The notes below the pieces were generated by a model, which worked only from the letters and a program-made list of their open reading frames with translations, did no database searches and was not told where the DNA came from. Below are positions 1-64,000 of a stretch of DNA of 64,000 nucleotides, piece after piece (within the stretch, counting starts at the first letter, position 1; the number at the start of each line of letters is the position of its first letter). Source of the stretch: Amphiscolops sp. MND2022 (Eukaryota). Position numbers and translations under genes: made by a program. Location: positions 44,268,001 through 44,332,000 of the forward strand of contig OZ076413.1 in assembly GCA_964187785.1 (NCBI GenBank). Direction: 5' to 3'.

Positions 1-1068
1 TCTAGGCGTTAAAGAGCATTTTTCTCCGTGTCTAGAATCGACAGGTGTGATAAGTTACAAGTGTTCATAAGTTCCTGAAATGAGCTTCCATTCCAAGACA
101 GCCAAGATGCTAGTAAGAGGGTCAACCCGGGACTACATTTCTTGCTAGATTCTAGACGTTATTCCTCTAGTCCTTATTCCCGAAACTCTTTGCTACGTCA
201 TATCTTAGACATTATACGCGCCCCTAATCTAAAATATCCAAAAATTCCGTTTATTTAATGTCTGAAGTATCAAAATAATCCATTAATTTAAGATCTGAAA
301 TCACCAAAACATTCCGATGATTTAAGATCTGAATGCTCTAGATGTAGGTTTCCGAGAAGGAAGGGTTTATCTTCTAAAAACGCTAAGGTTTTTTTGGGGC
401 AATGATATCATTTCCACGTTCGGAACGTTTTTTTCGCAGCTGTTGAATTGTTTTGAGGCGGGAAATGCAATTTTTGTCAAAAATTTGTAAAATTTTTGCA
501 TTGTTTGTAACATTCTGAGCAGGATCTTACAAGAATTCTTGTGATAATTTTGCAAGAGTTCTGATTCTTGTAACTTTTGGACGAATTGAAGAATATTTCA
601 ATTTTCATGAAACACAAATTTCATTTGAAAACTTCGCAAGTCATTCCAATTCAGATTCAAATGAAATCCACGGAAAAACAATTTGTGTAAATGAAGTTTC
701 GACTTCTTGTAGGATTTTTGTGTTGTGCAGCTAAATGTTATTTGAAACAAGAACTTTTGTAGTATTGCTGGATGTCTGTTCACAGACAATTTGAGTATCC
801 AATTTTGTGATCAAACAAATCGAGGCTGCTTCGACTAAACACAAGTCTTTGAAAGTTGAGCACAATTTTGATGATTGAACGGATCTCACACGAGAATGTT
901 CAAGCATTACATCATCATCTCTTTAATTGACGTTTATCAAACTGTCCGAAAAGTGTATCCCAAATTTGGTAGTAACTAGTAGCCATGCGTTTTGCAAGCT
1001 TTAATATGCTATAGTTCTAATTTCAAATGCAACTGGACCTTGCAGCAACTTTATCGCGAATAATAAAC

Positions 1069-1144
1069 AAAATTTCAGACGACAAAGTTTCCGACGAAAA
1101 AATTTCAGACGACAAAATTTCCGACGTTGAAATTTCGGGTGACG
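1069..1144. repeat. Short tandem repeat, ~15-bp unit (aaaatttcagacgac-like), about 5 degenerate copies
   Basis: aaaatttcagacgac / aaagtttccgacga / aaaatttcagacgac / aaaatttccgacg / gaaatttcgggtgacg are adjacent. Confidence 0.7.
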
Positions 1145-3441
1145 AGTTTTTGATATTAAGTGGACACTTCTTTCCACTGTGAATTGAGAACTTTTTTCAA
1201 CTATGAATGACTTGAATGTTTTGGATTTGGTACGCATGTAGCAAAGACAACCTTCGCTGATTATAAAGCAAACATGCCACCGATAACCCAAATTTCTACT
1301 GCGTGGAACTATGACAATAGTAGGTACATTGAAAAAGGTTCTACAGCCTCAAAACTCGGATTTTTTTCTCTTTGAACAGATAATGAAAACTCGTTTTCAT
1401 GAATTTGACAGGAAATCGTTACCACCTGCGAAGAAAGAAGAAAATAGAGGATTATTCCTGTGACTATTGGAACGTCCGGTATAGCATAAAAATTCGGAAC
1501 TTGAGTCCGATTTTACTTTTTCTTTATTTCATGAAACTTTTCACGTGTCTCTGTAAGGATTGGAGCAAAATTTGAGACCAAAAGTAAAAGAAGCATTGAA
1601 GTTGTCTTCCAGCTTAGAGCAAATCAATGATTCTTTTCAAGGAAAAATCACCGCAATTTGACGTATGATTGTAGAAGCAACTTTGGAACGAAATTCATTC
1701 AAAATTTTCCAGCTTTTGCAAACAGGCAACTTTTAACAATAGGCGAGAAACTTCGTTGCATATAAATTATTCTCAAGAACAATGCAAGCGACACAAACAA
1801 TGAACTATGTGAGAGAAAAAGTGATTTTCAGCCGTTTTTTGACATCTTTCCAAGGTAGATCTTTTGTTTTCGATAAAAAAAGGTCTTCTGATTTGGCTAG
1901 AACTTGCATACATCACTGCATTTGTTTTTGAAAGGACTCAAAATTTTGGTCATTTTCCATGTATTCCCGTAACTATTTTTAAAAACAATTTAATGTAACT
2001 TTCTAAAGTTTGAGTTTAGGAGAAAAACTGTCTATAGTATATGAAAATCAAGCTTGGGTACTAACTTTATCTGAAGAATTTTGAAGTTGATCTATAATAA
2101 TTTTGTTAAATCACTCAGTGATCCAAACAGTGATCATCGAAACGTTGAATAACTATTTCGTTTCTGCTTTTTTGACCTCTCTCTGGGTAATAAATTTGAA
2201 TACAATAATGGCATTATTTCTCTCGAAAACGAACTACGCCTTCTTTGTCGTAAAACTTTATATCTTGAAAACTTCTTTTTCCACCCCAATAACTATAGTA
2301 TAAGATTTTTTACTGTTCTTAAAGACTGATGAAGATGCATATAGTATAAAAACTAGAAGAGCAAGTTTTATAGTGATCACTTTAAAAAAAGTATTTTAAT
2401 CAAGAGGTGTGCAAAAAGTGTGGAAAAACAATTTGTTCAAATCGGGAGAGGCTGAATAAAAAAGTGAATTCATCTATAATTTGTTCAGCTAAGTTTGTTT
2501 TCCGTCCACCAGTTGAAGGAACTGGTTTCTCGCTTTTCCTTCGGCGTGGTCGAATCGAACAAAAGAAAATATTGGTAAACAAAAATTGGCGCCAATGAAA
2601 TTGTAGCCTAAAAGTAATCAATAATGGTTTGTTATTATGCTTCAGCAGAGGGGAGGTTTCAAACTTCAATGCGTGTAGAAGATTAGATGAGCGCAGCGGG
2701 GTTGAAAAAAAACTGAATGGAACACGTTCATCATGTTTCTATAAAAGAAAACACGCTTCGCAGTGAGATTGTTATTAATAAATATTTAACATCAGTAGCT
2801 AACATTACACGGACGCACTTCAAAGAAATTGGAGTTCATATTTTTCAAACTCTTGGATGCTTGGCTCCAAGACTGCTACTGAAGAATAAAAGCACTTACA
2901 TGAAAGTTGATTCCTAGCACTTCAAAAAGACAAATTTCAAATATTCCCTGCTTTTGATGAAATGGACTTACTTCAGATGCTGGCTGAGAAATGTTTATCA
3001 GGTACCCAAATGTGAATTAGCGGGTAGGGCTTTAAGTAGGTTAAGCTGTAAGTCGTGTGTCTGCAACTCTAAACTGCAGAATAAAAAATTCAAATAAACA
3101 GGAAATTATTGCCAATAAAATTTTGCAAAAGTCAGCTGGCTTGTAGGCAATTCAATTTGTGAGTATATATTCAAAGATATGTGATACACCAAATTTATAT
3201 TTTTTTAATGTTTTCGATTTTTTTGCTGAACGCTCAGTTCGTTGCGGTAGTTGGTAATTAAAGCTGCAGTTAAAAATTAATAACTCAAAATGTTCGACAA
3301 TGGCACAGAAAAGCTAAGGAAACGTTCAGAATTGTTTATCTCTCTTTTTTTTAAAAAAAAAAACAAAAAACAAATTGATGAATGAAAAGGTAACTTTTTT
3401 GAAGCGAAAGGGAGAATATTGTTTGGGATACAAATCACACT

Positions 3442-3675
3442 TCAAAAGGATACAGTTGATGTATTTGTCAACAACCGGTAGGTTTTTTGGTAAACATGAG
3501 TTAATGGCGGGAGTATGATGGCTAGACTCGGCGGTAAATGGATTATGAATAAATGGTACTTGAATGTATTTAGCACCTTTGATTGTAATAGCAAGTTGGT
3601 AATAGTTATATTAAGTAGAGCATGAACGTTACAATGTGCTAGGTTCACTTTTATGTAAGTGATGAGATTTGGCAT
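3442..3675 (-). pseudogene. Coding-like remnant of unknown family, probably TE-associated
   Basis: 77-codon open frame (HCNVHALLNITITNLLLQSKVLNTFKYHLFIIHL). Same strand as neighbouring remnants at 4712-6590; no recognisable domain. Confidence 0.25.
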
Positions 3676-3699
3676 TAGCTAATTTCGTTTTCCTTAATT

Positions 3700-4160
3700 T
3701 TCAGCCAATCACAGCTTACCATTGGCTGCTTCCATTGGTCTGGGGATTGCTCTCTCCCTGTGCAATTTGACTGCGGCGCCTTTTTCCACAAAGTACAGCT
3801 TTTTCCTAGGAGAGCAGATTGCGCGAGAAATCCTTATGGGACCAAAGGGGACCAACCAAAAAGCCACTAAGGGACCAGCAGCAAGCAGTCCAGCTCAGGA
3901 CCAAGAATATAAGACCGCTAGCAGCACCAGACAGGTACACACATTCTGTTGGTGTTGGACCACGGTAACATGCATGGTAAGGTATGTATCATGTATGCTT
4001 GGTATGTCTCAGTGACGCTGTCCGCCTCAGCAACTCTATAAATGTGCAGCTTTGCAGTATCCTTTCCAATTAAACCAGTTGAAGCAACCGTGTCCGTGTT
4101 GGCGTTGTCTTTGTGTTGAGCTTCAGCAGCTTTTTAAAAGCATAAATTAACAATCGGACA
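3700..4160 (+). promoter_or_regulatory. LTR-like or promoter-like segment
   Basis: GC-richer island with three CCAAT/ATTGG boxes at 3707-3745, a TATA-like ctataaatg near 4035 and AATTAAA near 4068. This is the U3-R order of an LTR, but termini and TSD were not found. Confidence 0.3.
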
Positions 4161-4711
4161 ACTGCTTTGATCACAACAAACCGTTTGTCCCCAAGTCAAT
4201 CGTGTCTGAATTTGTCGCTTCTGTGTTAAACAAGACCAACAACAAAACAAGGGGCCCATCTTTTGTCCTGGTTTATATCTAACCACACTAACCAGATATT
4301 ACAACCATCGCATGTTATGCATGTAATAACCACAGCAGAAAATTAGAAACATGAAAAAATAACTGAAAAAATTATAGAAAAATGACACCCGAAGTAGGAT
4401 TGTTATGTAGAATCGAAATGCCTAATTAATTGTTAATGGAAAAGTTTCAATATTTCACAGGATCTCCAAAGAACTTGAACTCATTGCAGATTGTAACCGA
4501 AAAGCTTTTTCAATTTACCCCATATTGTTAGTTTTACAACGGGAGTTGCGTTTCTAGAGTCGAACTGTTCAAAATAGAAAAGTGCAGGCTGAACGTTTAG
4601 GCTCGAACTCTATGGTATCATAGGTGATGTGTATCATTGACATTGGGTTCAAAACTGCGTTTTTTGAACAAAGTACTTCATGGGATTCTTTTTCATGTTA
4701 TAAAATAGGGT

Positions 4712-5030
4712 TTATGTTGGAAGTGTATATGGCCAGCAAATGTCTGACACCAACCTTGATGCCAGTTTGTATGTTAATATTTTAGGAATTTTGTTTCGTA
4801 AGAGAAACTTCTGGAGGGCGGGTTTTACATGTTTCGTTAACTGAGAGGTCACTATATGTTCGACGGAAACGGTCTTCACGTAGGGGAATAATAAATGTAT
4901 TCCGTGTTTGAGGTTGTGTGTTGTTCTGTGAATCAAACGGTGGTCTTCCGCTCTGTGATTATTACTTATTTGAAGTTGTTGTTTTTGATGAGATAATGGT
5001 TGATCCTCTGCTAGTCGGTCAATGATGTCG
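4712..5030 (-). pseudogene. Coding-like remnant of unknown family
   Basis: Open frame of ~105 codons (DIIDRLAEDQPLSHQKQQLQISNNHRAEDHRLIHRTTHNLKHGIHLLFPYVKT...). Confidence 0.3.
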
Positions 5031-5034
5031 TTTT

Positions 5035-5330
5035 GTTATTTTCCGCCCATATTTCATATGGGAAAGGAAAATATTTAAATCAAACGGGTTTTTTTTTTTT
5101 ACAAAATTTGCCAAGATTTTATTTATATTTAAATTTAAGGGTGTTACCCATAGAATTCAACCGACATAAATTTAGCTTCGTGCGATATGTATTTGTAGAG
5201 ATTTTTGAAGTTTTTTTTAAAAAATGACGAAAATGACGAAAATGACCCCTTAATGACAAAATGACCCCTTAATGACAAAATGACCCCGAAAATGACAAAA
5301 ATTCCCAAATTTCTCATTTTTAAACATTTT
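5035..5330 (+). repeat. Dispersed repeat (second copy ~50590-50830) ending in aaaatgac(ccc) microrepeats
   Basis: ggaaaatatttaaatcaaacgggttt...acaaaatttgccaaga...cccatagaattcaac...tgtatttgt aligns with 50610-50760. Both copies are followed by tgacccc/aaaatgac repeats. Confidence 0.75.
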
Positions 5331-5399
5331 TATGCAATTTTTGCCATTTTTTGAGACACCGCGAATTAGAAAAATGGACAAGATGAATCGAAGCTTTCT

Positions 5400-6590
5400 T
5401 TTCTTCGAACTTCTCAGCGTTTTTATAGTGCATTAGTTATTCTTGAGCCTCAAATTTATGTAGTTGTAGAACAGTTCGGGGCGGAAAATATCCCGCTCCT
5501 CAGCGGGCGTCTTGTTAGTTATCCATGCTGTCAGTGGCGGTAGCGAAGTGATACGGTAAATTTTCCGATAATGGGGGTTATCGTGTTGTCAATAATATAA
5601 AAAATTTAGAAGTTGTTGTTCGTAAAAAAAAAAAGAAGATAGTCAACGTCGATAATTTCAAGGTAGTTGATATGTATCTAACCTTTTCGCAATCAAGGTG
5701 TGATACTTACAATTTCGATCAAGTTACCTTTGAAGACTTGCTGGTTGTCAACTGCATCTGCGTCGGTGTGGTTTTGGTTTAAATTTTGCTCGGCATAAAT
5801 GATTGTTTCGTCCGGGACGAATGAGAGGAGTCTCTTTTTAAGAACGCATTGAGTTCAGTATGTACTGATCTTTCAGATGATGTAGTTAGTAAAAATTTGA
5901 AAGTTCACTAACTAGTTTGAACGGCCTTCAAATGAATGAAATGGTAATATTTCTCATTAGGAGTTAATCTTCGAATTGAGTGAGGCAAAATATTTCACTT
6001 TTGTTGTTTATGAGCTTTTTGGTTGTATTAGGCTCTGAACTTGTTAAAAACAAAGATGAAATTGGCTCTGATTGTTTTGAATCCAAAATTATTATTGTCG
6101 AATATTGTCGAATTAAGATGTGTTGCACTTTTTTTCAACATTTTCAATTTTCTCGATTCATATGTACACTACCTGTCTTAAATGTTTTTTTTTAGTTTTC
6201 ATTTTATGATGGGAATATAGTCTTTTTTGTATGGCTTGTATCCGACGTGTTTCTAAACTTGGACAACAAAGAGTAACCAAGCGCCAATTCTGGTGCGTTG
6301 TACACAAAAAGTCAATGAAAAACTTCGGTAAGAGAGCGTTTAAGAATTTTACAGTGTTTCGCGTTCTTGGTCGTGACGTTGCATAGTAGTACAAAGGTGG
6401 TCGCTGTGGAAACCGTTTCTTTGAGGACCTGCCTAATCGTTGGTAGGATCCTACAATCCTACCAATCGTTTGAGCGTGTTTAATGGAATCACGAGCCATT
6501 TTGACACCTCCTTCTCTAATCAGTCGAGCAATTACTTGAGAAGTCAATGCAATGTCTTAATAAGATAATATGTTTTGGCCCGCAGCAGAC
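5400..6590 (-). pseudogene. Disrupted ORF of an unidentified repeated family (second fragment at 53060-53360)
   Basis: Stop- and frameshift-broken frame MSAAGQNILSY*DIALTSQVIARLIREGG...FVPDETIIYAEQN...IDNTITPIIGKF...NKTPAEERDIFRP. The nucleotide homolog at 53130-53225 keeps the peptide NKTPADQQDIFRP. Confidence 0.45.
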
Positions 6591-6839
6591 ATGCCGGGTA
6601 AATAAATCAGCGAGAGCCATCAACATATATTTTGTGTCGTAACGCGGAAAACTAGCGTGGAAAGCAATCGGAGGCTACTAATATATGAGTACAACCATTA
6701 GAGTTAGGGATTCACTAATTAGGTTGATCTAAATTGTATTTTCAGCAACGTTACGTAACTTGTAGATCAAATCCAAAGGTAGCGTAACTTTTTCTTCACG
6801 AATAGGTTTTACTTGAAATTTTCCGAAGCAAAATCGGTG

Positions 6840-7600
6840 TGCCTTTTCTACTCAATTCTGATTGTCGTACCAATTCCAGAGTTCAGCCAACAATTTGGGC
6901 GTCCGTGGCTGTGGAGTCACCATGCATCGACTTGATTATGGCTCGTGGAGTTCCAGGGGAAAATTCCAATTGTCGGACAAACTGTCTTTCTCTGTTGTCA
7001 GAAAAGTTGTGGTGCAAGCTGTCGTTGATAGCTTCCAACCTTTTCCAATGTTTGTTGAGCTTTTCAACGAACGCACTTGTCAGGTGCAAAATGGATGTTA
7101 ACGTGTAAACATGGACAGCAGAGACTGCATTATGGTTGGTTGGAGATAGGGTGATCTACAGTCTTGTTCTCATCAGGCTATCATCACGCCATGTCAATCT
7201 TCGGGAGGAAAACAGGAATATCTTCGTGAAGCTGCAGGATAACTTTGTCATGCGTTTGGGGAATTCGTGGGCGTGAGACTTGGGTGGGTGCTCATCTGTG
7301 GAAAGGCAGTTTTCGATGAGTAAGACGTAGTTAGCTGCGTGTTGACTAGCGTCGCATATGATCACGAGTTGTTTGTGGAGTTAAAGTAGTTGTGACTGTT
7401 TCGCAGCTTTGGCAAGTTGAGTTTCCGGTTGATGTCAAAGATCGAGTCTTCATGAATTTACGTATGTTTCAACTTGACATATTTTTGATGGTTTTTTCAA
7501 AACCAAAGCTGTTTCTCAGCCAGTCGTGGTTTGTACTTAAATTTAACAAAAATTTCCCTAAAATGACTTCGCTAATGTGGGCGTTTTGATTTCTTGAGCG
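6840..7600 (-). mobile_element. Ty3/Gypsy pol remnant (RT C-terminus and RNase H)
   Basis: RNase H first-strand motif LVIICDASQHAANYVLLIE at 7310-7375; frameshifted and truncated. Confidence 0.7.
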
Positions 7601-7990
7601 AATCATTTAGTATTTCTTTCAGAGCAAGTCATTATTGTAACGTCAAGCTAGCAGCGACATCCTAGAACTGGGACAATGCTTAGATTGCCTAAACAGGAGA
7701 CCAGAGTCTTACTACAATCTAGACATTAGCTTTTAGTCCCTAACGGTCTCCTAGGGGACTTTACCAAACGTCTAATGAGACTCCTCTAATTAGATAATTA
7801 GAGCTCCGTGGCGACGTGCCGGCGCGCAATGCTAAGTCATCCTGCTATCTCCTACAAGCTTCCGAGTTCAAAAGGGTGATTTAGGCGAAATTCATTATTT
7901 CCATAGCAAGTATGCAAACATCACAAAAGTATCGATCTGGCAGATCCGGCACCATCACTAATCTGCTAAATAACATTAATTACAACAGAA

Positions 7991-8750
7991 TTAATTGCGC
8001 AGAGTTCTTCGGACGTCTTCATGATGATTTTGATGCTCTGGCCGGGATCCATAAATGGGTCTTCTACTGATTTCGGGGACATCTGACATTTTTCGGAAGA
8101 GATGACACAACACTGGGACTGCATTGTCTTTGTCTCGGGGTTTCTTCTTTTGTCTGCATTTACACGGGTTTTTCAGCGTCTTCTGTCTCTTCTTCGATTT
8201 CAGGGACCTGCCATGTCGGCCATTTTGACTCGCACACTTTCTGCCATCTTGATCCAATTTTTCATCGAAATTTTGTGGCCGGATGCCTGACGTTACATTA
8301 TTTATTTTCATGAAACCAGCCGCATTGTCATGAATGGGGTTTTGCCCATGCTGGCTGCTATGTCGATATCGTCAATTAAAGGGCCTATTTTTCTTCTACA
8401 GACAAGAGAGTCAAAATTTGTGCGCATTGTGCCATTAAATGTTGATTTTCAATCAGTTCTTGAGTCAACTGAAAAAATGAATGTCAAGCTAAAGAAGTTG
8501 AAAAGTAACAGTTGGACAGATTGCTCATCAGTTGTTTCAAGATTGTTGTGCCGGATATTGGAAGAGATGGTTCAATACATCATCAGCTTCACGAGGGTAC
8601 TTCGTAATGAAAGAGTGTTGGTGTTATAGGCTTGCAGTAACTGCATGCTGAGAAAGCGAAGTGGAGAGACTGAATGTGTGAAACTGCATTATTTGGCGTA
8701 CGTATCAGTAATGGCAATTTGTTTTCTTTTGCCACTTTGGCATATTCTGA
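7991..8750 (-). mobile_element. Probable gag-like remnant upstream of the pol remnant (family A, copy 1)
   Basis: Broken frame containing ITKYPREADDVLNHLFQ; homologous to 13870-13940; same strand and upstream of the pol fragment at 6840-7600. Confidence 0.45.
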
Positions 8751-9029
8751 CAGGTTGTTAATAATATGTCAAATATGGTATTTAATTATTTTCACATCGT
8801 TGTTTTGATCTAGTGTACAACTCGCTCTACCACACTCCCCTCACTGGTATGGGAGGCGAAAGAGGAACAATTTACAAACAGAAATGAGTAGTTCATTTAT
8901 AGGGTAAAGCCATAATGGTTAAGGAAGTTGACACACAGTTTACTAATTTAATATCCATAATAACGACTAGCTCTCAGTCAATATACATATGCTGTCTAGT
9001 TGACTAAAACAAACAAATTTAACTCGTGG

Positions 9030-12000
9030 GGTTTCCCACCCAATCAAAAATGGTACCACATTTGAAATGGTAAAAGTTTTTGACAGTTTCTTCAGTGGGG
9101 CAAATTTATTTACAAGGAGTTTCGGTTAGGGATTTCTTTAACGCTTGGAAGGCTATCTTCTTCATCATGATGTTGTTTCCCCTTCGATCCGGCTTTTTGG
9201 TAACTCTGGCTGAAGAGCGGGGCTTTTCCCACTTGACTGACTCTTTGATCAGCATCAAAGTTGAGTCTTCTTCTTTTCTGCCCATTTCAGGCGGTTCGCT
9301 GTCGTCACCACTAATTGTAGGTTCCGACTGTACTTGTTGCTCAGGGATACCTTCATTTGGGTTCTCTTCGTTTTTTATCTGTACATCCACATCTTTTTCG
9401 CTTTCAGTGCGTTTTTGTGGCATTAGCCCCATTTTGGACTCCGACATGGTTTTTAACTTCGCTGCTTTTTCTTTAATCTGCTCTCTATTTACACTCTCCT
9501 CCTTGATCTCATTCGCCTTTCTTTTGCTCTTTGCCGACTTGTTTTCACTTGGTTCCTTGCTGGGACTTGCCACTTTGCTGCTTGTTGCCTTATTTACACT
9601 TTTAGCCACATCTCTTTTTGAATACACTACTTGTCTGCCCGCTTTTGGTAGAATTGTGATTGTGTGGCTCGACTCGCCACAGTTTGACCCTTTACCTTTT
9701 TGAAGGCGCCCTCCAATTTTGTCCCTCTGACACGTTCTCTGACTAATATAGTGGAGTCTGCTTCTTCACTAAAGTCTTCCGGTTCTATTTCGATTCCTGG
9801 GTCTTGATCTAAAATACATTTTTCTATCATTCGTGGTTTTTCCGTATTTAGTTTTCTCTCATTTTGCCTTTCAAATGCTGACCTTCCATCAGGGCCTTTT
9901 TCTGATCTTAGTGCAAATGAAATATTTTGTGTTTGTTCTCAATCTTTCAATAATCGTTCGGATCATTCTTTCTACTTTCCCGTTTCCTTTGTGATCTTTC
10001 ACTGGGCAGATGATATGTTCTATGAAACTTTCGTTACAGAATTTATTGAATTTTTCGCTCTTAAATGTTGTTCTGGGGTCGGTTCTGATTTTTTCTTAGG
10101 TATACCGTTCTTTGCGATATATTCTAGAAGAAATTCAATTACTTTATCGGTTGTGGGATTAAGTAAGAATAGTGCATCTGGCCATCCCGAGTGATTATCT
10201 ACGGATACCAAAAAATACTTTTTCTCTAGGTTTGCATTGTGAAATGGGCCCGCAATAACTAGCGAAATTTCTTTATTTGACTGATTGGCCGCTGGTAGTT
10301 TTCCAAATTCAGTTTGTGACTTCATGCATTTTAGGTTCTTACCTGCTAGGCGGCATTCGTTGCAATTCCTGGCATTTTCGATAATCTCTCTGTGGATGCG
10401 AGACCACCAATTATCCGATGCCTCTCTCAGCATCGCATCTCGCCCTGCGTGACCGAAATGAATTGCCCGGAGCATATTCTCGCGCATGTCCTTAGGGATA
10501 ACGAGTCTGTGGTCCATGTAAAAAAGGCCGTTTGTGTCAACGGAGAATGAATTAAATTTTTCCCCCCATGGGGGGTTGTAAACGTCCAATGACGGCGGTA
10601 TTTCTATTTTGAACCAGGTTGATTACTTCTTGAATTACCCGATCGTTTTTGGCGTTGGCAAAACCGCATTAAATTTTGAGTTTGGCAACACTTTGGCTTC
10701 TGCCATTGTTGGTAATTGCTTGTCAACTTTTATTGATTGCTCATGTGCGCTGTTTGTTTGCATAGGCGCGTGGACTGACAAAATTCTACTGTTTGCTTAT
10801 CTTTCTTACTTTCCTGCGCTCTGACTGGTTTGCGCTGATCTGACAATCGCTCTAAATCTGGCGTAAATTCTTCAACTACATTTACTGTAAACCAATCTGC
10901 AAACAATTCCTCCGCTTTAGCTGCTGAACCTTCGTAATTTGAGGATGTCTAGACAGATAATCTGCCATTCCCAAAGTTCTCCTGGGAGTATGTACAATAA
11001 AGAAATCAAACGGCAGGAGTCTGTCCACCCACCTTTTTAATCGACTTTAAAATGTTTTACTTCCTTTATTAGATCTAAGTATGCTCTGCAATGCTTTCTG
11101 ATCGGAAACTATTCCGAATGCGACTCCTTACACGTAATTTTCAAAATGCTCTATTGACCATACTACCGCCAATAGTTCTGATTCATTAATTGAAAGTTTA
11201 GACTCTAACTCGGATAGAAATCTTGAAGCATACGCAATTGGTTTCCATCTGTTTTCCTCGCATTGCTGTAGGACAGCGTCTAAGCCATGCTTGTTCGCAT
11301 CACATATGATTCTCAACGGTTTATTTCTTTTGAAATGCGTTAGTTCAGTTACTTTTCTCACTTCTTGGTTCACCCTTTTGAACGCCCTTTCATGTTCATC
11401 GGTCCAATTCCATACTGCATCCTGCTTTAAAATGGATCTGAATTGGAAACACATTGACGCAAGGTGCGGGATGAAATTACTGAATTGATTTACAGCACCG
11501 AGGAACGATCGTAGTACCTTCAAATTCGTCGGTCGTAGTTTTTCTGTTATGCCTTGCACTTTTGAATTTACTGGCGAAATTCCCTGACTCGTCATTTTAA
11601 AGCCTAATCACTCAATTTCTTGTTTTGCTATTTTGCCTTTTCCCGCTTTTAATTGGAGTTTTGCCCTGTCCAATATTTTCAAACTTTCCCGCACTTTATC
11701 TAGGTGGTTTTCCTTGGTTCCCTTAGTTACTATTAGAATGTCAACAAAAAACACAAATACTTCTCTAAATTTTGCTAATAAAATGTCCGTTCCGAAGATT
11801 CTTTTGGCATAACCGACAGACCATAAATACCGTAACAAATCTGTACGTTCCGGTAGACTCCCCACCGATATTTTGAAAATTACGCTGTTTTGCCGTTAGA
11901 TGGGGTAAGGGAAGTTGACCGTACGCGTAGGTTATATCTACCGAAGAAAACCACGTTTCACTTTCTACAGTATCCAGTTCTCAGCGACCATATCTAGCAA

Positions 12001-13600
12001 ACTGTCTAGATTTGGCATTGGGAATTTATCTTTATCAATTGCTTGGTTCAGCGCGCGTGCGTCTTATGCATTTTTTACTGAACGATCCTTCTACACCGTG
12101 ATTACAGTCGGCTGGATGAACACGTCATCCTTTAATTCATTAATTTTCTCAAAATGACCTTCTTTCAGCAATCTGTTTTTTTCCGCATCCAGTGCCTTTT
12201 GCAGTTGCATAGGGATTCTTCTCCCTTTTTGCTGAATTACCTTCGCTTCCGGGTTCAAGTTAATTTTTATTTGGTAATTGTTCACAATGGGAATCACACT
12301 CGGGAATCATTAACTAATTACTTAGTTTTCGGGGGGCTTAGTTCATTTTCCTTTTCTATAGAAATTACTTCCAACTCACTTTTTTCTTGTTCCAGCTTGT
12401 ATCGTAAAGTGGTCAGCCATTCTCTGCCAAATTTTGATTTTGATCCGCTTCGGGCAATTAGAGTTTGGCTTTCTTGATATAGCTGTCATTCACTTGCAAG
12501 TCGCAAAAGACATATCCCAGTAGTTGCAGTGGTTTTCCATTGAAATCCACATAGCGTTCGCCTTTTATAATCTGTCGCACGGGCAGTTTTTCCCTCTTCA
12601 TGATTCGTTTGATCTCGTCTAGTGCGAAGATGGTTACTGGAGATCCCGTATCTATCATGGCTTTGAATCGACTACCATCGATGAACTCTTCCATGTAGTA
12701 TGGCTTCACTTCGTTATTGCCTCCTTCTATGTTCAGCACCATGTAGTCGTCGTCTTCATCGCCGAACCCTTCCTGGCCGACCAACATCACGCGCTTGCCG
12801 CATCCTCTGGAGTTGCCACTTTTCTGGTGAGTGTCTTTTTCTTCTGGTTGTACACCCGTTCTAATTGGCCTTTTCGTTCGCAGTAGTTGCACATTGCGTC
12901 CGGTGCTTTGCAACGTTTCAAGTGGTCCAGGGTAAACGTCCCAGCGCCAAATCTCCAGCATTCTTTTGAAATACTGTTGCCGACTCCACAAATCGGTTCT
13001 TCTTTCACTTTGGTTTCCTGGTTTAGGTAATTGTAGGATTTTTGGCGTTTTGGGCAATGGCAGATTGTAACGCTTGATCTGGCGTCTCCTTTGGCTCAGT
13101 ACAAAGTTTCTCTTGTACTTGTTTGTTTGCCATGTTTAGTACAAAGATGCCCGGTACTAAGCGCTATGTTTGATCGCCAAAATCGCATTCAGCAGCGAGA
13201 CCGTTTAGTGCATTCCAAAATTCGTTCAGCGACTCCGAAGTTTTTTGTTTTCGAGAAAGAAATACATGGCGGTCTAAGGTTCGATTCCGTCGTATTTGAA
13301 AACATTCACTGCAATGTTGCATTAGCTCCCGAAGTTCAATTAGCAGGAGGATATTGATGGTTGGGAATTTGTCCATCAACATTTTTCGTGCGTCCTTTCC
13401 AATTGAAATATACAGTAACCTTACTACTTTTCTTTTTGCAGGAATTTCATCAAGATACCCCATCAAAGCCAATGCTCGTGGATTCTGTTGATCAATTCCA
13501 CTCGCTTGTCATCCTTTAGGTACTAATTGTGATCATGATCTGAAGGTAGACAGGCTCAACGTCCGCAGGCTCAACGTCCGCGCAGGCATTCCCTTGATAT
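9030..13600 (-). mobile_element. Decayed Ty3/Gypsy LTR retrotransposon internal region (gag-PR-RT-RH-IN); LTR pair not resolved
   Basis: Gag 13164-13472 (RRNRTLDRHVFLSRKQ); protease MIDTGSPVT at ~12640-12665; RT 11608-12297 with catalytic motif degraded to VFFVDIL; RNase H ICDANKHG...PIAYASRFL at 11128-11595; integrase HFGHAG...CNEC at 10020-10589. Many stops and frameshifts. Confidence 0.9.
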
Positions 13601-13689
13601 CTCAGTGATGTTATCTATGTCTAACCTATGCTTAATAAAAGCACTATCGTTCTCAACCATTGTTTATTCCATTTGCTATTTTTCATGTG

Positions 13690-14450
13690 GCGTCACACAT
13701 TGATTGATCTCACTTGAAATTGGCCTGGAAGAGAGGTCATTGACCTTCTTCTTTTGTGAATCCAGTTCTTCGCCTTGCATGAGTTTGAGGATCTATCGAT
13801 TTTGTTGAATGTTGAATGATCATAAAACTTCTTATTGGTACTATACCATCGTCCTTCTAATTTGGTTGCCAGATCTTGGAAGAGATGGTTCAATACATCT
13901 TCGGCTTCACAAGGGTATTTCGTAATGAAAGGTTGTTGGTGTGTGACATATGCTGAACTTTTGCAGGTTGATTAGTGGTGAGATTCTCCGAAGACGCAAA
14001 ACCTGTGCTAGCTGTGACGGCAATCTGGCACCAATGGGTGTTGGTGATCAGGACATATCTTTGATTGTCTCTGATTTCAACTAACTGGAAAAATCAGCAA
14101 GTGTTATCTGCTAAAACTTTGGATAGTTGTAGTTTCCATCAATTTGTTTCTGAACTTCGAATCGGTGGGCTTCAAGAAGTGTGATGTCAGGACCGCGGAC
14201 AATAGCTATTATTGGCTACGTCTAAGGTAACGCTGCTTTTCCCTAAAAAAAACGAAATTTCAATGGGGAGTGTACCATCTCAATTATTTTCCCGTCAATT
14301 AAGATTCGCGACAGTTTTTATTTTCGATCTGACACAATGTTTCCTGTTAGCAAGTTTGACTTTCATGCTGGGAGCAACGTCTCTGGGTGGGACGCGTTCA
14401 TTCGCCGTAGTACCTCTACTGAGATTGCGCTTTGCGTGATTTTGATTTCT
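13690..14450 (-). mobile_element. Probable gag-like remnant (family A, copy 2)
   Basis: ITKYPCEAEDVLNHLFQDL; ttggaagagatggttcaatacatc is shared with 8556-8580. Confidence 0.45.
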
Positions 14451-15341
14451 ATATCGAGGCGGCCATCGGGTTTTTAGCTCGGAAACCGAAGAGGCACGTA
14501 AAACATATATTTTGCATTGAATACTGTTGAATTGAAATTGATACTATGTCTATGACAGCATGGAAGTTACCAACAATTTACTATATACCGGAGAGAAAAA
14601 AGGTGTGTATGTAACAGCATAAAAGTTTGCATCATGTGACAAATGTTAAAACCTGAACAGAGGCGATATTAATGACAGTATAAAGGAATTAGCTTGTGAT
14701 ACATTTTCTTCTTTCTTCATTACGGTTGACTGTGTTAGTTGCCGAGGCCATGCTTCGGGCATGACAATAACTAAAGAGGACAATGTGTGTCTATGCAATT
14801 TTTATTGGGTTATTTTATTCCATGAAAAGTTCAATTTTTCCGCTTAAACGTTTTTTCAGGCCCAGGTCCTTCGGTCAATAATGTATTTGGCAGTGACAAG
14901 TATGAAGATTTTTCAATACACTGGAGGTGGACCTATCAAATGGGCCGAAAGTTTGAATGGAATAGGGAGAGGGCCGGGTGTTCTTCTTTGGTTTTTTAAA
15001 TTGGAACTTCTTTATAATCAATTTACTTTTCTGTATGTGAACTCTTGTTCTCATTTTGTTTTTTTTTAATGTTGACCCTTAAGCGAAGGAGTCCATTTTT
15101 TAATGAGCTTGCAAGCGGAAGCTGCGCGGAAATTTTCCTACTTGGTCAAAAGGAAAGAGGTTAAATCATTTAACTGTTTCTGGGTCTCCGAATACTACGG
15201 GACTTTCTCAGTATTTCGGCTGTGAATGAGTAGCACATCTTATTTTCAGTCGGCTTTTTTCGTAGAAAAGAACCAATTGTAGCAGTGGCTTTTTTCTAAA
15301 GGCAATTCTCAAAGTTAGTACATTCAAGCTAATTGCACTAC

Positions 15342-15425
15342 CACTTGACCCCAGTGGTTAATGCGGATTTCCTGTTCGAGTTGCGTGGAATCGAATCTCG
15401 TACTAAACCAAAGTTTTATGCTTGA
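15342..15425 (+). repeat. tRNA-derived (SINE-like) repeat head
   Basis: A-box-like tgaccccagtggttaa and B-box-like ggaatcgaatct; homologous to minus-strand copies at 48285-48345 and 49485-49595. Confidence 0.5.
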
Positions 15426-15849
15426 ATTTTTTGTTTTTTGAGGTTTTCTGTAAAATATCAAGGGTAACCTATTTGATTATTTTGCTACTGTGAATCGGAT
15501 GAGAGTTTCGCAATAATTTTGCAATGCGACTTTTCTTTGAACAACATAATGTTTTCTACCTGAAAAAAAAACGTTTAGCGGGCCTAAAGAGATCATGAGA
15601 CTTTATTTTAAAGAAAACGTTTTTTGATAAAAAATTATATTTTAAAAAATAATCAATTTTTTAATGCTTCCAGTAGGGAAAATCAATTTTTTATTGTTAT
15701 GCCCCCCTCGGGCATTTTCCGGCACTGTAATTTGATTCTCTCTGTAGTGTCTCTTTGCATATATACAGAACTTGATTTTTTGCGGGGCGCAAACGATCAT
15801 CCTTACAATCATCGAGCGAGTATTGACTGTGTATTGACTCCATTTGTAG

Positions 15850-15950
15850 CGAGTATTGACTCCATTTGTGTCCAAGTGAACCTTTCTGAACTTTCCAATA
15901 GGATTTGTTTTGAGATGTCAATCCAAATTTGGATTGTTTAAAAGCCAAAA
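15850..15950 (+). repeat. Dispersed repeat (second copy ~18625-18730)
   Basis: gcgagtattgactccatttgtgtcc...gatgtcaatccaaatttggattgtttaaaa matches gcgagcattgacttcctttctgtcc...catgtcaatctaaatttggactgttcaaaa. Confidence 0.6.
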
Positions 15951-17232
15951 TGCGGAAACTTTGGAACTGTTATTTACAAATAAAGTAAATACATGAGAAA
16001 GATGAGTTAAGTTCGCTCTTCTCTACATTTTACGTAAAGTCAGTTTGGAATTCGGTTCCAGGGAAATTCACAACTTTTCGATCCTTATTAACTGAACTGT
16101 ACAATGTAATATCCTTATACTGTGTCTCTTCCAATTCGTTCCTGAACATCAAAAGAATAGAAAACAAAACAAAAATAGTCAATGTAGTTCTTATAATAGG
16201 TTATATAAGTTATAATACCATTGGCACACCTTCTGAGCGTTGTTAGACAAAGAAGATTAATAACTAATCTTGGAAAAAAAATAATATATTAAGTAGAATT
16301 TTAAGGCGGATCTTAGAAGCTTACGTCCTTGTAGGTTCTCTGTTTACCCCCGAAAACTAATTATTTTGGGAGAGGTTGCGAATCCTTAAGTATCCAAAAA
16401 CAGGACAAACAGATGAAAATCAAACAGGAAATGCCTGCCAGGCAGTACATGAAGGAATTCAGACGTTATCCGACATGAAAGCACTTTTTGAAAAACAAAT
16501 TGATTCATCAGTCCGACAATTCAATTGCTGACGCTTATATAATGTGTGGGCGTTGAAAACTTCTAAGAGTTGCTTAACTTTTGATAGAGGCACAAATTTT
16601 GACACATCAGAATAGGCATTTATTCATTTGAAAGCATCTATAGATCATAAGAACATAATATAACTTTCCATTCGATAAGGACAACTTCAAATGAATTGTC
16701 AGTTCGTCTAGATTTTGACAAAAAGACCCCATTTGCAGAGGAAATGAAGAAAAACAACAACTCAAGCATGCTCGGCATTCAAACACTATTTTTATATAAA
16801 ATAGTTTATAAAATATAAAATTCAATCAATAGTCTGTTATCTGCTTCATATATTTTGCTCATCGTTATTACCATCTTCACTTGCTGTGACGATATTCTTG
16901 GAACGTTAAGCGGGGTTAAATTGAATGTTACCCTCAAAATCAGTACATACATTGATTCGTTTCAGTAGAAAACATTTCAACATCTGAGGATTTGATCGGA
17001 CATTTCCTTCTGCAATTGTCTGCAAACTTTTTCAGCAATTCCATTACGAACATTCCATGTTCTAATAAAAATTCGTTTGAAGTTATTATGTCTCGAAAAT
17101 TTTTACATTTTTCACGGATACTATTTTAAGTTCAGCTTTCGTTCGAACGTAAAGCCTTATTTAAGCCTTTCGTTCGAACGTAAACGCAGGTAGATATGCT
17201 CGAAAGAAGACAGTTTTTCTGGAAAATTAAGC

Positions 17233-17325
17233 ATTCTTTCATCAACAAACCTACAAAAAAGTTTTTGTTGAGCTATCACTGATAGCTCAACAAAAACTTT
17301 TTTGTAGGTTTGTTGATGAAAGAAT
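17233..17325. repeat. Perfect palindrome with 46-bp arms and a 1-nt spacer
   Basis: attctttcatcaacaaacctacaaaaaagtttttgttgagctatca-c-tgatagctcaacaaaaacttttttgtaggtttgttgatgaaagaat; the arms are exact reverse complements. Confidence 0.95.
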
Positions 17326-17333
17326 AGCTGACA

Positions 17334-17905
17334 AACCAACATAGCTGACAAAACCACTTCTACCAGATACTGGTTAAGTTGTTATAAGACCTAAATCTGA
17401 ACTTTGGAAAGTTTTTTGTAGGTTTGTTGATGACTCATTAGCCGGGAGAGTTACAAAATGTTACAACTTTTTAATGAAAAACGATCTATTGCCTAGTTTC
17501 GGAAACAATATTGACAAAATAATGTTAAAAAAGTTCATAATGAATTTCAAAGAACTGTACATCCTTGACAGTGAAACAACTTTTAACCTCATTTTTGGTT
17601 AAAGTTCCAGAATTCCTAGTATATTCCTTTATTGGAGCTGACAACTCTTTTTTTGTTTTTGGGGGCGTATACCCTAGAGCTGTAAAGCTCCTTTCTGCGT
17701 CCCGGTCAGATATGTGTTCCTCATATGAATAAATATAAATTGTTTTGTGTTTTTAGTTCATACCATATTTATCTGACCAAATCAATTCAAATATTCAAAG
17801 AAGGAAATTTCCAGGAGGGCTAGTCTACTTTCCAAAGTTCAGATTTAGGTCTTATTACAACTTAACCGGTATCTGGTAGAAGTGGTTTTGTCAGCTATGT
17901 TGGTT
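17334..17905. repeat. Inverted repeat pair (79-bp arms at 17334-17412 and 17827-17905); MITE or foldback-like
   Basis: The arms are reverse complements with 2 mismatches and are ~415 bp apart. Confidence 0.85.
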
Positions 17906-18971
17906 GACGTGGTCATGCTTCAGGCATGACAATAACTAAGCAGACCAAAGTGTCACCTTTTCGGGACGTGAAGATTTTCACTTAAAAACGAGTCTCTTTT
18001 CTGTCCAAAGTGTTGCCCATTTTTTACTGCACTCAGCAATTGCTACAAATTTTTTCATTCCACAAAAGGAGTGCGGTTTTATTTTTGAAGTTTTCAGTAA
18101 ACGATTCTTTTACAAGACAATGTGTCCTTCGGTCGATATTGTGTTCGGCAATGTGAGACGTATAGGTTTTTGAATACACAGCAAGTGGTCCAAACAAACT
18201 AGCTGAATACTTAAAAAGTATATTTCGAAGGCTGATTGGCACAATATCACAATGGTTGCATGGCTATGGGTTCCGACCCTGCACTGTATTTTCCCTGTAC
18301 TTGGTCGAACTGAGGGAAATTAAACCATTTAACCGGTTCTGGATTTCTTCTTTACACGAGTAATAAAGCGAACGCATTTAAAGTTTGAAAAATGTAGAAT
18401 AGTTATTGATTTAATTGGGTATTCGTATCAGTTATCTCAATAAATACATTTTGATAATTTACATAATTTTTTACATAATTTTACATAATTTTACTCAAAG
18501 CTCTCATGGTTCTCGCCCCAGAGAACCAACATTGAAACATTTAATTCATCAACTTTTCACCTTTAGAATTTATTTTACCTGTGACAATTGTACTTTTGAA
18601 ACTATACCCTCATTCCAAACGCGCAGCGAGCATTGACTTCCTTTCTGTCCATTTGAACAATTCTGGTCATTCCAAGATGATTCATTCTGACATGTCAATC
18701 TAAATTTGGACTGTTCAAAAACCCCAAAAAGAAGAAATGTTGAAATTGTCTACAGTATAATTACCAAGAAAGCAGTTAGATACAGAACAAAAGAATTTCA
18801 ACTGCAATGGACTACTACGTCAAACATTGGTTTCAATATGTGATGGAGACTTTGGTGACCCAAAATCATCTTAGTGGACTATTATGAATGTATGGTAATT
18901 TGTTACTATTAGAATCCGGGAACGGCCCAATTCGGTGCCCGCTCAAGGTTCAAAAAGAGCTAAGTGTTTGA

Positions 18972-19182
18972 TGTTGTATTCTGGACTTTTGAGATAAAAT
19001 AGTTTTCTAAACTAGTTTCTTTCTATATCGTACGTATAGTATTGTATCAAAACATAAAGTGATATAACAGAGTTTTATATCGAATGTATATTGTTAGTAA
19101 AAATGGCAGGTAATTGTCTACGACCGAAGCTCGGTAGAGATTAAATGTCTACTCCGGTATTTGACGGTTGAACCGTATAACG
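18972..19182 (-). repeat. 3' LTR of the Gypsy element
   Basis: Direct repeat of 24085-24282 with a ~13-bp indel. Confidence 0.9.
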
Positions 19183-22100
19183 TTTCCTCTTCTCTCTCGG
19201 GCTTCTTTAGAGATGTGATGAGGGGCCAGGTGGTGTCATGTTGCCCGCGAGAAAGTCCTGCGGTTTTTGCACCAGCTCCGACAGTGGTTGTGGGTTGCCC
19301 TTTGTGTGGCTCCAAATTGGTCCTGTAACGAAAATGTTTTAGTCACATAGAAAAGTTTCCTTGGTATGGTACACTACCGTATCTATTCGGTTTATTCATG
19401 TTTCAGTTTGACCGTCTGATACTAAGTTTTGAATTCTCACCCTGCGGTATTTCACTGCGGGAGTCATTCTTGGGATCAGTCACGATCGGTTCGTATCGCC
19501 CGTCTCTCTCTGACGTGTCATACACTAATCCGGTTTCCTCAGGTATCTCCATTACGATACAAATAGCGCAAAAGTGGAATTTATTATCAAGTGTAAAGTA
19601 AATTTTCCGTCAAACGAGAGCGAACCGTATCCTAGTGAAACAGCGCAGTGTGTTCATTGCACATTTTGATGCACAGTGTAATCAAAAATTGCGGATTGTG
19701 ATCATTGAGCGTAATTAGAGAAAAGCGGAAACCAGTCAAGAATTTTCAACCTTTTCAAGTCGGTTAATTCCATTTCGTGAATAAAGTGTAAATTAGTCAA
19801 TCTTCGACTAGAATTCAATTTTGGAGCACTTAGAAATTTCATTCAAAAAAAAACGAGGAAAGCAGTCAAAGTCTGACTACTTTACACCAAACAAACGATA
19901 CATCCTATTGCTTTCTTGTTTAACAAAAACGCTTCACATTGTAATTGTAGTCGGTAATTATTTTGACTGTTTTACACTTTTCACTTTGACTGGTTTACAT
20001 GTACACTAATTTGACTACTTTACATATTGAATACTATTCATAAAATAATCACTTACATATGTATTGTATTTTGTTCAACAGCAGGTGTATATTTGACAAT
20101 TTACAAAATATATGTAAGTGTTTCTAATAGCCAAAAGGTTTATTTATAAGTTCAATAGACTGGGTAGTCTTCTTCATTGTCATCATCCTCATCGTCTTCC
20201 GAATCTGTCTCGGTGCGCTTTAAGTTTTGGACTATTCGGAGTTTCCCGTTGAGTATATCACGCAGAATCTCGTCCCACTGCCTGCATTTGCCGTCTAGTC
20301 TTCTCAGACAAAGATGGTTCTTTGGGGTTATTTCCGCTTATACTGCTGTTACCGTCTCTCTTCGGTGTCTTTTGTCGCTCTGAAACAGAGGTCCTGGAAT
20401 TAATTTTCTGTGTATTACTTTTCCCGTATCTGTTCTTATGGAATTTCCGGCACCGTTTATTGCGGTTCGTATTTTTGATTGAAATCTCCCTTCTAGGGAT
20501 TTTCGGTTGTGTCTCTTTTCAACAAAGTTGAAAGGATATCTAACCGGTAATTTCTTCTTCGGTGATTTGGTCTCCAAAGCCAGTTGCGGTTCTTCGGTCT
20601 TTGAGCGGGCCATTACCATATGATTGGTGAATTCTCCTAAGGCGCCCTTCCGACATATTTTGGTCTTTTTGGCTTGTTAGGTGCTAAAGTGGACAGTTCT
20701 GACCAATCTGGTAAGAAAGATTTTCCGTCTTTTATTTTGTTTGTTAGTTCTGTTCTCGGTTTTCTACCGTGGTGTAGTTCGAATGGCGTTTTTTTCAGTC
20801 CCGTGTGAATCGCATTACTTATAGTGCTCGGTTTACACTTTGGGTTAAATTATTTCCGTCTTGCATATTTGCCAAAAGTAAATTTTTCCTAGTTTCTATC
20901 GCTCTTTCTACTGTACCGTTTCCGGTATGCATTCGTGGTGGGCAGTATTAAATTTCTATATTCCGGGATTTACAAAATTCATTGTATTCCGACGATACAA
21001 ATGCCCCTTCTGTGGGATTTTATTTTTTCGGGGATTCCGTATAATGTAAAATGATTTGTCAGGAAATTTATAACTTCTTTTAATTCGGCTGTTTTACAAA
21101 GGTTCGCTGTCGGCTATTTGCTAAAGCGACCTATTGCTATTATTATTAGACATTCTCCATTTAAATTTTTTTGTGTAACTTTCCGGTAAAATCTACTTGA
21201 AGTTCCTGTACCGGTTCAGTTAGTTTTTTTTATCTTCCCGTGTTTTTTGGAATTTGGTATTTAAGGTTCTTACCTGTAGCGAGGCATGCAGTACAGTCTC
21301 TAACTTTCTGTTTTAGATCCTTCCGCATTTCCGACCACCCAATTATTTTTGCATCCGATAACATCTTTGTTGAGCCGGAGTGACCGAAATGTAGCATGTC
21401 GATCAGTCGTCTTCTCATGTCGAAAGGTACGGCAAGGTGGTTGTCCACGAAGACTAGACAAAACCGGATTGATGATTTGTCAAAAACCGGATCATATCGT
21501 TCCGGCGACGTATCTCTTTCTTCTCTCCGCATGCTCGCTCGGACTCTTGTCATCTCCTGATCGTTTGCCGTTTTTGAAATAAGAGGTTTCAAGTCCAATA
21601 TAAAAGTGAATTCTGCATTCTTTATGTTGTCTTCGGCTAGCTTTTTGTTCTCTGTTAGTTTGCCCACTATTTTATCAATTTGTAAATAGTGGGCTTGTTT
21701 TCCGTCGATGTGGTACCTGCTCAAATCGACAATCGGTAAGTTGTCGTCCCGCAAGATCACACTGTCTTCTTCGGTGTCCACCGTATTTAGATTGGCTTGC
21801 ACTTCTCGTTCTTTCGGAGCATCCGGTTCTTCTTCTTCTTCAATAACTACTATCGGTTGGAAGGCTCCGCCTATCCGGTTCGCACTGTATGTTATTTCTG
21901 CGTCGATTTCCGCAAATTCTTCCCGGCTTCTCTTATTTAGCTGTGACGGTGCAATTATAGCTTCGCGTGATTGTGGATCGTATCTTCTCCGCATAGTTCC
22001 CGTTCTAGCGAGCGTTTCTCTCCTTCTCACCAATCTTCTGGTCTCCGGGCTTTCGTTTCTTCTCCGGATAATTTCCATTATCTCCACGGGAGGCTCCCCA

Positions 22101-24084
22101 GTGGTATAGGTTTTTTCGGTTCATTTCTCCTTCAGTAATAGTAGTTTTTGGATTTGAACTGCTTTTCATGGTGCAGTACCGGACTGCCCGGATGTATTAT
22201 TTTCATTTGTGTTGATTTCGTTCAGGTGGTTTTAGTTCTGAATATTCTATTTGTTTGTGTTCGGTTCTTCTTTTGCTCATTTTCATTTCGGATTTGCTTT
22301 TGTTGCTTTTCGGTCTCTTCTGTTCTTAAATTTGATTGGCTGTCGAAGAGCGAAACATAATTTGCCTTCAATGCAGCGTGTTCAGTGAGGATGTTAATTA
22401 CATGTTCTTCGTCGTATTTTTCTTCTACCGCGGCTCGCGATTCTGATTGATGCTGAGATAATCGGTGAAATTTAATTTACTGCCTTCGATATGTTGAACT
22501 GCAATGTCAAAATGTGCCAATCTGTCCAACCACCGAGTTACCCTTGCGCTGTATTGGTTGCTTCGGTTGCGTTTTATTAATGGTTCTAAGGCTTGATGAT
22601 CTGTGTAAAAATGTAATTTCTTTCCGTAAATGTACAATCTGAATTTTTCCGAAGTCCAAACTACTGCTAATTCTAGTTCACCGATAGAATAATTCTTTTC
22701 GGTATTGTTCAAATATCTACTACCAAATGCGATCTGCTCTATGTCTCTGCTGTCTTGTTTTTGCCAAAAAGTCATTCCGAGTCCGGCTTCATTTGCGTTT
22801 TCCCTAAATTTCGCATAATGTCACAAGCGCGGTTTTTCGGTTAACACCCGGTTTATTTGCAAAAAATCTTCTTGATATTTTGCCCATTTCCATGGTAAAT
22901 TTTTCATCAGTAGTCTTCTGAGTCTACCGGTTTTTTCCGAAAGCTTCCGTAGGAATTTTTCGAGGTATTGTATTGCTCCGAGTAATGGTCTTCAGTTCCT
23001 TTGCGTTGTTCGGCGGCTTCACTTTCAATATTGCTTCCACTTTTTCTTCTTCAGTTTTATTCCGTTCTCATCGATTTCATGTCCCAGCCAATTTGTATGT
23101 TTCATGAAGAATTCCGATTTTCTTTTACTTGCTCGTTAACCGGCTTTATGTTCGGTCTATTTTTTCTTGGAATTATGTGAGTATATCGGCCAATCCGTAA
23201 AACCTTTCTTTAAATAGATAATATCCGCTACACTTTGCCCCGGTAATTGCGAATACGCACTATCGGCTTGTTCCTTTTGATGATTTCATTTGCCCGTATG
23301 CGTAATTTGAATCAATTTTGAAATGAACAGTTGGGTTTTTCGAACTCGGGTAATTTCTACCGATATTTGATTCAATCATTCCTCCATGTTCGGCATGTGT
23401 TGTCTCCGCTTTATACAGCTATCATATAAATTTCAGGAGTAGAGTGCTATTTTTACCGATTTTGTGTTTTGTCGTATGTGTTTTGTTTTATCAATTCAAT
23501 TGCTTTCTTCATTTCAAGGGTTTTTTCCTACATCATCTTGTCCCATAATTTTGTATCGGTAATCGCCGTCATATATTTTGAAATCAATAGTTCTTCGGCT
23601 GATATGATGTTAAAGTTACATTCTTTCTCAATTTCGATTAGCCTTCTCCAAAACTCTTCCAGTGTCTCATTTTTCAGATATTCGGCCCAGAAGAAGTCAC
23701 CTCGGTTGTGGTAGGTATTGCGTTTTGGTAAGTAGTGTTCGGTATAAAACCGAATTAGGTCTTTTATTTTTATACTATCCGGTTCCATTTTTTATTCGGC
23801 TCGGGTTATTCGGCAGAGGGCATCTGGTCCCACTCCGCAAATAAAATCTTCTTGAACTGCTGTTTCTTTCCCGGTCCATTCAGTGTCCGTAATATCTTCT
23901 CCTTTCAATAATGGTGTAATGTCGATTTTATGTTCGCGGGAAAAAACTGCCGGAATCTTTCTAACCAATGTCTCGGTGTAAATATTGGGTTTCGGTCTGA
24001 TGCTTCCGCTTCTAGGTTCGGTACGATGTCAAGGTTTCGGTTTAAGAAATTCCGGTTTGATTCAAAATTTTGCTGACTGGGCCA

Positions 24085-24282
24085 TGTTGTTTTCTGGACT
24101 TTTGAGATAAAATAGTTTGTTTCTATATTGAACGTATAGTTTTGTATCAAAACATAAAATTATGTAACAGAGTTTTATATTGAATGTCTATTGTTAGTAA
24201 ATATGGCAGATATTGCTCTATGACCGAAACTCGATAGAGGTTAAATGTCTACTCCGGTAATTGACGATTGAAACCTATAACA
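24085..24282 (-). repeat. 5' LTR of the Gypsy element
   Basis: Direct repeat of 18972-19182, followed on the minus strand by a TGG-starting PBS-like sequence. Confidence 0.9.
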
Positions 24283-26085
24283 TTTGAAATATTCAAGGAT
24301 CAATTAAAGTTAAACTTTCCAATTATCATACAGTGCCGAAAGATACCCGAAGCAGTACCCTTGAAACTCGAAAACAGCTTTTTTTTGAACATGAAACATC
24401 AAGCAAAAAAAGTGTCACAAAATGTCGTAAAGTGGTTTTGAAAACAGGTTGTTTTAAATTCAGGTTCTCGTTTTTGTTTCAATACGGTCCGTACGATACA
24501 GTATGTTTATTCAAAATAGTAGTTGACACCAGTTAAAATAGAAGTCTATTATGTAAGAGTTTATTTGGGTTCTTTCCACAGTCATCGGTAACGCGTATTG
24601 GAAGTTTCCATTCTTCGGTGATATATAATCGAACCTCGGAACCAATCAACTTATAATAGCTTCTTCTGTAGCGAACGGTAGTTGTTTACCGAACAACAAC
24701 AAGTGACGATGACGTCACCACACAAAGCAAATCGCATAGTGCCGAAATCCCCAAAGAAAAATCTTAAAGGCACGTGAATGCTTTTCCCAAACCTGTGGTT
24801 CTTGTCCCTTTTCTCATTTCAGCAGAAATCTTCTGTTAAACGGCACTGTTGGAACTCTTTTAACCTTCCTACAGTGGTGGTTTCCTTGGAAGTTTTATTA
24901 TAGTTTCAACAATAATAATCGCATCGGTTCCTCTACTATGAAACAATATAGTATCAGTTGACGACGCCGGATGCTAGTTGAACATCCACAAAAAAGTTCA
25001 AGTCCGTCGAAAGTGATGGTGTAAGAATGGCACTGACAAATCACTGTTTATGACTCCCCTAGTGGCAAGCGAGATTTTAAAAGGCAAGGCTGGCAGTCGA
25101 TTCTGCAAGAAAGAAATTGAAACCATCAGGTAACACTTACCGTCGAGTTTTCCGAGAAACAGATTCAAAAATAGGTTATTGCGTTTTCGTTGCTAAATCA
25201 AGGGGCTCCCACACAATGTGAAAACGAGTTTCCAGCTTCAATAAATCACAATTGATAATTTTTGACACAATAAACAAGTAATTCAATGTTTACTATTCAA
25301 AACGACCATATTTAAAGCGTGTATACGTCACTGAGATAGGCAAAATATTTGCTCGTCTACTTTCAGTCTATTTGTTGATTATGGAAATTCCGTTTCAATA
25401 AAAAACAGCTTTATTTTCAAAACAAAAATTAAAGTACAAGGTTTTGACAATATTGACTTTTTCAGACAAACTAAGGGAGACAACAAAAATGAGCTTTTAT
25501 CAAATTTTGGTGAAATAGAACTGTAAAGGTCGATAAAAAAGTTAATTGTTCTTATTGATCACTTTGTAGTCGTAATGTTTGTTTTATGAAAAGTCGATTT
25601 TTAGATACATGAACAAAACGTGATTGGATTTTTCTATCACACGAACAAATCGTCTATTCAAATACCGATGATATCAAAAGTCCACCACTGCCTAATAAAA
25701 AATATGGTTTTAGGCTTTCTCGAATTCCTAGACCAAGAAATTGTTTTCGAGTTATCCGATAGATCAAAAATTTCAGGAAAGCAGATGCTAATTTGAATAA
25801 TAATTAGATATTGTAGAACTGAAGGGCGAATATTCAACCTTGATGTTAACAGTTGAGAGCATGTGAAACATTTCAAGAGCCGTCTCATCTGAACTAGCGA
25901 AACTACATAACTTCTCTACAATGTGTAAACATTGTTACACAATGGAAGTAAAATTGAACGTTAGCGCATGATGATGGAAATCAGTGTTTTGTAAATACAT
26001 CCTTTTCGAGAAGATCAAACTTCAAATAGTCAATGATCGAAATGCTATGATATTTTTATTTATCGACTATGATGAACCATGCCAC

Positions 26086-29000
26086 TGTTGAATTTCATTC
26101 ACTATTTCAAACTCGGACTGAAAACATTTCGACTGACTTTAGTATCATTAGTTTTTGTTCATCATACATTCTGAGAAGTTACATTGATTCTTGTTACGTT
26201 TGGTAACTTTTTACGTATCGAAGACACTCAGAATAAGATGAAGAAAGATTATTTTGGAAAGCTAAAATTGCCCTAAAAGAAACCTTTTTTCTGAAACATG
26301 GCGCTCAAAATGGCAAAAGAGATAACCACAAAAATTTGAAACCTCTACGTAACGACAAAGCGTTAACTGAAAAGAAAAAAACGCGAAGGAATAAACAAAA
26401 TTTACTAGTCTGAAAAAAAAGAGAAAACACTTTGCGAAAAAGAAACGCTTCGTCAAAAGAGTTAAAAGCAAGCAGCTTGGTCACATGAATGTGATAGCAA
26501 AACTGGTAAAAGAGGTACAAACACTAATTTCTGACATAATGACTTTTCCAAAAACACAAAATCTCGTGTGAGAGCGGCAAGGAAAATGTTGATAGACTCT
26601 AGGGTAGCAATGGAAAGTTAGATGAGGAAATGGACGAGGTCTTAGCGGAAGAAGGAGACATAGAAGATGAAGCGGTTACAGAAAACGTAGAGCGGTGTCA
26701 AGAAGTACTGATGCTTTTAGAAGAGTCCTTGTTTAACATTGAGGATTTTGAGGAAGAAATTAAGAAAAGAAGGGGTGAGGAAATTCTGGAACAACAACAG
26801 GGAGCGGCGGTAAACGTGGTATTGGATACAGGAGAACAGGGATGTAGCAGTAGTAGAACAGGTAAATGTTTCAGCGTAAAACTTCTTATTATACAAGGTG
26901 AGCGGTACAGAAAGAGCTTTCAAGGAAGGTTCAAGCAGGAAGGTAGCGGAGGTTCAAGCAGGCGGAAGAAGATTGGTCTTTAGTGTAGATAAGGAGCAAC
27001 GAACACAAGTCGTGGCTGGCATTCAGTCGAGGGCGGAGATGTCATGGCATCCGTGTTGGCACAGTTCGATTCTTTGGGGAGTAGCGAAAACAGTTTTCAA
27101 GGACATCACAGCCAACCGAGCTGACTGGGAATGACAAATTTGAATCCAATGGAGCTTCAAAGTGTAGCGCAGTCACGATTGTGGTGCAACAATGTGTTGT
27201 TGAATGAAATTTCAACTTTTGCGCTGATTTCGGCAGGAATTCTGTTCGGATGTCATTGAGACCAACAAAATCAACAAGCGGTCAGAGGAATAGAGGAGCT
27301 TCAACGGACTCGGAAAAAAAATCGTAAAGTTCATCACTTCGAATGCAAAGAAGTTGATGTTGAAAGCGGTCGGCGAGCTGGAGGAGTTGGCGGTCGGAGA
27401 GATGGAGATGTTGGAGTTGTTGGCGGATGGAGAGTTGGAGATGTCGGAGATGTTGGTGCAGACGGAGATAGAATCAACGCGGTTCGAGGAGAGGCAAGTA
27501 GAATAGCCGCTACTGACACAACACAAGATCCACGCAAAACAGAGCAAAACTGCCGTCATGTTTTCAAACGACGAAGAAGACAGCGCCACAATTTATTCAA
27601 AATCTAGTAGAGAACATGCAAAACGGAAAACAACAATCAGAAAGCGAAAAAATAAGGAAACAACAGACTACNNNNNNNNNNNNNNNNNNNNNNNNNNNNN
27701 NNNNNNNNNNNNNNNNNNNNNNNNNNNNNNNNNNNNNNNNNNNNNNNNNNNNNNNNNNNNNNNNNNNNNNNNNNNNNNNNNNNNNNNNNNNNNNNNNNNN
27801 NNNNNNNNNNNNNNNNNNNNNGCGACGAAAATGACAAAGAAGAGCAACAAAAAAGAACGAAACAACTGAAAAAGAGCCTCAAAGCGTTCTCAAGGCGTGT
27901 CAATGTAAAACTTCTAATAGTGGAACTGCCAAATTTCGAGGGAACAGTCACGAAGTGGATGAGTGTCAGAAATCTTTTCGGAAATGCAGTTCACGGAAAC
28001 TCATCATTGTCAAAAATTGACAAGTTTACCTACTCGAAGGCAAACTTGACAGGGAAAGCAGCAGAAGCTATTGCCTGTTTGCCACTCACAAGTGCAAAAT
28101 ACGACACAGCGTTGGGGCTTTTGGAAAAAGAATTCGGGGACAAGCAGAGGTTAACAGCGAATTTCATGAGTAGGCTCGTCAAGATTTCCAGTGTAGCGGA
28201 GAGCAGAGAAGTTGTGAGGTTAAGGGGATTTATAGGACAGGTTGAGGTCATGATTTGAGGTTTGCAGTCATTGTCAGTTGACAAAAGTACATTTGGTTCG
28301 CTTCTCATTCCAATCTAGTTGGAGAAGATACCTGAGGATATCAAATTGAAAGTAACGCGTTTGATTTTATCAAAAATTTGGGATTTGAAGGAACTGTTGC
28401 AGCTTTTCAGCAAAGAGATCGAAGCAAGGGAGAAGTGTGTTTTCTCAACAAACAGGGATAAGGTATCGGGACAGTCAGGAAAACCATTTGCATGTGATTA
28501 CACTACTTCATCTTTCGTTAGTAAGAAACAGGAAAAAGGGAGGTTTTCTGTTCAGGTCAACACAGTAGTCATAGATGCCTAGTAATACAGTCACCGCAGG
28601 AATGAAAGAAGAAACTGATGCAGAACGGACGATGTTTTTGGTGTATGTAGTCTGAGCATTTATCGTGGGTTTGTAAGGTGGAACGAGGATGTTTTATGTG
28701 CGGGCAGAAGCATCATCAAGCTATTTGTTTTAAAAATATGTCAAAAGCAGGAGCAGAGGGGAACACTTCAGGCAAGGGTGGAAATTGAGAAAACAGTTCT
28801 CATCCGGCGGGGGCCGAGGACAAGGTTTCGAAGGGCAGCGATCGTGAGCAGAAAGCTTCTTTTTGTTCCAGCTCTAGTACTTTGGTTCTACTCGAAACGG
28901 CCATTACCGGAGTTTATGATGGCAAGGATGAAGCATGTCGAGGAAGAAAACTTCTAGACAAGTGTTCGCAACAATCTTTCATTATGGACGAGTTTGCAGG

Positions 29001-32000
29001 TTGAAGGTCGTGGGTCACAAGGCTTTTATGGTGAACGCATTGGTTCTAATGTGGTTCATCAGGTTGAACAGAAAGTATACGAGGCTTCAATTGAGACTTT
29101 GTCTGTAAAAATGGTTGTTCATCTGCTGGGGATGAACATTACTTGTTCTCCGTTTTGTTCAGTCTATGCACGTTCATGCTGTCAAGGGACAGCATCGTTA
29201 CTTGAGCAACCTTCAATTAGCGGATGAATTCAAAGATGACGTCATGGGGGGCTTTATGTCAACGTTATAATTGGTTCAGATCTTTTTTACAAGTTTGTGA
29301 TATCGCACGGCATTGACGGTTGCTGCGGTAATAAACTTAGCGCGGTCATCAGTAAGTTTGGTTCGGTTTTGTCGGGGCCTTTGCAGTGCAGGGCTGAAAA
29401 ATCTGAAAGTTCGGTGGGAACTTTCTTGAGTTCTGGACAGGGTGCAGATACTCTGTAGGGAAAGGTCGAATCTTTCTGGAACTTGGAAAGCTTGGGATTT
29501 GAGACAGAAGACACACTATACTTGAGGATTTCGAAAAAACAGTTACTTTCAACTGGGAAAGGTACGTAACTAAGCTTCCGTGGAACGGCAATGAAGAGTT
29601 TTTACAAGATCACAAGAAGATAGCAACAAGCAGGTTAGAGTCAACTACGAGAAACATCATTGCTAAGGGTCAGTTGAAGGAAAATGATGATGTTTTGAGG
29701 GAACAAGCAAGTGAGGGCTGGTCTCCAGCAGGAGGTGCTAGAATAAGACATGAACACGAGCAAAAGGTGTCATTACACACCTCATCATGCAGTCATCAGA
29801 GAAGACAAGGCAACCACGAAGCTCAGGGTGGTGCTGGATGGTGCAACGAGGTCATCAAAGTTTGACTTTTTAAGGAATGACTGTCTTTCGAAGGGTCCAA
29901 ACTATTTGGTGTCTTCGTTTCTATCTTTCTAAGGTTTAGGTTATTTCAGGGAACAGTTCTTGCCGATATTGAAAAGGCGTTTCTTCAGGTTTGTGTACAT
30001 CAAGACGACATTGATGCATTAAGGATTTTTTGGTTTGAAAATCCGTTTGATCACAACAGGAAGGTAGCAGTATTTAGGTATTCGAGGGTGGTTTTTGGCT
30101 TTGTTTGTAGTCCATTTCCTCTAGGCGCGAGTGAAGAAGATAAAATCATGCTGAAATATTTCATCGACAGCTTTCATGTTGACGATTTGACTCTAAGTAT
30201 TCCTACAGTGGAAGAAGCGGAGGGGCTGATTTCACTCTCTGAAAAGGTGTTAGGTGAGGCTGGGATGAGACTGAGAAGATGGGTGACTTACAAGTCGGAA
30301 GTTTCCCAATTCTTAGAAGAGAAGAGGCTGTTGGAGAGCATTTCCGGAGGATTGGTAGGCTTGAAGGTGTTGGGGCTTTCGTATCAAACCCAAGAAGATG
30401 AAATTCACTTTGATTTTTCCACGCTCTTGAAATGTTTAGCAGAAAAAGACAAACTGACAAAACGAAAAGCGCTGGGAGTAGTTTCTAGCGTCGACGATCT
30501 TTAGGGTTAGATTGACCAGTGGTCGCGGAGCTCAAGTTAGCAATTCAAGATCTTCGGAAAGAGTCGCTGGGTTGGGACGACATTTTGTCAGAAGAAAGTG
30601 GTAGGACATTCCAGAAGTTCTTCAGGGAGAGAAAAAAGAAACGTTGGTAATTCCAAGGCAGTACGTTGAGGTATAAGAAAGCTATGGAAGTGAGCTTCAT
30701 AGTTTTGCAGATGCGTCTGAGCGGGTTTGTCCTGTAGCTTGTTATGGTCGTGCGGTTGTCGCAGTAGGAACCAAAACGTTTTTGATGGCCTCGAAAACTA
30801 AGTTGAGTAGCTTGAAATCGGGAACCTTTCCAAGGATAGAGTTGTTCGCTGCACTTTTAGCTGCTAGACTCTAAACGCGCGGAGAGCGACGACGAAGTCA
30901 GTTAGGGTCGGATTTAGTTATCATTTTGCTATGGAGTTGATTGCAAACAGCCAACAACGGGCAGTTCATCCAATGTAGATTGTTTGAGATCAGAGGGCTA
31001 CCTGATGTCAACTCATGGTACTATGTACCTTCAGACGAAAATCCGGCGGACATTCCGTATAGAGGTTTACGGGTTGGTAATCGTAGGGAAAGTCAGCTCT
31101 GGTGGCAAGGGTCAGTTTTCTTGAAACGCGAGGAGTGGATTTGGTCATCCAACGAGGTCAGAAAGGGAGACGTTTGCACAACAGTTGCAGTTGTAGAGTG
31201 TTCATCGGAAGTTGGGTTACTAAGTGTAGTAGACTGCAGGCGTTGCAGCAAATACTCCAGGTTTGTAAAGGTAGTAGAACTTGTTCTGAGCGTATTGGAG
31301 GGTTTGCGAAAGATGCGATTTAGCAGGAGAGAAAAGCAGACGGAGAAAATGATTCTTTTGGCAGTACAAAAGGCAGGTTTGCAGGAGGAGTTGCAATTTC
31401 TTGAAAAGCAGGAAAGCATCAGCCTTCGAGGGTCAAAGAGCTTCGGCTTTTGTATCAACGGACGGGTTGATATGGTGTCAGACAAGGTTACCGGAGGCAC
31501 AGTTGTTATCGTTAAAAGCAAAAATCCAATTCTTTTACCTGCAGGGGAGTACATAACAGACCTAGTCATCATGCACTTTCATGAGAGGGTCAATCATAGG
31601 TCGGTGTACAGGCAGCGTACTCAGGGTAAAATTTTGGGTAGTCAAGGCGAGAGAGCAGGTTCGACTGGTGGTCAGGCAATGCACGTTGTCTCAAGCGGCA
31701 GCTTTCACACACATCGGGTAGACTTCGTGGGACCACTCTACCTCGAGTATTTTGATCCCGAAGCTGGAACAATAAGGCGTGCACCTGTTGTTTCACACGT
31801 GCGTCGTCAAGAGCAGTTCATTTGGAGGTGGTCACACAAAGTCTTACAGTGGCAGCTTTTTTGCGGGCTTTCAAAAGATTTATGGCAAGAAGGGGCCTTC
31901 CAGTGACAATTTATTCCGACAACGCAACGAAAGGAATCTCAGCGGAGCGAGCGAAGATGTCAGGGCCTTTGTGTCTTTCCTTCGCCAGAGGTTTTCCAAT

Positions 32001-32967
32001 CGTGGAAATGGTCGGAAGTTCAGCGTGGAATTAGCACCCTGATGGGGAAGTTTCTGGGAACGACTAGTGAGATCTGTCAAAGAACCACTGAGAAAGGGAT
32101 TAGGTCGTAATGTTATAGGGTACGACGAACTGGTCACAGTAGTCACCGAAGCTGAAGCGGTGGTCAACAGTCGACCTCTTGGATACCTCTATATGGACGA
32201 CCCTTCAGAGTGTCTTTCTTTAACGCCTTCTCATCTCCTCAACGGCAGAAGTCTTTTGGGTTCAGCCGTCGCAGTTCTTGAAAGGAGTCTGTAATCAATT
32301 AAACCACGACAGCAATTTCTGAAAACACTGGTCGATCAACTTTGGGCAGTGAGGTCAAAAGAGTATTTGATAGAGCTGCACGTTTACCAATTCTCCATCA
32401 AACATTTTGTCGAACCCGCTTCCAAGGGAAAATGATATAGTATTATTGAATAAAAAACGCCCGCGTGATTGTTGGGCATGGGAAAATTGTCCAAAGTAAT
32501 TATCGGACGAAATCGTCAAGCCAGAGTTGCTGAAGTTAGTTCATCCGGGAAAACTTCCCGGAGACCACTGCGATTGATTTCACCTCTTGAAATAATTAAG
32601 GATTACTTTTTGTTGCTCTGAAATTTAAAACTAACTTGTACAAGGTGAAATCAATTGGTACGGTAAATCCGCTTTATTCGACATTCAATTCAACCTGCCG
32701 CGCCTTTCGTCAATTTAGCTTCGCACCCATCCCTTCTTCAGTGCTGGCGGGAGGATGTTGAATTCCATTCACTATTTAAAACTCGGACGGAAAACATTTC
32801 GACTGACTTTAGTATCTTTAGTTTTTGTTCATCATTCATTTTGAGAAGTTACATTGATTCTTGCTACGTTTGTCAACCTTTTACTTATCGAAGACATTCA
32901 GAATAAGATAAAGAAAGATTATTTGGGAAAGCTAAAATTGCCCTAAAAGAAACTTTTTTCTGAAACA
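26086..32967 (+). mobile_element. Decayed BEL/Pao LTR retrotransposon
   Basis: LTRs at 26086-26298 and 32756-32967 (~93% identical, TG...CA); PBS-like TGGCGCTC at 26299; PPT-like ggcgggagga before 32756. Gag VELPNFEG...SKIDKF at 27920; RT YTPHHAVIREDKATTKLRVV and FHVDDL; RNase H HSFADAS; integrase GSFWERLVRSVK. Heavily disrupted; TSD not seen. Confidence 0.9.
27672..27821. other. Assembly gap (150 N)
   Basis: Run of N inside the gag region of the BEL/Pao element. Confidence 0.99.
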
Positions 32968-33018
32968 TCAGTTTGAATTTAGCCTTTGCCAATTTTAATC
33001 CGGTCAACGTGTTTACAG

Positions 33019-33760
33019 TCATTCCAATTCACAACTATGTATCATTTGCCTTGGCAGGTTGACGTACTTATCAATCTGTAACACAGACATTATGAAACTG
33101 AATTTAGAGAAAAAGTCCAAACTCCAAAGGAATATAACCAGAAAATGAAACAAGAAGATTAGTGGCACTGCTGTTTTTTCGTAATTCGGGACGCTTTCAG
33201 AGGCCTTTGAACACATTGTTGGAGCAACAACAATTTTAACAAAGCAAAATAACAAACAATGCCCAATCAATGCCCAATGCTCAAACGTCTAACTTATCCG
33301 ACTTGAACATAATTCTAATATTGCAACCAACTATGATTGTTGCTGCCGGTAATCAAACTTGTTGCTGAATAACACCCTTATTTTGCTGAAAAGTTGGTAA
33401 TCAAACAAATATGGTTCACACGCTTGTATTTTGTTCCTTGATGACAATGAGCAAAACTTTTCAAAATTGAAACACACACGGAAGAATTCAAAACTTTCTT
33501 TGCGGATACATAATAGTAAGAGTTCATGTATTTTTATCTCGACGTATCTTGACTATATTTTTCCTTTTTGTTGACTTTTGCTTTGTTTATGAACGCAAAA
33601 CATTATCTTCAGTGCCATTCTTTTCTTCGAAATTTCACCTAGATTTTTTGTCTGAAACTACTGAGATGACTGGAAAGTGGAACATACGAGCGTAGAGATT
33701 AGAATGTAAAGTTCCAAATCAAGAGTTCAGGGGATCTAATCTCGCACCTGTCTCATATTT
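33019..33760 (-). pseudogene. Possible pseudogene of a multi-pass membrane protein
   Basis: One minus frame of ~245 codons with 4 internal stops and hydrophobic stretches (HWALIGHCLLFCFVKIVVAP; AVPLIFLFHFLVIFLWSLDFF). Confidence 0.3.
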
Positions 33761-35618
33761 TTCTGAAAAAGACATGGACGATTCCAAAGTATGTAAATGG
33801 AAGCAGTAATCGGTCGCAGAACACATTAGTGAAAGTGTAGGAATCTGCAGAATGGGGATATCGCCCGAGTCTGCCATCCTTCGCCACAAGTCCACTTTGT
33901 CTCCAGGATTAAAAAAGTTGTCTTCCCGTAGGCTGTGAGGGGATCCCGCTTCAGCTGAATACTTACCGACAGGTCATAGCCTTTGACTGCTATAAGTAAC
34001 AGGCATCTTTCTGCTCATCCTACGACCACGTCTGAAATAGCTCATAAAAGCTGGGTCAATAGTGAAGTAAATTTCCAATTCCAAGATGGCAGGGTGCTCA
34101 TGATCTGAAATCTTCAAAAGTAGCTCTCAAGTCAGAGAATACAGCTATAACAGCAACAATTCATGCAACCATACATCGAAACAGCAGACTATACAGCTAA
34201 AAGTGTGGTAGTATTTGGGCGCCAAGTACCAAATGAAGATATTCATGTAAAAGACTCATTTTTCGGTTTCCGCTACCTTGGGTGGCATTTTGCTAAAATG
34301 TGTCAAAACCGTACCGTAGGTTAGGCACCTGTAAATATAATCCGTTTCGAGTTTTATGGTTCTCAGTCTCTGTCTGTCCTCAAGCTCTCTCGGTCTGCCC
34401 TCGTCTTCGTATTTCGTAAGAAAACAGCGAAATGAGCAATCACATGCTCAAAATGCTGAATCAAAATCCTGAAAACAAATTCCGAACATCATGTTTTGGG
34501 GGTAAACGCAATTGATATTAGAGGGTGACATTACAGTAGATAAAAGTTGTTTGGCTCTATGCGACTACGTGGGGAAGCATTTTTTTTGTTTTATTAAATT
34601 ATCCTTTCTGTTGATATATTTTCCACCGAGAAAATGCTTCTTAACAGCAAGCAAAACTGTCTCCATTTGCATCTTTGGCACTGTGCGACAATTTTCGAAA
34701 AATTATCATCAAACTTTCCCATTGTTTTCAAAATACTTTCAGTCAAGAAAAAGCAATTTTTAGCCTGAAACCCTCTTTCGGTCCTAAGATACTTTTTTAT
34801 ATTGATTTTCAGCAAATAGGCCCCTCTAGTGTGGAAGTTTGCATCGAACCAAAGTCGAACATTCAATTTATTCAAATCAAATTGTGAAAAACTGTTGTTT
34901 GATATAACGTCTATTTCTGTATATCTGGGTGGTTAACATTATATTTGACTTTTGTTGCTTTGATGAAGGTTCATGTTCTAATTCTAGTGTCGACATTTCG
35001 TTGTTTTCAAATTAAACAATAAAATACTGTTTTCTGATATAACGTATGTAACTATGAAAAATGCGGCATAACCGACTGATTGATGTTGTTTTCGAACTAT
35101 TGCAGGTTTTGCTGATACATAAAACATGGATGGAGATGAGCTGCTTTGAAATTTTTATATCTTTTGTATGCAATTATAAAAACCCTATTAACGATAAAAA
35201 TTGCGCTATATCTGAAACCTTGACATTATAGTTCAATTGTTTTGTGTTTGTCGTGACAAATGCGAAAGAAACACTCTTTCCTGATTACCATTTGGAGTTC
35301 TATATGCATTTTTGCATGAACCAGGTTACAGATCTGTATAAATATTTGATATTATAACACATTCCGATACTCCTTCTCTCTGAAAAAACTGAGACTGGAA
35401 GGTGATGCCTGAGTTTTTTCTAAAGGAATTTCAGCAGTATTTACGAAAAATATCACAGTGCCATTGTGTCTCTTGTTCTGAAATAGATTCTACCCGTATA
35501 ATGGTTTTCATGATTGTCATTCATCGTCGCTGAGTGATTATTTCACATCTTTACTTTTCTTCAAGTCATATCCTCCTGACTTATTTCAGGTTCTCATTTT
35601 ATGATAAATCACAGAGTA

Positions 35619-36773
35619 TTTTACGTCTGCAAGGTATGATAACAAAATCACTTACCAAGCTTTACGACGGCCTGGTTGACAACTTGCGGGCACGTCTAAG
35701 AATTGTTTCTGCGAGAAAGGCACTTGCAAAATCCACTACTTTCAATAACTTCAAAATGTCCCTTCTTTTCAAGTTCTGGACAATACCTATTGTTTAAACA
35801 AGTTTCCGAGGTCGGTGAAGCAATTACTGCATCTGTGACCACTTTTCGACTTGTTTAGAAAACATAGAATTTACTGACTTGAAGAGTTTTCTCATAAAAC
35901 TCACTAAACCGTTGACTCGTCGATGAATTTGGGGAGTAACAAATCGTAGTCGATTAACTTTGCCAAAAGATTGAAAGTCTTCTGTCTCAAAACCTTTCCA
36001 AGCGAAAAATTGCCAGAAATGCAATAATAATATATTGTTGGAATCTCGAATCCAGTATCAAAACAAGAACAACTTCGAAATAGCTCTATAATAGCCCAAG
36101 TTAACTTGAATACTCAAACGATAAAGTTCCGAACAATTACTTTCTTGGTTGCTTGAACAAGGAATATCGACCGTTTTCAATCTCACCTTTTGGGTCTCTC
36201 TTTCAAGAAGGAGTTAACTTGGGTTGGTAACAATACAGGAAATTACACAAACTGCCATGTTTACAATCAAATATGAGGGCACCATAAAGGTTCTATAATG
36301 ATACATAAAGTTAACAAACTACCCACTTTCGAGGCGATAAAGCATATAAAGATATTGGTATATCAACATCTGAAGCATACATTTACACGATTTTGTGGTC
36401 CTTTAATATATTTGTTATTTGCCCACCAAAGCTTCTATCAGGTTACAAATGCTCTACCGGCTTCCGCCTGGGCTAGATATAACCAAATATGACCACTTGA
36501 CAGGTTAAATACACAAGCAGGATGATAAATTACCAAATTTGTACTATATTAGAAGAAAAGTCTGATTTTGCCCCAGAAAAAAATATTTTTCCAAATTTTT
36601 GCATTCGATTTCCGGTTTTTTGCCCTAGATGGTTTAGTTAGCTAAAAATATGTCGGTTGCCGACCATCCTAGAGTGTGATTCCCAAAACTCAATCTTTTA
36701 CAGCCACCAATTAGGGGCTATTTTAGGGTATTTTTCGAATAGCTGATTTCAAGTTATTTTCGAGGCGCCAACA
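35619..36773 (-). repeat. 3' LTR (1155 bp)
   Basis: Near-identical to 43389-44542; the pol stop at 36749 lies 24 nt inside this LTR. Confidence 0.95.
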
Positions 36774-39757
36774 ATGCCGGCCCCGTTTTCAGACTGAAAA
36801 CGCTCATTGAAGACTGGCGCCAACTTTACTACAGGTCGTTTGAAGGTACCGTCATGAGTTTTGATAAGCACTGATCTCACTACACCATCTTTTGCTGGAT
36901 AAATTTCTTGAATACGTGCCATCTTGTAATGAGACCTTTTCACATTGTTATCCACCAACCAAACTAAGTCGCCAACTTCAACATTGGCTTCTTGTTTACT
37001 CCATTGGTTTCTGACATGGGTTTGGGGTAGGTATTCTGCAACCCATCGTTTCCAAATCATATCAGCATAAGCCTGACACGACCGAAACATCTTGCGATGA
37101 TTGGAATAAACTTCAGCATTGGGGATAAAGGGTATACAAATATTCGCACGACCCAGAATAAAATGATTAGGCGTAAGGGCCTCCAAATCAGCAGGATCAT
37201 CACTTGCTGGGGTAATAGGACGTGCATTCAATGTTTGTTCAACCAAGCACATGGTTGTAGTCAAAGATTCATCAGTCAGAGATCGATTTCCCAGAATTGC
37301 CATCATTGCTTTCTTGCAACTTCTGACCAATCGTTCCCAAACACCCCCAAAATGAGGTGCCCCAGGAGGGTTAAATTTCCATGCAATATGCTTTTGAGCC
37401 AATTCTGATGTAATTTGATCGTGATTCCACGAGTTGATGTACTCTTTCAACTCTGTCGCGGATCCAACAAAGTTAGTACCATTGTCACTTACGATGGTTG
37501 TTGGCTTGCCACGTCTGGCGATAAATCTGTTGATAGCTACCAAGCAAGAATCTGTGTCGAGGCTTCGAACCACTTCGATATGCACTGCTCTGGTAGTCAA
37601 ACATGTAAACAAACAGCACCATCGTTTCATGGATCGTCGTAACAATTTAACTTCGAATGGACCGAAATAATCCATTCCAACGTGGGTAAAGGGATATGAC
37701 TGATAATCGAGCCTCTCGGCAGGTAAATCGGCCATGAGAGGAGATTTTATCTGCGCACGTAATTTGCGACAGTAAACACAATTGCTTTTATTGCTCCTCA
37801 AAGCATTTCGTAGTCCCAAAATCCAAAACTTCTGTTGTATTACGCTTCTAACATACTCTACTCCTTCATGGTTGTGTTCCAGATGTAAATCACGTAACAT
37901 TACACTAACCATATCGTGTTTTGTGGATAAAAGAATTGGATGTCGCTGTTGGAAGCTCAAATTTGCATGTTTGATGCGACCTCTTATTCGAATCATACCG
38001 CATTCATCGAAAATTGGAGAAAATTTTGCCAAATCTCCACCTTTGCTTGTCTTACCAAACATTTGCTTCCCATCATACACTTCAGGAAAGGTTTCTCGTT
38101 GGATTAGTTTCAGAATCTTTTCTTCCGCTCGTTGCAGTTCACATGGAAGTAATACCTTAGATTGACTCTTGAACTTCAAACGTAAGCAAAATGCAATAAC
38201 TCGCACACATTTGGAAAAACTGTTAAACCTGCTCCAATCAACTATTGGCTCCTGAGTCATGCTTGTGTTCGCAATTACTGCAACTGCAGCATGGTCATCA
38301 GGCACCAAGTTATTTGGTTGCAGAGACGAAGGCCAATCGTCAGGATGGTCTTTGAGCCAAATTGGTCCAGCTAACCAATCACTTTCAGTCAATTTCTCTA
38401 TAGTAATTCCACGCGTCCCAATATCAGATGGATTCATTTCACCTTTAACGTGCTTCCACTCGTCAATTGTGGAGTTTTCCAATATCTCAGCTGCTCTGTT
38501 AGCTACAAAAACATTTTGTTTTTTGTCAGCTGAGTGTAACCATTGAAGCACAGTAACTGAATCAGTCCAATGAGTAACACTGTCAATCCGTAAGTCATGT
38601 TCTTGAACAATCAAGGTTCTCAATCTGACTGAATACACTGCTGCTTGCAGCTCTAGACGAGGTATAGACAGTTGTTTGATGGGAGCTATTCTACATTTGC
38701 CCAAAACAAAAGAGACTTCGACTCCATCATTGACTTCTGCTCGAAAATAAGCGACGATGCACATGGCTTCTAGAGACGCATCACTGAAGATGTGCAGTTG
38801 AACGTTTTTGGGGTTATCAGAGAAATAATTTCTAGGAAGTGAGGTGTTTTTAATTGTTTGCATTTCTGTCACCCAATCTAGGAATACCTGTTTATCATCA
38901 TCCGCAATTTTTTCATCCCATGATTGGCCAAAGCGAATCCAGATACTTTTCAAAAGCATTCTCATCCGCATAGTGAAAGGTGCAAAAATTCCCATGGGTT
39001 CAAAAACTGAGGAAACAAAAGATAACACTACTCGTTGAGTAATGTCTTTCGGACATTCTTTGTTAGGTCCTCTACATACTTGTAGACAATCTTCATCGAT
39101 TATCCACTCCAAACCTAGAATGGCAGATGATTCTGCATTAAGCGTGAATTCGTTCGCTTCTAATCGATCTTCTACTGGGATTATTTCCAAAACTTCCGGG
39201 CTGTTGCTAGCCCACTTCTTCAATGTGAATCCACTGCGTTTGAGAGTCTCTACCAACTCTTGGTAACAGGTAATAGCTGCCTGAGGACTATCAACACTTT
39301 TCACTAAATCGTCCATGTAGAAGTTTCTATCTATGGTCGATGCTGCTGAAGGAAAATTGACTTTGTTGTCTCTTCCTCCCTGTTGGAATCCGTAGTTCGC
39401 ACAAGTTGGAGAACTTTTTGCCCCAAACACGTGTCTGTTGTACTCGAAGATTCCGATGCTGTCCTCACGACTTTCACGCCATAGGAAACGAAGTACTTTA
39501 CATTCCTCTTTCGGAACTGCTACTTGCAAAAACATGGACTCGATATCGGCGGTAATAGCTATTTGGTGTTCCCTAAACCTAAAAACAATTCCAACTAAAT
39601 TTCGCAACAAATCAGGTCCGCTGAGAAGTTTGTCATTCAAAGAAACGCCTTTAAACTTTGAAGCTGCGTTACAAACTCTTCTGACCTTGCCTGGTTTGTG
39701 TGGGTGCTTGACCGGATGATGAGGTAAATACCATTGCATGTCATTCTCTGTACTCAC
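36749..39757 (-). CDS. BEL/Pao Pol portion: reverse transcriptase, RNase H, integrase (1002 aa)
   Basis: YLPHHPV...[21 protein letters not shown] (RT); [20 protein letters not shown] (RNase H); H-x3-H...CVYC, GMDYFGP, SDNGTNF, GVWERLV (integrase). Catalytic motifs look intact. Confidence 0.93.
36774..36790 (-). promoter_or_regulatory. Polypurine-tract-like site
   Basis: GAAAACGGGGCCGGCAT immediately precedes TGTTGG of the 3' LTR on the minus strand. Confidence 0.6.
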
Positions 39758-39796
39758 AATTTCCTCCTGTTCCAGTTTCCGTACAAAATGATTTTC

Positions 39797-40312
39797 TCAG
39801 TCTTTCTCAATGGTAGCTTTGTAAGCTTCTTTCAACTCTGAATCCTTACTTAATCTTCTCTCCATTGACAGAAACTGTTGGTAAGCAGAATAATAGTTGT
39901 TCGGCAAGTTAGCGTTGTCATCGGCCCAGAGGAGTCCTACTTCATAACGTTCGCCGTTATGCTTGGTAGTTTTTTCCAAGATTGCCTGGGCTCTCTTTTC
40001 TTCCTTAGAACGTCCTGAGACATCACACACAGACGCGTATGTCTCCATGTCCCACTATTTCTTCATTTGATCCGCTAAAGGATCCGAAGACACGGAGAGG
40101 TTACACGTTGCTCCCAAACAGTTTGTTTCTGCTTTGGGTAATGCTCCACTCACTGTCCATCCCAAAGAAGTTTTGACCGCCCAAGGTTCATTCCTATCAC
40201 CTGACTTATATTCAAGAGGTCTGATCAAGTGATACGCGTCTTGACCAAGAATGACCTTGACATCAGCCATCGAGACCTTTATATCCGGCAAATTTTTCAA
40301 ATAGGAATAAAT
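39797..40312 (-). pseudogene. Protease-to-RT linker of the same frame, carrying in-frame stops
   Basis: Pao-typical ILGQDAYHLI, AVKTSLGWTVSG and RYEVGLLW motifs are in frame with both flanking ORFs; stops at 40313, 40055 and 39797. Confidence 0.85.
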
Positions 40313-43300
40313 TTATTTCAATTTTGTAAAATCGTAGACTTTGTCACCGACATTCAAGTTTGGGTGACTGCAGAAGGCCAGTTCTTCTCCCGCAGTATCT
40401 GTTTCACTTGGACCAATTCTGGCGGTAACAATTTCAGTCTTCATGTCAGATAGCCCATGAATTCCAGCTACCGACATCACGGATTCTTTACCTTTCAGCT
40501 TCAAAATGTTGACCAAAGTTTTGTCCATAAATGATACCGTGGATCCAGTGTCACAAAGAGCTATCGTTTCAACGCTTCGTTTCTCATTTCCAATTGAAAT
40601 TGGTATCAACTGTAAGAAACCACTGCTACCTGTTGAGAGCATTGAAGAACCGCCGGCCCTGTTTTGAGACAAGGGTTCCTCCGATTTCTTATCTTTTTCG
40701 GTTCTAGGAGAATCCGAATGCAACAGCTTGTTGTGTTTCTTGGTGCATCCATTTACTCCACAAACTCTATCCGACTTGCAGTCCTTCATCAAATGTGAAT
40801 TTAGACAACAGAAACAAAGTTTATATTTCTTCAGTGTTTCGTATCTCTCATTAACACCTTGTTGTTTGAACTTCGTACACATCCAGATTTTATGGTCGCC
40901 ATCCTTCAATGGACATTGCTTTGTTGATGCAGGTGTTGATTTGCTCTGCTCATTAGCAGCAAATGTTGAGGTTTTCACTTTCTCCGTATTAGCGTAGCCT
41001 TTTTTCTCTGATTGAGACTTGAATTGCACTGTCATTTCATCGTGAACATAAGCAACTTCGTTCAGCCATTCGCTAAATTTGCAAAGATCAGCGTGGTAGT
41101 AGCCTTTGCTCTTCGCAAGAAAAAACCACTTGGTTTTCAATTCAGGTGGTAACTTCCTCAACGCTGAATTCAAGACGGATTCAGAGTACAAATCTCCAGT
41201 GAATCCGAACTGTTTCAACACATTAACGCATGTAGTAATCAACTGTGCGTACTTTATAATAGCCGCTGAATCATGCGACTTGATGAACGGACTCAAATGA
41301 ATTTGCTTCATCTGAGCATTGACAATGGTTTGTGGCCGTCCGAAATTAGTAACCAGAGCATTCCACGCTGCACTATACATGACTCCTGAGTATCCGAGAC
41401 CCGCAATAGCCGCCTTGGCCTTGCCTTTAACAAGTGTTTTCAAATGACTCATTTTTGCATTGTCATCAATTGGCGCATTATGGATGGTTGCTGTGAACAA
41501 ACTGGACCATTCTGGCCATTCCAATGGGTCTCCATGAAATTCTGATAATTTCAATTTAGGTAAGCTTGTTTGAACAAATTGTACCTGTAGTTGTACAGGT
41601 ACTGCTGGTGTGAAGGAAGGAAAATCACTTTCTATTTTGAATGAGGGTTTCGTGAAGTCATATTTAGGCTTCGGTTTCTCATTGCCTTGCTGAAGCAGGG
41701 CGTTTGTTTTCGGAAAAGTAATTCCAGTGTTTTTTCTCTGGGGTGACTTACTTGTACCTCTGCCTTGGGTTCGCGATAATAGGTTTTTGTGGTCAAATGT
41801 TTGAAGCGGTTTACTTGACTCACCTTTATTTTCTACTTCTCTGCTAGATTCCTTCGGTTGCGAAAAGCACTTATTTAAGTCTTCAACACCTTGGTCTAAC
41901 CAACTTTTGATGTCACTGTTTTTGTCCTCCTCCAGAGTAAGAGACATCAGGCTAGGACATATTGAAGAAGCTCGAATTGATCCTTCAGCGTCTTCTATTT
42001 GCAATTGCATTTGCTGCCTTTCAAAAGCCTTCTTACGCTTCAAATCAGCAATTTCCGATTCTGCGTGCAACTCTTGGAGCCTTTTCTCGAACTGTTGTCG
42101 TTCCAAATTTCTCTCCATTTCCCTACGCGTTTTCTCTAGTTCCAACTTACGTTCTCTTTTTTCTATTTCCATTTGTAATTTTTGATCCATCAGATCAGCT
42201 TGTATCTCAAATCGTCTTCGCTCGCTCATTTTCGAAGCATTGGAGCCTATCTTTGAACCGGCCGTTTTTGCTGGCTCACTCATAGCTAATGTTCTTGTAG
42301 GGGAGTAGTCTACTAAAGAAAATCTTTTCTGGGATCCAAGAGTAGCTGATTGAGGTTGAAAAGATGGGTTATCAAACCGGTCGTTAATTTTGAGGAATAG
42401 TGTTGATTGATTTGCCTCTTTAAGCAATTTCAATCCTTTGTCAAGTGTTTCATTCGCCTTGGATTTTTCCAAGGCATGAGATCGGTTCTCATCGTCTTTT
42501 GATATCTTCGAACTTTCAAACCCAGACACTTCAGGTGTTTCTATGTTTCCCAATGGATCATTTGCTGCTATATTGCAGCTATCAATATAGTTCAGAGCGT
42601 CAGTCATTGCCTGTTGAACGATAGAGTTCATTTCTGTGACAATTTTTTCGGCGTGTGATAGAGTTGACAAAGCATCAGGCTTGAGACAATTGCGTCTACT
42701 TTCGAGACTTTTATCTAAAATCGCTTTGTTATCTTGAAGTTTCTGGATAGCCAGTTTCACATGACTCGACCTCGCTCCTTGCTCGATTAGTTTACTGATT
42801 GTAATTGTTTCTGCTTCAATTATTCGTTTGGAGTCATAAAACTGATCGCAGAGTTTCATATACTTCATTAGGTCATTTTCATTTTTCAGGCGCGATGGAA
42901 GCCACCTCACGTCCACAAGAAATGAGGACTTTTTGCTCCAATTCTCAAAATATTTTTCAAGTTCGTACTCCAATTTGTACAAGATCTCCTTACGGCTGCC
43001 TTGAAACTTACCTTTCAGCATGGGGAGATACATTTCGAACTCTTTGCGCAACTTATCCTTTGAAGTTGAGTAAGTTAAAAAGAACTTACCAACGTCAACC
43101 CAAACAGTTGGATCCTGAGCATGGAGATCCTGGAAATCCGCGTCTAGGTTTCTGAGAATTAAAATCAGATCTGAGACGCGTTTTTCGTGTTCTATCCACT
43201 CCTTCATTGTCGAAGAATTTTTCAAGCAGTCAGTAAAAAAGACCTTTCTTTCATGTCCGTTTTTTGTTGAAGTCATATATGTGGGGTCCCACAAATTGCG

Positions 43301-43318
43301 TACAATCGGCTGTGCCAT
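40313..43318 (-). CDS. BEL/Pao Gag plus aspartic protease (1001 aa)
   Basis: LPKLKLSEFHGDPLEWPEW (Pao gag core); Cys/His knuckles CPLKDGDHKIWMC, CFCCLNSHLMKDC and CGVNGCTKKHNKLLH; protease LCDTGSTVSF. Confidence 0.93.
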   Translation of the reverse strand: MAQPIVRNLWDPTYMTSTKNGHERKVFFTDCLKNSSTMKEWIEHEKRVSDLILILRNLDADFQDLHAQDPTVWVDVGKFFLTYSTSKDKLRKEFEMYLPMLKGKFQGSRKEILYKLEYELEKYFENWSKKSSFLVDVRWLPSRLKNENDLMKYMKLCDQFYDSKRIIEAETITISKLIEQGARSSHVKLAIQKLQDNKAILDKSLESRRNCLKPDALSTLSHAEKIVTEMNSIVQQAMTDALNYIDSCNIAANDPLGNIETPEVSGFESSKISKDDENRSHALEKSKANETLDKGLKLLKEANQSTLFLKINDRFDNPSFQPQSATLGSQKRFSLVDYSPTRTLAMSEPAKTAGSKIGSNASKMSERRRFEIQADLMDQKLQMEIEKRERKLELEKTRREMERNLERQQFEKRLQELHAESEIADLKRKKAFERQQMQLQIEDAEGSIRASSICPSLMSLTLEEDKNSDIKSWLDQGVEDLNKCFSQPKESSREVENKGESSKPLQTFDHKNLLSRTQGRGTSKSPQRKNTGITFPKTNALLQQGNEKPKPKYDFTKPSFKIESDFPSFTPAVPVQLQVQFVQTSLPKLKLSEFHGDPLEWPEWSSLFTATIHNAPIDDNAKMSHLKTLVKGKAKAAIAGLGYSGVMYSAAWNALVTNFGRPQTIVNAQMKQIHLSPFIKSHDSAAIIKYAQLITTCVNVLKQFGFTGDLYSESVLNSALRKLPPELKTKWFFLAKSKGYYHADLCKFSEWLNEVAYVHDEMTVQFKSQSEKKGYANTEKVKTSTFAANEQSKSTPASTKQCPLKDGDHKIWMCTKFKQQGVNERYETLKKYKLCFCCLNSHLMKDCKSDRVCGVNGCTKKHNKLLHSDSPRTEKDKKSEEPLSQNRAGGSSMLSTGSSGFLQLIPISIGNEKRSVETIALCDTGSTVSFMDKTLVNILKLKGKESVMSVAGIHGLSDMKTEIVTARIGPSETDTAGEELAFCSHPNLNVGDKVYDFTKLK

Positions 43319-43367
43319 TCTATTTTCTTTTGCAAATCAAATTATGACCGAATCCCGCACAGTGCCT

Positions 43368-43385
43368 TCCCGGGTCGCGGCACCA
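43368..43385 (-). promoter_or_regulatory. Primer-binding site, tRNA-His-like
   Basis: TGGTGCCGCGACCCGGGA, 3 nt after the 5' LTR; complementary to a tRNA 3' end ...GUCGCGGCACCA resembling eukaryotic tRNA-His (...GUCACGGCACCA). Confidence 0.75.
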
Positions 43386-43388
43386 AAA

Positions 43389-44542
43389 TTTTACGTCTGC
43401 AAGGTATGATAACAAAATCACTTACCAAGCTTTACGACGGCCTGGTTGACAACTTGCGGGCACGTCTAAGAATTGTTTCTGCGAGAAAGGCACTTGCAAA
43501 ATCCACTACTTTCAATAACTTCAAAATGTCCCTTCTTTTCAAGTTCTGGACAATACCTATTGTTTAAACAAGTTTTCGAGGTCGGTGAAGCAATTACTGC
43601 ATCTGTGACCACTTTTCGACTTGTTTAGAAAACATAGAATTTACTGACTTGAAGAGTTTTCTCATAAAACTCACTAAACCGTTGACTCGTCGATGAATTT
43701 GGGGAGTAACAAATCGTAGTCGATTAACTTTGCCAAAAGATTGAAAGTCTTCTGTCTCAAAACCTTTCCAAGCGAAAAATTGCCAGAAATGCAATAATAA
43801 TATATTGTTGGAATCTCGAATCCAGTGTCAAAACAAGAACAACTTCGCAATAGCTCTATAATAGCCCAAGTTAACTTGAATACTCAAACGATAAAGTTCC
43901 GAACAATTACTTTCTTGGTTGCTTGAACAAGGAATATCGACCGTTTTCAATCTCACCTTTTGGGTCTCTCTTTCAAGAAGGAGTTAACTTGGGTTGGTAA
44001 CAATACAGGAAATTACACAAACTGCCATGTTTACAATCAAATATGAGGGCACCATAAAGGTTCTATAATGATACATAAAGTTAACAAACTACCCACTTTC
44101 GAGGCGATAAAGCATATAAAGATATTGGTATATCAACATCTGAAGCATACATTTACACGATTTTGTGGTCCTTTAATATATTTGTTATTTGCCCACCAAA
44201 GCTTCTATCAGGTTACAAATGCTCTACCGGCTTCCGCCTGGGCTAGATATAACCAAATATGACCACTTGACAGGTTAAATACACAAGCAGGATGATAAAT
44301 TACCAAATTTGTACTATATTAGAAGAAAAGTCTGATTTTGCCCCAGAAAAAAATATTTTTCAAATTTTTGCCTTCGATTTCCGGTTTTTTGCCCTAGATG
44401 GTTTAGTTAGCTAAAAATATGTCGGTTGCCGACCATCCTAGAGTGTGATTCCCAAAACTCAATCTTTTACAGCCACCAATTAGGGGCTATTTTAGGGTAT
44501 TTTTCGAATAGCTGATTTCAAGTTATTCTCGAGGCGCCAACA
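43389..44542 (-). repeat. 5' LTR (1154 bp)
   Basis: Near-identical to 35619-36773. Confidence 0.95.
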
Positions 44543-47005
44543 GAGTACCCAAACATTTATTCACGACTTGCTTTGAGAACTTTCTAATTTCAAACGTACT
44601 TGTTACACTTTCTTTCCTTGTATGTCGTATAATAGTATACTCAGTTTGTGCCTAATACATTCCAACTTTGAAGGCAGGCTAAAACATGGAACTTGTTAGA
44701 AGGCTTTGGTTCTACCGCAGACGGACGAATTAAAGCGAACCAATTTAACAAGTTTCAGCCAAAACTGTCGTGCTTTCACTCCGGCCTTGAGAAGTCTACC
44801 AGCAGTTTAACGAAGACATGGAAAACTTATTATAGGCACCATAGAAAACATTAATCAATCTACCACCAAGAAACAATGGAAGACCAGCAGTACCAAGTTG
44901 CGTTAGTTTAGCCACATTAAAGTTTCATATAACTTACCTGTTTGTAGCTTTGAATACTTAAAGAGAAGCAAAATAGGGGAGAAATTTAATCCTCTAAAAT
45001 CAGGTTAGTCTTCGTTGAACTGAATGCTTGGTACATACATTAAAAGTTTAGGAAAACTGAATATTTTCCAGTTTTGCTGCAATAAAGAGAAAAATAAAAC
45101 TGATTAAAAAGAACTGATTAAAAATTTAGGAGGAAAGGTTTATCCGTAAAAAAAAACAAGGTAAAAACACGAAACTCTCTTTCACAAGTCCTTCCAAGAA
45201 AACTGTTCTGAATTATAACAGAAACCTAGACACGCGTGAGATCAAACCCAGAACGCTTGCAACCAAAAGCCAGGACTACGAAAAAGCCATTTTTTGATAT
45301 TTCCAGTTAGAAAACCCTTTTCGACCTCAAATTCCAATCTTTGTGATTTTTCCGACAAGAAAGCCCATAGAGTAGTTTTCGGCACTTCGAGATTTTCAAG
45401 ATTTCTCGTGGTGACAACTGCCTTTTAGCATATTTCAAAAGTATAAAAAAGATTTCTGAAGCCAAAAAGGTCTTCATTTTACAGTTCCTTCATTGTTCAC
45501 TTCTAATCACCTCTAGGGATGTTTGTCAGTACTGTGAGAGTCCGAAAAAACTTGTTGAAAATTGCGGAAAGATCCGCCTCAAATATTCCATTCTTTTGCA
45601 GAAAAAGGCCCGTTTTGGACACCATGAACTTCGAATTTTAATCCAAAAAGTTTTCTTTAAAAAACCTCGAGTTATTGTTATCGTTTTGAGCTTTGAAAAA
45701 GCCTTTATGGGCCATTGCCAGTTTCTTCAAAACTGAACATGCTGCATCATACTCATTATAAACATCTCATTTTGGACATCAAAAAATCTCTTATAAATGA
45801 TTTTTAAAATTAATTTTCTCGTGATTTGAATTTCGACTACTTTTTCAGTGCCAATTCGGGATACTCGTTACGGGTGCAGAGCAACTGAGGTGAAAATTTC
45901 CTCTTAGCTCATGAAAAGTGCTCATTAGCCTGGATGCAGGACGAAAAGTCCTGTTATGACTGACGTGGCACAAGCAACCGAATAATTATCTAAAAACGAT
46001 AGTTTTGTTGACTCATTTTATTGAAAAGAGGCATACTTAATAGCTTTGATAACTGTTAACCTACATCCGCTTTCAGTAATTGAATGTTTATAGATAGATC
46101 CTTGGAATAACATGGGAAGAAAGAAAACATTAAGCTTCTATTATTTTCATGTAAGGTCAGATAAGAGAAAAATATTTAATAAAGGGAGAACAATGAATAA
46201 TCGATTTAGTTGTTACATGGACTAGACTTGACGTCGGTAATATAATATTTAGGGTTGCTATCTCTTTCCACCTTTCTTGAGAATATGAGTGAGAAATTTC
46301 ACTTTCATATCATTCATTTCATCCAGCGAATTAAATTTGGATTCTTCAAATACGTTTGTAGTATATATAGAACCATGCATTCCTCTGATTCATTTCCTCA
46401 ACTAATAGATAACTAATCTGTTACATGCAGAGATATTGCTTTCTTCGACGGCTATCGTTACCATTGTTATCTCTCACTACTCGAAATTGTTACAGAATTT
46501 TGCTTGTGGTTTTCTCTGAAACCCACTCCGAGATATGATATTTTGGAAGTTTTCAAGGGTTGAGTGAATAACTGATCCAAAGAAACAACGTCTAAAAGTT
46601 TTGGCAGTAAAAGACGTCCATAGAAGGCAGTTAAGATCAGCTAAGGTCATATGCCTCTAAAGTCATAAACACAGAAGCGGAGCGGAGCGACGTGCCGCTT
46701 TTGATCTAGCAGCTGGAGTTGACGAGTCATATAACAACCCGTACTGAGACTCCATAGCATTCCATCTATCGTCATGAATGCTCGACGACTGTTCCATCCA
46801 TGGCCAAGTATGGGAACCAAAACTTTCAAAAAACGTCCTACCACTCTAAATTCATTGATAGGCTAAAACCTGGCCAACCCAACCATAGGTGATGTAGGTG
46901 AAAGTAGGAGACATTCTAAAGCCTCAAATATTCAATTGTCACTAAAAACTAAAAACCAGAAAAATCAATTAAAGTTATTGAAAACGCTAAAATATTTCGT
47001 TTAAG

Positions 47006-47068
47006 TAGCCTTAAGGCTATGTAAGACTGATTGAAAACCTTAATTAAGGTTTTCAATCAGTCTTACAT
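47006..47068. repeat. Two adjoining perfect palindromes centred on TTAA (14 bp and 50 bp)
   Basis: tagccttaaggcta (47006-47019) and atgtaagactgattgaaaaccttaa-ttaaggttttcaatcagtcttacat (47019-47068). Confidence 0.93.
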
Positions 47069-48284
47069 TGCAAGGTAATTCCTTAGAAGGCATTTTTGGA
47101 CCTTAATCCAAGTAAATAATGTTAGATGTCATTACTCTGGACGTTTTTCCCTTCAATCGTTGTAACGTTCGTCTGTCGTCTGGTCTGAAATAAAGCTGAA
47201 ATCAAACATGGCTCTTTCACATTGAAACAACCCTCGTAGGTTTAAACCGCTTGCCGTAGACAAACTTATGAGTCAAACAATAACTCGAGAATTCAAGTTA
47301 TTCTATTACAACTATTTGCTCATCTGATTTGACACTTTCCAATTGGATGACGTAATTCAAGCCCATTTATGTATGTCTCATGGCGCTTAATTGCATGATG
47401 GTTCAGGCCCGTTTCGACGAAGATACTACCATCAAAGAATTTATGCTCTTCAGAATCTCACTGCAGTATTAGACATTTTGACGACCGAATCAATATTTGC
47501 TATCTACAGAACTAAATCCCACGATCCGGTAAACAACAACAAGTTTGTTCAATTATGGGCAATAATTTCGTTCAATTGAAGCTACTTTATAATGATTCTA
47601 GCCAATAGGTTCAAACATCTCATTTCTTCTCGAGAAGTTAATCCTTGCATTATCCAGAGCCTAGATTCAACGATAACCAAATACTAATCGGGTAAGTTTC
47701 TTGTTGAACCGAGACAACATTTCAAGATTCTTCTAATTGTCAAAACTGGTCACTTCAGTTGAAACTTGCATGGCTAATTACTGTATAATCTCTATTCAAG
47801 TTCATTTTGAGGTTCTGATATCACGATAAGCTGTCGACTTAGCTGGCACTCGAAACTTGGTTTTCCTTTCGTAAAAGTGCTGTGTAAAAAAGATATCTGA
47901 TAAACGAGTAAAAAAGATATCTGAAACTTTCCATTAAAAATAATTCAAACAAGACGGGAACGTCCCAAGTCGGCGCCATATCTTAGGCTCAAAAATATTC
48001 AAGGAACAACTATTGGAAACATTTGGAAAAATTATTTTTTTCAAAAAAAAATTGAAATTTTTTTTTTCGAAAAAAAAGTATTTTTTTAGAAAGTCGCACA
48101 ATGCCGAAAAACTCAAAAAGAGGCCATTCAGGCTCATTAAACGTTTTTACAAACCGAAAACTTCAAAAAAAATGCAATTGATAGATTCCGAAAATTTTCG
48201 AAAAAAAAGTCGCATAGTGCCGAAAAAAACGAAAAAAAAATCAAACGAAACGAAACAAAGCTTTGGTCTCGCATCTACTTTTGG

Positions 48285-48345
48285 AAGCATAAAAAATTTG
48301 TGGTTTAGTGCGAGAATCGAACCCACGATCCCCTGCTTCTCAGAA
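48285..48345 (-). repeat. tRNA-derived (SINE-like) repeat
   Basis: Minus strand reads cgtgggttcgattctcgcactaaacc, a canonical B-box (GGTTCGATTC); homologous to 15385-15420. Confidence 0.5.
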
Positions 48346-48482
48346 AGTTAGTTGAACAAATGTGAACAAATGTGAACAAAGATTGTAAGAAAAGTGGACC
48401 ACTCAGAGTGAGATTGTCAACTGAAAAAAAACAAAAAAAAAAAAACTACTCACTGTAAGAGTCGGGCTTTTTTCCTTAAGGG

Positions 48483-50180
48483 AAAAGGCGCCGACTAAAA
48501 ACACTTGTGAATCTCACACTACCAAAAAATTCCCAATTCAAACATCTTTTCCCTGACTGAAAACATCAGAACACAATTGTCGAACTAGTTAAAAAACATT
48601 TCGGTTCAAAGCTTTCTCAGAAAAAAACAATTTCTCGAAAGTCAAATGCTCTTCTTCAACCATTGTGGGATTTTCATCTTCCATGAAGTCACTGTCAAAA
48701 ATTTTGACTGTAAAAATACTGAGAAAAATGCTGTCGAAATCATCAATAAATTTTTGCAGTTTTCGCCACTTTTTGAAAATTAGTTCTCGACACAAAACGA
48801 AACGCTAAAACCAGCTCGACTCAAGACACTGCGATTTTTTTGTAAACGATCACAGACCTTTTCATTGGCTGACCTTTCTACCTACCAATATCTCAAAAAC
48901 TTGATATTGTGATTTTTTTGGAAACTTTTTTGATTCGAAAAAATGCCACACAGCGCCAAAATTACCCAAAGGTGTGACCCTTAGGTTCGAGGAACAAATT
49001 CTAGAACCTGAAAACAAAAAAAATGAAGCAGCGAACATCTTGCGAAAAAATGTAAATGTTGCTAGCAGCTGAAAATGCCACGATTTTCACAAATATTGAT
49101 ATTGAGAAACGTCTCATCAGTCTCACAAGACCAAAAAAACTAGTAGTGATCCTTGAAACTCGTTTTTGAGTAACACAACTTCAAAAACTAAAATCTGTGT
49201 GAATTTTTGAATTTTTTGCTTTAAAATATTTCGGTAAGTTACACAGTGCTCTTACGTGCAAAAATTTCGCAGTGCGAAAATCTCTGAAGATGCCCGGCCT
49301 CCAAAGGACGCCTTTCAGGTTTTTTCAGTTTTTATGTGATATGTTTTCGATTTTGTGACAATCGAAGGGACCCCCCATTTTTTTGCAGAAAAAGCGCTTT
49401 TAGAGCATGGAGGCCATGCGAAAAGCGTCGCATAGTAACGAAAAAAAACTTGAAAGGAGTCCTTTGGTATTTCCGGTACCTTCACAAGCACAAAAAGTTT
49501 TGGTCGAGCGCGGGACTAGGACCCACGTAAAAGCAGTGGACAACTCACTCACAACGGTGAGACATCCGCGTTAACTGCTGGGCCAAGTGTCCTCTAGCCT
49601 TACAAATGAATTGAAATTGTAACAAAAATTCTCCGGCTAAATTCAAGACTTTTTGTTTCTGAAGAAAACAAAAAATTACAAACCTCTCCAAAAAAAATTG
49701 AATGAAATGTCAAAAAAAAAGAACATAAGAACACAATTCTCCAAATCTCCAAAAGAAGAGTTTTTGGAATTTTTGAAATGTGGTACTCTGTTGAAATTTG
49801 TACTGCGACAACTCAAACCCAGCGACAAGTCATATGAAGCTAAAAGTGGTATCACATGAAAAAAAGCTATATCAACCGACAACAATGCATACCAAAAACT
49901 GAATTCCATCTCAGAGACAAGTTGAAAATTTTTTTCTAAAATATTATCAAATAAATTGGGAAGTTTCACCAAAATCATAAGCAATCTCTAAACTTGATGA
50001 AAATCTTGAACTTTTGTACTCAAAATTGCATTGGACAATAATTTTATTATCAAACTTTGATTGCAGAAGGTTTGCAGAAAAATGAACTTGGGTGAAATTC
50101 AGCAAAATGATAAGTAATTAGAAAAATTTCGGAATTTCTAAATGCAGCCAATTTTGAAGCGTTTTTAGTCGGCGCCTTTT
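48483..50180. mobile_element. Non-autonomous TIR DNA element (~1.7 kb)
   Basis: Perfect 20-bp inverted repeats aaaaggcgccgactaaaaac (48483-48502) and gtttttagtcggcgcctttt (50161-50180); TTAA just left of the left TIR; no transposase ORF. Confidence 0.65.
49485..49595 (-). repeat. tRNA-derived repeat nested in the TIR element
   Basis: cacttggcccagcagttaacgcgg on the minus strand matches cacttgaccccagtggttaatgcgg at 15342. Confidence 0.45.
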
Positions 50181-50879
50181 GTGAAGCAAAAAATGCCTAA
50201 CTTTTACAGTGACCACCATTTTTTTCTCCAGACCATAGACCTCACACTGAAAAGTCCACTTTTTACAGAAACTACTAAAACTACTAAACTACTACCGAGT
50301 CAGGCCAGCGGAAACTTGGTGCAAAGGGTCCCCCTTCATCTTTTCCTTTAATGTAACCAACAGAACCGGACGAGATTAAAGAGTCCCCCTTCCGATTTTT
50401 TCGGCACTGTAGGACTTTAATTGTAATTTTTAAAAATAATTCCAAAGGGTCCCTTTTTTTGATATTTTGCAACATAATGGATGATTAAAAATTCCAAAGA
50501 GTCCCCCCTTTTAATAATTTTGACACTATGAGTTCAAAATTCTCGTTTTTTGTCTGATAATAGCTTATGTCAATATATATCCAATAATTTTTATTTTCCG
50601 TCCATATTTCAAATGGAAAAGGAAAATATATAAATCAAACGGTTTTTTTACAAAATTTGCCAAGAATTAAATTTATATCCTAGCTAAAGGGTTTCACCCA
50701 TAGAATTCAACTGATGAAACATTGGTATCATGCGGAATGTATTTGTCGAGGTTTTTGGACTTTTTTTGGTTGACCCCAAAGACCCCAGAATGACCCAAAA
50801 ATGACCCCAAAGATAGTAAAAACTGCAAAATTTTCCAATTTTATGCAATTTTTGTCAAATTATCGATTAATTTCCTGGC

Positions 50880-51850
50880 TTTGAATGTTGAAAACAATTC
50901 AAAAAGAAACAAATTGTTATCAAAAAGGCTTTTTCAAAGATATAAAAGCACTTTTTAATGAAAAAATGCCTCAAATTCAGACCCAAAATGACAAAAAAAC
51001 TCGAAAATTAAGGAATTTTTTAGAATTTTTTTGCAATTTTTGTCTATTTTTTGAAAAACTTGGTGGTTTAGAATGTCAAAGACGTTAAACAAGGAAAACA
51101 TTCGTTGTCCGAGAGGCTTCCTTGAAGAGATAAAAGCAATTTGTGTTGAAAAATTGCATCAAATGTTGACCGAAATTGACAAATTACTTGAAAATGCAGA
51201 TTTTTGAAACTTTTATGCACTTTCACATGCAGTGTATTTTCCGAAAGACTTGGTGGCTTGGAATGTTAAAGACGTTCAAAAAGGAACAGATTAGTTGTCG
51301 TGGAGGCTTTAAAGAGATAAAAGCAAGTGATGTTGAAAAAATGCATCAAAATCAGACCGAAATTGACAAAAATACAAAAAAAAACCAATTTTTGAAAATT
51401 TTATGCAGTTTTTGTGTACTTTTCGGAAAACCTGTTGGCTTAGAATGTTGAAGACACTCAGTAAGGAACAAATTTGTTGTGGTGGTTGTTTCTTCGAAGA
51501 GATAAAAGCCATTGGTGTTAAAATGCATCGAATTCTGACATAAGTTGACAAAAACACGAAAAAAAATCAAGTTTTGAATTTTTTATGCAGTTTTTGTGTA
51601 ATTTGGGAAAACCTTAGTGGCTTCAAACTTCAAAGACGTTCAACAAGGAACAAATTGGTTGTCAGGAGGGCTTCTTTAAGGAAATAAACGAGGTTTTGTA
51701 ATGAAAAAAAAACGCACAATTTGCGACAAAAAATGACAATAATTTCAAAATGTACCAAATTTTCACGTTTTCATGCGCCTTTTGTCAAATTTCTGAAGAT
51801 TTCATGGATCGGAACGTTAAATACCTTGAACCACAAATGATTTCGTTGTC
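50880..51850 (+). repeat. Degenerate satellite, ~180-190-bp unit, ~5-6 copies
   Basis: Recurrent gaatgtt(g/a)aagac...aaggaac...gagataaaagc...gcatc...ttgacaaaa...ttttatgca near 50883, 51071, 51261, 51443, 51625 and 51812. Confidence 0.8.
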
Positions 51851-53059
51851 CAATAGGGTTGTTTGCGGAGATAAATGCAGTTTTATATAAAAAAGAATTG
51901 ATATAAGGACCCCGAAATAGTCAAAAAATCTTACACTTTTTACATTTTTGTATTTTACAACGCTTTTTTGTAAAAGTTTACACCATTCCATAGAATAGAA
52001 CACAGAAACGATTCAACAACAACTGAAGGCGTAGTCCGGTTTGGCTTTTTGATGGGATAAGTGCCAGTTTCTGATAACAAACGTGCTCTAATTTGACTCA
52101 AAAAATGTCGAAAACTCCCAGAATTTCAAGTTTATGTAGGTTCTTCATGTTACTTGAGTACAATTTTTAAGAATTTGTTGAGTTAGATGGTTCAAAACAA
52201 TCAAAGGCGATAGAATCAGGTATCTAGTTTCCCTTCTTGATGAGAAAATTACAGTGCTTTACATCAGAAATATTTCAAATTTGTACTTTTTCCTGCATTT
52301 TGTGTTCAAATTTTGAAAGTTTTTTTGACTAGGAAAGTTTAAAACACTAAAAAACGAAATAGCTAGCTATGCAGTATGCTATGTTGAAGAAAGTTGCAGT
52401 ATTTTGCATCAAAAGTACTTCAAAAGTGAACCTGATGAGTCCGAAATAAAAAGTCTAAATTCATCGTTTCTTATGCAAAGTTCTGAAATTTTTGAGAAGT
52501 TCCCATCGTTGGAAGAAAGCAAACCCTCAACAGCAAACAAATACATTATTCAGCAGGTTTTTATAAAGTGAATTGCAGTTTCACGTTAGAAAAGAGCCTC
52601 AAAATGACTCAAAAATTTTGGCAGTTGTTCGACAATTAGTGAATTTCTATTGAAAGTTACCAAAACTACATAATAGTCCAGAAGTCTATCCTTTTGGAGT
52701 AGGCGTGCAGATTTTTCAAAAAAGAGATCGACAATTGTGGATGCAAAAAGTTGGTCAGATCGACTTTTTTTGAAATGTTGATATACTTTTTTGTAAACGT
52801 TTCGAGCAATTTTGTTATTCAAGAACGACTGGACCCGTTATCCAATAGGCGTTTTTAAAAAGACATCTACAGTTTCTTATAAAAGTTCCTCAAATGACCA
52901 CAAAGTTGTCGAAAAAGCGGAAATTTGTATAAATTTGACGTTTTTGGCGACTTCGCGCAAATATAAAAAAAAAATCAATTGGTTAGGTTTTGGAATACAC
53001 ACAATCTGACAAAAAACCAATTAGGTGTTTGGTGTCTTCTTGAAGTGTTCCCTTCTGAA

Positions 53060-53360
53060 ATGGCATGACATTATTCAAAAAGTGTCAAACCTTTTCTCAT
53101 CAAACCTCTATGCGTTTTCATCGTTTTCATAGTGTAATGGCTACTCTTGAGCCTCAAAAGTATGTCATTGCTATAACAGTTGGGACGGAAAATATCCTGC
53201 TGGTCAGCGGGCGTCTTGTTTTCAATACCTTCCGAATTTTTGACGTAATATCCGAAGTGAAAGGTTTCATCCGAATTGTGATCTGATTTGAGTTAATGCT
53301 TAACATGAATTGTCGCTTGATGTGAGTTGCAACTATGGCGTGAAATTGAAATGACACGAA
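53060..53360 (-). pseudogene. Second fragment of the unidentified ORF family at 5400-6590
   Basis: cttgagcctcaaa...ggaaaatatcc...cagcgggcgtcttgtt is shared with 5445-5520. Confidence 0.5.
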
Positions 53361-53831
53361 TTTTTGCCAGCACTTCTTGAATTTTTTAGCACAAATTAAG
53401 ACCTAATAGCTCAATTCATCGAGTTGTCTGTCCCAAAGTAGCAGAAAAGAAGATGCCTGTAAAATTAAGTGCATTACAAAAATTAATTCCTGCTGTGCCT
53501 AAGTTTCACACTTTCAGCAATAATTATCTGGCTCAATTATACTTACTACCCAGTTGAAGAGTCGAAAAAGAGCTTTACTTAAATGCAAACTTTTTCTCAT
53601 AATATAGTCATAAAATTTAAATTATGCCGACCAAGAAAGAAGAAGAAAGCTTGTTCTCCCAATTCCGCGGTGTGGACACCGAATAAGCAGTTCTACTTTT
53701 TTTAAAGTCGGTGCCTTCTCGGATACCTCTCCATATCTCCTTATGGCACCCAGGACATTTTATTAAACTTTCTCGGGAGGTTATGGGTACAGTTAATATG
53801 TTGTTTGCTTCAGAATTGGTCCTCATTTCAG

Positions 53832-54098
53832 ATCTGCGAAAACTTCAAAAGCGACATCAGATGTGTAATGGATCAGCTCGACAGATGTTTCGCTCTCAAG
53901 TTTTCCTGCCAAGATGTCCCCTCTTCGCACACGTGGAGCGAGATTGGACCCTACATTGTCATCGAAAACAACGAAGGAGAAACTGTGGGTCAGACTAAAC
54001 TTGTGCGCAAGACTGCCTTCCCAGTGTGGCCAGACGTGTATGTCCCCGAAAACAGGCTGACTTTTGGCCAGAATGATGACACGTGCATGCTATTCAAG
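53832..54098 (+). CDS. Exon of the C2-C2-repeat gene: N-terminal part of the first C2 domain
   Basis: catttcag acceptor (an alternative in-frame acceptor lies 18 nt upstream); FALKFSCQDVP...PYIVIE...GQTKLVRKTAFPVW...CMLFK; donor aag|gttaga at 54099. Confidence 0.7.
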
Positions 54099-54756
54099 GT
54101 TAGAGAGAAACAAGTCGGGAACAATCCAGGTCGGTACCACACACGAGGCTCAAAAAAGAGCCAATGTTTTTCTAAATGCCGGCGGACATCTGATAAGAAA
54201 ATTGGCTCAATTTCACAGTCTCAAGTAATACCCCGAAGAGGCCTTGAAACTTGAGAAATTTGAACTAAAAGTATCACGAAACCCAATTGTCTCGAAAAAC
54301 AAACTTTTCAGGAAAAGTCTGAAAATGTCGTGAAACCCAAAAGGGACCCTTTATGCTCGGAAACCGCCTTTTCCTGACTTAAAAAAATTAAAAATTCAAA
54401 AGGGAATGAAAAATCAAATTCGAGAAAAGTAGGCACAGAGAAAACTTTCATCAGTCCAACATGACCAAAAAACAACCAAAGCAGCATAGCTAAAGGTTAC
54501 AAACTAATGCGCATTTAAATGCTCTGGCAAGGTCTGTCTCTCAGCCTGAAAATCTGGTTTTCGGAAATTTGCCATTTTTTCAGTGATCTACGCTGAAACA
54601 AGCCTGAAAAACTTAGCAATAGAATTGAACTAAACGGGATTTCAGTACGAATCTTGCAACGGGATCAATGACAGCCAAGATCTTTCGAGAGATTGAGCAG
54701 CCAATATGCTAAGAATAGGGTCGACCCGGGAAGTTATAAGTCGTAGGTTGTTGTAG

Positions 54757-54910
54757 GTTATCTTCAAGTTGTACGTCTACAAGTTCATGCAGCAAGACGA
54801 GTTGTTGGGCAGTGTTTGCGTAGAGGTCAATGACCTTTATGAGGCCGAGCAGAGGTCAACGCACAAAGTTTGGGTGGTAGATGACATGGACAGAGATGAC
54901 TGCTTCCTAG
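54757..54910 (+). CDS. Exon of the C2-C2-repeat gene: C-terminal part of the first C2 domain
   Basis: ttgtag acceptor (or aag at 54768); (VIFK)LYVYKFMQQDELLGSVCVEV...DDCFL; donor ctag|gtgggt in phase 1, matching the next exon. Confidence 0.7.
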
Positions 54911-55243
54911 GTGGGTCATCAATGATTCAGACTGCATCTTTCTTCTTGCATAGATGTCATTTCCCATAAATCATCATCATTTTCCCATGATGAAGTTTCC
55001 AATTTTTCACAAAAACAGAAGGAAAATTAGGCAAGTTTCCTTGATTTGAAAAACGTTGTCACGAAAAAACGTGGTTGCTTACATGTCGAATAACTTTTAT
55101 CATGAAGGAACTCACTGCACTTCAAAATGGGTATTTATTGATTCGGTAATAATGGCAACTTTTACCAACAACCTTTTCTGCATTTCTAGTACATTGGGCA
55201 AAATAAGATTAAAGCTTCACAAGATGACGTAATTACGTTTCAG

Positions 55244-58200
55244 TTTTGGAGGAATGCCGTTTGGTGACGAACACATTGGTGCTAGAACAACTACAAGCAG
55301 TGTCAGTGGACTACAGCTCCGACAAGCTCACACAGAAACTATTGAAGAAACTCTACGCCAAGCCAGAATTCACTTTAGCCGTCAAGTTTCGAGGTATCAA
55401 TTTGGCTGATACGGATATCATCGGCAAATCAGACCCATATTTGGAAGTTTTGGACCTCAATAACAAAGTTCTTTATCGCACAGAAACAATCAGAAACAAC
55501 TTAAACCCCAAGTGGAGAGTGTTCAGCCTCGCTCAACGCCAGTTTGCCCCAAATTGGAGCTTTCATCAACTAATTTTCAAAGTTTTTGACCGAGATTTAA
55601 TCGGGAAAAACGATTTAATTGGCCAGGTAGAAATCAATGGAAGAATTTTGATGGCTGCGAGTAAACAGAAAAAATCACTAACTTGGCGGCTTTATGAGAA
55701 AACGATCGAAACTGGGATTCAAAACGACATTCCTTTAATGAGGGGAAAACTGAGGTTGGACTACGCACTTGCGAACCAAGAATTTCCAGACTTGCCGGAG
55801 TTGAAAGTTTTGGAAGATGAACTTGTGTTCTATAACAAACATAGAGGATCCATTGATACCTTACTGCAGCATGCCAGTGTTCATGGGCTGGTCGCAATTG
55901 AAGATGTGCTTACTGGCAACGAAGGAAATAAAGTCGACGACACAACTTTACCTTTTGCAGACGAATCTTCAGAACTTGCGTCACAAGAATCACGAGAACC
56001 TTCGTCGAGCAAAGTTTCAATTTCCGAAACCCCAATTCCCTTTTTAATTTCACATGAAAGTGCCAATGAAAATACTCTCGATGATACCAGCCCTGAAATT
56101 TCACGTCGCATCGAAAAGCATCCCATTTTGAAAGACATTACTCAAGAAACTGTAGACATAGATCAAAATATTGATGACAACAGTAGCAATGAGTTGCAGA
56201 AATCGACAGATACCAGAAATCCCGAAACCTTGAAAGAATCCGATGACGTCTGCAGCGCTCCAATTTCGGACACTACTGCAGCTTTAGATGATTCAAAACC
56301 TGAAAAAGTGTATGAGCAACAACCCGACCCAGAGCTTGAAAATTCGACAGATGTGGGAAATTATTCTGAGATTGAAAGTTCTGGAGAGTTTGAGAGGAAC
56401 AGGGAGAGATCAATCAGTCAAGAAAGTACTGAAAGTGACATCGAACCCCCAAAAGTGGATATAAAACCCAAGGAACGAAAAACAAGTCAAGTTGTCAACG
56501 ACATCAGCAAGGTGAGACGACTTTCGCTGATGATTCAAAATCCCGACAACTTTCTATCTCTAGATGGCCCTGAAAATGAAAGTTTCTGCAGATCACTGAG
56601 TCTTAAACGAGGGAACGAAAATTTATTGGATTGTCGAAGATCTGTACCTACAGAACTTCTCGATCAACTATTTGAGAAGAAAGAAAAACTGGTTTTGCCA
56701 GATGTTACGGACGCTGAAACGGACTTCGTTCAAGATGCTGACTTTCAGAAAGAAGAAACAGACGAAATCCATGTCGATCAACAGTTTTATCAGAGCGAAA
56801 TAATTAATTTGAAGAGAAGTAATTTAATCGAAGCAGCAGACTGTAACGCGACACAATTGAATAACCCGCAGCTGAATGATTACAAAAGGCGACGGAAAAG
56901 CGGACTTATGCAGCAAATGACCCAACCTAAGTTCATTGCGGAACTTGAACCTGTTCAAGATACGTCAAACAATGCGGACGGCAAAAGAAACTCTGTTAAA
57001 TTGAGAATGTTCACAAACTATTCAACATTCGAAGAATACGATGAAGATGAAATTATTGCTGAAGAGGATCTGGATTTTTGTCATGGGGCTAATGCGGATT
57101 ATTTAGACAATTTACGAGACAATTGCGGTGAAGATTCAAATACAAACCCAGTTGAGGTTACATCATCGGCTTCATTGGAAATTTCCAAACCCAATCCAAA
57201 AACGAAACGAGATGAGCTTTTGGCGAAAGTCAAAGAAGCAGAATTGAATAAACGCTTTGTTGACAGAAAAACGGAGACGAGTTCTAGCTCAGGATTCACG
57301 AGTACAACCAAAACTATTACCCACAGTATGAATAAGTTGAATGGGGAAAATGAAAACGGAATTGAGCCTGAAACTCGAACCAAGAGGAGCAAGTCATCTT
57401 TTGACATCACAGAAGATTTGAATTCTATGATGGATCAAACTGAAACGTTTGAGCAAAGCAAACGTTTAACAAAAAGTTCTCTCACCTTGAGCGATAAAAC
57501 CAATGAACTTGACGAAGAACGTGAAAACCCAGCGTCATCTATTAACCTTACAGAAGTAGCGAATGATGAAAGTGGAAAAACCATATCTACCAATCACGTT
57601 GAAGAAACAATACCGAATTCAACGGAAATGGAGCAAAGTGTAAACTCTGGTAACAAAAGTTTGGTGTTCAATGGTCCAGAAAAAGAATATAACTCCAGTG
57701 ATGCACATATAGTTCATGAATCTCCGGAATTCATCCAGGAAACGAAGTCAACGCATAGTTTATCAGTTGGTGTACCCAAAAACCATGAATCCAGAAGATC
57801 GGATATTAAAACCGCACACGGATCCCAGCAAAGATCAAGATCATTGACTCTGTACGTGAGTGATTTCGAGAACAAAATTCCTGAAGCCCAAAAAGATGAG
57901 TTTGAGTGTCGAGTAACTAGAAGCGAAGAGTTAACAAGAAGACAATCTTCATCTATTATAAAACGCCTGTCATTCAAAAAACCAAGAAGTTCTACTCATA
58001 AAGAAATAATAGCTTCAGAAGAAGTCAAGGAAAGAAAGTTCAGAAAGAGTAAAAAATTGACACAATCAGCGCAAAATCTTAGTGAGAAAGACTTAAAAGT
58101 AGAAGCAATGATTTCTGCTGAGGCACCCGTCTTTCATAAATCTTCTCAGATGAGAGATCGAGCAAAGACTATTGAAGGCCATGGAGAAGTCACTGAAAAT

Positions 58201-61200
58201 ATTAAGGACGCTGATGATGTATTCTACGAGACTCTCAAATGTGATTATCAGAACCAGTTTGGGTTAAGTGATACAAACAATGATTCCAAAAGCAGCAATA
58301 AAACGCCAGAGAAGCGTGACGAAAAAGACAAAAAGATTCCGGATAAAATTGCAAATTGCGAAAATCCCACACCGAAAATAGTCGGGAAAACGAAAGAATC
58401 CGATGGAATGGTTGTTTCAAACCAAGCTTCCATTGAAAACGCAGAAACACCAAAATCTGATAGAGAAGTTGAAGACAAGGAAACGAAGGCCAAAACACCT
58501 ATTTCTATTGCAAACTTAGAAAGACAAAATTCCGATGGGGACGTTGACGAATTAGACATGAATGTCAAAACTTCGACTAGAATCTTGGAGTCAACAGGAA
58601 GACTCTCGGAAACTGAAATTGTGGATATAACTCCGAAGGTACCAAGCGAATGTTCTACTGAAAACACAGTACCTCAAAGACCAGACGAGGAAATACGAGG
58701 AGGGGAGATGAAAACCGAACCAACTATTCGAACCTCGCAGTCTGCAGGTAAGCTACCGGAAACTAGAATTGTAGAACAAGATCCAGAGGAACGAAGAGAA
58801 CCTTCCACTGAGAACGCAAAAACTCAAACTACTGATAAGGAGGTTGTTGAGCTAAACTTGGAAACGAAAACCTTTAGTGTACCATTGGAGTCGTCAAGGA
58901 AGCTATCGGAAACAAGAATTGTCGATCCGGCTGAAGAATTACAACACGTACTCTCCACAGAAAATGCTGAAACTCACAAACTTGATACGGAAGTTGTCAA
59001 GCTAGACATGAAAGAGGACACCTCTACTGACACCTTGGAGTCACCAGAGAAGCTGTTAGAAACATTTCATGTAGATCCGACACTAACGGAACCGAGGGAA
59101 ACTTTGCCTGGAAACACAGAAACGCAAAATTCCGATGCGGAGGTTGATGAGCTGTGCGTGAATGCAGAAGCAACGACAGGAACCCTAGACTCATCAGGAA
59201 TGGTACCAAAAAATAGTACTAAAGGTCAAAGACCAGAGGAACCAAAAGATTTTTCTACTGGAAACGCAGAAACACAAGCATCTGATGAGGAAGTCGAGGA
59301 GTTTCAGTTGAAGGCAATAGCTTCAGTTGGAACCATGAATTCATCTGGAATGTTCCCGGGAACGAAAACTGTAGATGCAAATCACGGGATATCGAAGGAA
59401 ACGTCCATCGAAGATGCAGATATACAAACATCTGATAGAGAAGTTGATGAGCTAGACAAGGTGGACCCCTCTATAAGAAGCCTGGAGCCAACTGGAACAC
59501 TAACAGAAACTAGCATTGAATACCAAAACACTGAGGATCCGAAGCAATCATCCCCCGAAAAAGGAGAAGCACAAGATTGTGATAAGGAAGTTGACGAGCT
59601 TACCTTGAAAGCCAACATCCATACTGGAACCCTGGAAACATGTGGAATTCTACCTGAAACTAGCACTCTAGAAGAAATCTCCGAAGATTCGAAGCAATCA
59701 TCAGCTGGAAACGCAGAAAAACAAGAATCTGATGAGGAAGTTGATGAGCTTAAATTGAATGCTAACACGTCTACTGGAACCCTGGAGTCATCTAGTATGC
59801 TACCGGAAACTAGCACAGTAGACCAAACTTTCGAGAGTTCGAAGCAATCATCAAATGGAAACGCAAAAACACAAGAATCTGATGAAGAAGTTGAGCAGCT
59901 TAAATTGAATGCGGAAGCTTCGAATCAACCAATGGAGTCATCTGGAATTCTACCGGAAACTAGCACTCTAGACCAAAATCCCGATAATCCAAAACAATTC
60001 TCAACTGGAAACGCCGAAGCGCAAAAATGTGAGCAGGAAGTTGACGATCTCAAACTGAACACCCCTACCGAAACATTGGAGTCATCTGGAATGCTACCGG
60101 AAACTAGCACACTAGACCAAAATTCCGACGGTCCCAAGCAATCATCCACTGAAAGCGCAGAAAAACAAGAATCTGATGAGAATGTTGATGAGCTTAAATT
60201 GAATGCTAACCCATCTACTGGAACCCTGGAGTCATCTGGAAAATTATCGGAAACTGGCACTCTAGACCAAAATTCCGAGGGTCCGAAGCAATCTTTCACT
60301 GTGAATCCAGAAACACAAGAATCTGATGAGGAAGTTGATGAGTTCGACATGAATACGAACACACCTACTGGAACCCTGAAGTCATCTGGAAAATTATCGG
60401 AAACTGGCACTCTAGAACAAAATTCCGACGGTCCGAAGCAATCATCCACAGAAAATGCAAAACAACAAGAATCTGATGAGGAAGTTGATGAGCTTAAATT
60501 GAACGCTAACCCGTCTACTGGAACACTGGAGTCATCTGGAATGCTACCGGACACTAGCACTCTAAACCAAAATTACGAGGGTCCGAAGCAATCTTCAACT
60601 GGAAAAGCAGAAACACAAGAATCTGATGAGGAAGTTGATGAGCTTAAATTGAATGCTAACACGTCTACTGGAACCCTGGAGTCATCTAGTATGCTACCGA
60701 AAACTAGCACACTAGACCAAAATTCCGACGGTCCGAAGCAATCTTCAACTGAAAATGCAGAACAACAACAAGAATCTGATGAGGAAGTTGATGCGCTTGA
60801 ATTGAATGCGAACACGTCTACTGGAACCCTGGAGTCATCTGGAAAGTTACCAGAAAGTAGGACACTAGACCAAAATTGCGACGGTCCGAAGCAATCATTC
60901 ACTGAAAATGCAGAACAACAAGAATCTGATGAGGAAGTTGATGAGTTCGACATGAATACGAACACACCTACTGGAACCCTGGAGTCATCTGGAATGCTAC
61001 CGGAAACTAGCACACTAGTCCAAAATTCCGACGGTCCGAAGCAATCTTCAACTGGAAAAGCAGAAACACAAGAATCTGATGAGGAAGTTGATGAGTTCGA
61101 CATGAATACGAACACACCTACTGGAACCCTGGAGTCATCTGGAATGCTACCGGAAACTAGCACACTAGACCAAAATTCCGACGGTCCGAAGCAATCATCC

Positions 61201-64000
61201 ACTGAAAATGCAGAACAACAAGAATCTAATGAGGAAATTGATGAGCTTGAATTGAATGCGGAAGCTTCGAATCAACCAATGGAGTCATCTGGAATTCTAC
61301 AGGAAAATAGCACTCTAGACCAAAATCCCGATAATCCAAAACAATTCTCAACTGGAAACGCCGAAGCACAAAAATGTGAGCAGGAAGTTGACGATCTCAA
61401 ACTGAATGCGAACACCCCTACCGAAACCTTGGAGTCATCTGGAATGCTACCGGAAACTAGCACACTAGACCAAAATTCCGACGGTCCGAAGCAATCATCC
61501 ACTGAAAGTGCAGAAAAACAAAAATCTGATGAGAATGTTGATGAGTTCGACATGAAAGCGAACACTCCTACTGGAACCCTGGAGTCATCTGGATCATCTG
61601 GAAAATTATCGGAAACTGGCACTCTAGACCAAAATTCCGAGGGTCCGAAGCAATCTTTCACTGTGAATCCAGAAACACAACAATCTGATGAGGAAGTTGA
61701 TGAGTTCGACATGAATACGAACACACCTATTGGAACCCTGGAGTCATCTGGAATGCTACCGGAAACTAGCACACTAGACCAAAATTCCGACGGTCCGAAG
61801 CAATCATCCACTGAAAATGCAGAACAACAAGAATCTGATGAGGAAGTTGATGAGCTTAAATTGAATGCTAACACGTCTACTGGAACACTGGAGTCATCTG
61901 GAATGCTCTCGGACACTAGCACTCTAAACCAAAATTCTGAGGGTCCGGAGCAATATTTCACTGTGAACCCAGAAACACCAGAATCTGATGAGGAAGTTGA
62001 TGGGTTCGACATGAATACGAACAGACCTACTGGAACCCTGGAGTCATCTGGAAAGCTTCAGGAAACTAGCACACTAGACCAAAATTCCGACGGTCCGAAG
62101 CAATCATCCACTGAAAATACAGAACAACAAGAATCTGATGAGGAAGTTGATGAGCTTAAATTGAATGCGAACACGTCCACCGGAACACTGGAGTCATCTG
62201 GAATGCTACCGGAAACTAGCACACTGGACCAAAATTCGGACGGTCCGAAGCAATCATCCACTGAAAATGCAGATTATCAAGAATCTGATGAGGAAGTTGA
62301 TGAGCTTAAATGGAATACGAACACGTCTACTGGAACCCTGGAGTCATCTGGAATGCTACCGGAAACTAGCACACTAGACCAAAATTCCGACGGTCCGAAG
62401 CAATCTTCAACTGGAAAAGCAGAAACACAAGGATCTGATGAGGAAGTTGATGAGCTTAAATTGAATGCTAACACGTCTACTGGAACCCTGGAGTCATCTG
62501 GAATGCTACCGGAAACTAGCACACTGGACGAAAATTCCGACGGTCCGAAGCAATCATCCAGTGAAAATGCAGAACAACAAGAATCTGATGAGAATGTTGA
62601 TGAGTTCGACATGAAAGCGAACACTCCTACTGGAACCCTCGAGTCTTGTGGAAAATTATCGGAAACTGGCACTCTAGACCAAAATTCCGAGGGTCCGAAG
62701 CAATCTTTCACTGTGAATCCAGAAACACAAGAATCTGATGAGGAAGTTGATGAGTTCGACATGAATACGAACAGACCTACTGGAACCCTGGAGTCATCTG
62801 GAATGCTACCGGAAACTAGCCCACTAGACCAAAATTCCGACGGTCCGAAGCAATCTTCAACTGGAAAAGCAGAAACACAAGAATCTGATGAGGAAGTTGA
62901 TGAGCTTAAATTGAATGCTAACACGTCTACTGGAACCCTGGAGTCATCTAGTATGCTACCGAAAACTAGCACACTAGACCAATGTTCCGACGGTCCGAAG
63001 CAATCTTCAACTGAAAATGCAGAACAACAACAAGAATCTGATGAGGAAGTTGATGAGCTTAAATTGAATGCGAACACGTCTACTGGAACACTGGAGTCAT
63101 CTGGAATGCTACCGGAAACTAGCACACAAGACCAAAATTTCGACGGTCCGAAGCAATCATCCACTGAAAATGCTGAACAACAAGAGTCTAAAGAGGAAGT
63201 CGACGATCTTAAATTGAATGCGAACACGTCTACTGGAACCCTGCAGTCATCTGGAATGCTACCGGAAACTAGCCCACTAGACCAAAATTCCGACGGTCCG
63301 AAGCAATCTTCAACTGGAAATGCAGAAACACAAGAATCTGATGAGGAAGTTGACGAGCTTAAATTGAATGCGGAAGCTTTGAATCGAACCTTGGAGTCAT
63401 CTGGAATGCTACCCGAAACTAGCATTCTTGACCAAAGTTCCGACGCTCCGAAGCATTTATCAACTGAAAAATCAGGAACACAAAAATCTGATGAAGAACT
63501 TGATGAGCTTATCTTGAATGCGGAAGCTTCGAATCGAGCCCTGGAGTCATCTGGTAAGCTCCCCCTTGTTGATCAAACTCAAGAAAAACCGAAGGCACAA
63601 GGCTCCGATAAAAAAGTTGATGATCTGGAGACGAATGCCAAAGCATGGTCTGGAAACTTGGAGCCGACAAGAACACCACCGGAAACTGAAACCGCAGATC
63701 ATGTTCAGAATGGACCGAACACAAAAACAGCAAAATCAGAGCAAGAAGTTGATGTGAATGAATTGAGTACACAAAAAACTAAAGAAGTTAATGTAAAAAT
63801 TTCATGTAGCAATTTTGACAACCAAAAGTCACCCTTAGAGTTATCAGCTAAAATTATGGAGCCAAAATCAGACGTTAATGGACAAAAAATTCTACCTATC
63901 ACATCAAACATCCCTTTGAAATCATTGCCCAAACCGCCAAATGACCATGATCACAACTGTAATGCAAGCACGTTTGAATCAGATAATGGAAGAAAACTGG
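55244..64000 (+). CDS. Giant exon (over 2,900 codons, open to the window end): second C2 domain, acidic low-complexity linker and 50-aa tandem repeats
   Basis: gtttcag acceptor in phase 1; frame +1 translated through to 64000 with no stop seen. Copine-like C2: LAVKFRGINLADTDIIGKSDPYLEV...YRTETIRNNLNPKW...FKVFDRDLIGKNDLIG. All repeat-unit indels are multiples of 3. Confidence 0.9.
58450..63750 (+). repeat. Coding 150-bp tandem repeat, ~35 units (26 well conserved, starting 59725 to 63484)
   Basis: Consensus ESDEEVDELKLNANTSTGTLESSGMLPETSTLDQNSDGPKQSSTENAEQQ; unit lengths of 144, 150, 153 and 159 bp. Confidence 0.95.

What the first reader, a model, noticed from the sequence alone, without database searches (positions are those of the whole stretch)
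55244..64000. Hidden giant exon encoding a C2-anchored acidic protein with ~35 novel 50-aa repeats
Seen: over 8.7 kb of uninterrupted frame, missing from the ORF track, which lists only antisense shadows. Repeat consensus ESDEEVDELKLNANTSTGTLESSGMLPETSTLDQNSDGPKQSSTENAEQQ; every length variant preserves frame, which supports selection for coding. I do not recognise the repeat. Inference: a giant, mostly disordered polyanionic protein recruited to membranes by Ca2+, possibly a scaffold, elastic spacer, Ca2+ buffer or mineralisation-related protein. This is the strongest candidate for an undescribed system in the window.
Basis: partly seen in the sequence, partly recalled or inferred. Interest (0 to 1): 0.75.

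Follow-up and report, generated by a model that had tools for sequence, protein, structure and literature searches.

The report
Giant tail-anchored tandem-C2 acidic repeat protein
The long open frame is the last exon of a real three-exon gene for a 3,234-residue protein found so far only in acoel worms, with two lipid-binding C2 domains at the front, a very long acidic floppy middle holding 35 copies of a 50-residue repeat seen nowhere else, and a membrane anchor at the very end; nobody has studied what it does.

Summary
Window 55228-63999 (+) is stop-free for 2,924 codons and runs 561 nt past the window to a TAG, giving 3,111 codons. The exon starts at the acceptor at 55243/55244. Two small upstream exons (53868-54098, 54757-54910) add a degenerate C2A, so the gene encodes 3,234 aa.

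- **Architecture:** C2A, then a canonical C2B with all five Ca2+-ligand Asp, then about 2,870 aa of acidic low-complexity sequence (net charge about -350), then one C-terminal transmembrane helix. There is no signal peptide.
- **Repeats:** 35 tandem 50-aa units, all length variants in frame, dN/dS 0.57. No match in Pfam, in 5.8 billion proteins, elsewhere in this genome, or in the nearest orthologue.
- **Family:** small. Its only named members are RefSeq predictions from the acoels Symsagittifera ('dentin sialophosphoprotein-like') and Convolutriloba ('uncharacterized'). All members keep the N-terminal C2 module, an acidic middle and a tail anchor. Two short paralogues lie 540 kb away.
- **Function (inferred):** a cytosolic, organelle-anchored tether or spacer whose C2 head binds membranes in response to Ca2+. 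The mineralisation idea is unlikely.
- **Limits:** no RNA data exist, and the repeat count rests on the assembly alone.

This is a new variant of a known kind (membrane-anchored multi-C2 proteins) and of moderate interest.

The parts
53868..54098 (+). Exon 1. It starts at an ATG in a good context (gtaATGg) and encodes 77 aa, the first half of the degenerate C2A domain. The donor is AAG|GTTAGA.
   Evidence: Sequence conservation with two related loci begins exactly at the ATG (tblastx 77% and 36% identity). Pfam C2 scores 18.8 bits, E 0.002, below the gathering cut-off. The exon is colinear with the RefSeq orthologue N-termini.
54757..54910 (+). Exon 2, 154 nt, encoding the second half of C2A. 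The acceptor is ttgtag|GTT and the donor is CTAG|GTGGGT. It ends in phase 1.
   Evidence: In the relative L012 exons 1 and 2 form one uninterrupted ORF, which fixes the junction. The alignment to P0152 and P0159 crosses both junctions without gaps.
55244..64000 (+). Exon 3, the giant exon. It continues to extended coordinate 64563 (G000:C5:44332563), 9,320 nt including the TAG stop.
55360..55760 (+). C2B domain with its C-terminal strands. It keeps the five canonical Ca2+-ligand aspartates, in DTDIIGKSDPY and FDRDLIGKND.
   Evidence: Pfam PF00168, E 5.7e-13, aa 55-140 of the frame. PDB sequence hits are to myoferlin, BON1/copine, NEDD4 and synaptotagmin C2 domains. It is 77% and 51% identical to P0001 and P0002.
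55850..58530 (+). Non-repetitive acidic, Ser/Thr-rich linker of about 880 aa, net charge -55. It holds the family-wide motif P-x-x-R-K-x-S/T (KPKERKTSQV, aa 535 of the spliced protein).
   Evidence: No Pfam match. It is 36% identical to P0001 over about 550 aa. The motif is present in all 9 family members.
58531..63723 (+). Array of 35 tandem units of about 50 aa (150 nt). Consensus: SDEEVDELKLNANTSTGTLESSGMLPETSTLDQNSDGPKQSSTENAETQE. Units 1-7 and 33-35 are degenerate; the core units are 90-99% identical to their best, usually non-adjacent, partner.
   Evidence: There is no relative in Pfam, in the 5.8-billion-protein set, in the ESM Atlas, elsewhere in this genome or in orthologues. AF2 gives pLDDT 44.
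63724..64000 (+). Start of the non-repetitive C-terminal region of about 280 aa. The rest, including the transmembrane helix GGYWMLAAFAVGVLALGSAIY followed by RMQSSN and the stop, lies beyond the window at extended 64001-64563.
   Evidence: The last 30 aa are 63% identical to the C-terminus of P0001.

Best explanation
This is a genuine three-exon protein-coding gene in what is most likely an acoel (Xenacoelomorpha) genome. It encodes a 3,234-aa tail-anchored protein.

Shown by the sequence:
- An N-terminal tandem C2 module: a degenerate C2A without Ca2+ ligands, and a canonical C2B with all five.
- About 2,870 aa of acidic low-complexity sequence, net charge about -350, including 35 lineage-specific 50-aa repeats.
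- A single C-terminal transmembrane helix with only 6 residues after it.
- No signal peptide.

Inferred mechanism:
- The helix inserts post-translationally into an internal membrane. Its moderate hydrophobicity and +1 tail leave ER or mitochondrial outer membrane both possible.
- The whole chain then lies in the cytosol.
- The polyanionic chain acts as a long flexible spacer. Its contour length is of order 1 µm, taking about 0.36 nm per residue; this is my own estimate.
- The C2 head at the far end docks onto acidic-phospholipid membranes when Ca2+ rises. This would make the protein a Ca2+-switched long-range tether or spacer between membranes.

The repeat array is a recent expansion by unequal exchange that lengthens this spacer. 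Its sequence is only weakly constrained.
For: Gene reality:
- Zero stops in 3,111 codons, against 60-102 stops in the other + frames of the non-repeat part alone; shuffles give P about 3e-33.
- Canonical splice sites, and a gapless alignment of the spliced product with RefSeq orthologues across both junctions.
- Third-codon-position diversity is highest (0.16/0.12/0.23), dN/dS is 0.57, and there are 0 stops against about 14 expected among 20 units.
- Every unit-length variant is in frame.
- Allelic differences in independent short-read contigs of the same sample keep the frame: 5 synonymous, 6 missense, and one +1/-1 pair 4 nt apart.

Architecture:
- Pfam C2.
- The AF2 model of the orthologue N-terminus matches tandem-C2 structures, best BON1/copine C2A-C2B (E 2.7e-13), then otoferlin, myoferlin, E-Syt2 and Syt7.
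- The only hydrophobic segment is aa 3208-3231.

Family:
- A profile search of 1.84 billion representatives finds only 7 clusters with a full-length match to the N-terminal domain.
- Every one ends in a C-terminal transmembrane helix and has a net-acidic middle of 350-2,900 aa.
- So the C2 head, acidic chain and tail anchor are conserved while the chain's sequence and length are free, as expected for a spacer or tether.
Against: - There is no transcript or protein evidence for this species. No RNA run holds the stretch.
- The start codon is inferred from conservation only.
- The target membrane, Ca2+/lipid binding and tethering are all untested.
- Three short family members have lost the Ca2+ ligands, so Ca2+ switching is not universal in the family.
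- The repeat copy number rests on one assembly. Short-read contigs break at the array.
- dN/dS of 0.57 shows only weak constraint on the repeats.
- The AF2 model of the N-terminus is of moderate quality (pLDDT 65).
Confidence: 0.55

Rival explanations
1. The gene and architecture are the same, but the acidic chain is the working part rather than a tether. It would form a membrane-bound polyanionic brush or a low-affinity, high-capacity Ca2+/cation sink on an organelle surface. The C2 head would only regulate or fold back onto the protein's own membrane.
For: Net negative charge is the one property of the middle region kept in all members, from -30 to -415. The repeats carry 22.5% D+E and 25% S+T. 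About 29 S-D/E-x-E sites fit the casein-kinase-2 consensus (consensus from my own knowledge) and could add more charge.
Against: A brush or buffer does not explain why a tandem C2 module at the far end is the most conserved part, at 51-77% identity. Nothing measured here separates this reading from tethering.
Confidence: 0.2
2. The 35-repeat array has no function of its own. It is a nearly neutral runaway expansion inside a tolerant disordered region, and the protein works like its 1,500-2,300-aa orthologues, which lack the repeats.
For: The repeats are absent from the relative whose N-terminal domain is 77% identical and from all other members. Core units are 90-99% identical to non-adjacent partners while the edges are degenerate, the signature of recent unequal exchange. 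dN/dS is 0.57. Middle-region length varies eightfold across the family.
Against: No stop or frameshift has accumulated in about 5.2 kb, against about 14 stops expected in 20 units under neutrality. However, recent homogenisation would also erase such lesions. This reading is compatible with the best explanation for the rest of the protein.
Confidence: 0.3
3. One reading: a secreted or mineralisation-related acidic matrix protein. This echoes the RefSeq name 'dentin sialophosphoprotein-like' given to the Symsagittifera orthologue.
For: The composition is acidic and Ser/Thr-rich. RefSeq's automatic name for P0152 points the same way.
Against: There is no N-terminal hydrophobic segment or signal peptide in this protein or in the RefSeq orthologues. 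C2 domains are cytosolic lipid-binding modules (established knowledge). A single transmembrane helix 6 residues from the C-terminus leaves the chain in the cytosol. Pfam finds only C2.
Confidence: 0.03
4. The frame is not functional: a pseudogene, or an assembly artefact that inflates a satellite into an apparent ORF.
For: An open 150-nt unit stays open when amplified, so the length of the frame inside the array is not independent evidence. No RNA data exist. Short-read contigs cannot span the array.
Against: The 1,101 non-repeat codons before the array and 278 after it are also stop-free. They end in a conserved tail anchor. Orthologues and paralogues share the architecture. Short-read contigs reproduce 53800-58282 with 0 differences in runs X1 and X2.
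Confidence: 0.03

Closest known systems
Ferlins (otoferlin, dysferlin, myoferlin)
   Same: They are the known tail-anchored C2 proteins: cytosolic C2 domains, a single C-terminal transmembrane helix, and Ca2+/acidic-lipid binding. Myoferlin is the top PDB sequence hit for C2B, and ferlins are among the top fold hits.
   Different: Ferlins have 5-7 C2 domains packed into a folded ring, plus FerA/FerB/DysF modules, and no giant disordered acidic region. This protein has only two C2 domains, no Fer or DysF match in Pfam, and about 2,870 aa of low-complexity chain.
Copines / plant BONZAI1
   Same: An N-terminal C2A-C2B tandem. BON1 is the best structural match across both domains (E 2.7e-13) and a top sequence match.
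   Different: Copines follow the C2 pair with a vWA-like 'copine' domain and have no transmembrane segment. Here no copine domain is found, and the C2 pair is followed by a disordered chain and a tail anchor.
Synaptotagmins and extended synaptotagmins
   Same: A tandem C2 module tied to a membrane anchor by a linker, docking Ca2+-dependently onto a second membrane. The tether logic proposed here is that of E-Syt at ER-plasma membrane contacts.
   Different: The polarity is opposite: their anchor is N-terminal. They have short linkers, and E-Syts carry an SMP lipid-transfer domain. None of these features is present here.
RefSeq XP_063720918.1 'dentin sialophosphoprotein-like' (Symsagittifera roscoffensis) and XP_075245862.1 'uncharacterized protein LOC142339597' (Convolutriloba macropyga)
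   Same: True orthologues with the same C2A-C2B head (about 50% identity), the P-x-x-R-K-x-S motif, an acidic middle and a C-terminal transmembrane helix.
   Different: They are 1,528 and 2,304 aa long and lack the 50-aa repeat. They are computer predictions with no study behind them. The DSPP name reflects composition only.

Membership tests
C2 domain superfamily (Pfam PF00168) | Significant match to the C2 profile, and an eight-stranded beta-sandwich fold | tested here: met
   C2B scores E 5.7e-13, 49.4 bits, against a cut-off of 22. C2A scores 18.8 bits, below the cut-off. However, the C2A ORF of the Convolutriloba-like locus carries an unmarked precomputed C2 hit (E at most 1e-5), and the AF2 model of the orthologue matches tandem-C2 structures over both domains.
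Ca2+-binding (synaptotagmin-type) C2 | Five acidic Ca2+ ligands in loops 1 and 3 (equivalents of Syt1 C2A D172, D178, D230, D232, D238; residue numbers from my own knowledge) | tested here: met
   C2B has D-x5-D in DTDIIGKSDPY and D-x-D-x5-D in FDRDLIGKND. These are invariant in the three long members aligned. C2A lacks them. Actual Ca2+ binding is not testable here.
Tail-anchored membrane proteins | A single transmembrane helix within about 30-50 residues of the C-terminus and no N-terminal signal sequence | tested here: met
   The only Kyte-Doolittle peak is at aa 3208-3231 of 3,234, with 6 residues after it and none at the N-terminus. The same holds in all 8 relatives. Membrane insertion itself is not testable here.
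Ferlins | Five or more C2 domains plus FerI/FerA/FerB or DysF modules | tested here: not met
   Pfam finds C2 only, and there are two C2 domains in all.
Copines | C2A-C2B followed by the copine/vWA domain (PF07002; accession from my own knowledge) | tested here: not met
   Nothing but C2 matches in Pfam downstream of C2B at E up to 0.1.
Synaptotagmin / E-Syt | An N-terminal transmembrane segment or hairpin; for E-Syt, an SMP domain | tested here: not met
   There is no N-terminal hydrophobic segment and no SMP match.
Dentin sialophosphoprotein (name that RefSeq gave the orthologue) | A secreted protein with a signal peptide | tested here: not met
   There is no signal peptide, there are cytosolic C2 domains, and there is a tail anchor. 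The repeat consensus is not Ser-Ser-Asp; that DSPP carries Ser-Ser-Asp repeats is my own knowledge.

The most novel reading that the evidence does not exclude
Acoels have their own class of Ca2+-switched 'fishing-line' tethers. A tandem C2 head sits on a polyanionic chain of tunable length that is tail-anchored to an organelle. Chain length (350 to 2,900 aa) would be adjusted in each lineage by repeat expansion to set the reach or spacing between membranes. The 50-aa unit, with its S-D-E-E site fitting the casein-kinase-2 consensus, would be a phosphorylation-tunable spacer module born de novo in this lineage.
Probability: 0.2. Interest if true: 0.65.

Novelty: new variant of a known kind. Interest (0 to 1): 0.45.

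Why it matters
Membrane-anchored multi-C2 proteins (synaptotagmins, E-Syts, ferlins) are central to Ca2+-triggered fusion, membrane repair and membrane contact sites. This family combines their parts in an arrangement I did not find described in my literature and database searches: the C2 pair at the free N-terminal end, the anchor at the C-terminus, and a very long polyanionic chain between them.

The family appears limited to acoels, a lineage important for understanding early bilaterians. It is also a clear natural case in which the head and the anchor are conserved while the chain between them varies eightfold in length, and here has gained 35 copies of a repeat with no known relative. That makes it useful for studying how disordered spacers and new repeats evolve.

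In practice it is also a gene that ORF listing at window edges and composition-based naming ('dentin sialophosphoprotein-like') both get wrong.

Tried and rejected
- **Frame:** The open frame is offset by 2 because the exon starts in phase 1.
- **RNA evidence:** none is available. The four runs that hold the stretch are DNA-like contigs from one sample. They showed only that the non-repeat part is reproduced and that allelic variants keep the frame.
- **Repeat relatives:** Pfam, a 5.8-billion-protein word/HMM search limited to proteins of 1,711-5,444 aa, the ESM Atlas, this genome, and a profile plus Smith-Waterman against orthologues with shuffled controls. Nothing was found. By eye P0001 seemed to hold 3-4 similar units, but no score exceeded the shuffles, so I dropped that idea.
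- **Fold of four repeat units:** pLDDT 44. A regular strand pattern appears but cannot be interpreted.
- **Other motifs:** NPF/DPF, FFAT-like and LIR-like motifs are not consistently conserved.
- **Literature:** four searches found no paper on this family, and none that identifies the genome by its size.
- **Species:** not established. 'Acoel' rests only on the named orthologues.
- **Alignment of C2A fragments:** MAFFT placed them onto C2B. I did not use that alignment for folding.
Full report
**1. The observation**

The window contains one outstanding stop-free stretch, 55228-63999 on the + strand, 2,924 codons. The exon begins in phase 1, which is why a naive translation from 55244 shows stops.

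I located the window at G000:C5:44268001-44332000 in a 1.07-Gb, 1,929-contig genome and fetched the next 19 kb. The frame continues for 561 nt and ends at a TAG, giving 3,111 codons.

Over the same DNA, the other five frames have 38-102 stops in the non-repeat part, 17-195 in the repeat part and 4-31 in the tail. Shuffles of the 1,101 non-repeat codons average 75 stops, so P(0) is about 3e-33. The frame is therefore real and not a side effect of amplifying an open unit.

The ORF tool states that ORFs running off the source are not listed.

**2. Gene model**

Two related loci, found through protein homologues, each carry a C2-like ORF a few kb upstream on the same strand. tblastx between those loci and the window shows conservation starting exactly at an ATG at 53868.

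| Exon | Window coordinates | Content | Splice sites |
|---|---|---|---|
| 1 | 53868-54098 | 77 aa, first half of C2A | donor AAG\|GTTAGA |
| 2 | 54757-54910 | 154 nt, second half of C2A | acceptor ttgtag\|, donor CTAG\|GTGGGT |
| 3 | 55244-64563 (extended) | 9,320 nt, rest of the protein | acceptor tttcag\| |

The joined sequence is 9,705 nt and encodes 3,234 aa with a single terminal stop. In relative L012 exons 1 and 2 are one continuous ORF, which fixes that junction. The spliced N-terminus aligns without gaps across both junctions to two RefSeq orthologues. No further conserved upstream exon was seen in the 10 kb upstream that I compared (window 43400-55400).

**3. Anatomy of the protein**

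- **C2A (aa 1-128).** This domain is degenerate. Pfam C2 scores 18.8 bits, below the cut-off. The orthologous ORF at the Convolutriloba-like locus has an unmarked precomputed C2 hit. It lacks the Ca2+-ligand aspartates.
- **C2B.** This domain is canonical: PF00168, E 5.7e-13. The motifs DTDIIGKSDPY and FDRDLIGKND supply all five aspartates that ligate Ca2+ in synaptotagmin-type C2 domains (established knowledge). They are invariant in the three long members aligned.
- **Fold of the N-terminus.** An AF2 model of the orthologue's first 345 aa has pLDDT 65, rising to 75-85 over C2B. It matches tandem-C2 structures over both domains. The best match is BON1/copine (E 2.7e-13), followed by otoferlin, myoferlin, E-Syt2 and Syt7.
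- **Middle region.** About 2,870 aa follow with no Pfam match. They hold 21% D+E and 9% K+R, a net charge of about -350.
- **C-terminus.** The only hydrophobic segment in the protein is aa 3208-3231, GGYWMLAAFAVGVLALGSAIY, followed by RMQSSN and the stop.

With no signal peptide, this is the definition of a tail-anchored protein whose bulk faces the cytosol.

**4. The repeats**

TRF reports a 150-nt period with 27.1 copies and 82% matches. A profile built from 20 exact 50-aa units finds 35 consecutive units, aa 1102-2832 of the exon frame. The consensus is SDEEVDELKLNANTSTGTLESSGMLPETSTLDQNSDGPKQSSTENAETQE. Variant units are 48, 49, 51 or 53 aa, always in frame.

Evidence for coding constraint among the 20 exact units:
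- Diversity by codon position is 0.16, 0.12 and 0.23.
- Pooled dN/dS is 0.57.
- No stops are present, although about 14 would be expected from 319 differences if they fell at random. Copies are not independent, so this is indicative only.

The edge units (1-7 and 33-35) are only 58-71% identical to any other unit. Core units are 90-99% identical to a best partner that is usually 4-19 units away. This pattern of old edges and a young, homogenised core is typical of unequal exchange.

The unit has no detectable relative in any of these searches:
- Pfam.
- 5.8 billion proteins, within the length band searched.
- The ESM Atlas.
- The rest of this genome.
- The orthologues, tested with shuffled controls.

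AF2 gives no confident fold for four units (pLDDT 44). That is consistent with disorder but does not prove it.

**5. Family and taxon**

A profile of the first ~207 aa of exon 3 (C2B and its flanks) was scored against 1.84 billion representative proteins. It gives only seven clusters with a single full-length match; the other hits are multi-C2 proteins that score by summing many domains.

All seven, and their cluster mates, end in a C-terminal transmembrane helix and have a net-acidic middle of 350-2,900 aa.

The only named members are two RefSeq predictions:
- XP_063720918.1, 'dentin sialophosphoprotein-like', from Symsagittifera roscoffensis.
- XP_075245862.1, 'uncharacterized protein LOC142339597', from Convolutriloba macropyga.

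Both species are acoels, so the genome is most likely an acoel. I did not confirm this independently.

This genome also carries two short paralogues in tandem about 540 kb downstream, with open frames of 645 and 600 codons and the same architecture. One appears identical to database protein P0029 by eye, and at least one has its own C2A exon.

A short motif, P-x-x-R-K-x-S/T, lies 130-210 aa after C2B in all nine members. It fits a basophilic-kinase site, which is an inference.

Four literature searches found nothing on this family.

**6. Independent check of the DNA**

Contigs built from four short-read runs of one sample reproduce 53800-58282 with no differences in two runs. In the other two runs they show 11 substitutions and a +1/-1 indel pair 4 nt apart. 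Of the substitutions, five are synonymous and six are missense, none creates a stop, and the indel pair changes one codon.

The short-read contigs break at the array. The copy number therefore rests on the reference assembly alone.

**7. Mechanism**

Shown by sequence:
- The chain is cytosolic and tail-anchored.
- A Ca2+-competent C2B sits at the far end.
- Head, anchor and negative charge are conserved, while chain length and sequence are not.

Inferred: the helix is inserted post-translationally into an internal membrane. The long paralogues have moderately hydrophobic helices (GRAVY 1.5-1.8) with +1 or +2 tails, while one short paralogue group has very hydrophobic ones (about 3.0). The compartment cannot be called from sequence.

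The polyanionic chain would then hold the C2 pair at a distance, and Ca2+ would dock the pair on an acidic-lipid membrane. That makes the protein a long-range, Ca2+-switched tether or spacer. The main alternative is a surface polyanion brush or cation sink.

The repeat expansion may simply lengthen the chain, or may be nearly neutral.

The secreted or mineralisation reading is unlikely on topology. The RefSeq 'DSPP-like' label reflects composition only.

**8. Verdict**

Three things were missed:
- The real anchor, which lies just outside the window.
- The second C2 domain, on two upstream exons.
- The predicted orthologues already in RefSeq.

The protein is not a member of the ferlins, copines or synaptotagmins, whose defining features were tested and not met. 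It works most like a membrane-anchored multi-C2 tether. I rate it a new variant of a known kind, of moderate interest. The main open points are expression, target membrane and Ca2+/lipid binding.

Noticed in passing
G000:C5:44872923-44873513 (-) and G000:C5:44878526-44879107 (-); loci L015, L016, L021, L022: Two short paralogues (open frames of 645 and 600 codons) with the same layout of C2 domain, acidic chain and tail anchor lie in tandem about 540 kb downstream of the giant gene. One appears identical to database protein P0029 by eye, and it has an upstream exon matching C2A.
   Followed up: partly
window 56830-56860 (aa 535-544 of the spliced protein): The short motif P-x-x-R-K-x-S/T (here KPKERKTSQV) is kept in all nine family members inside otherwise unalignable sequence. 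It may be a basophilic-kinase or docking site.
   Followed up: partly
window 54361-54547 (intron 1): A dispersed high-copy element. Short-read contig depth is 5-7 times that of the flanks, and many contigs end at 54438-54481.
   Followed up: no
window 36752-43336 (-), 21233-22120 (-), 30941-31903 (+): A BEL/Pao retrotransposon gag-pol (Peptidase_A17, RVT_1, rve, DUF5641, DUF1759) and further integrase-like fragments. The part of the window upstream of the gene is rich in transposons.
   Followed up: partly
window 50962-51663: A tandem repeat of 182-190 nt, 3.8 copies, 73-79% matches, in the region upstream of the gene.
   Followed up: no
window 27672-27821: A run of 150 N (gap or masked).
   Followed up: no
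window 61684-62283 (model m18676dafed80): AF2 on four repeat units gives a regular pattern of four strands per unit at pLDDT 44. This is too uncertain to interpret, but worth a look if the repeats turn out to be structured.
   Followed up: no
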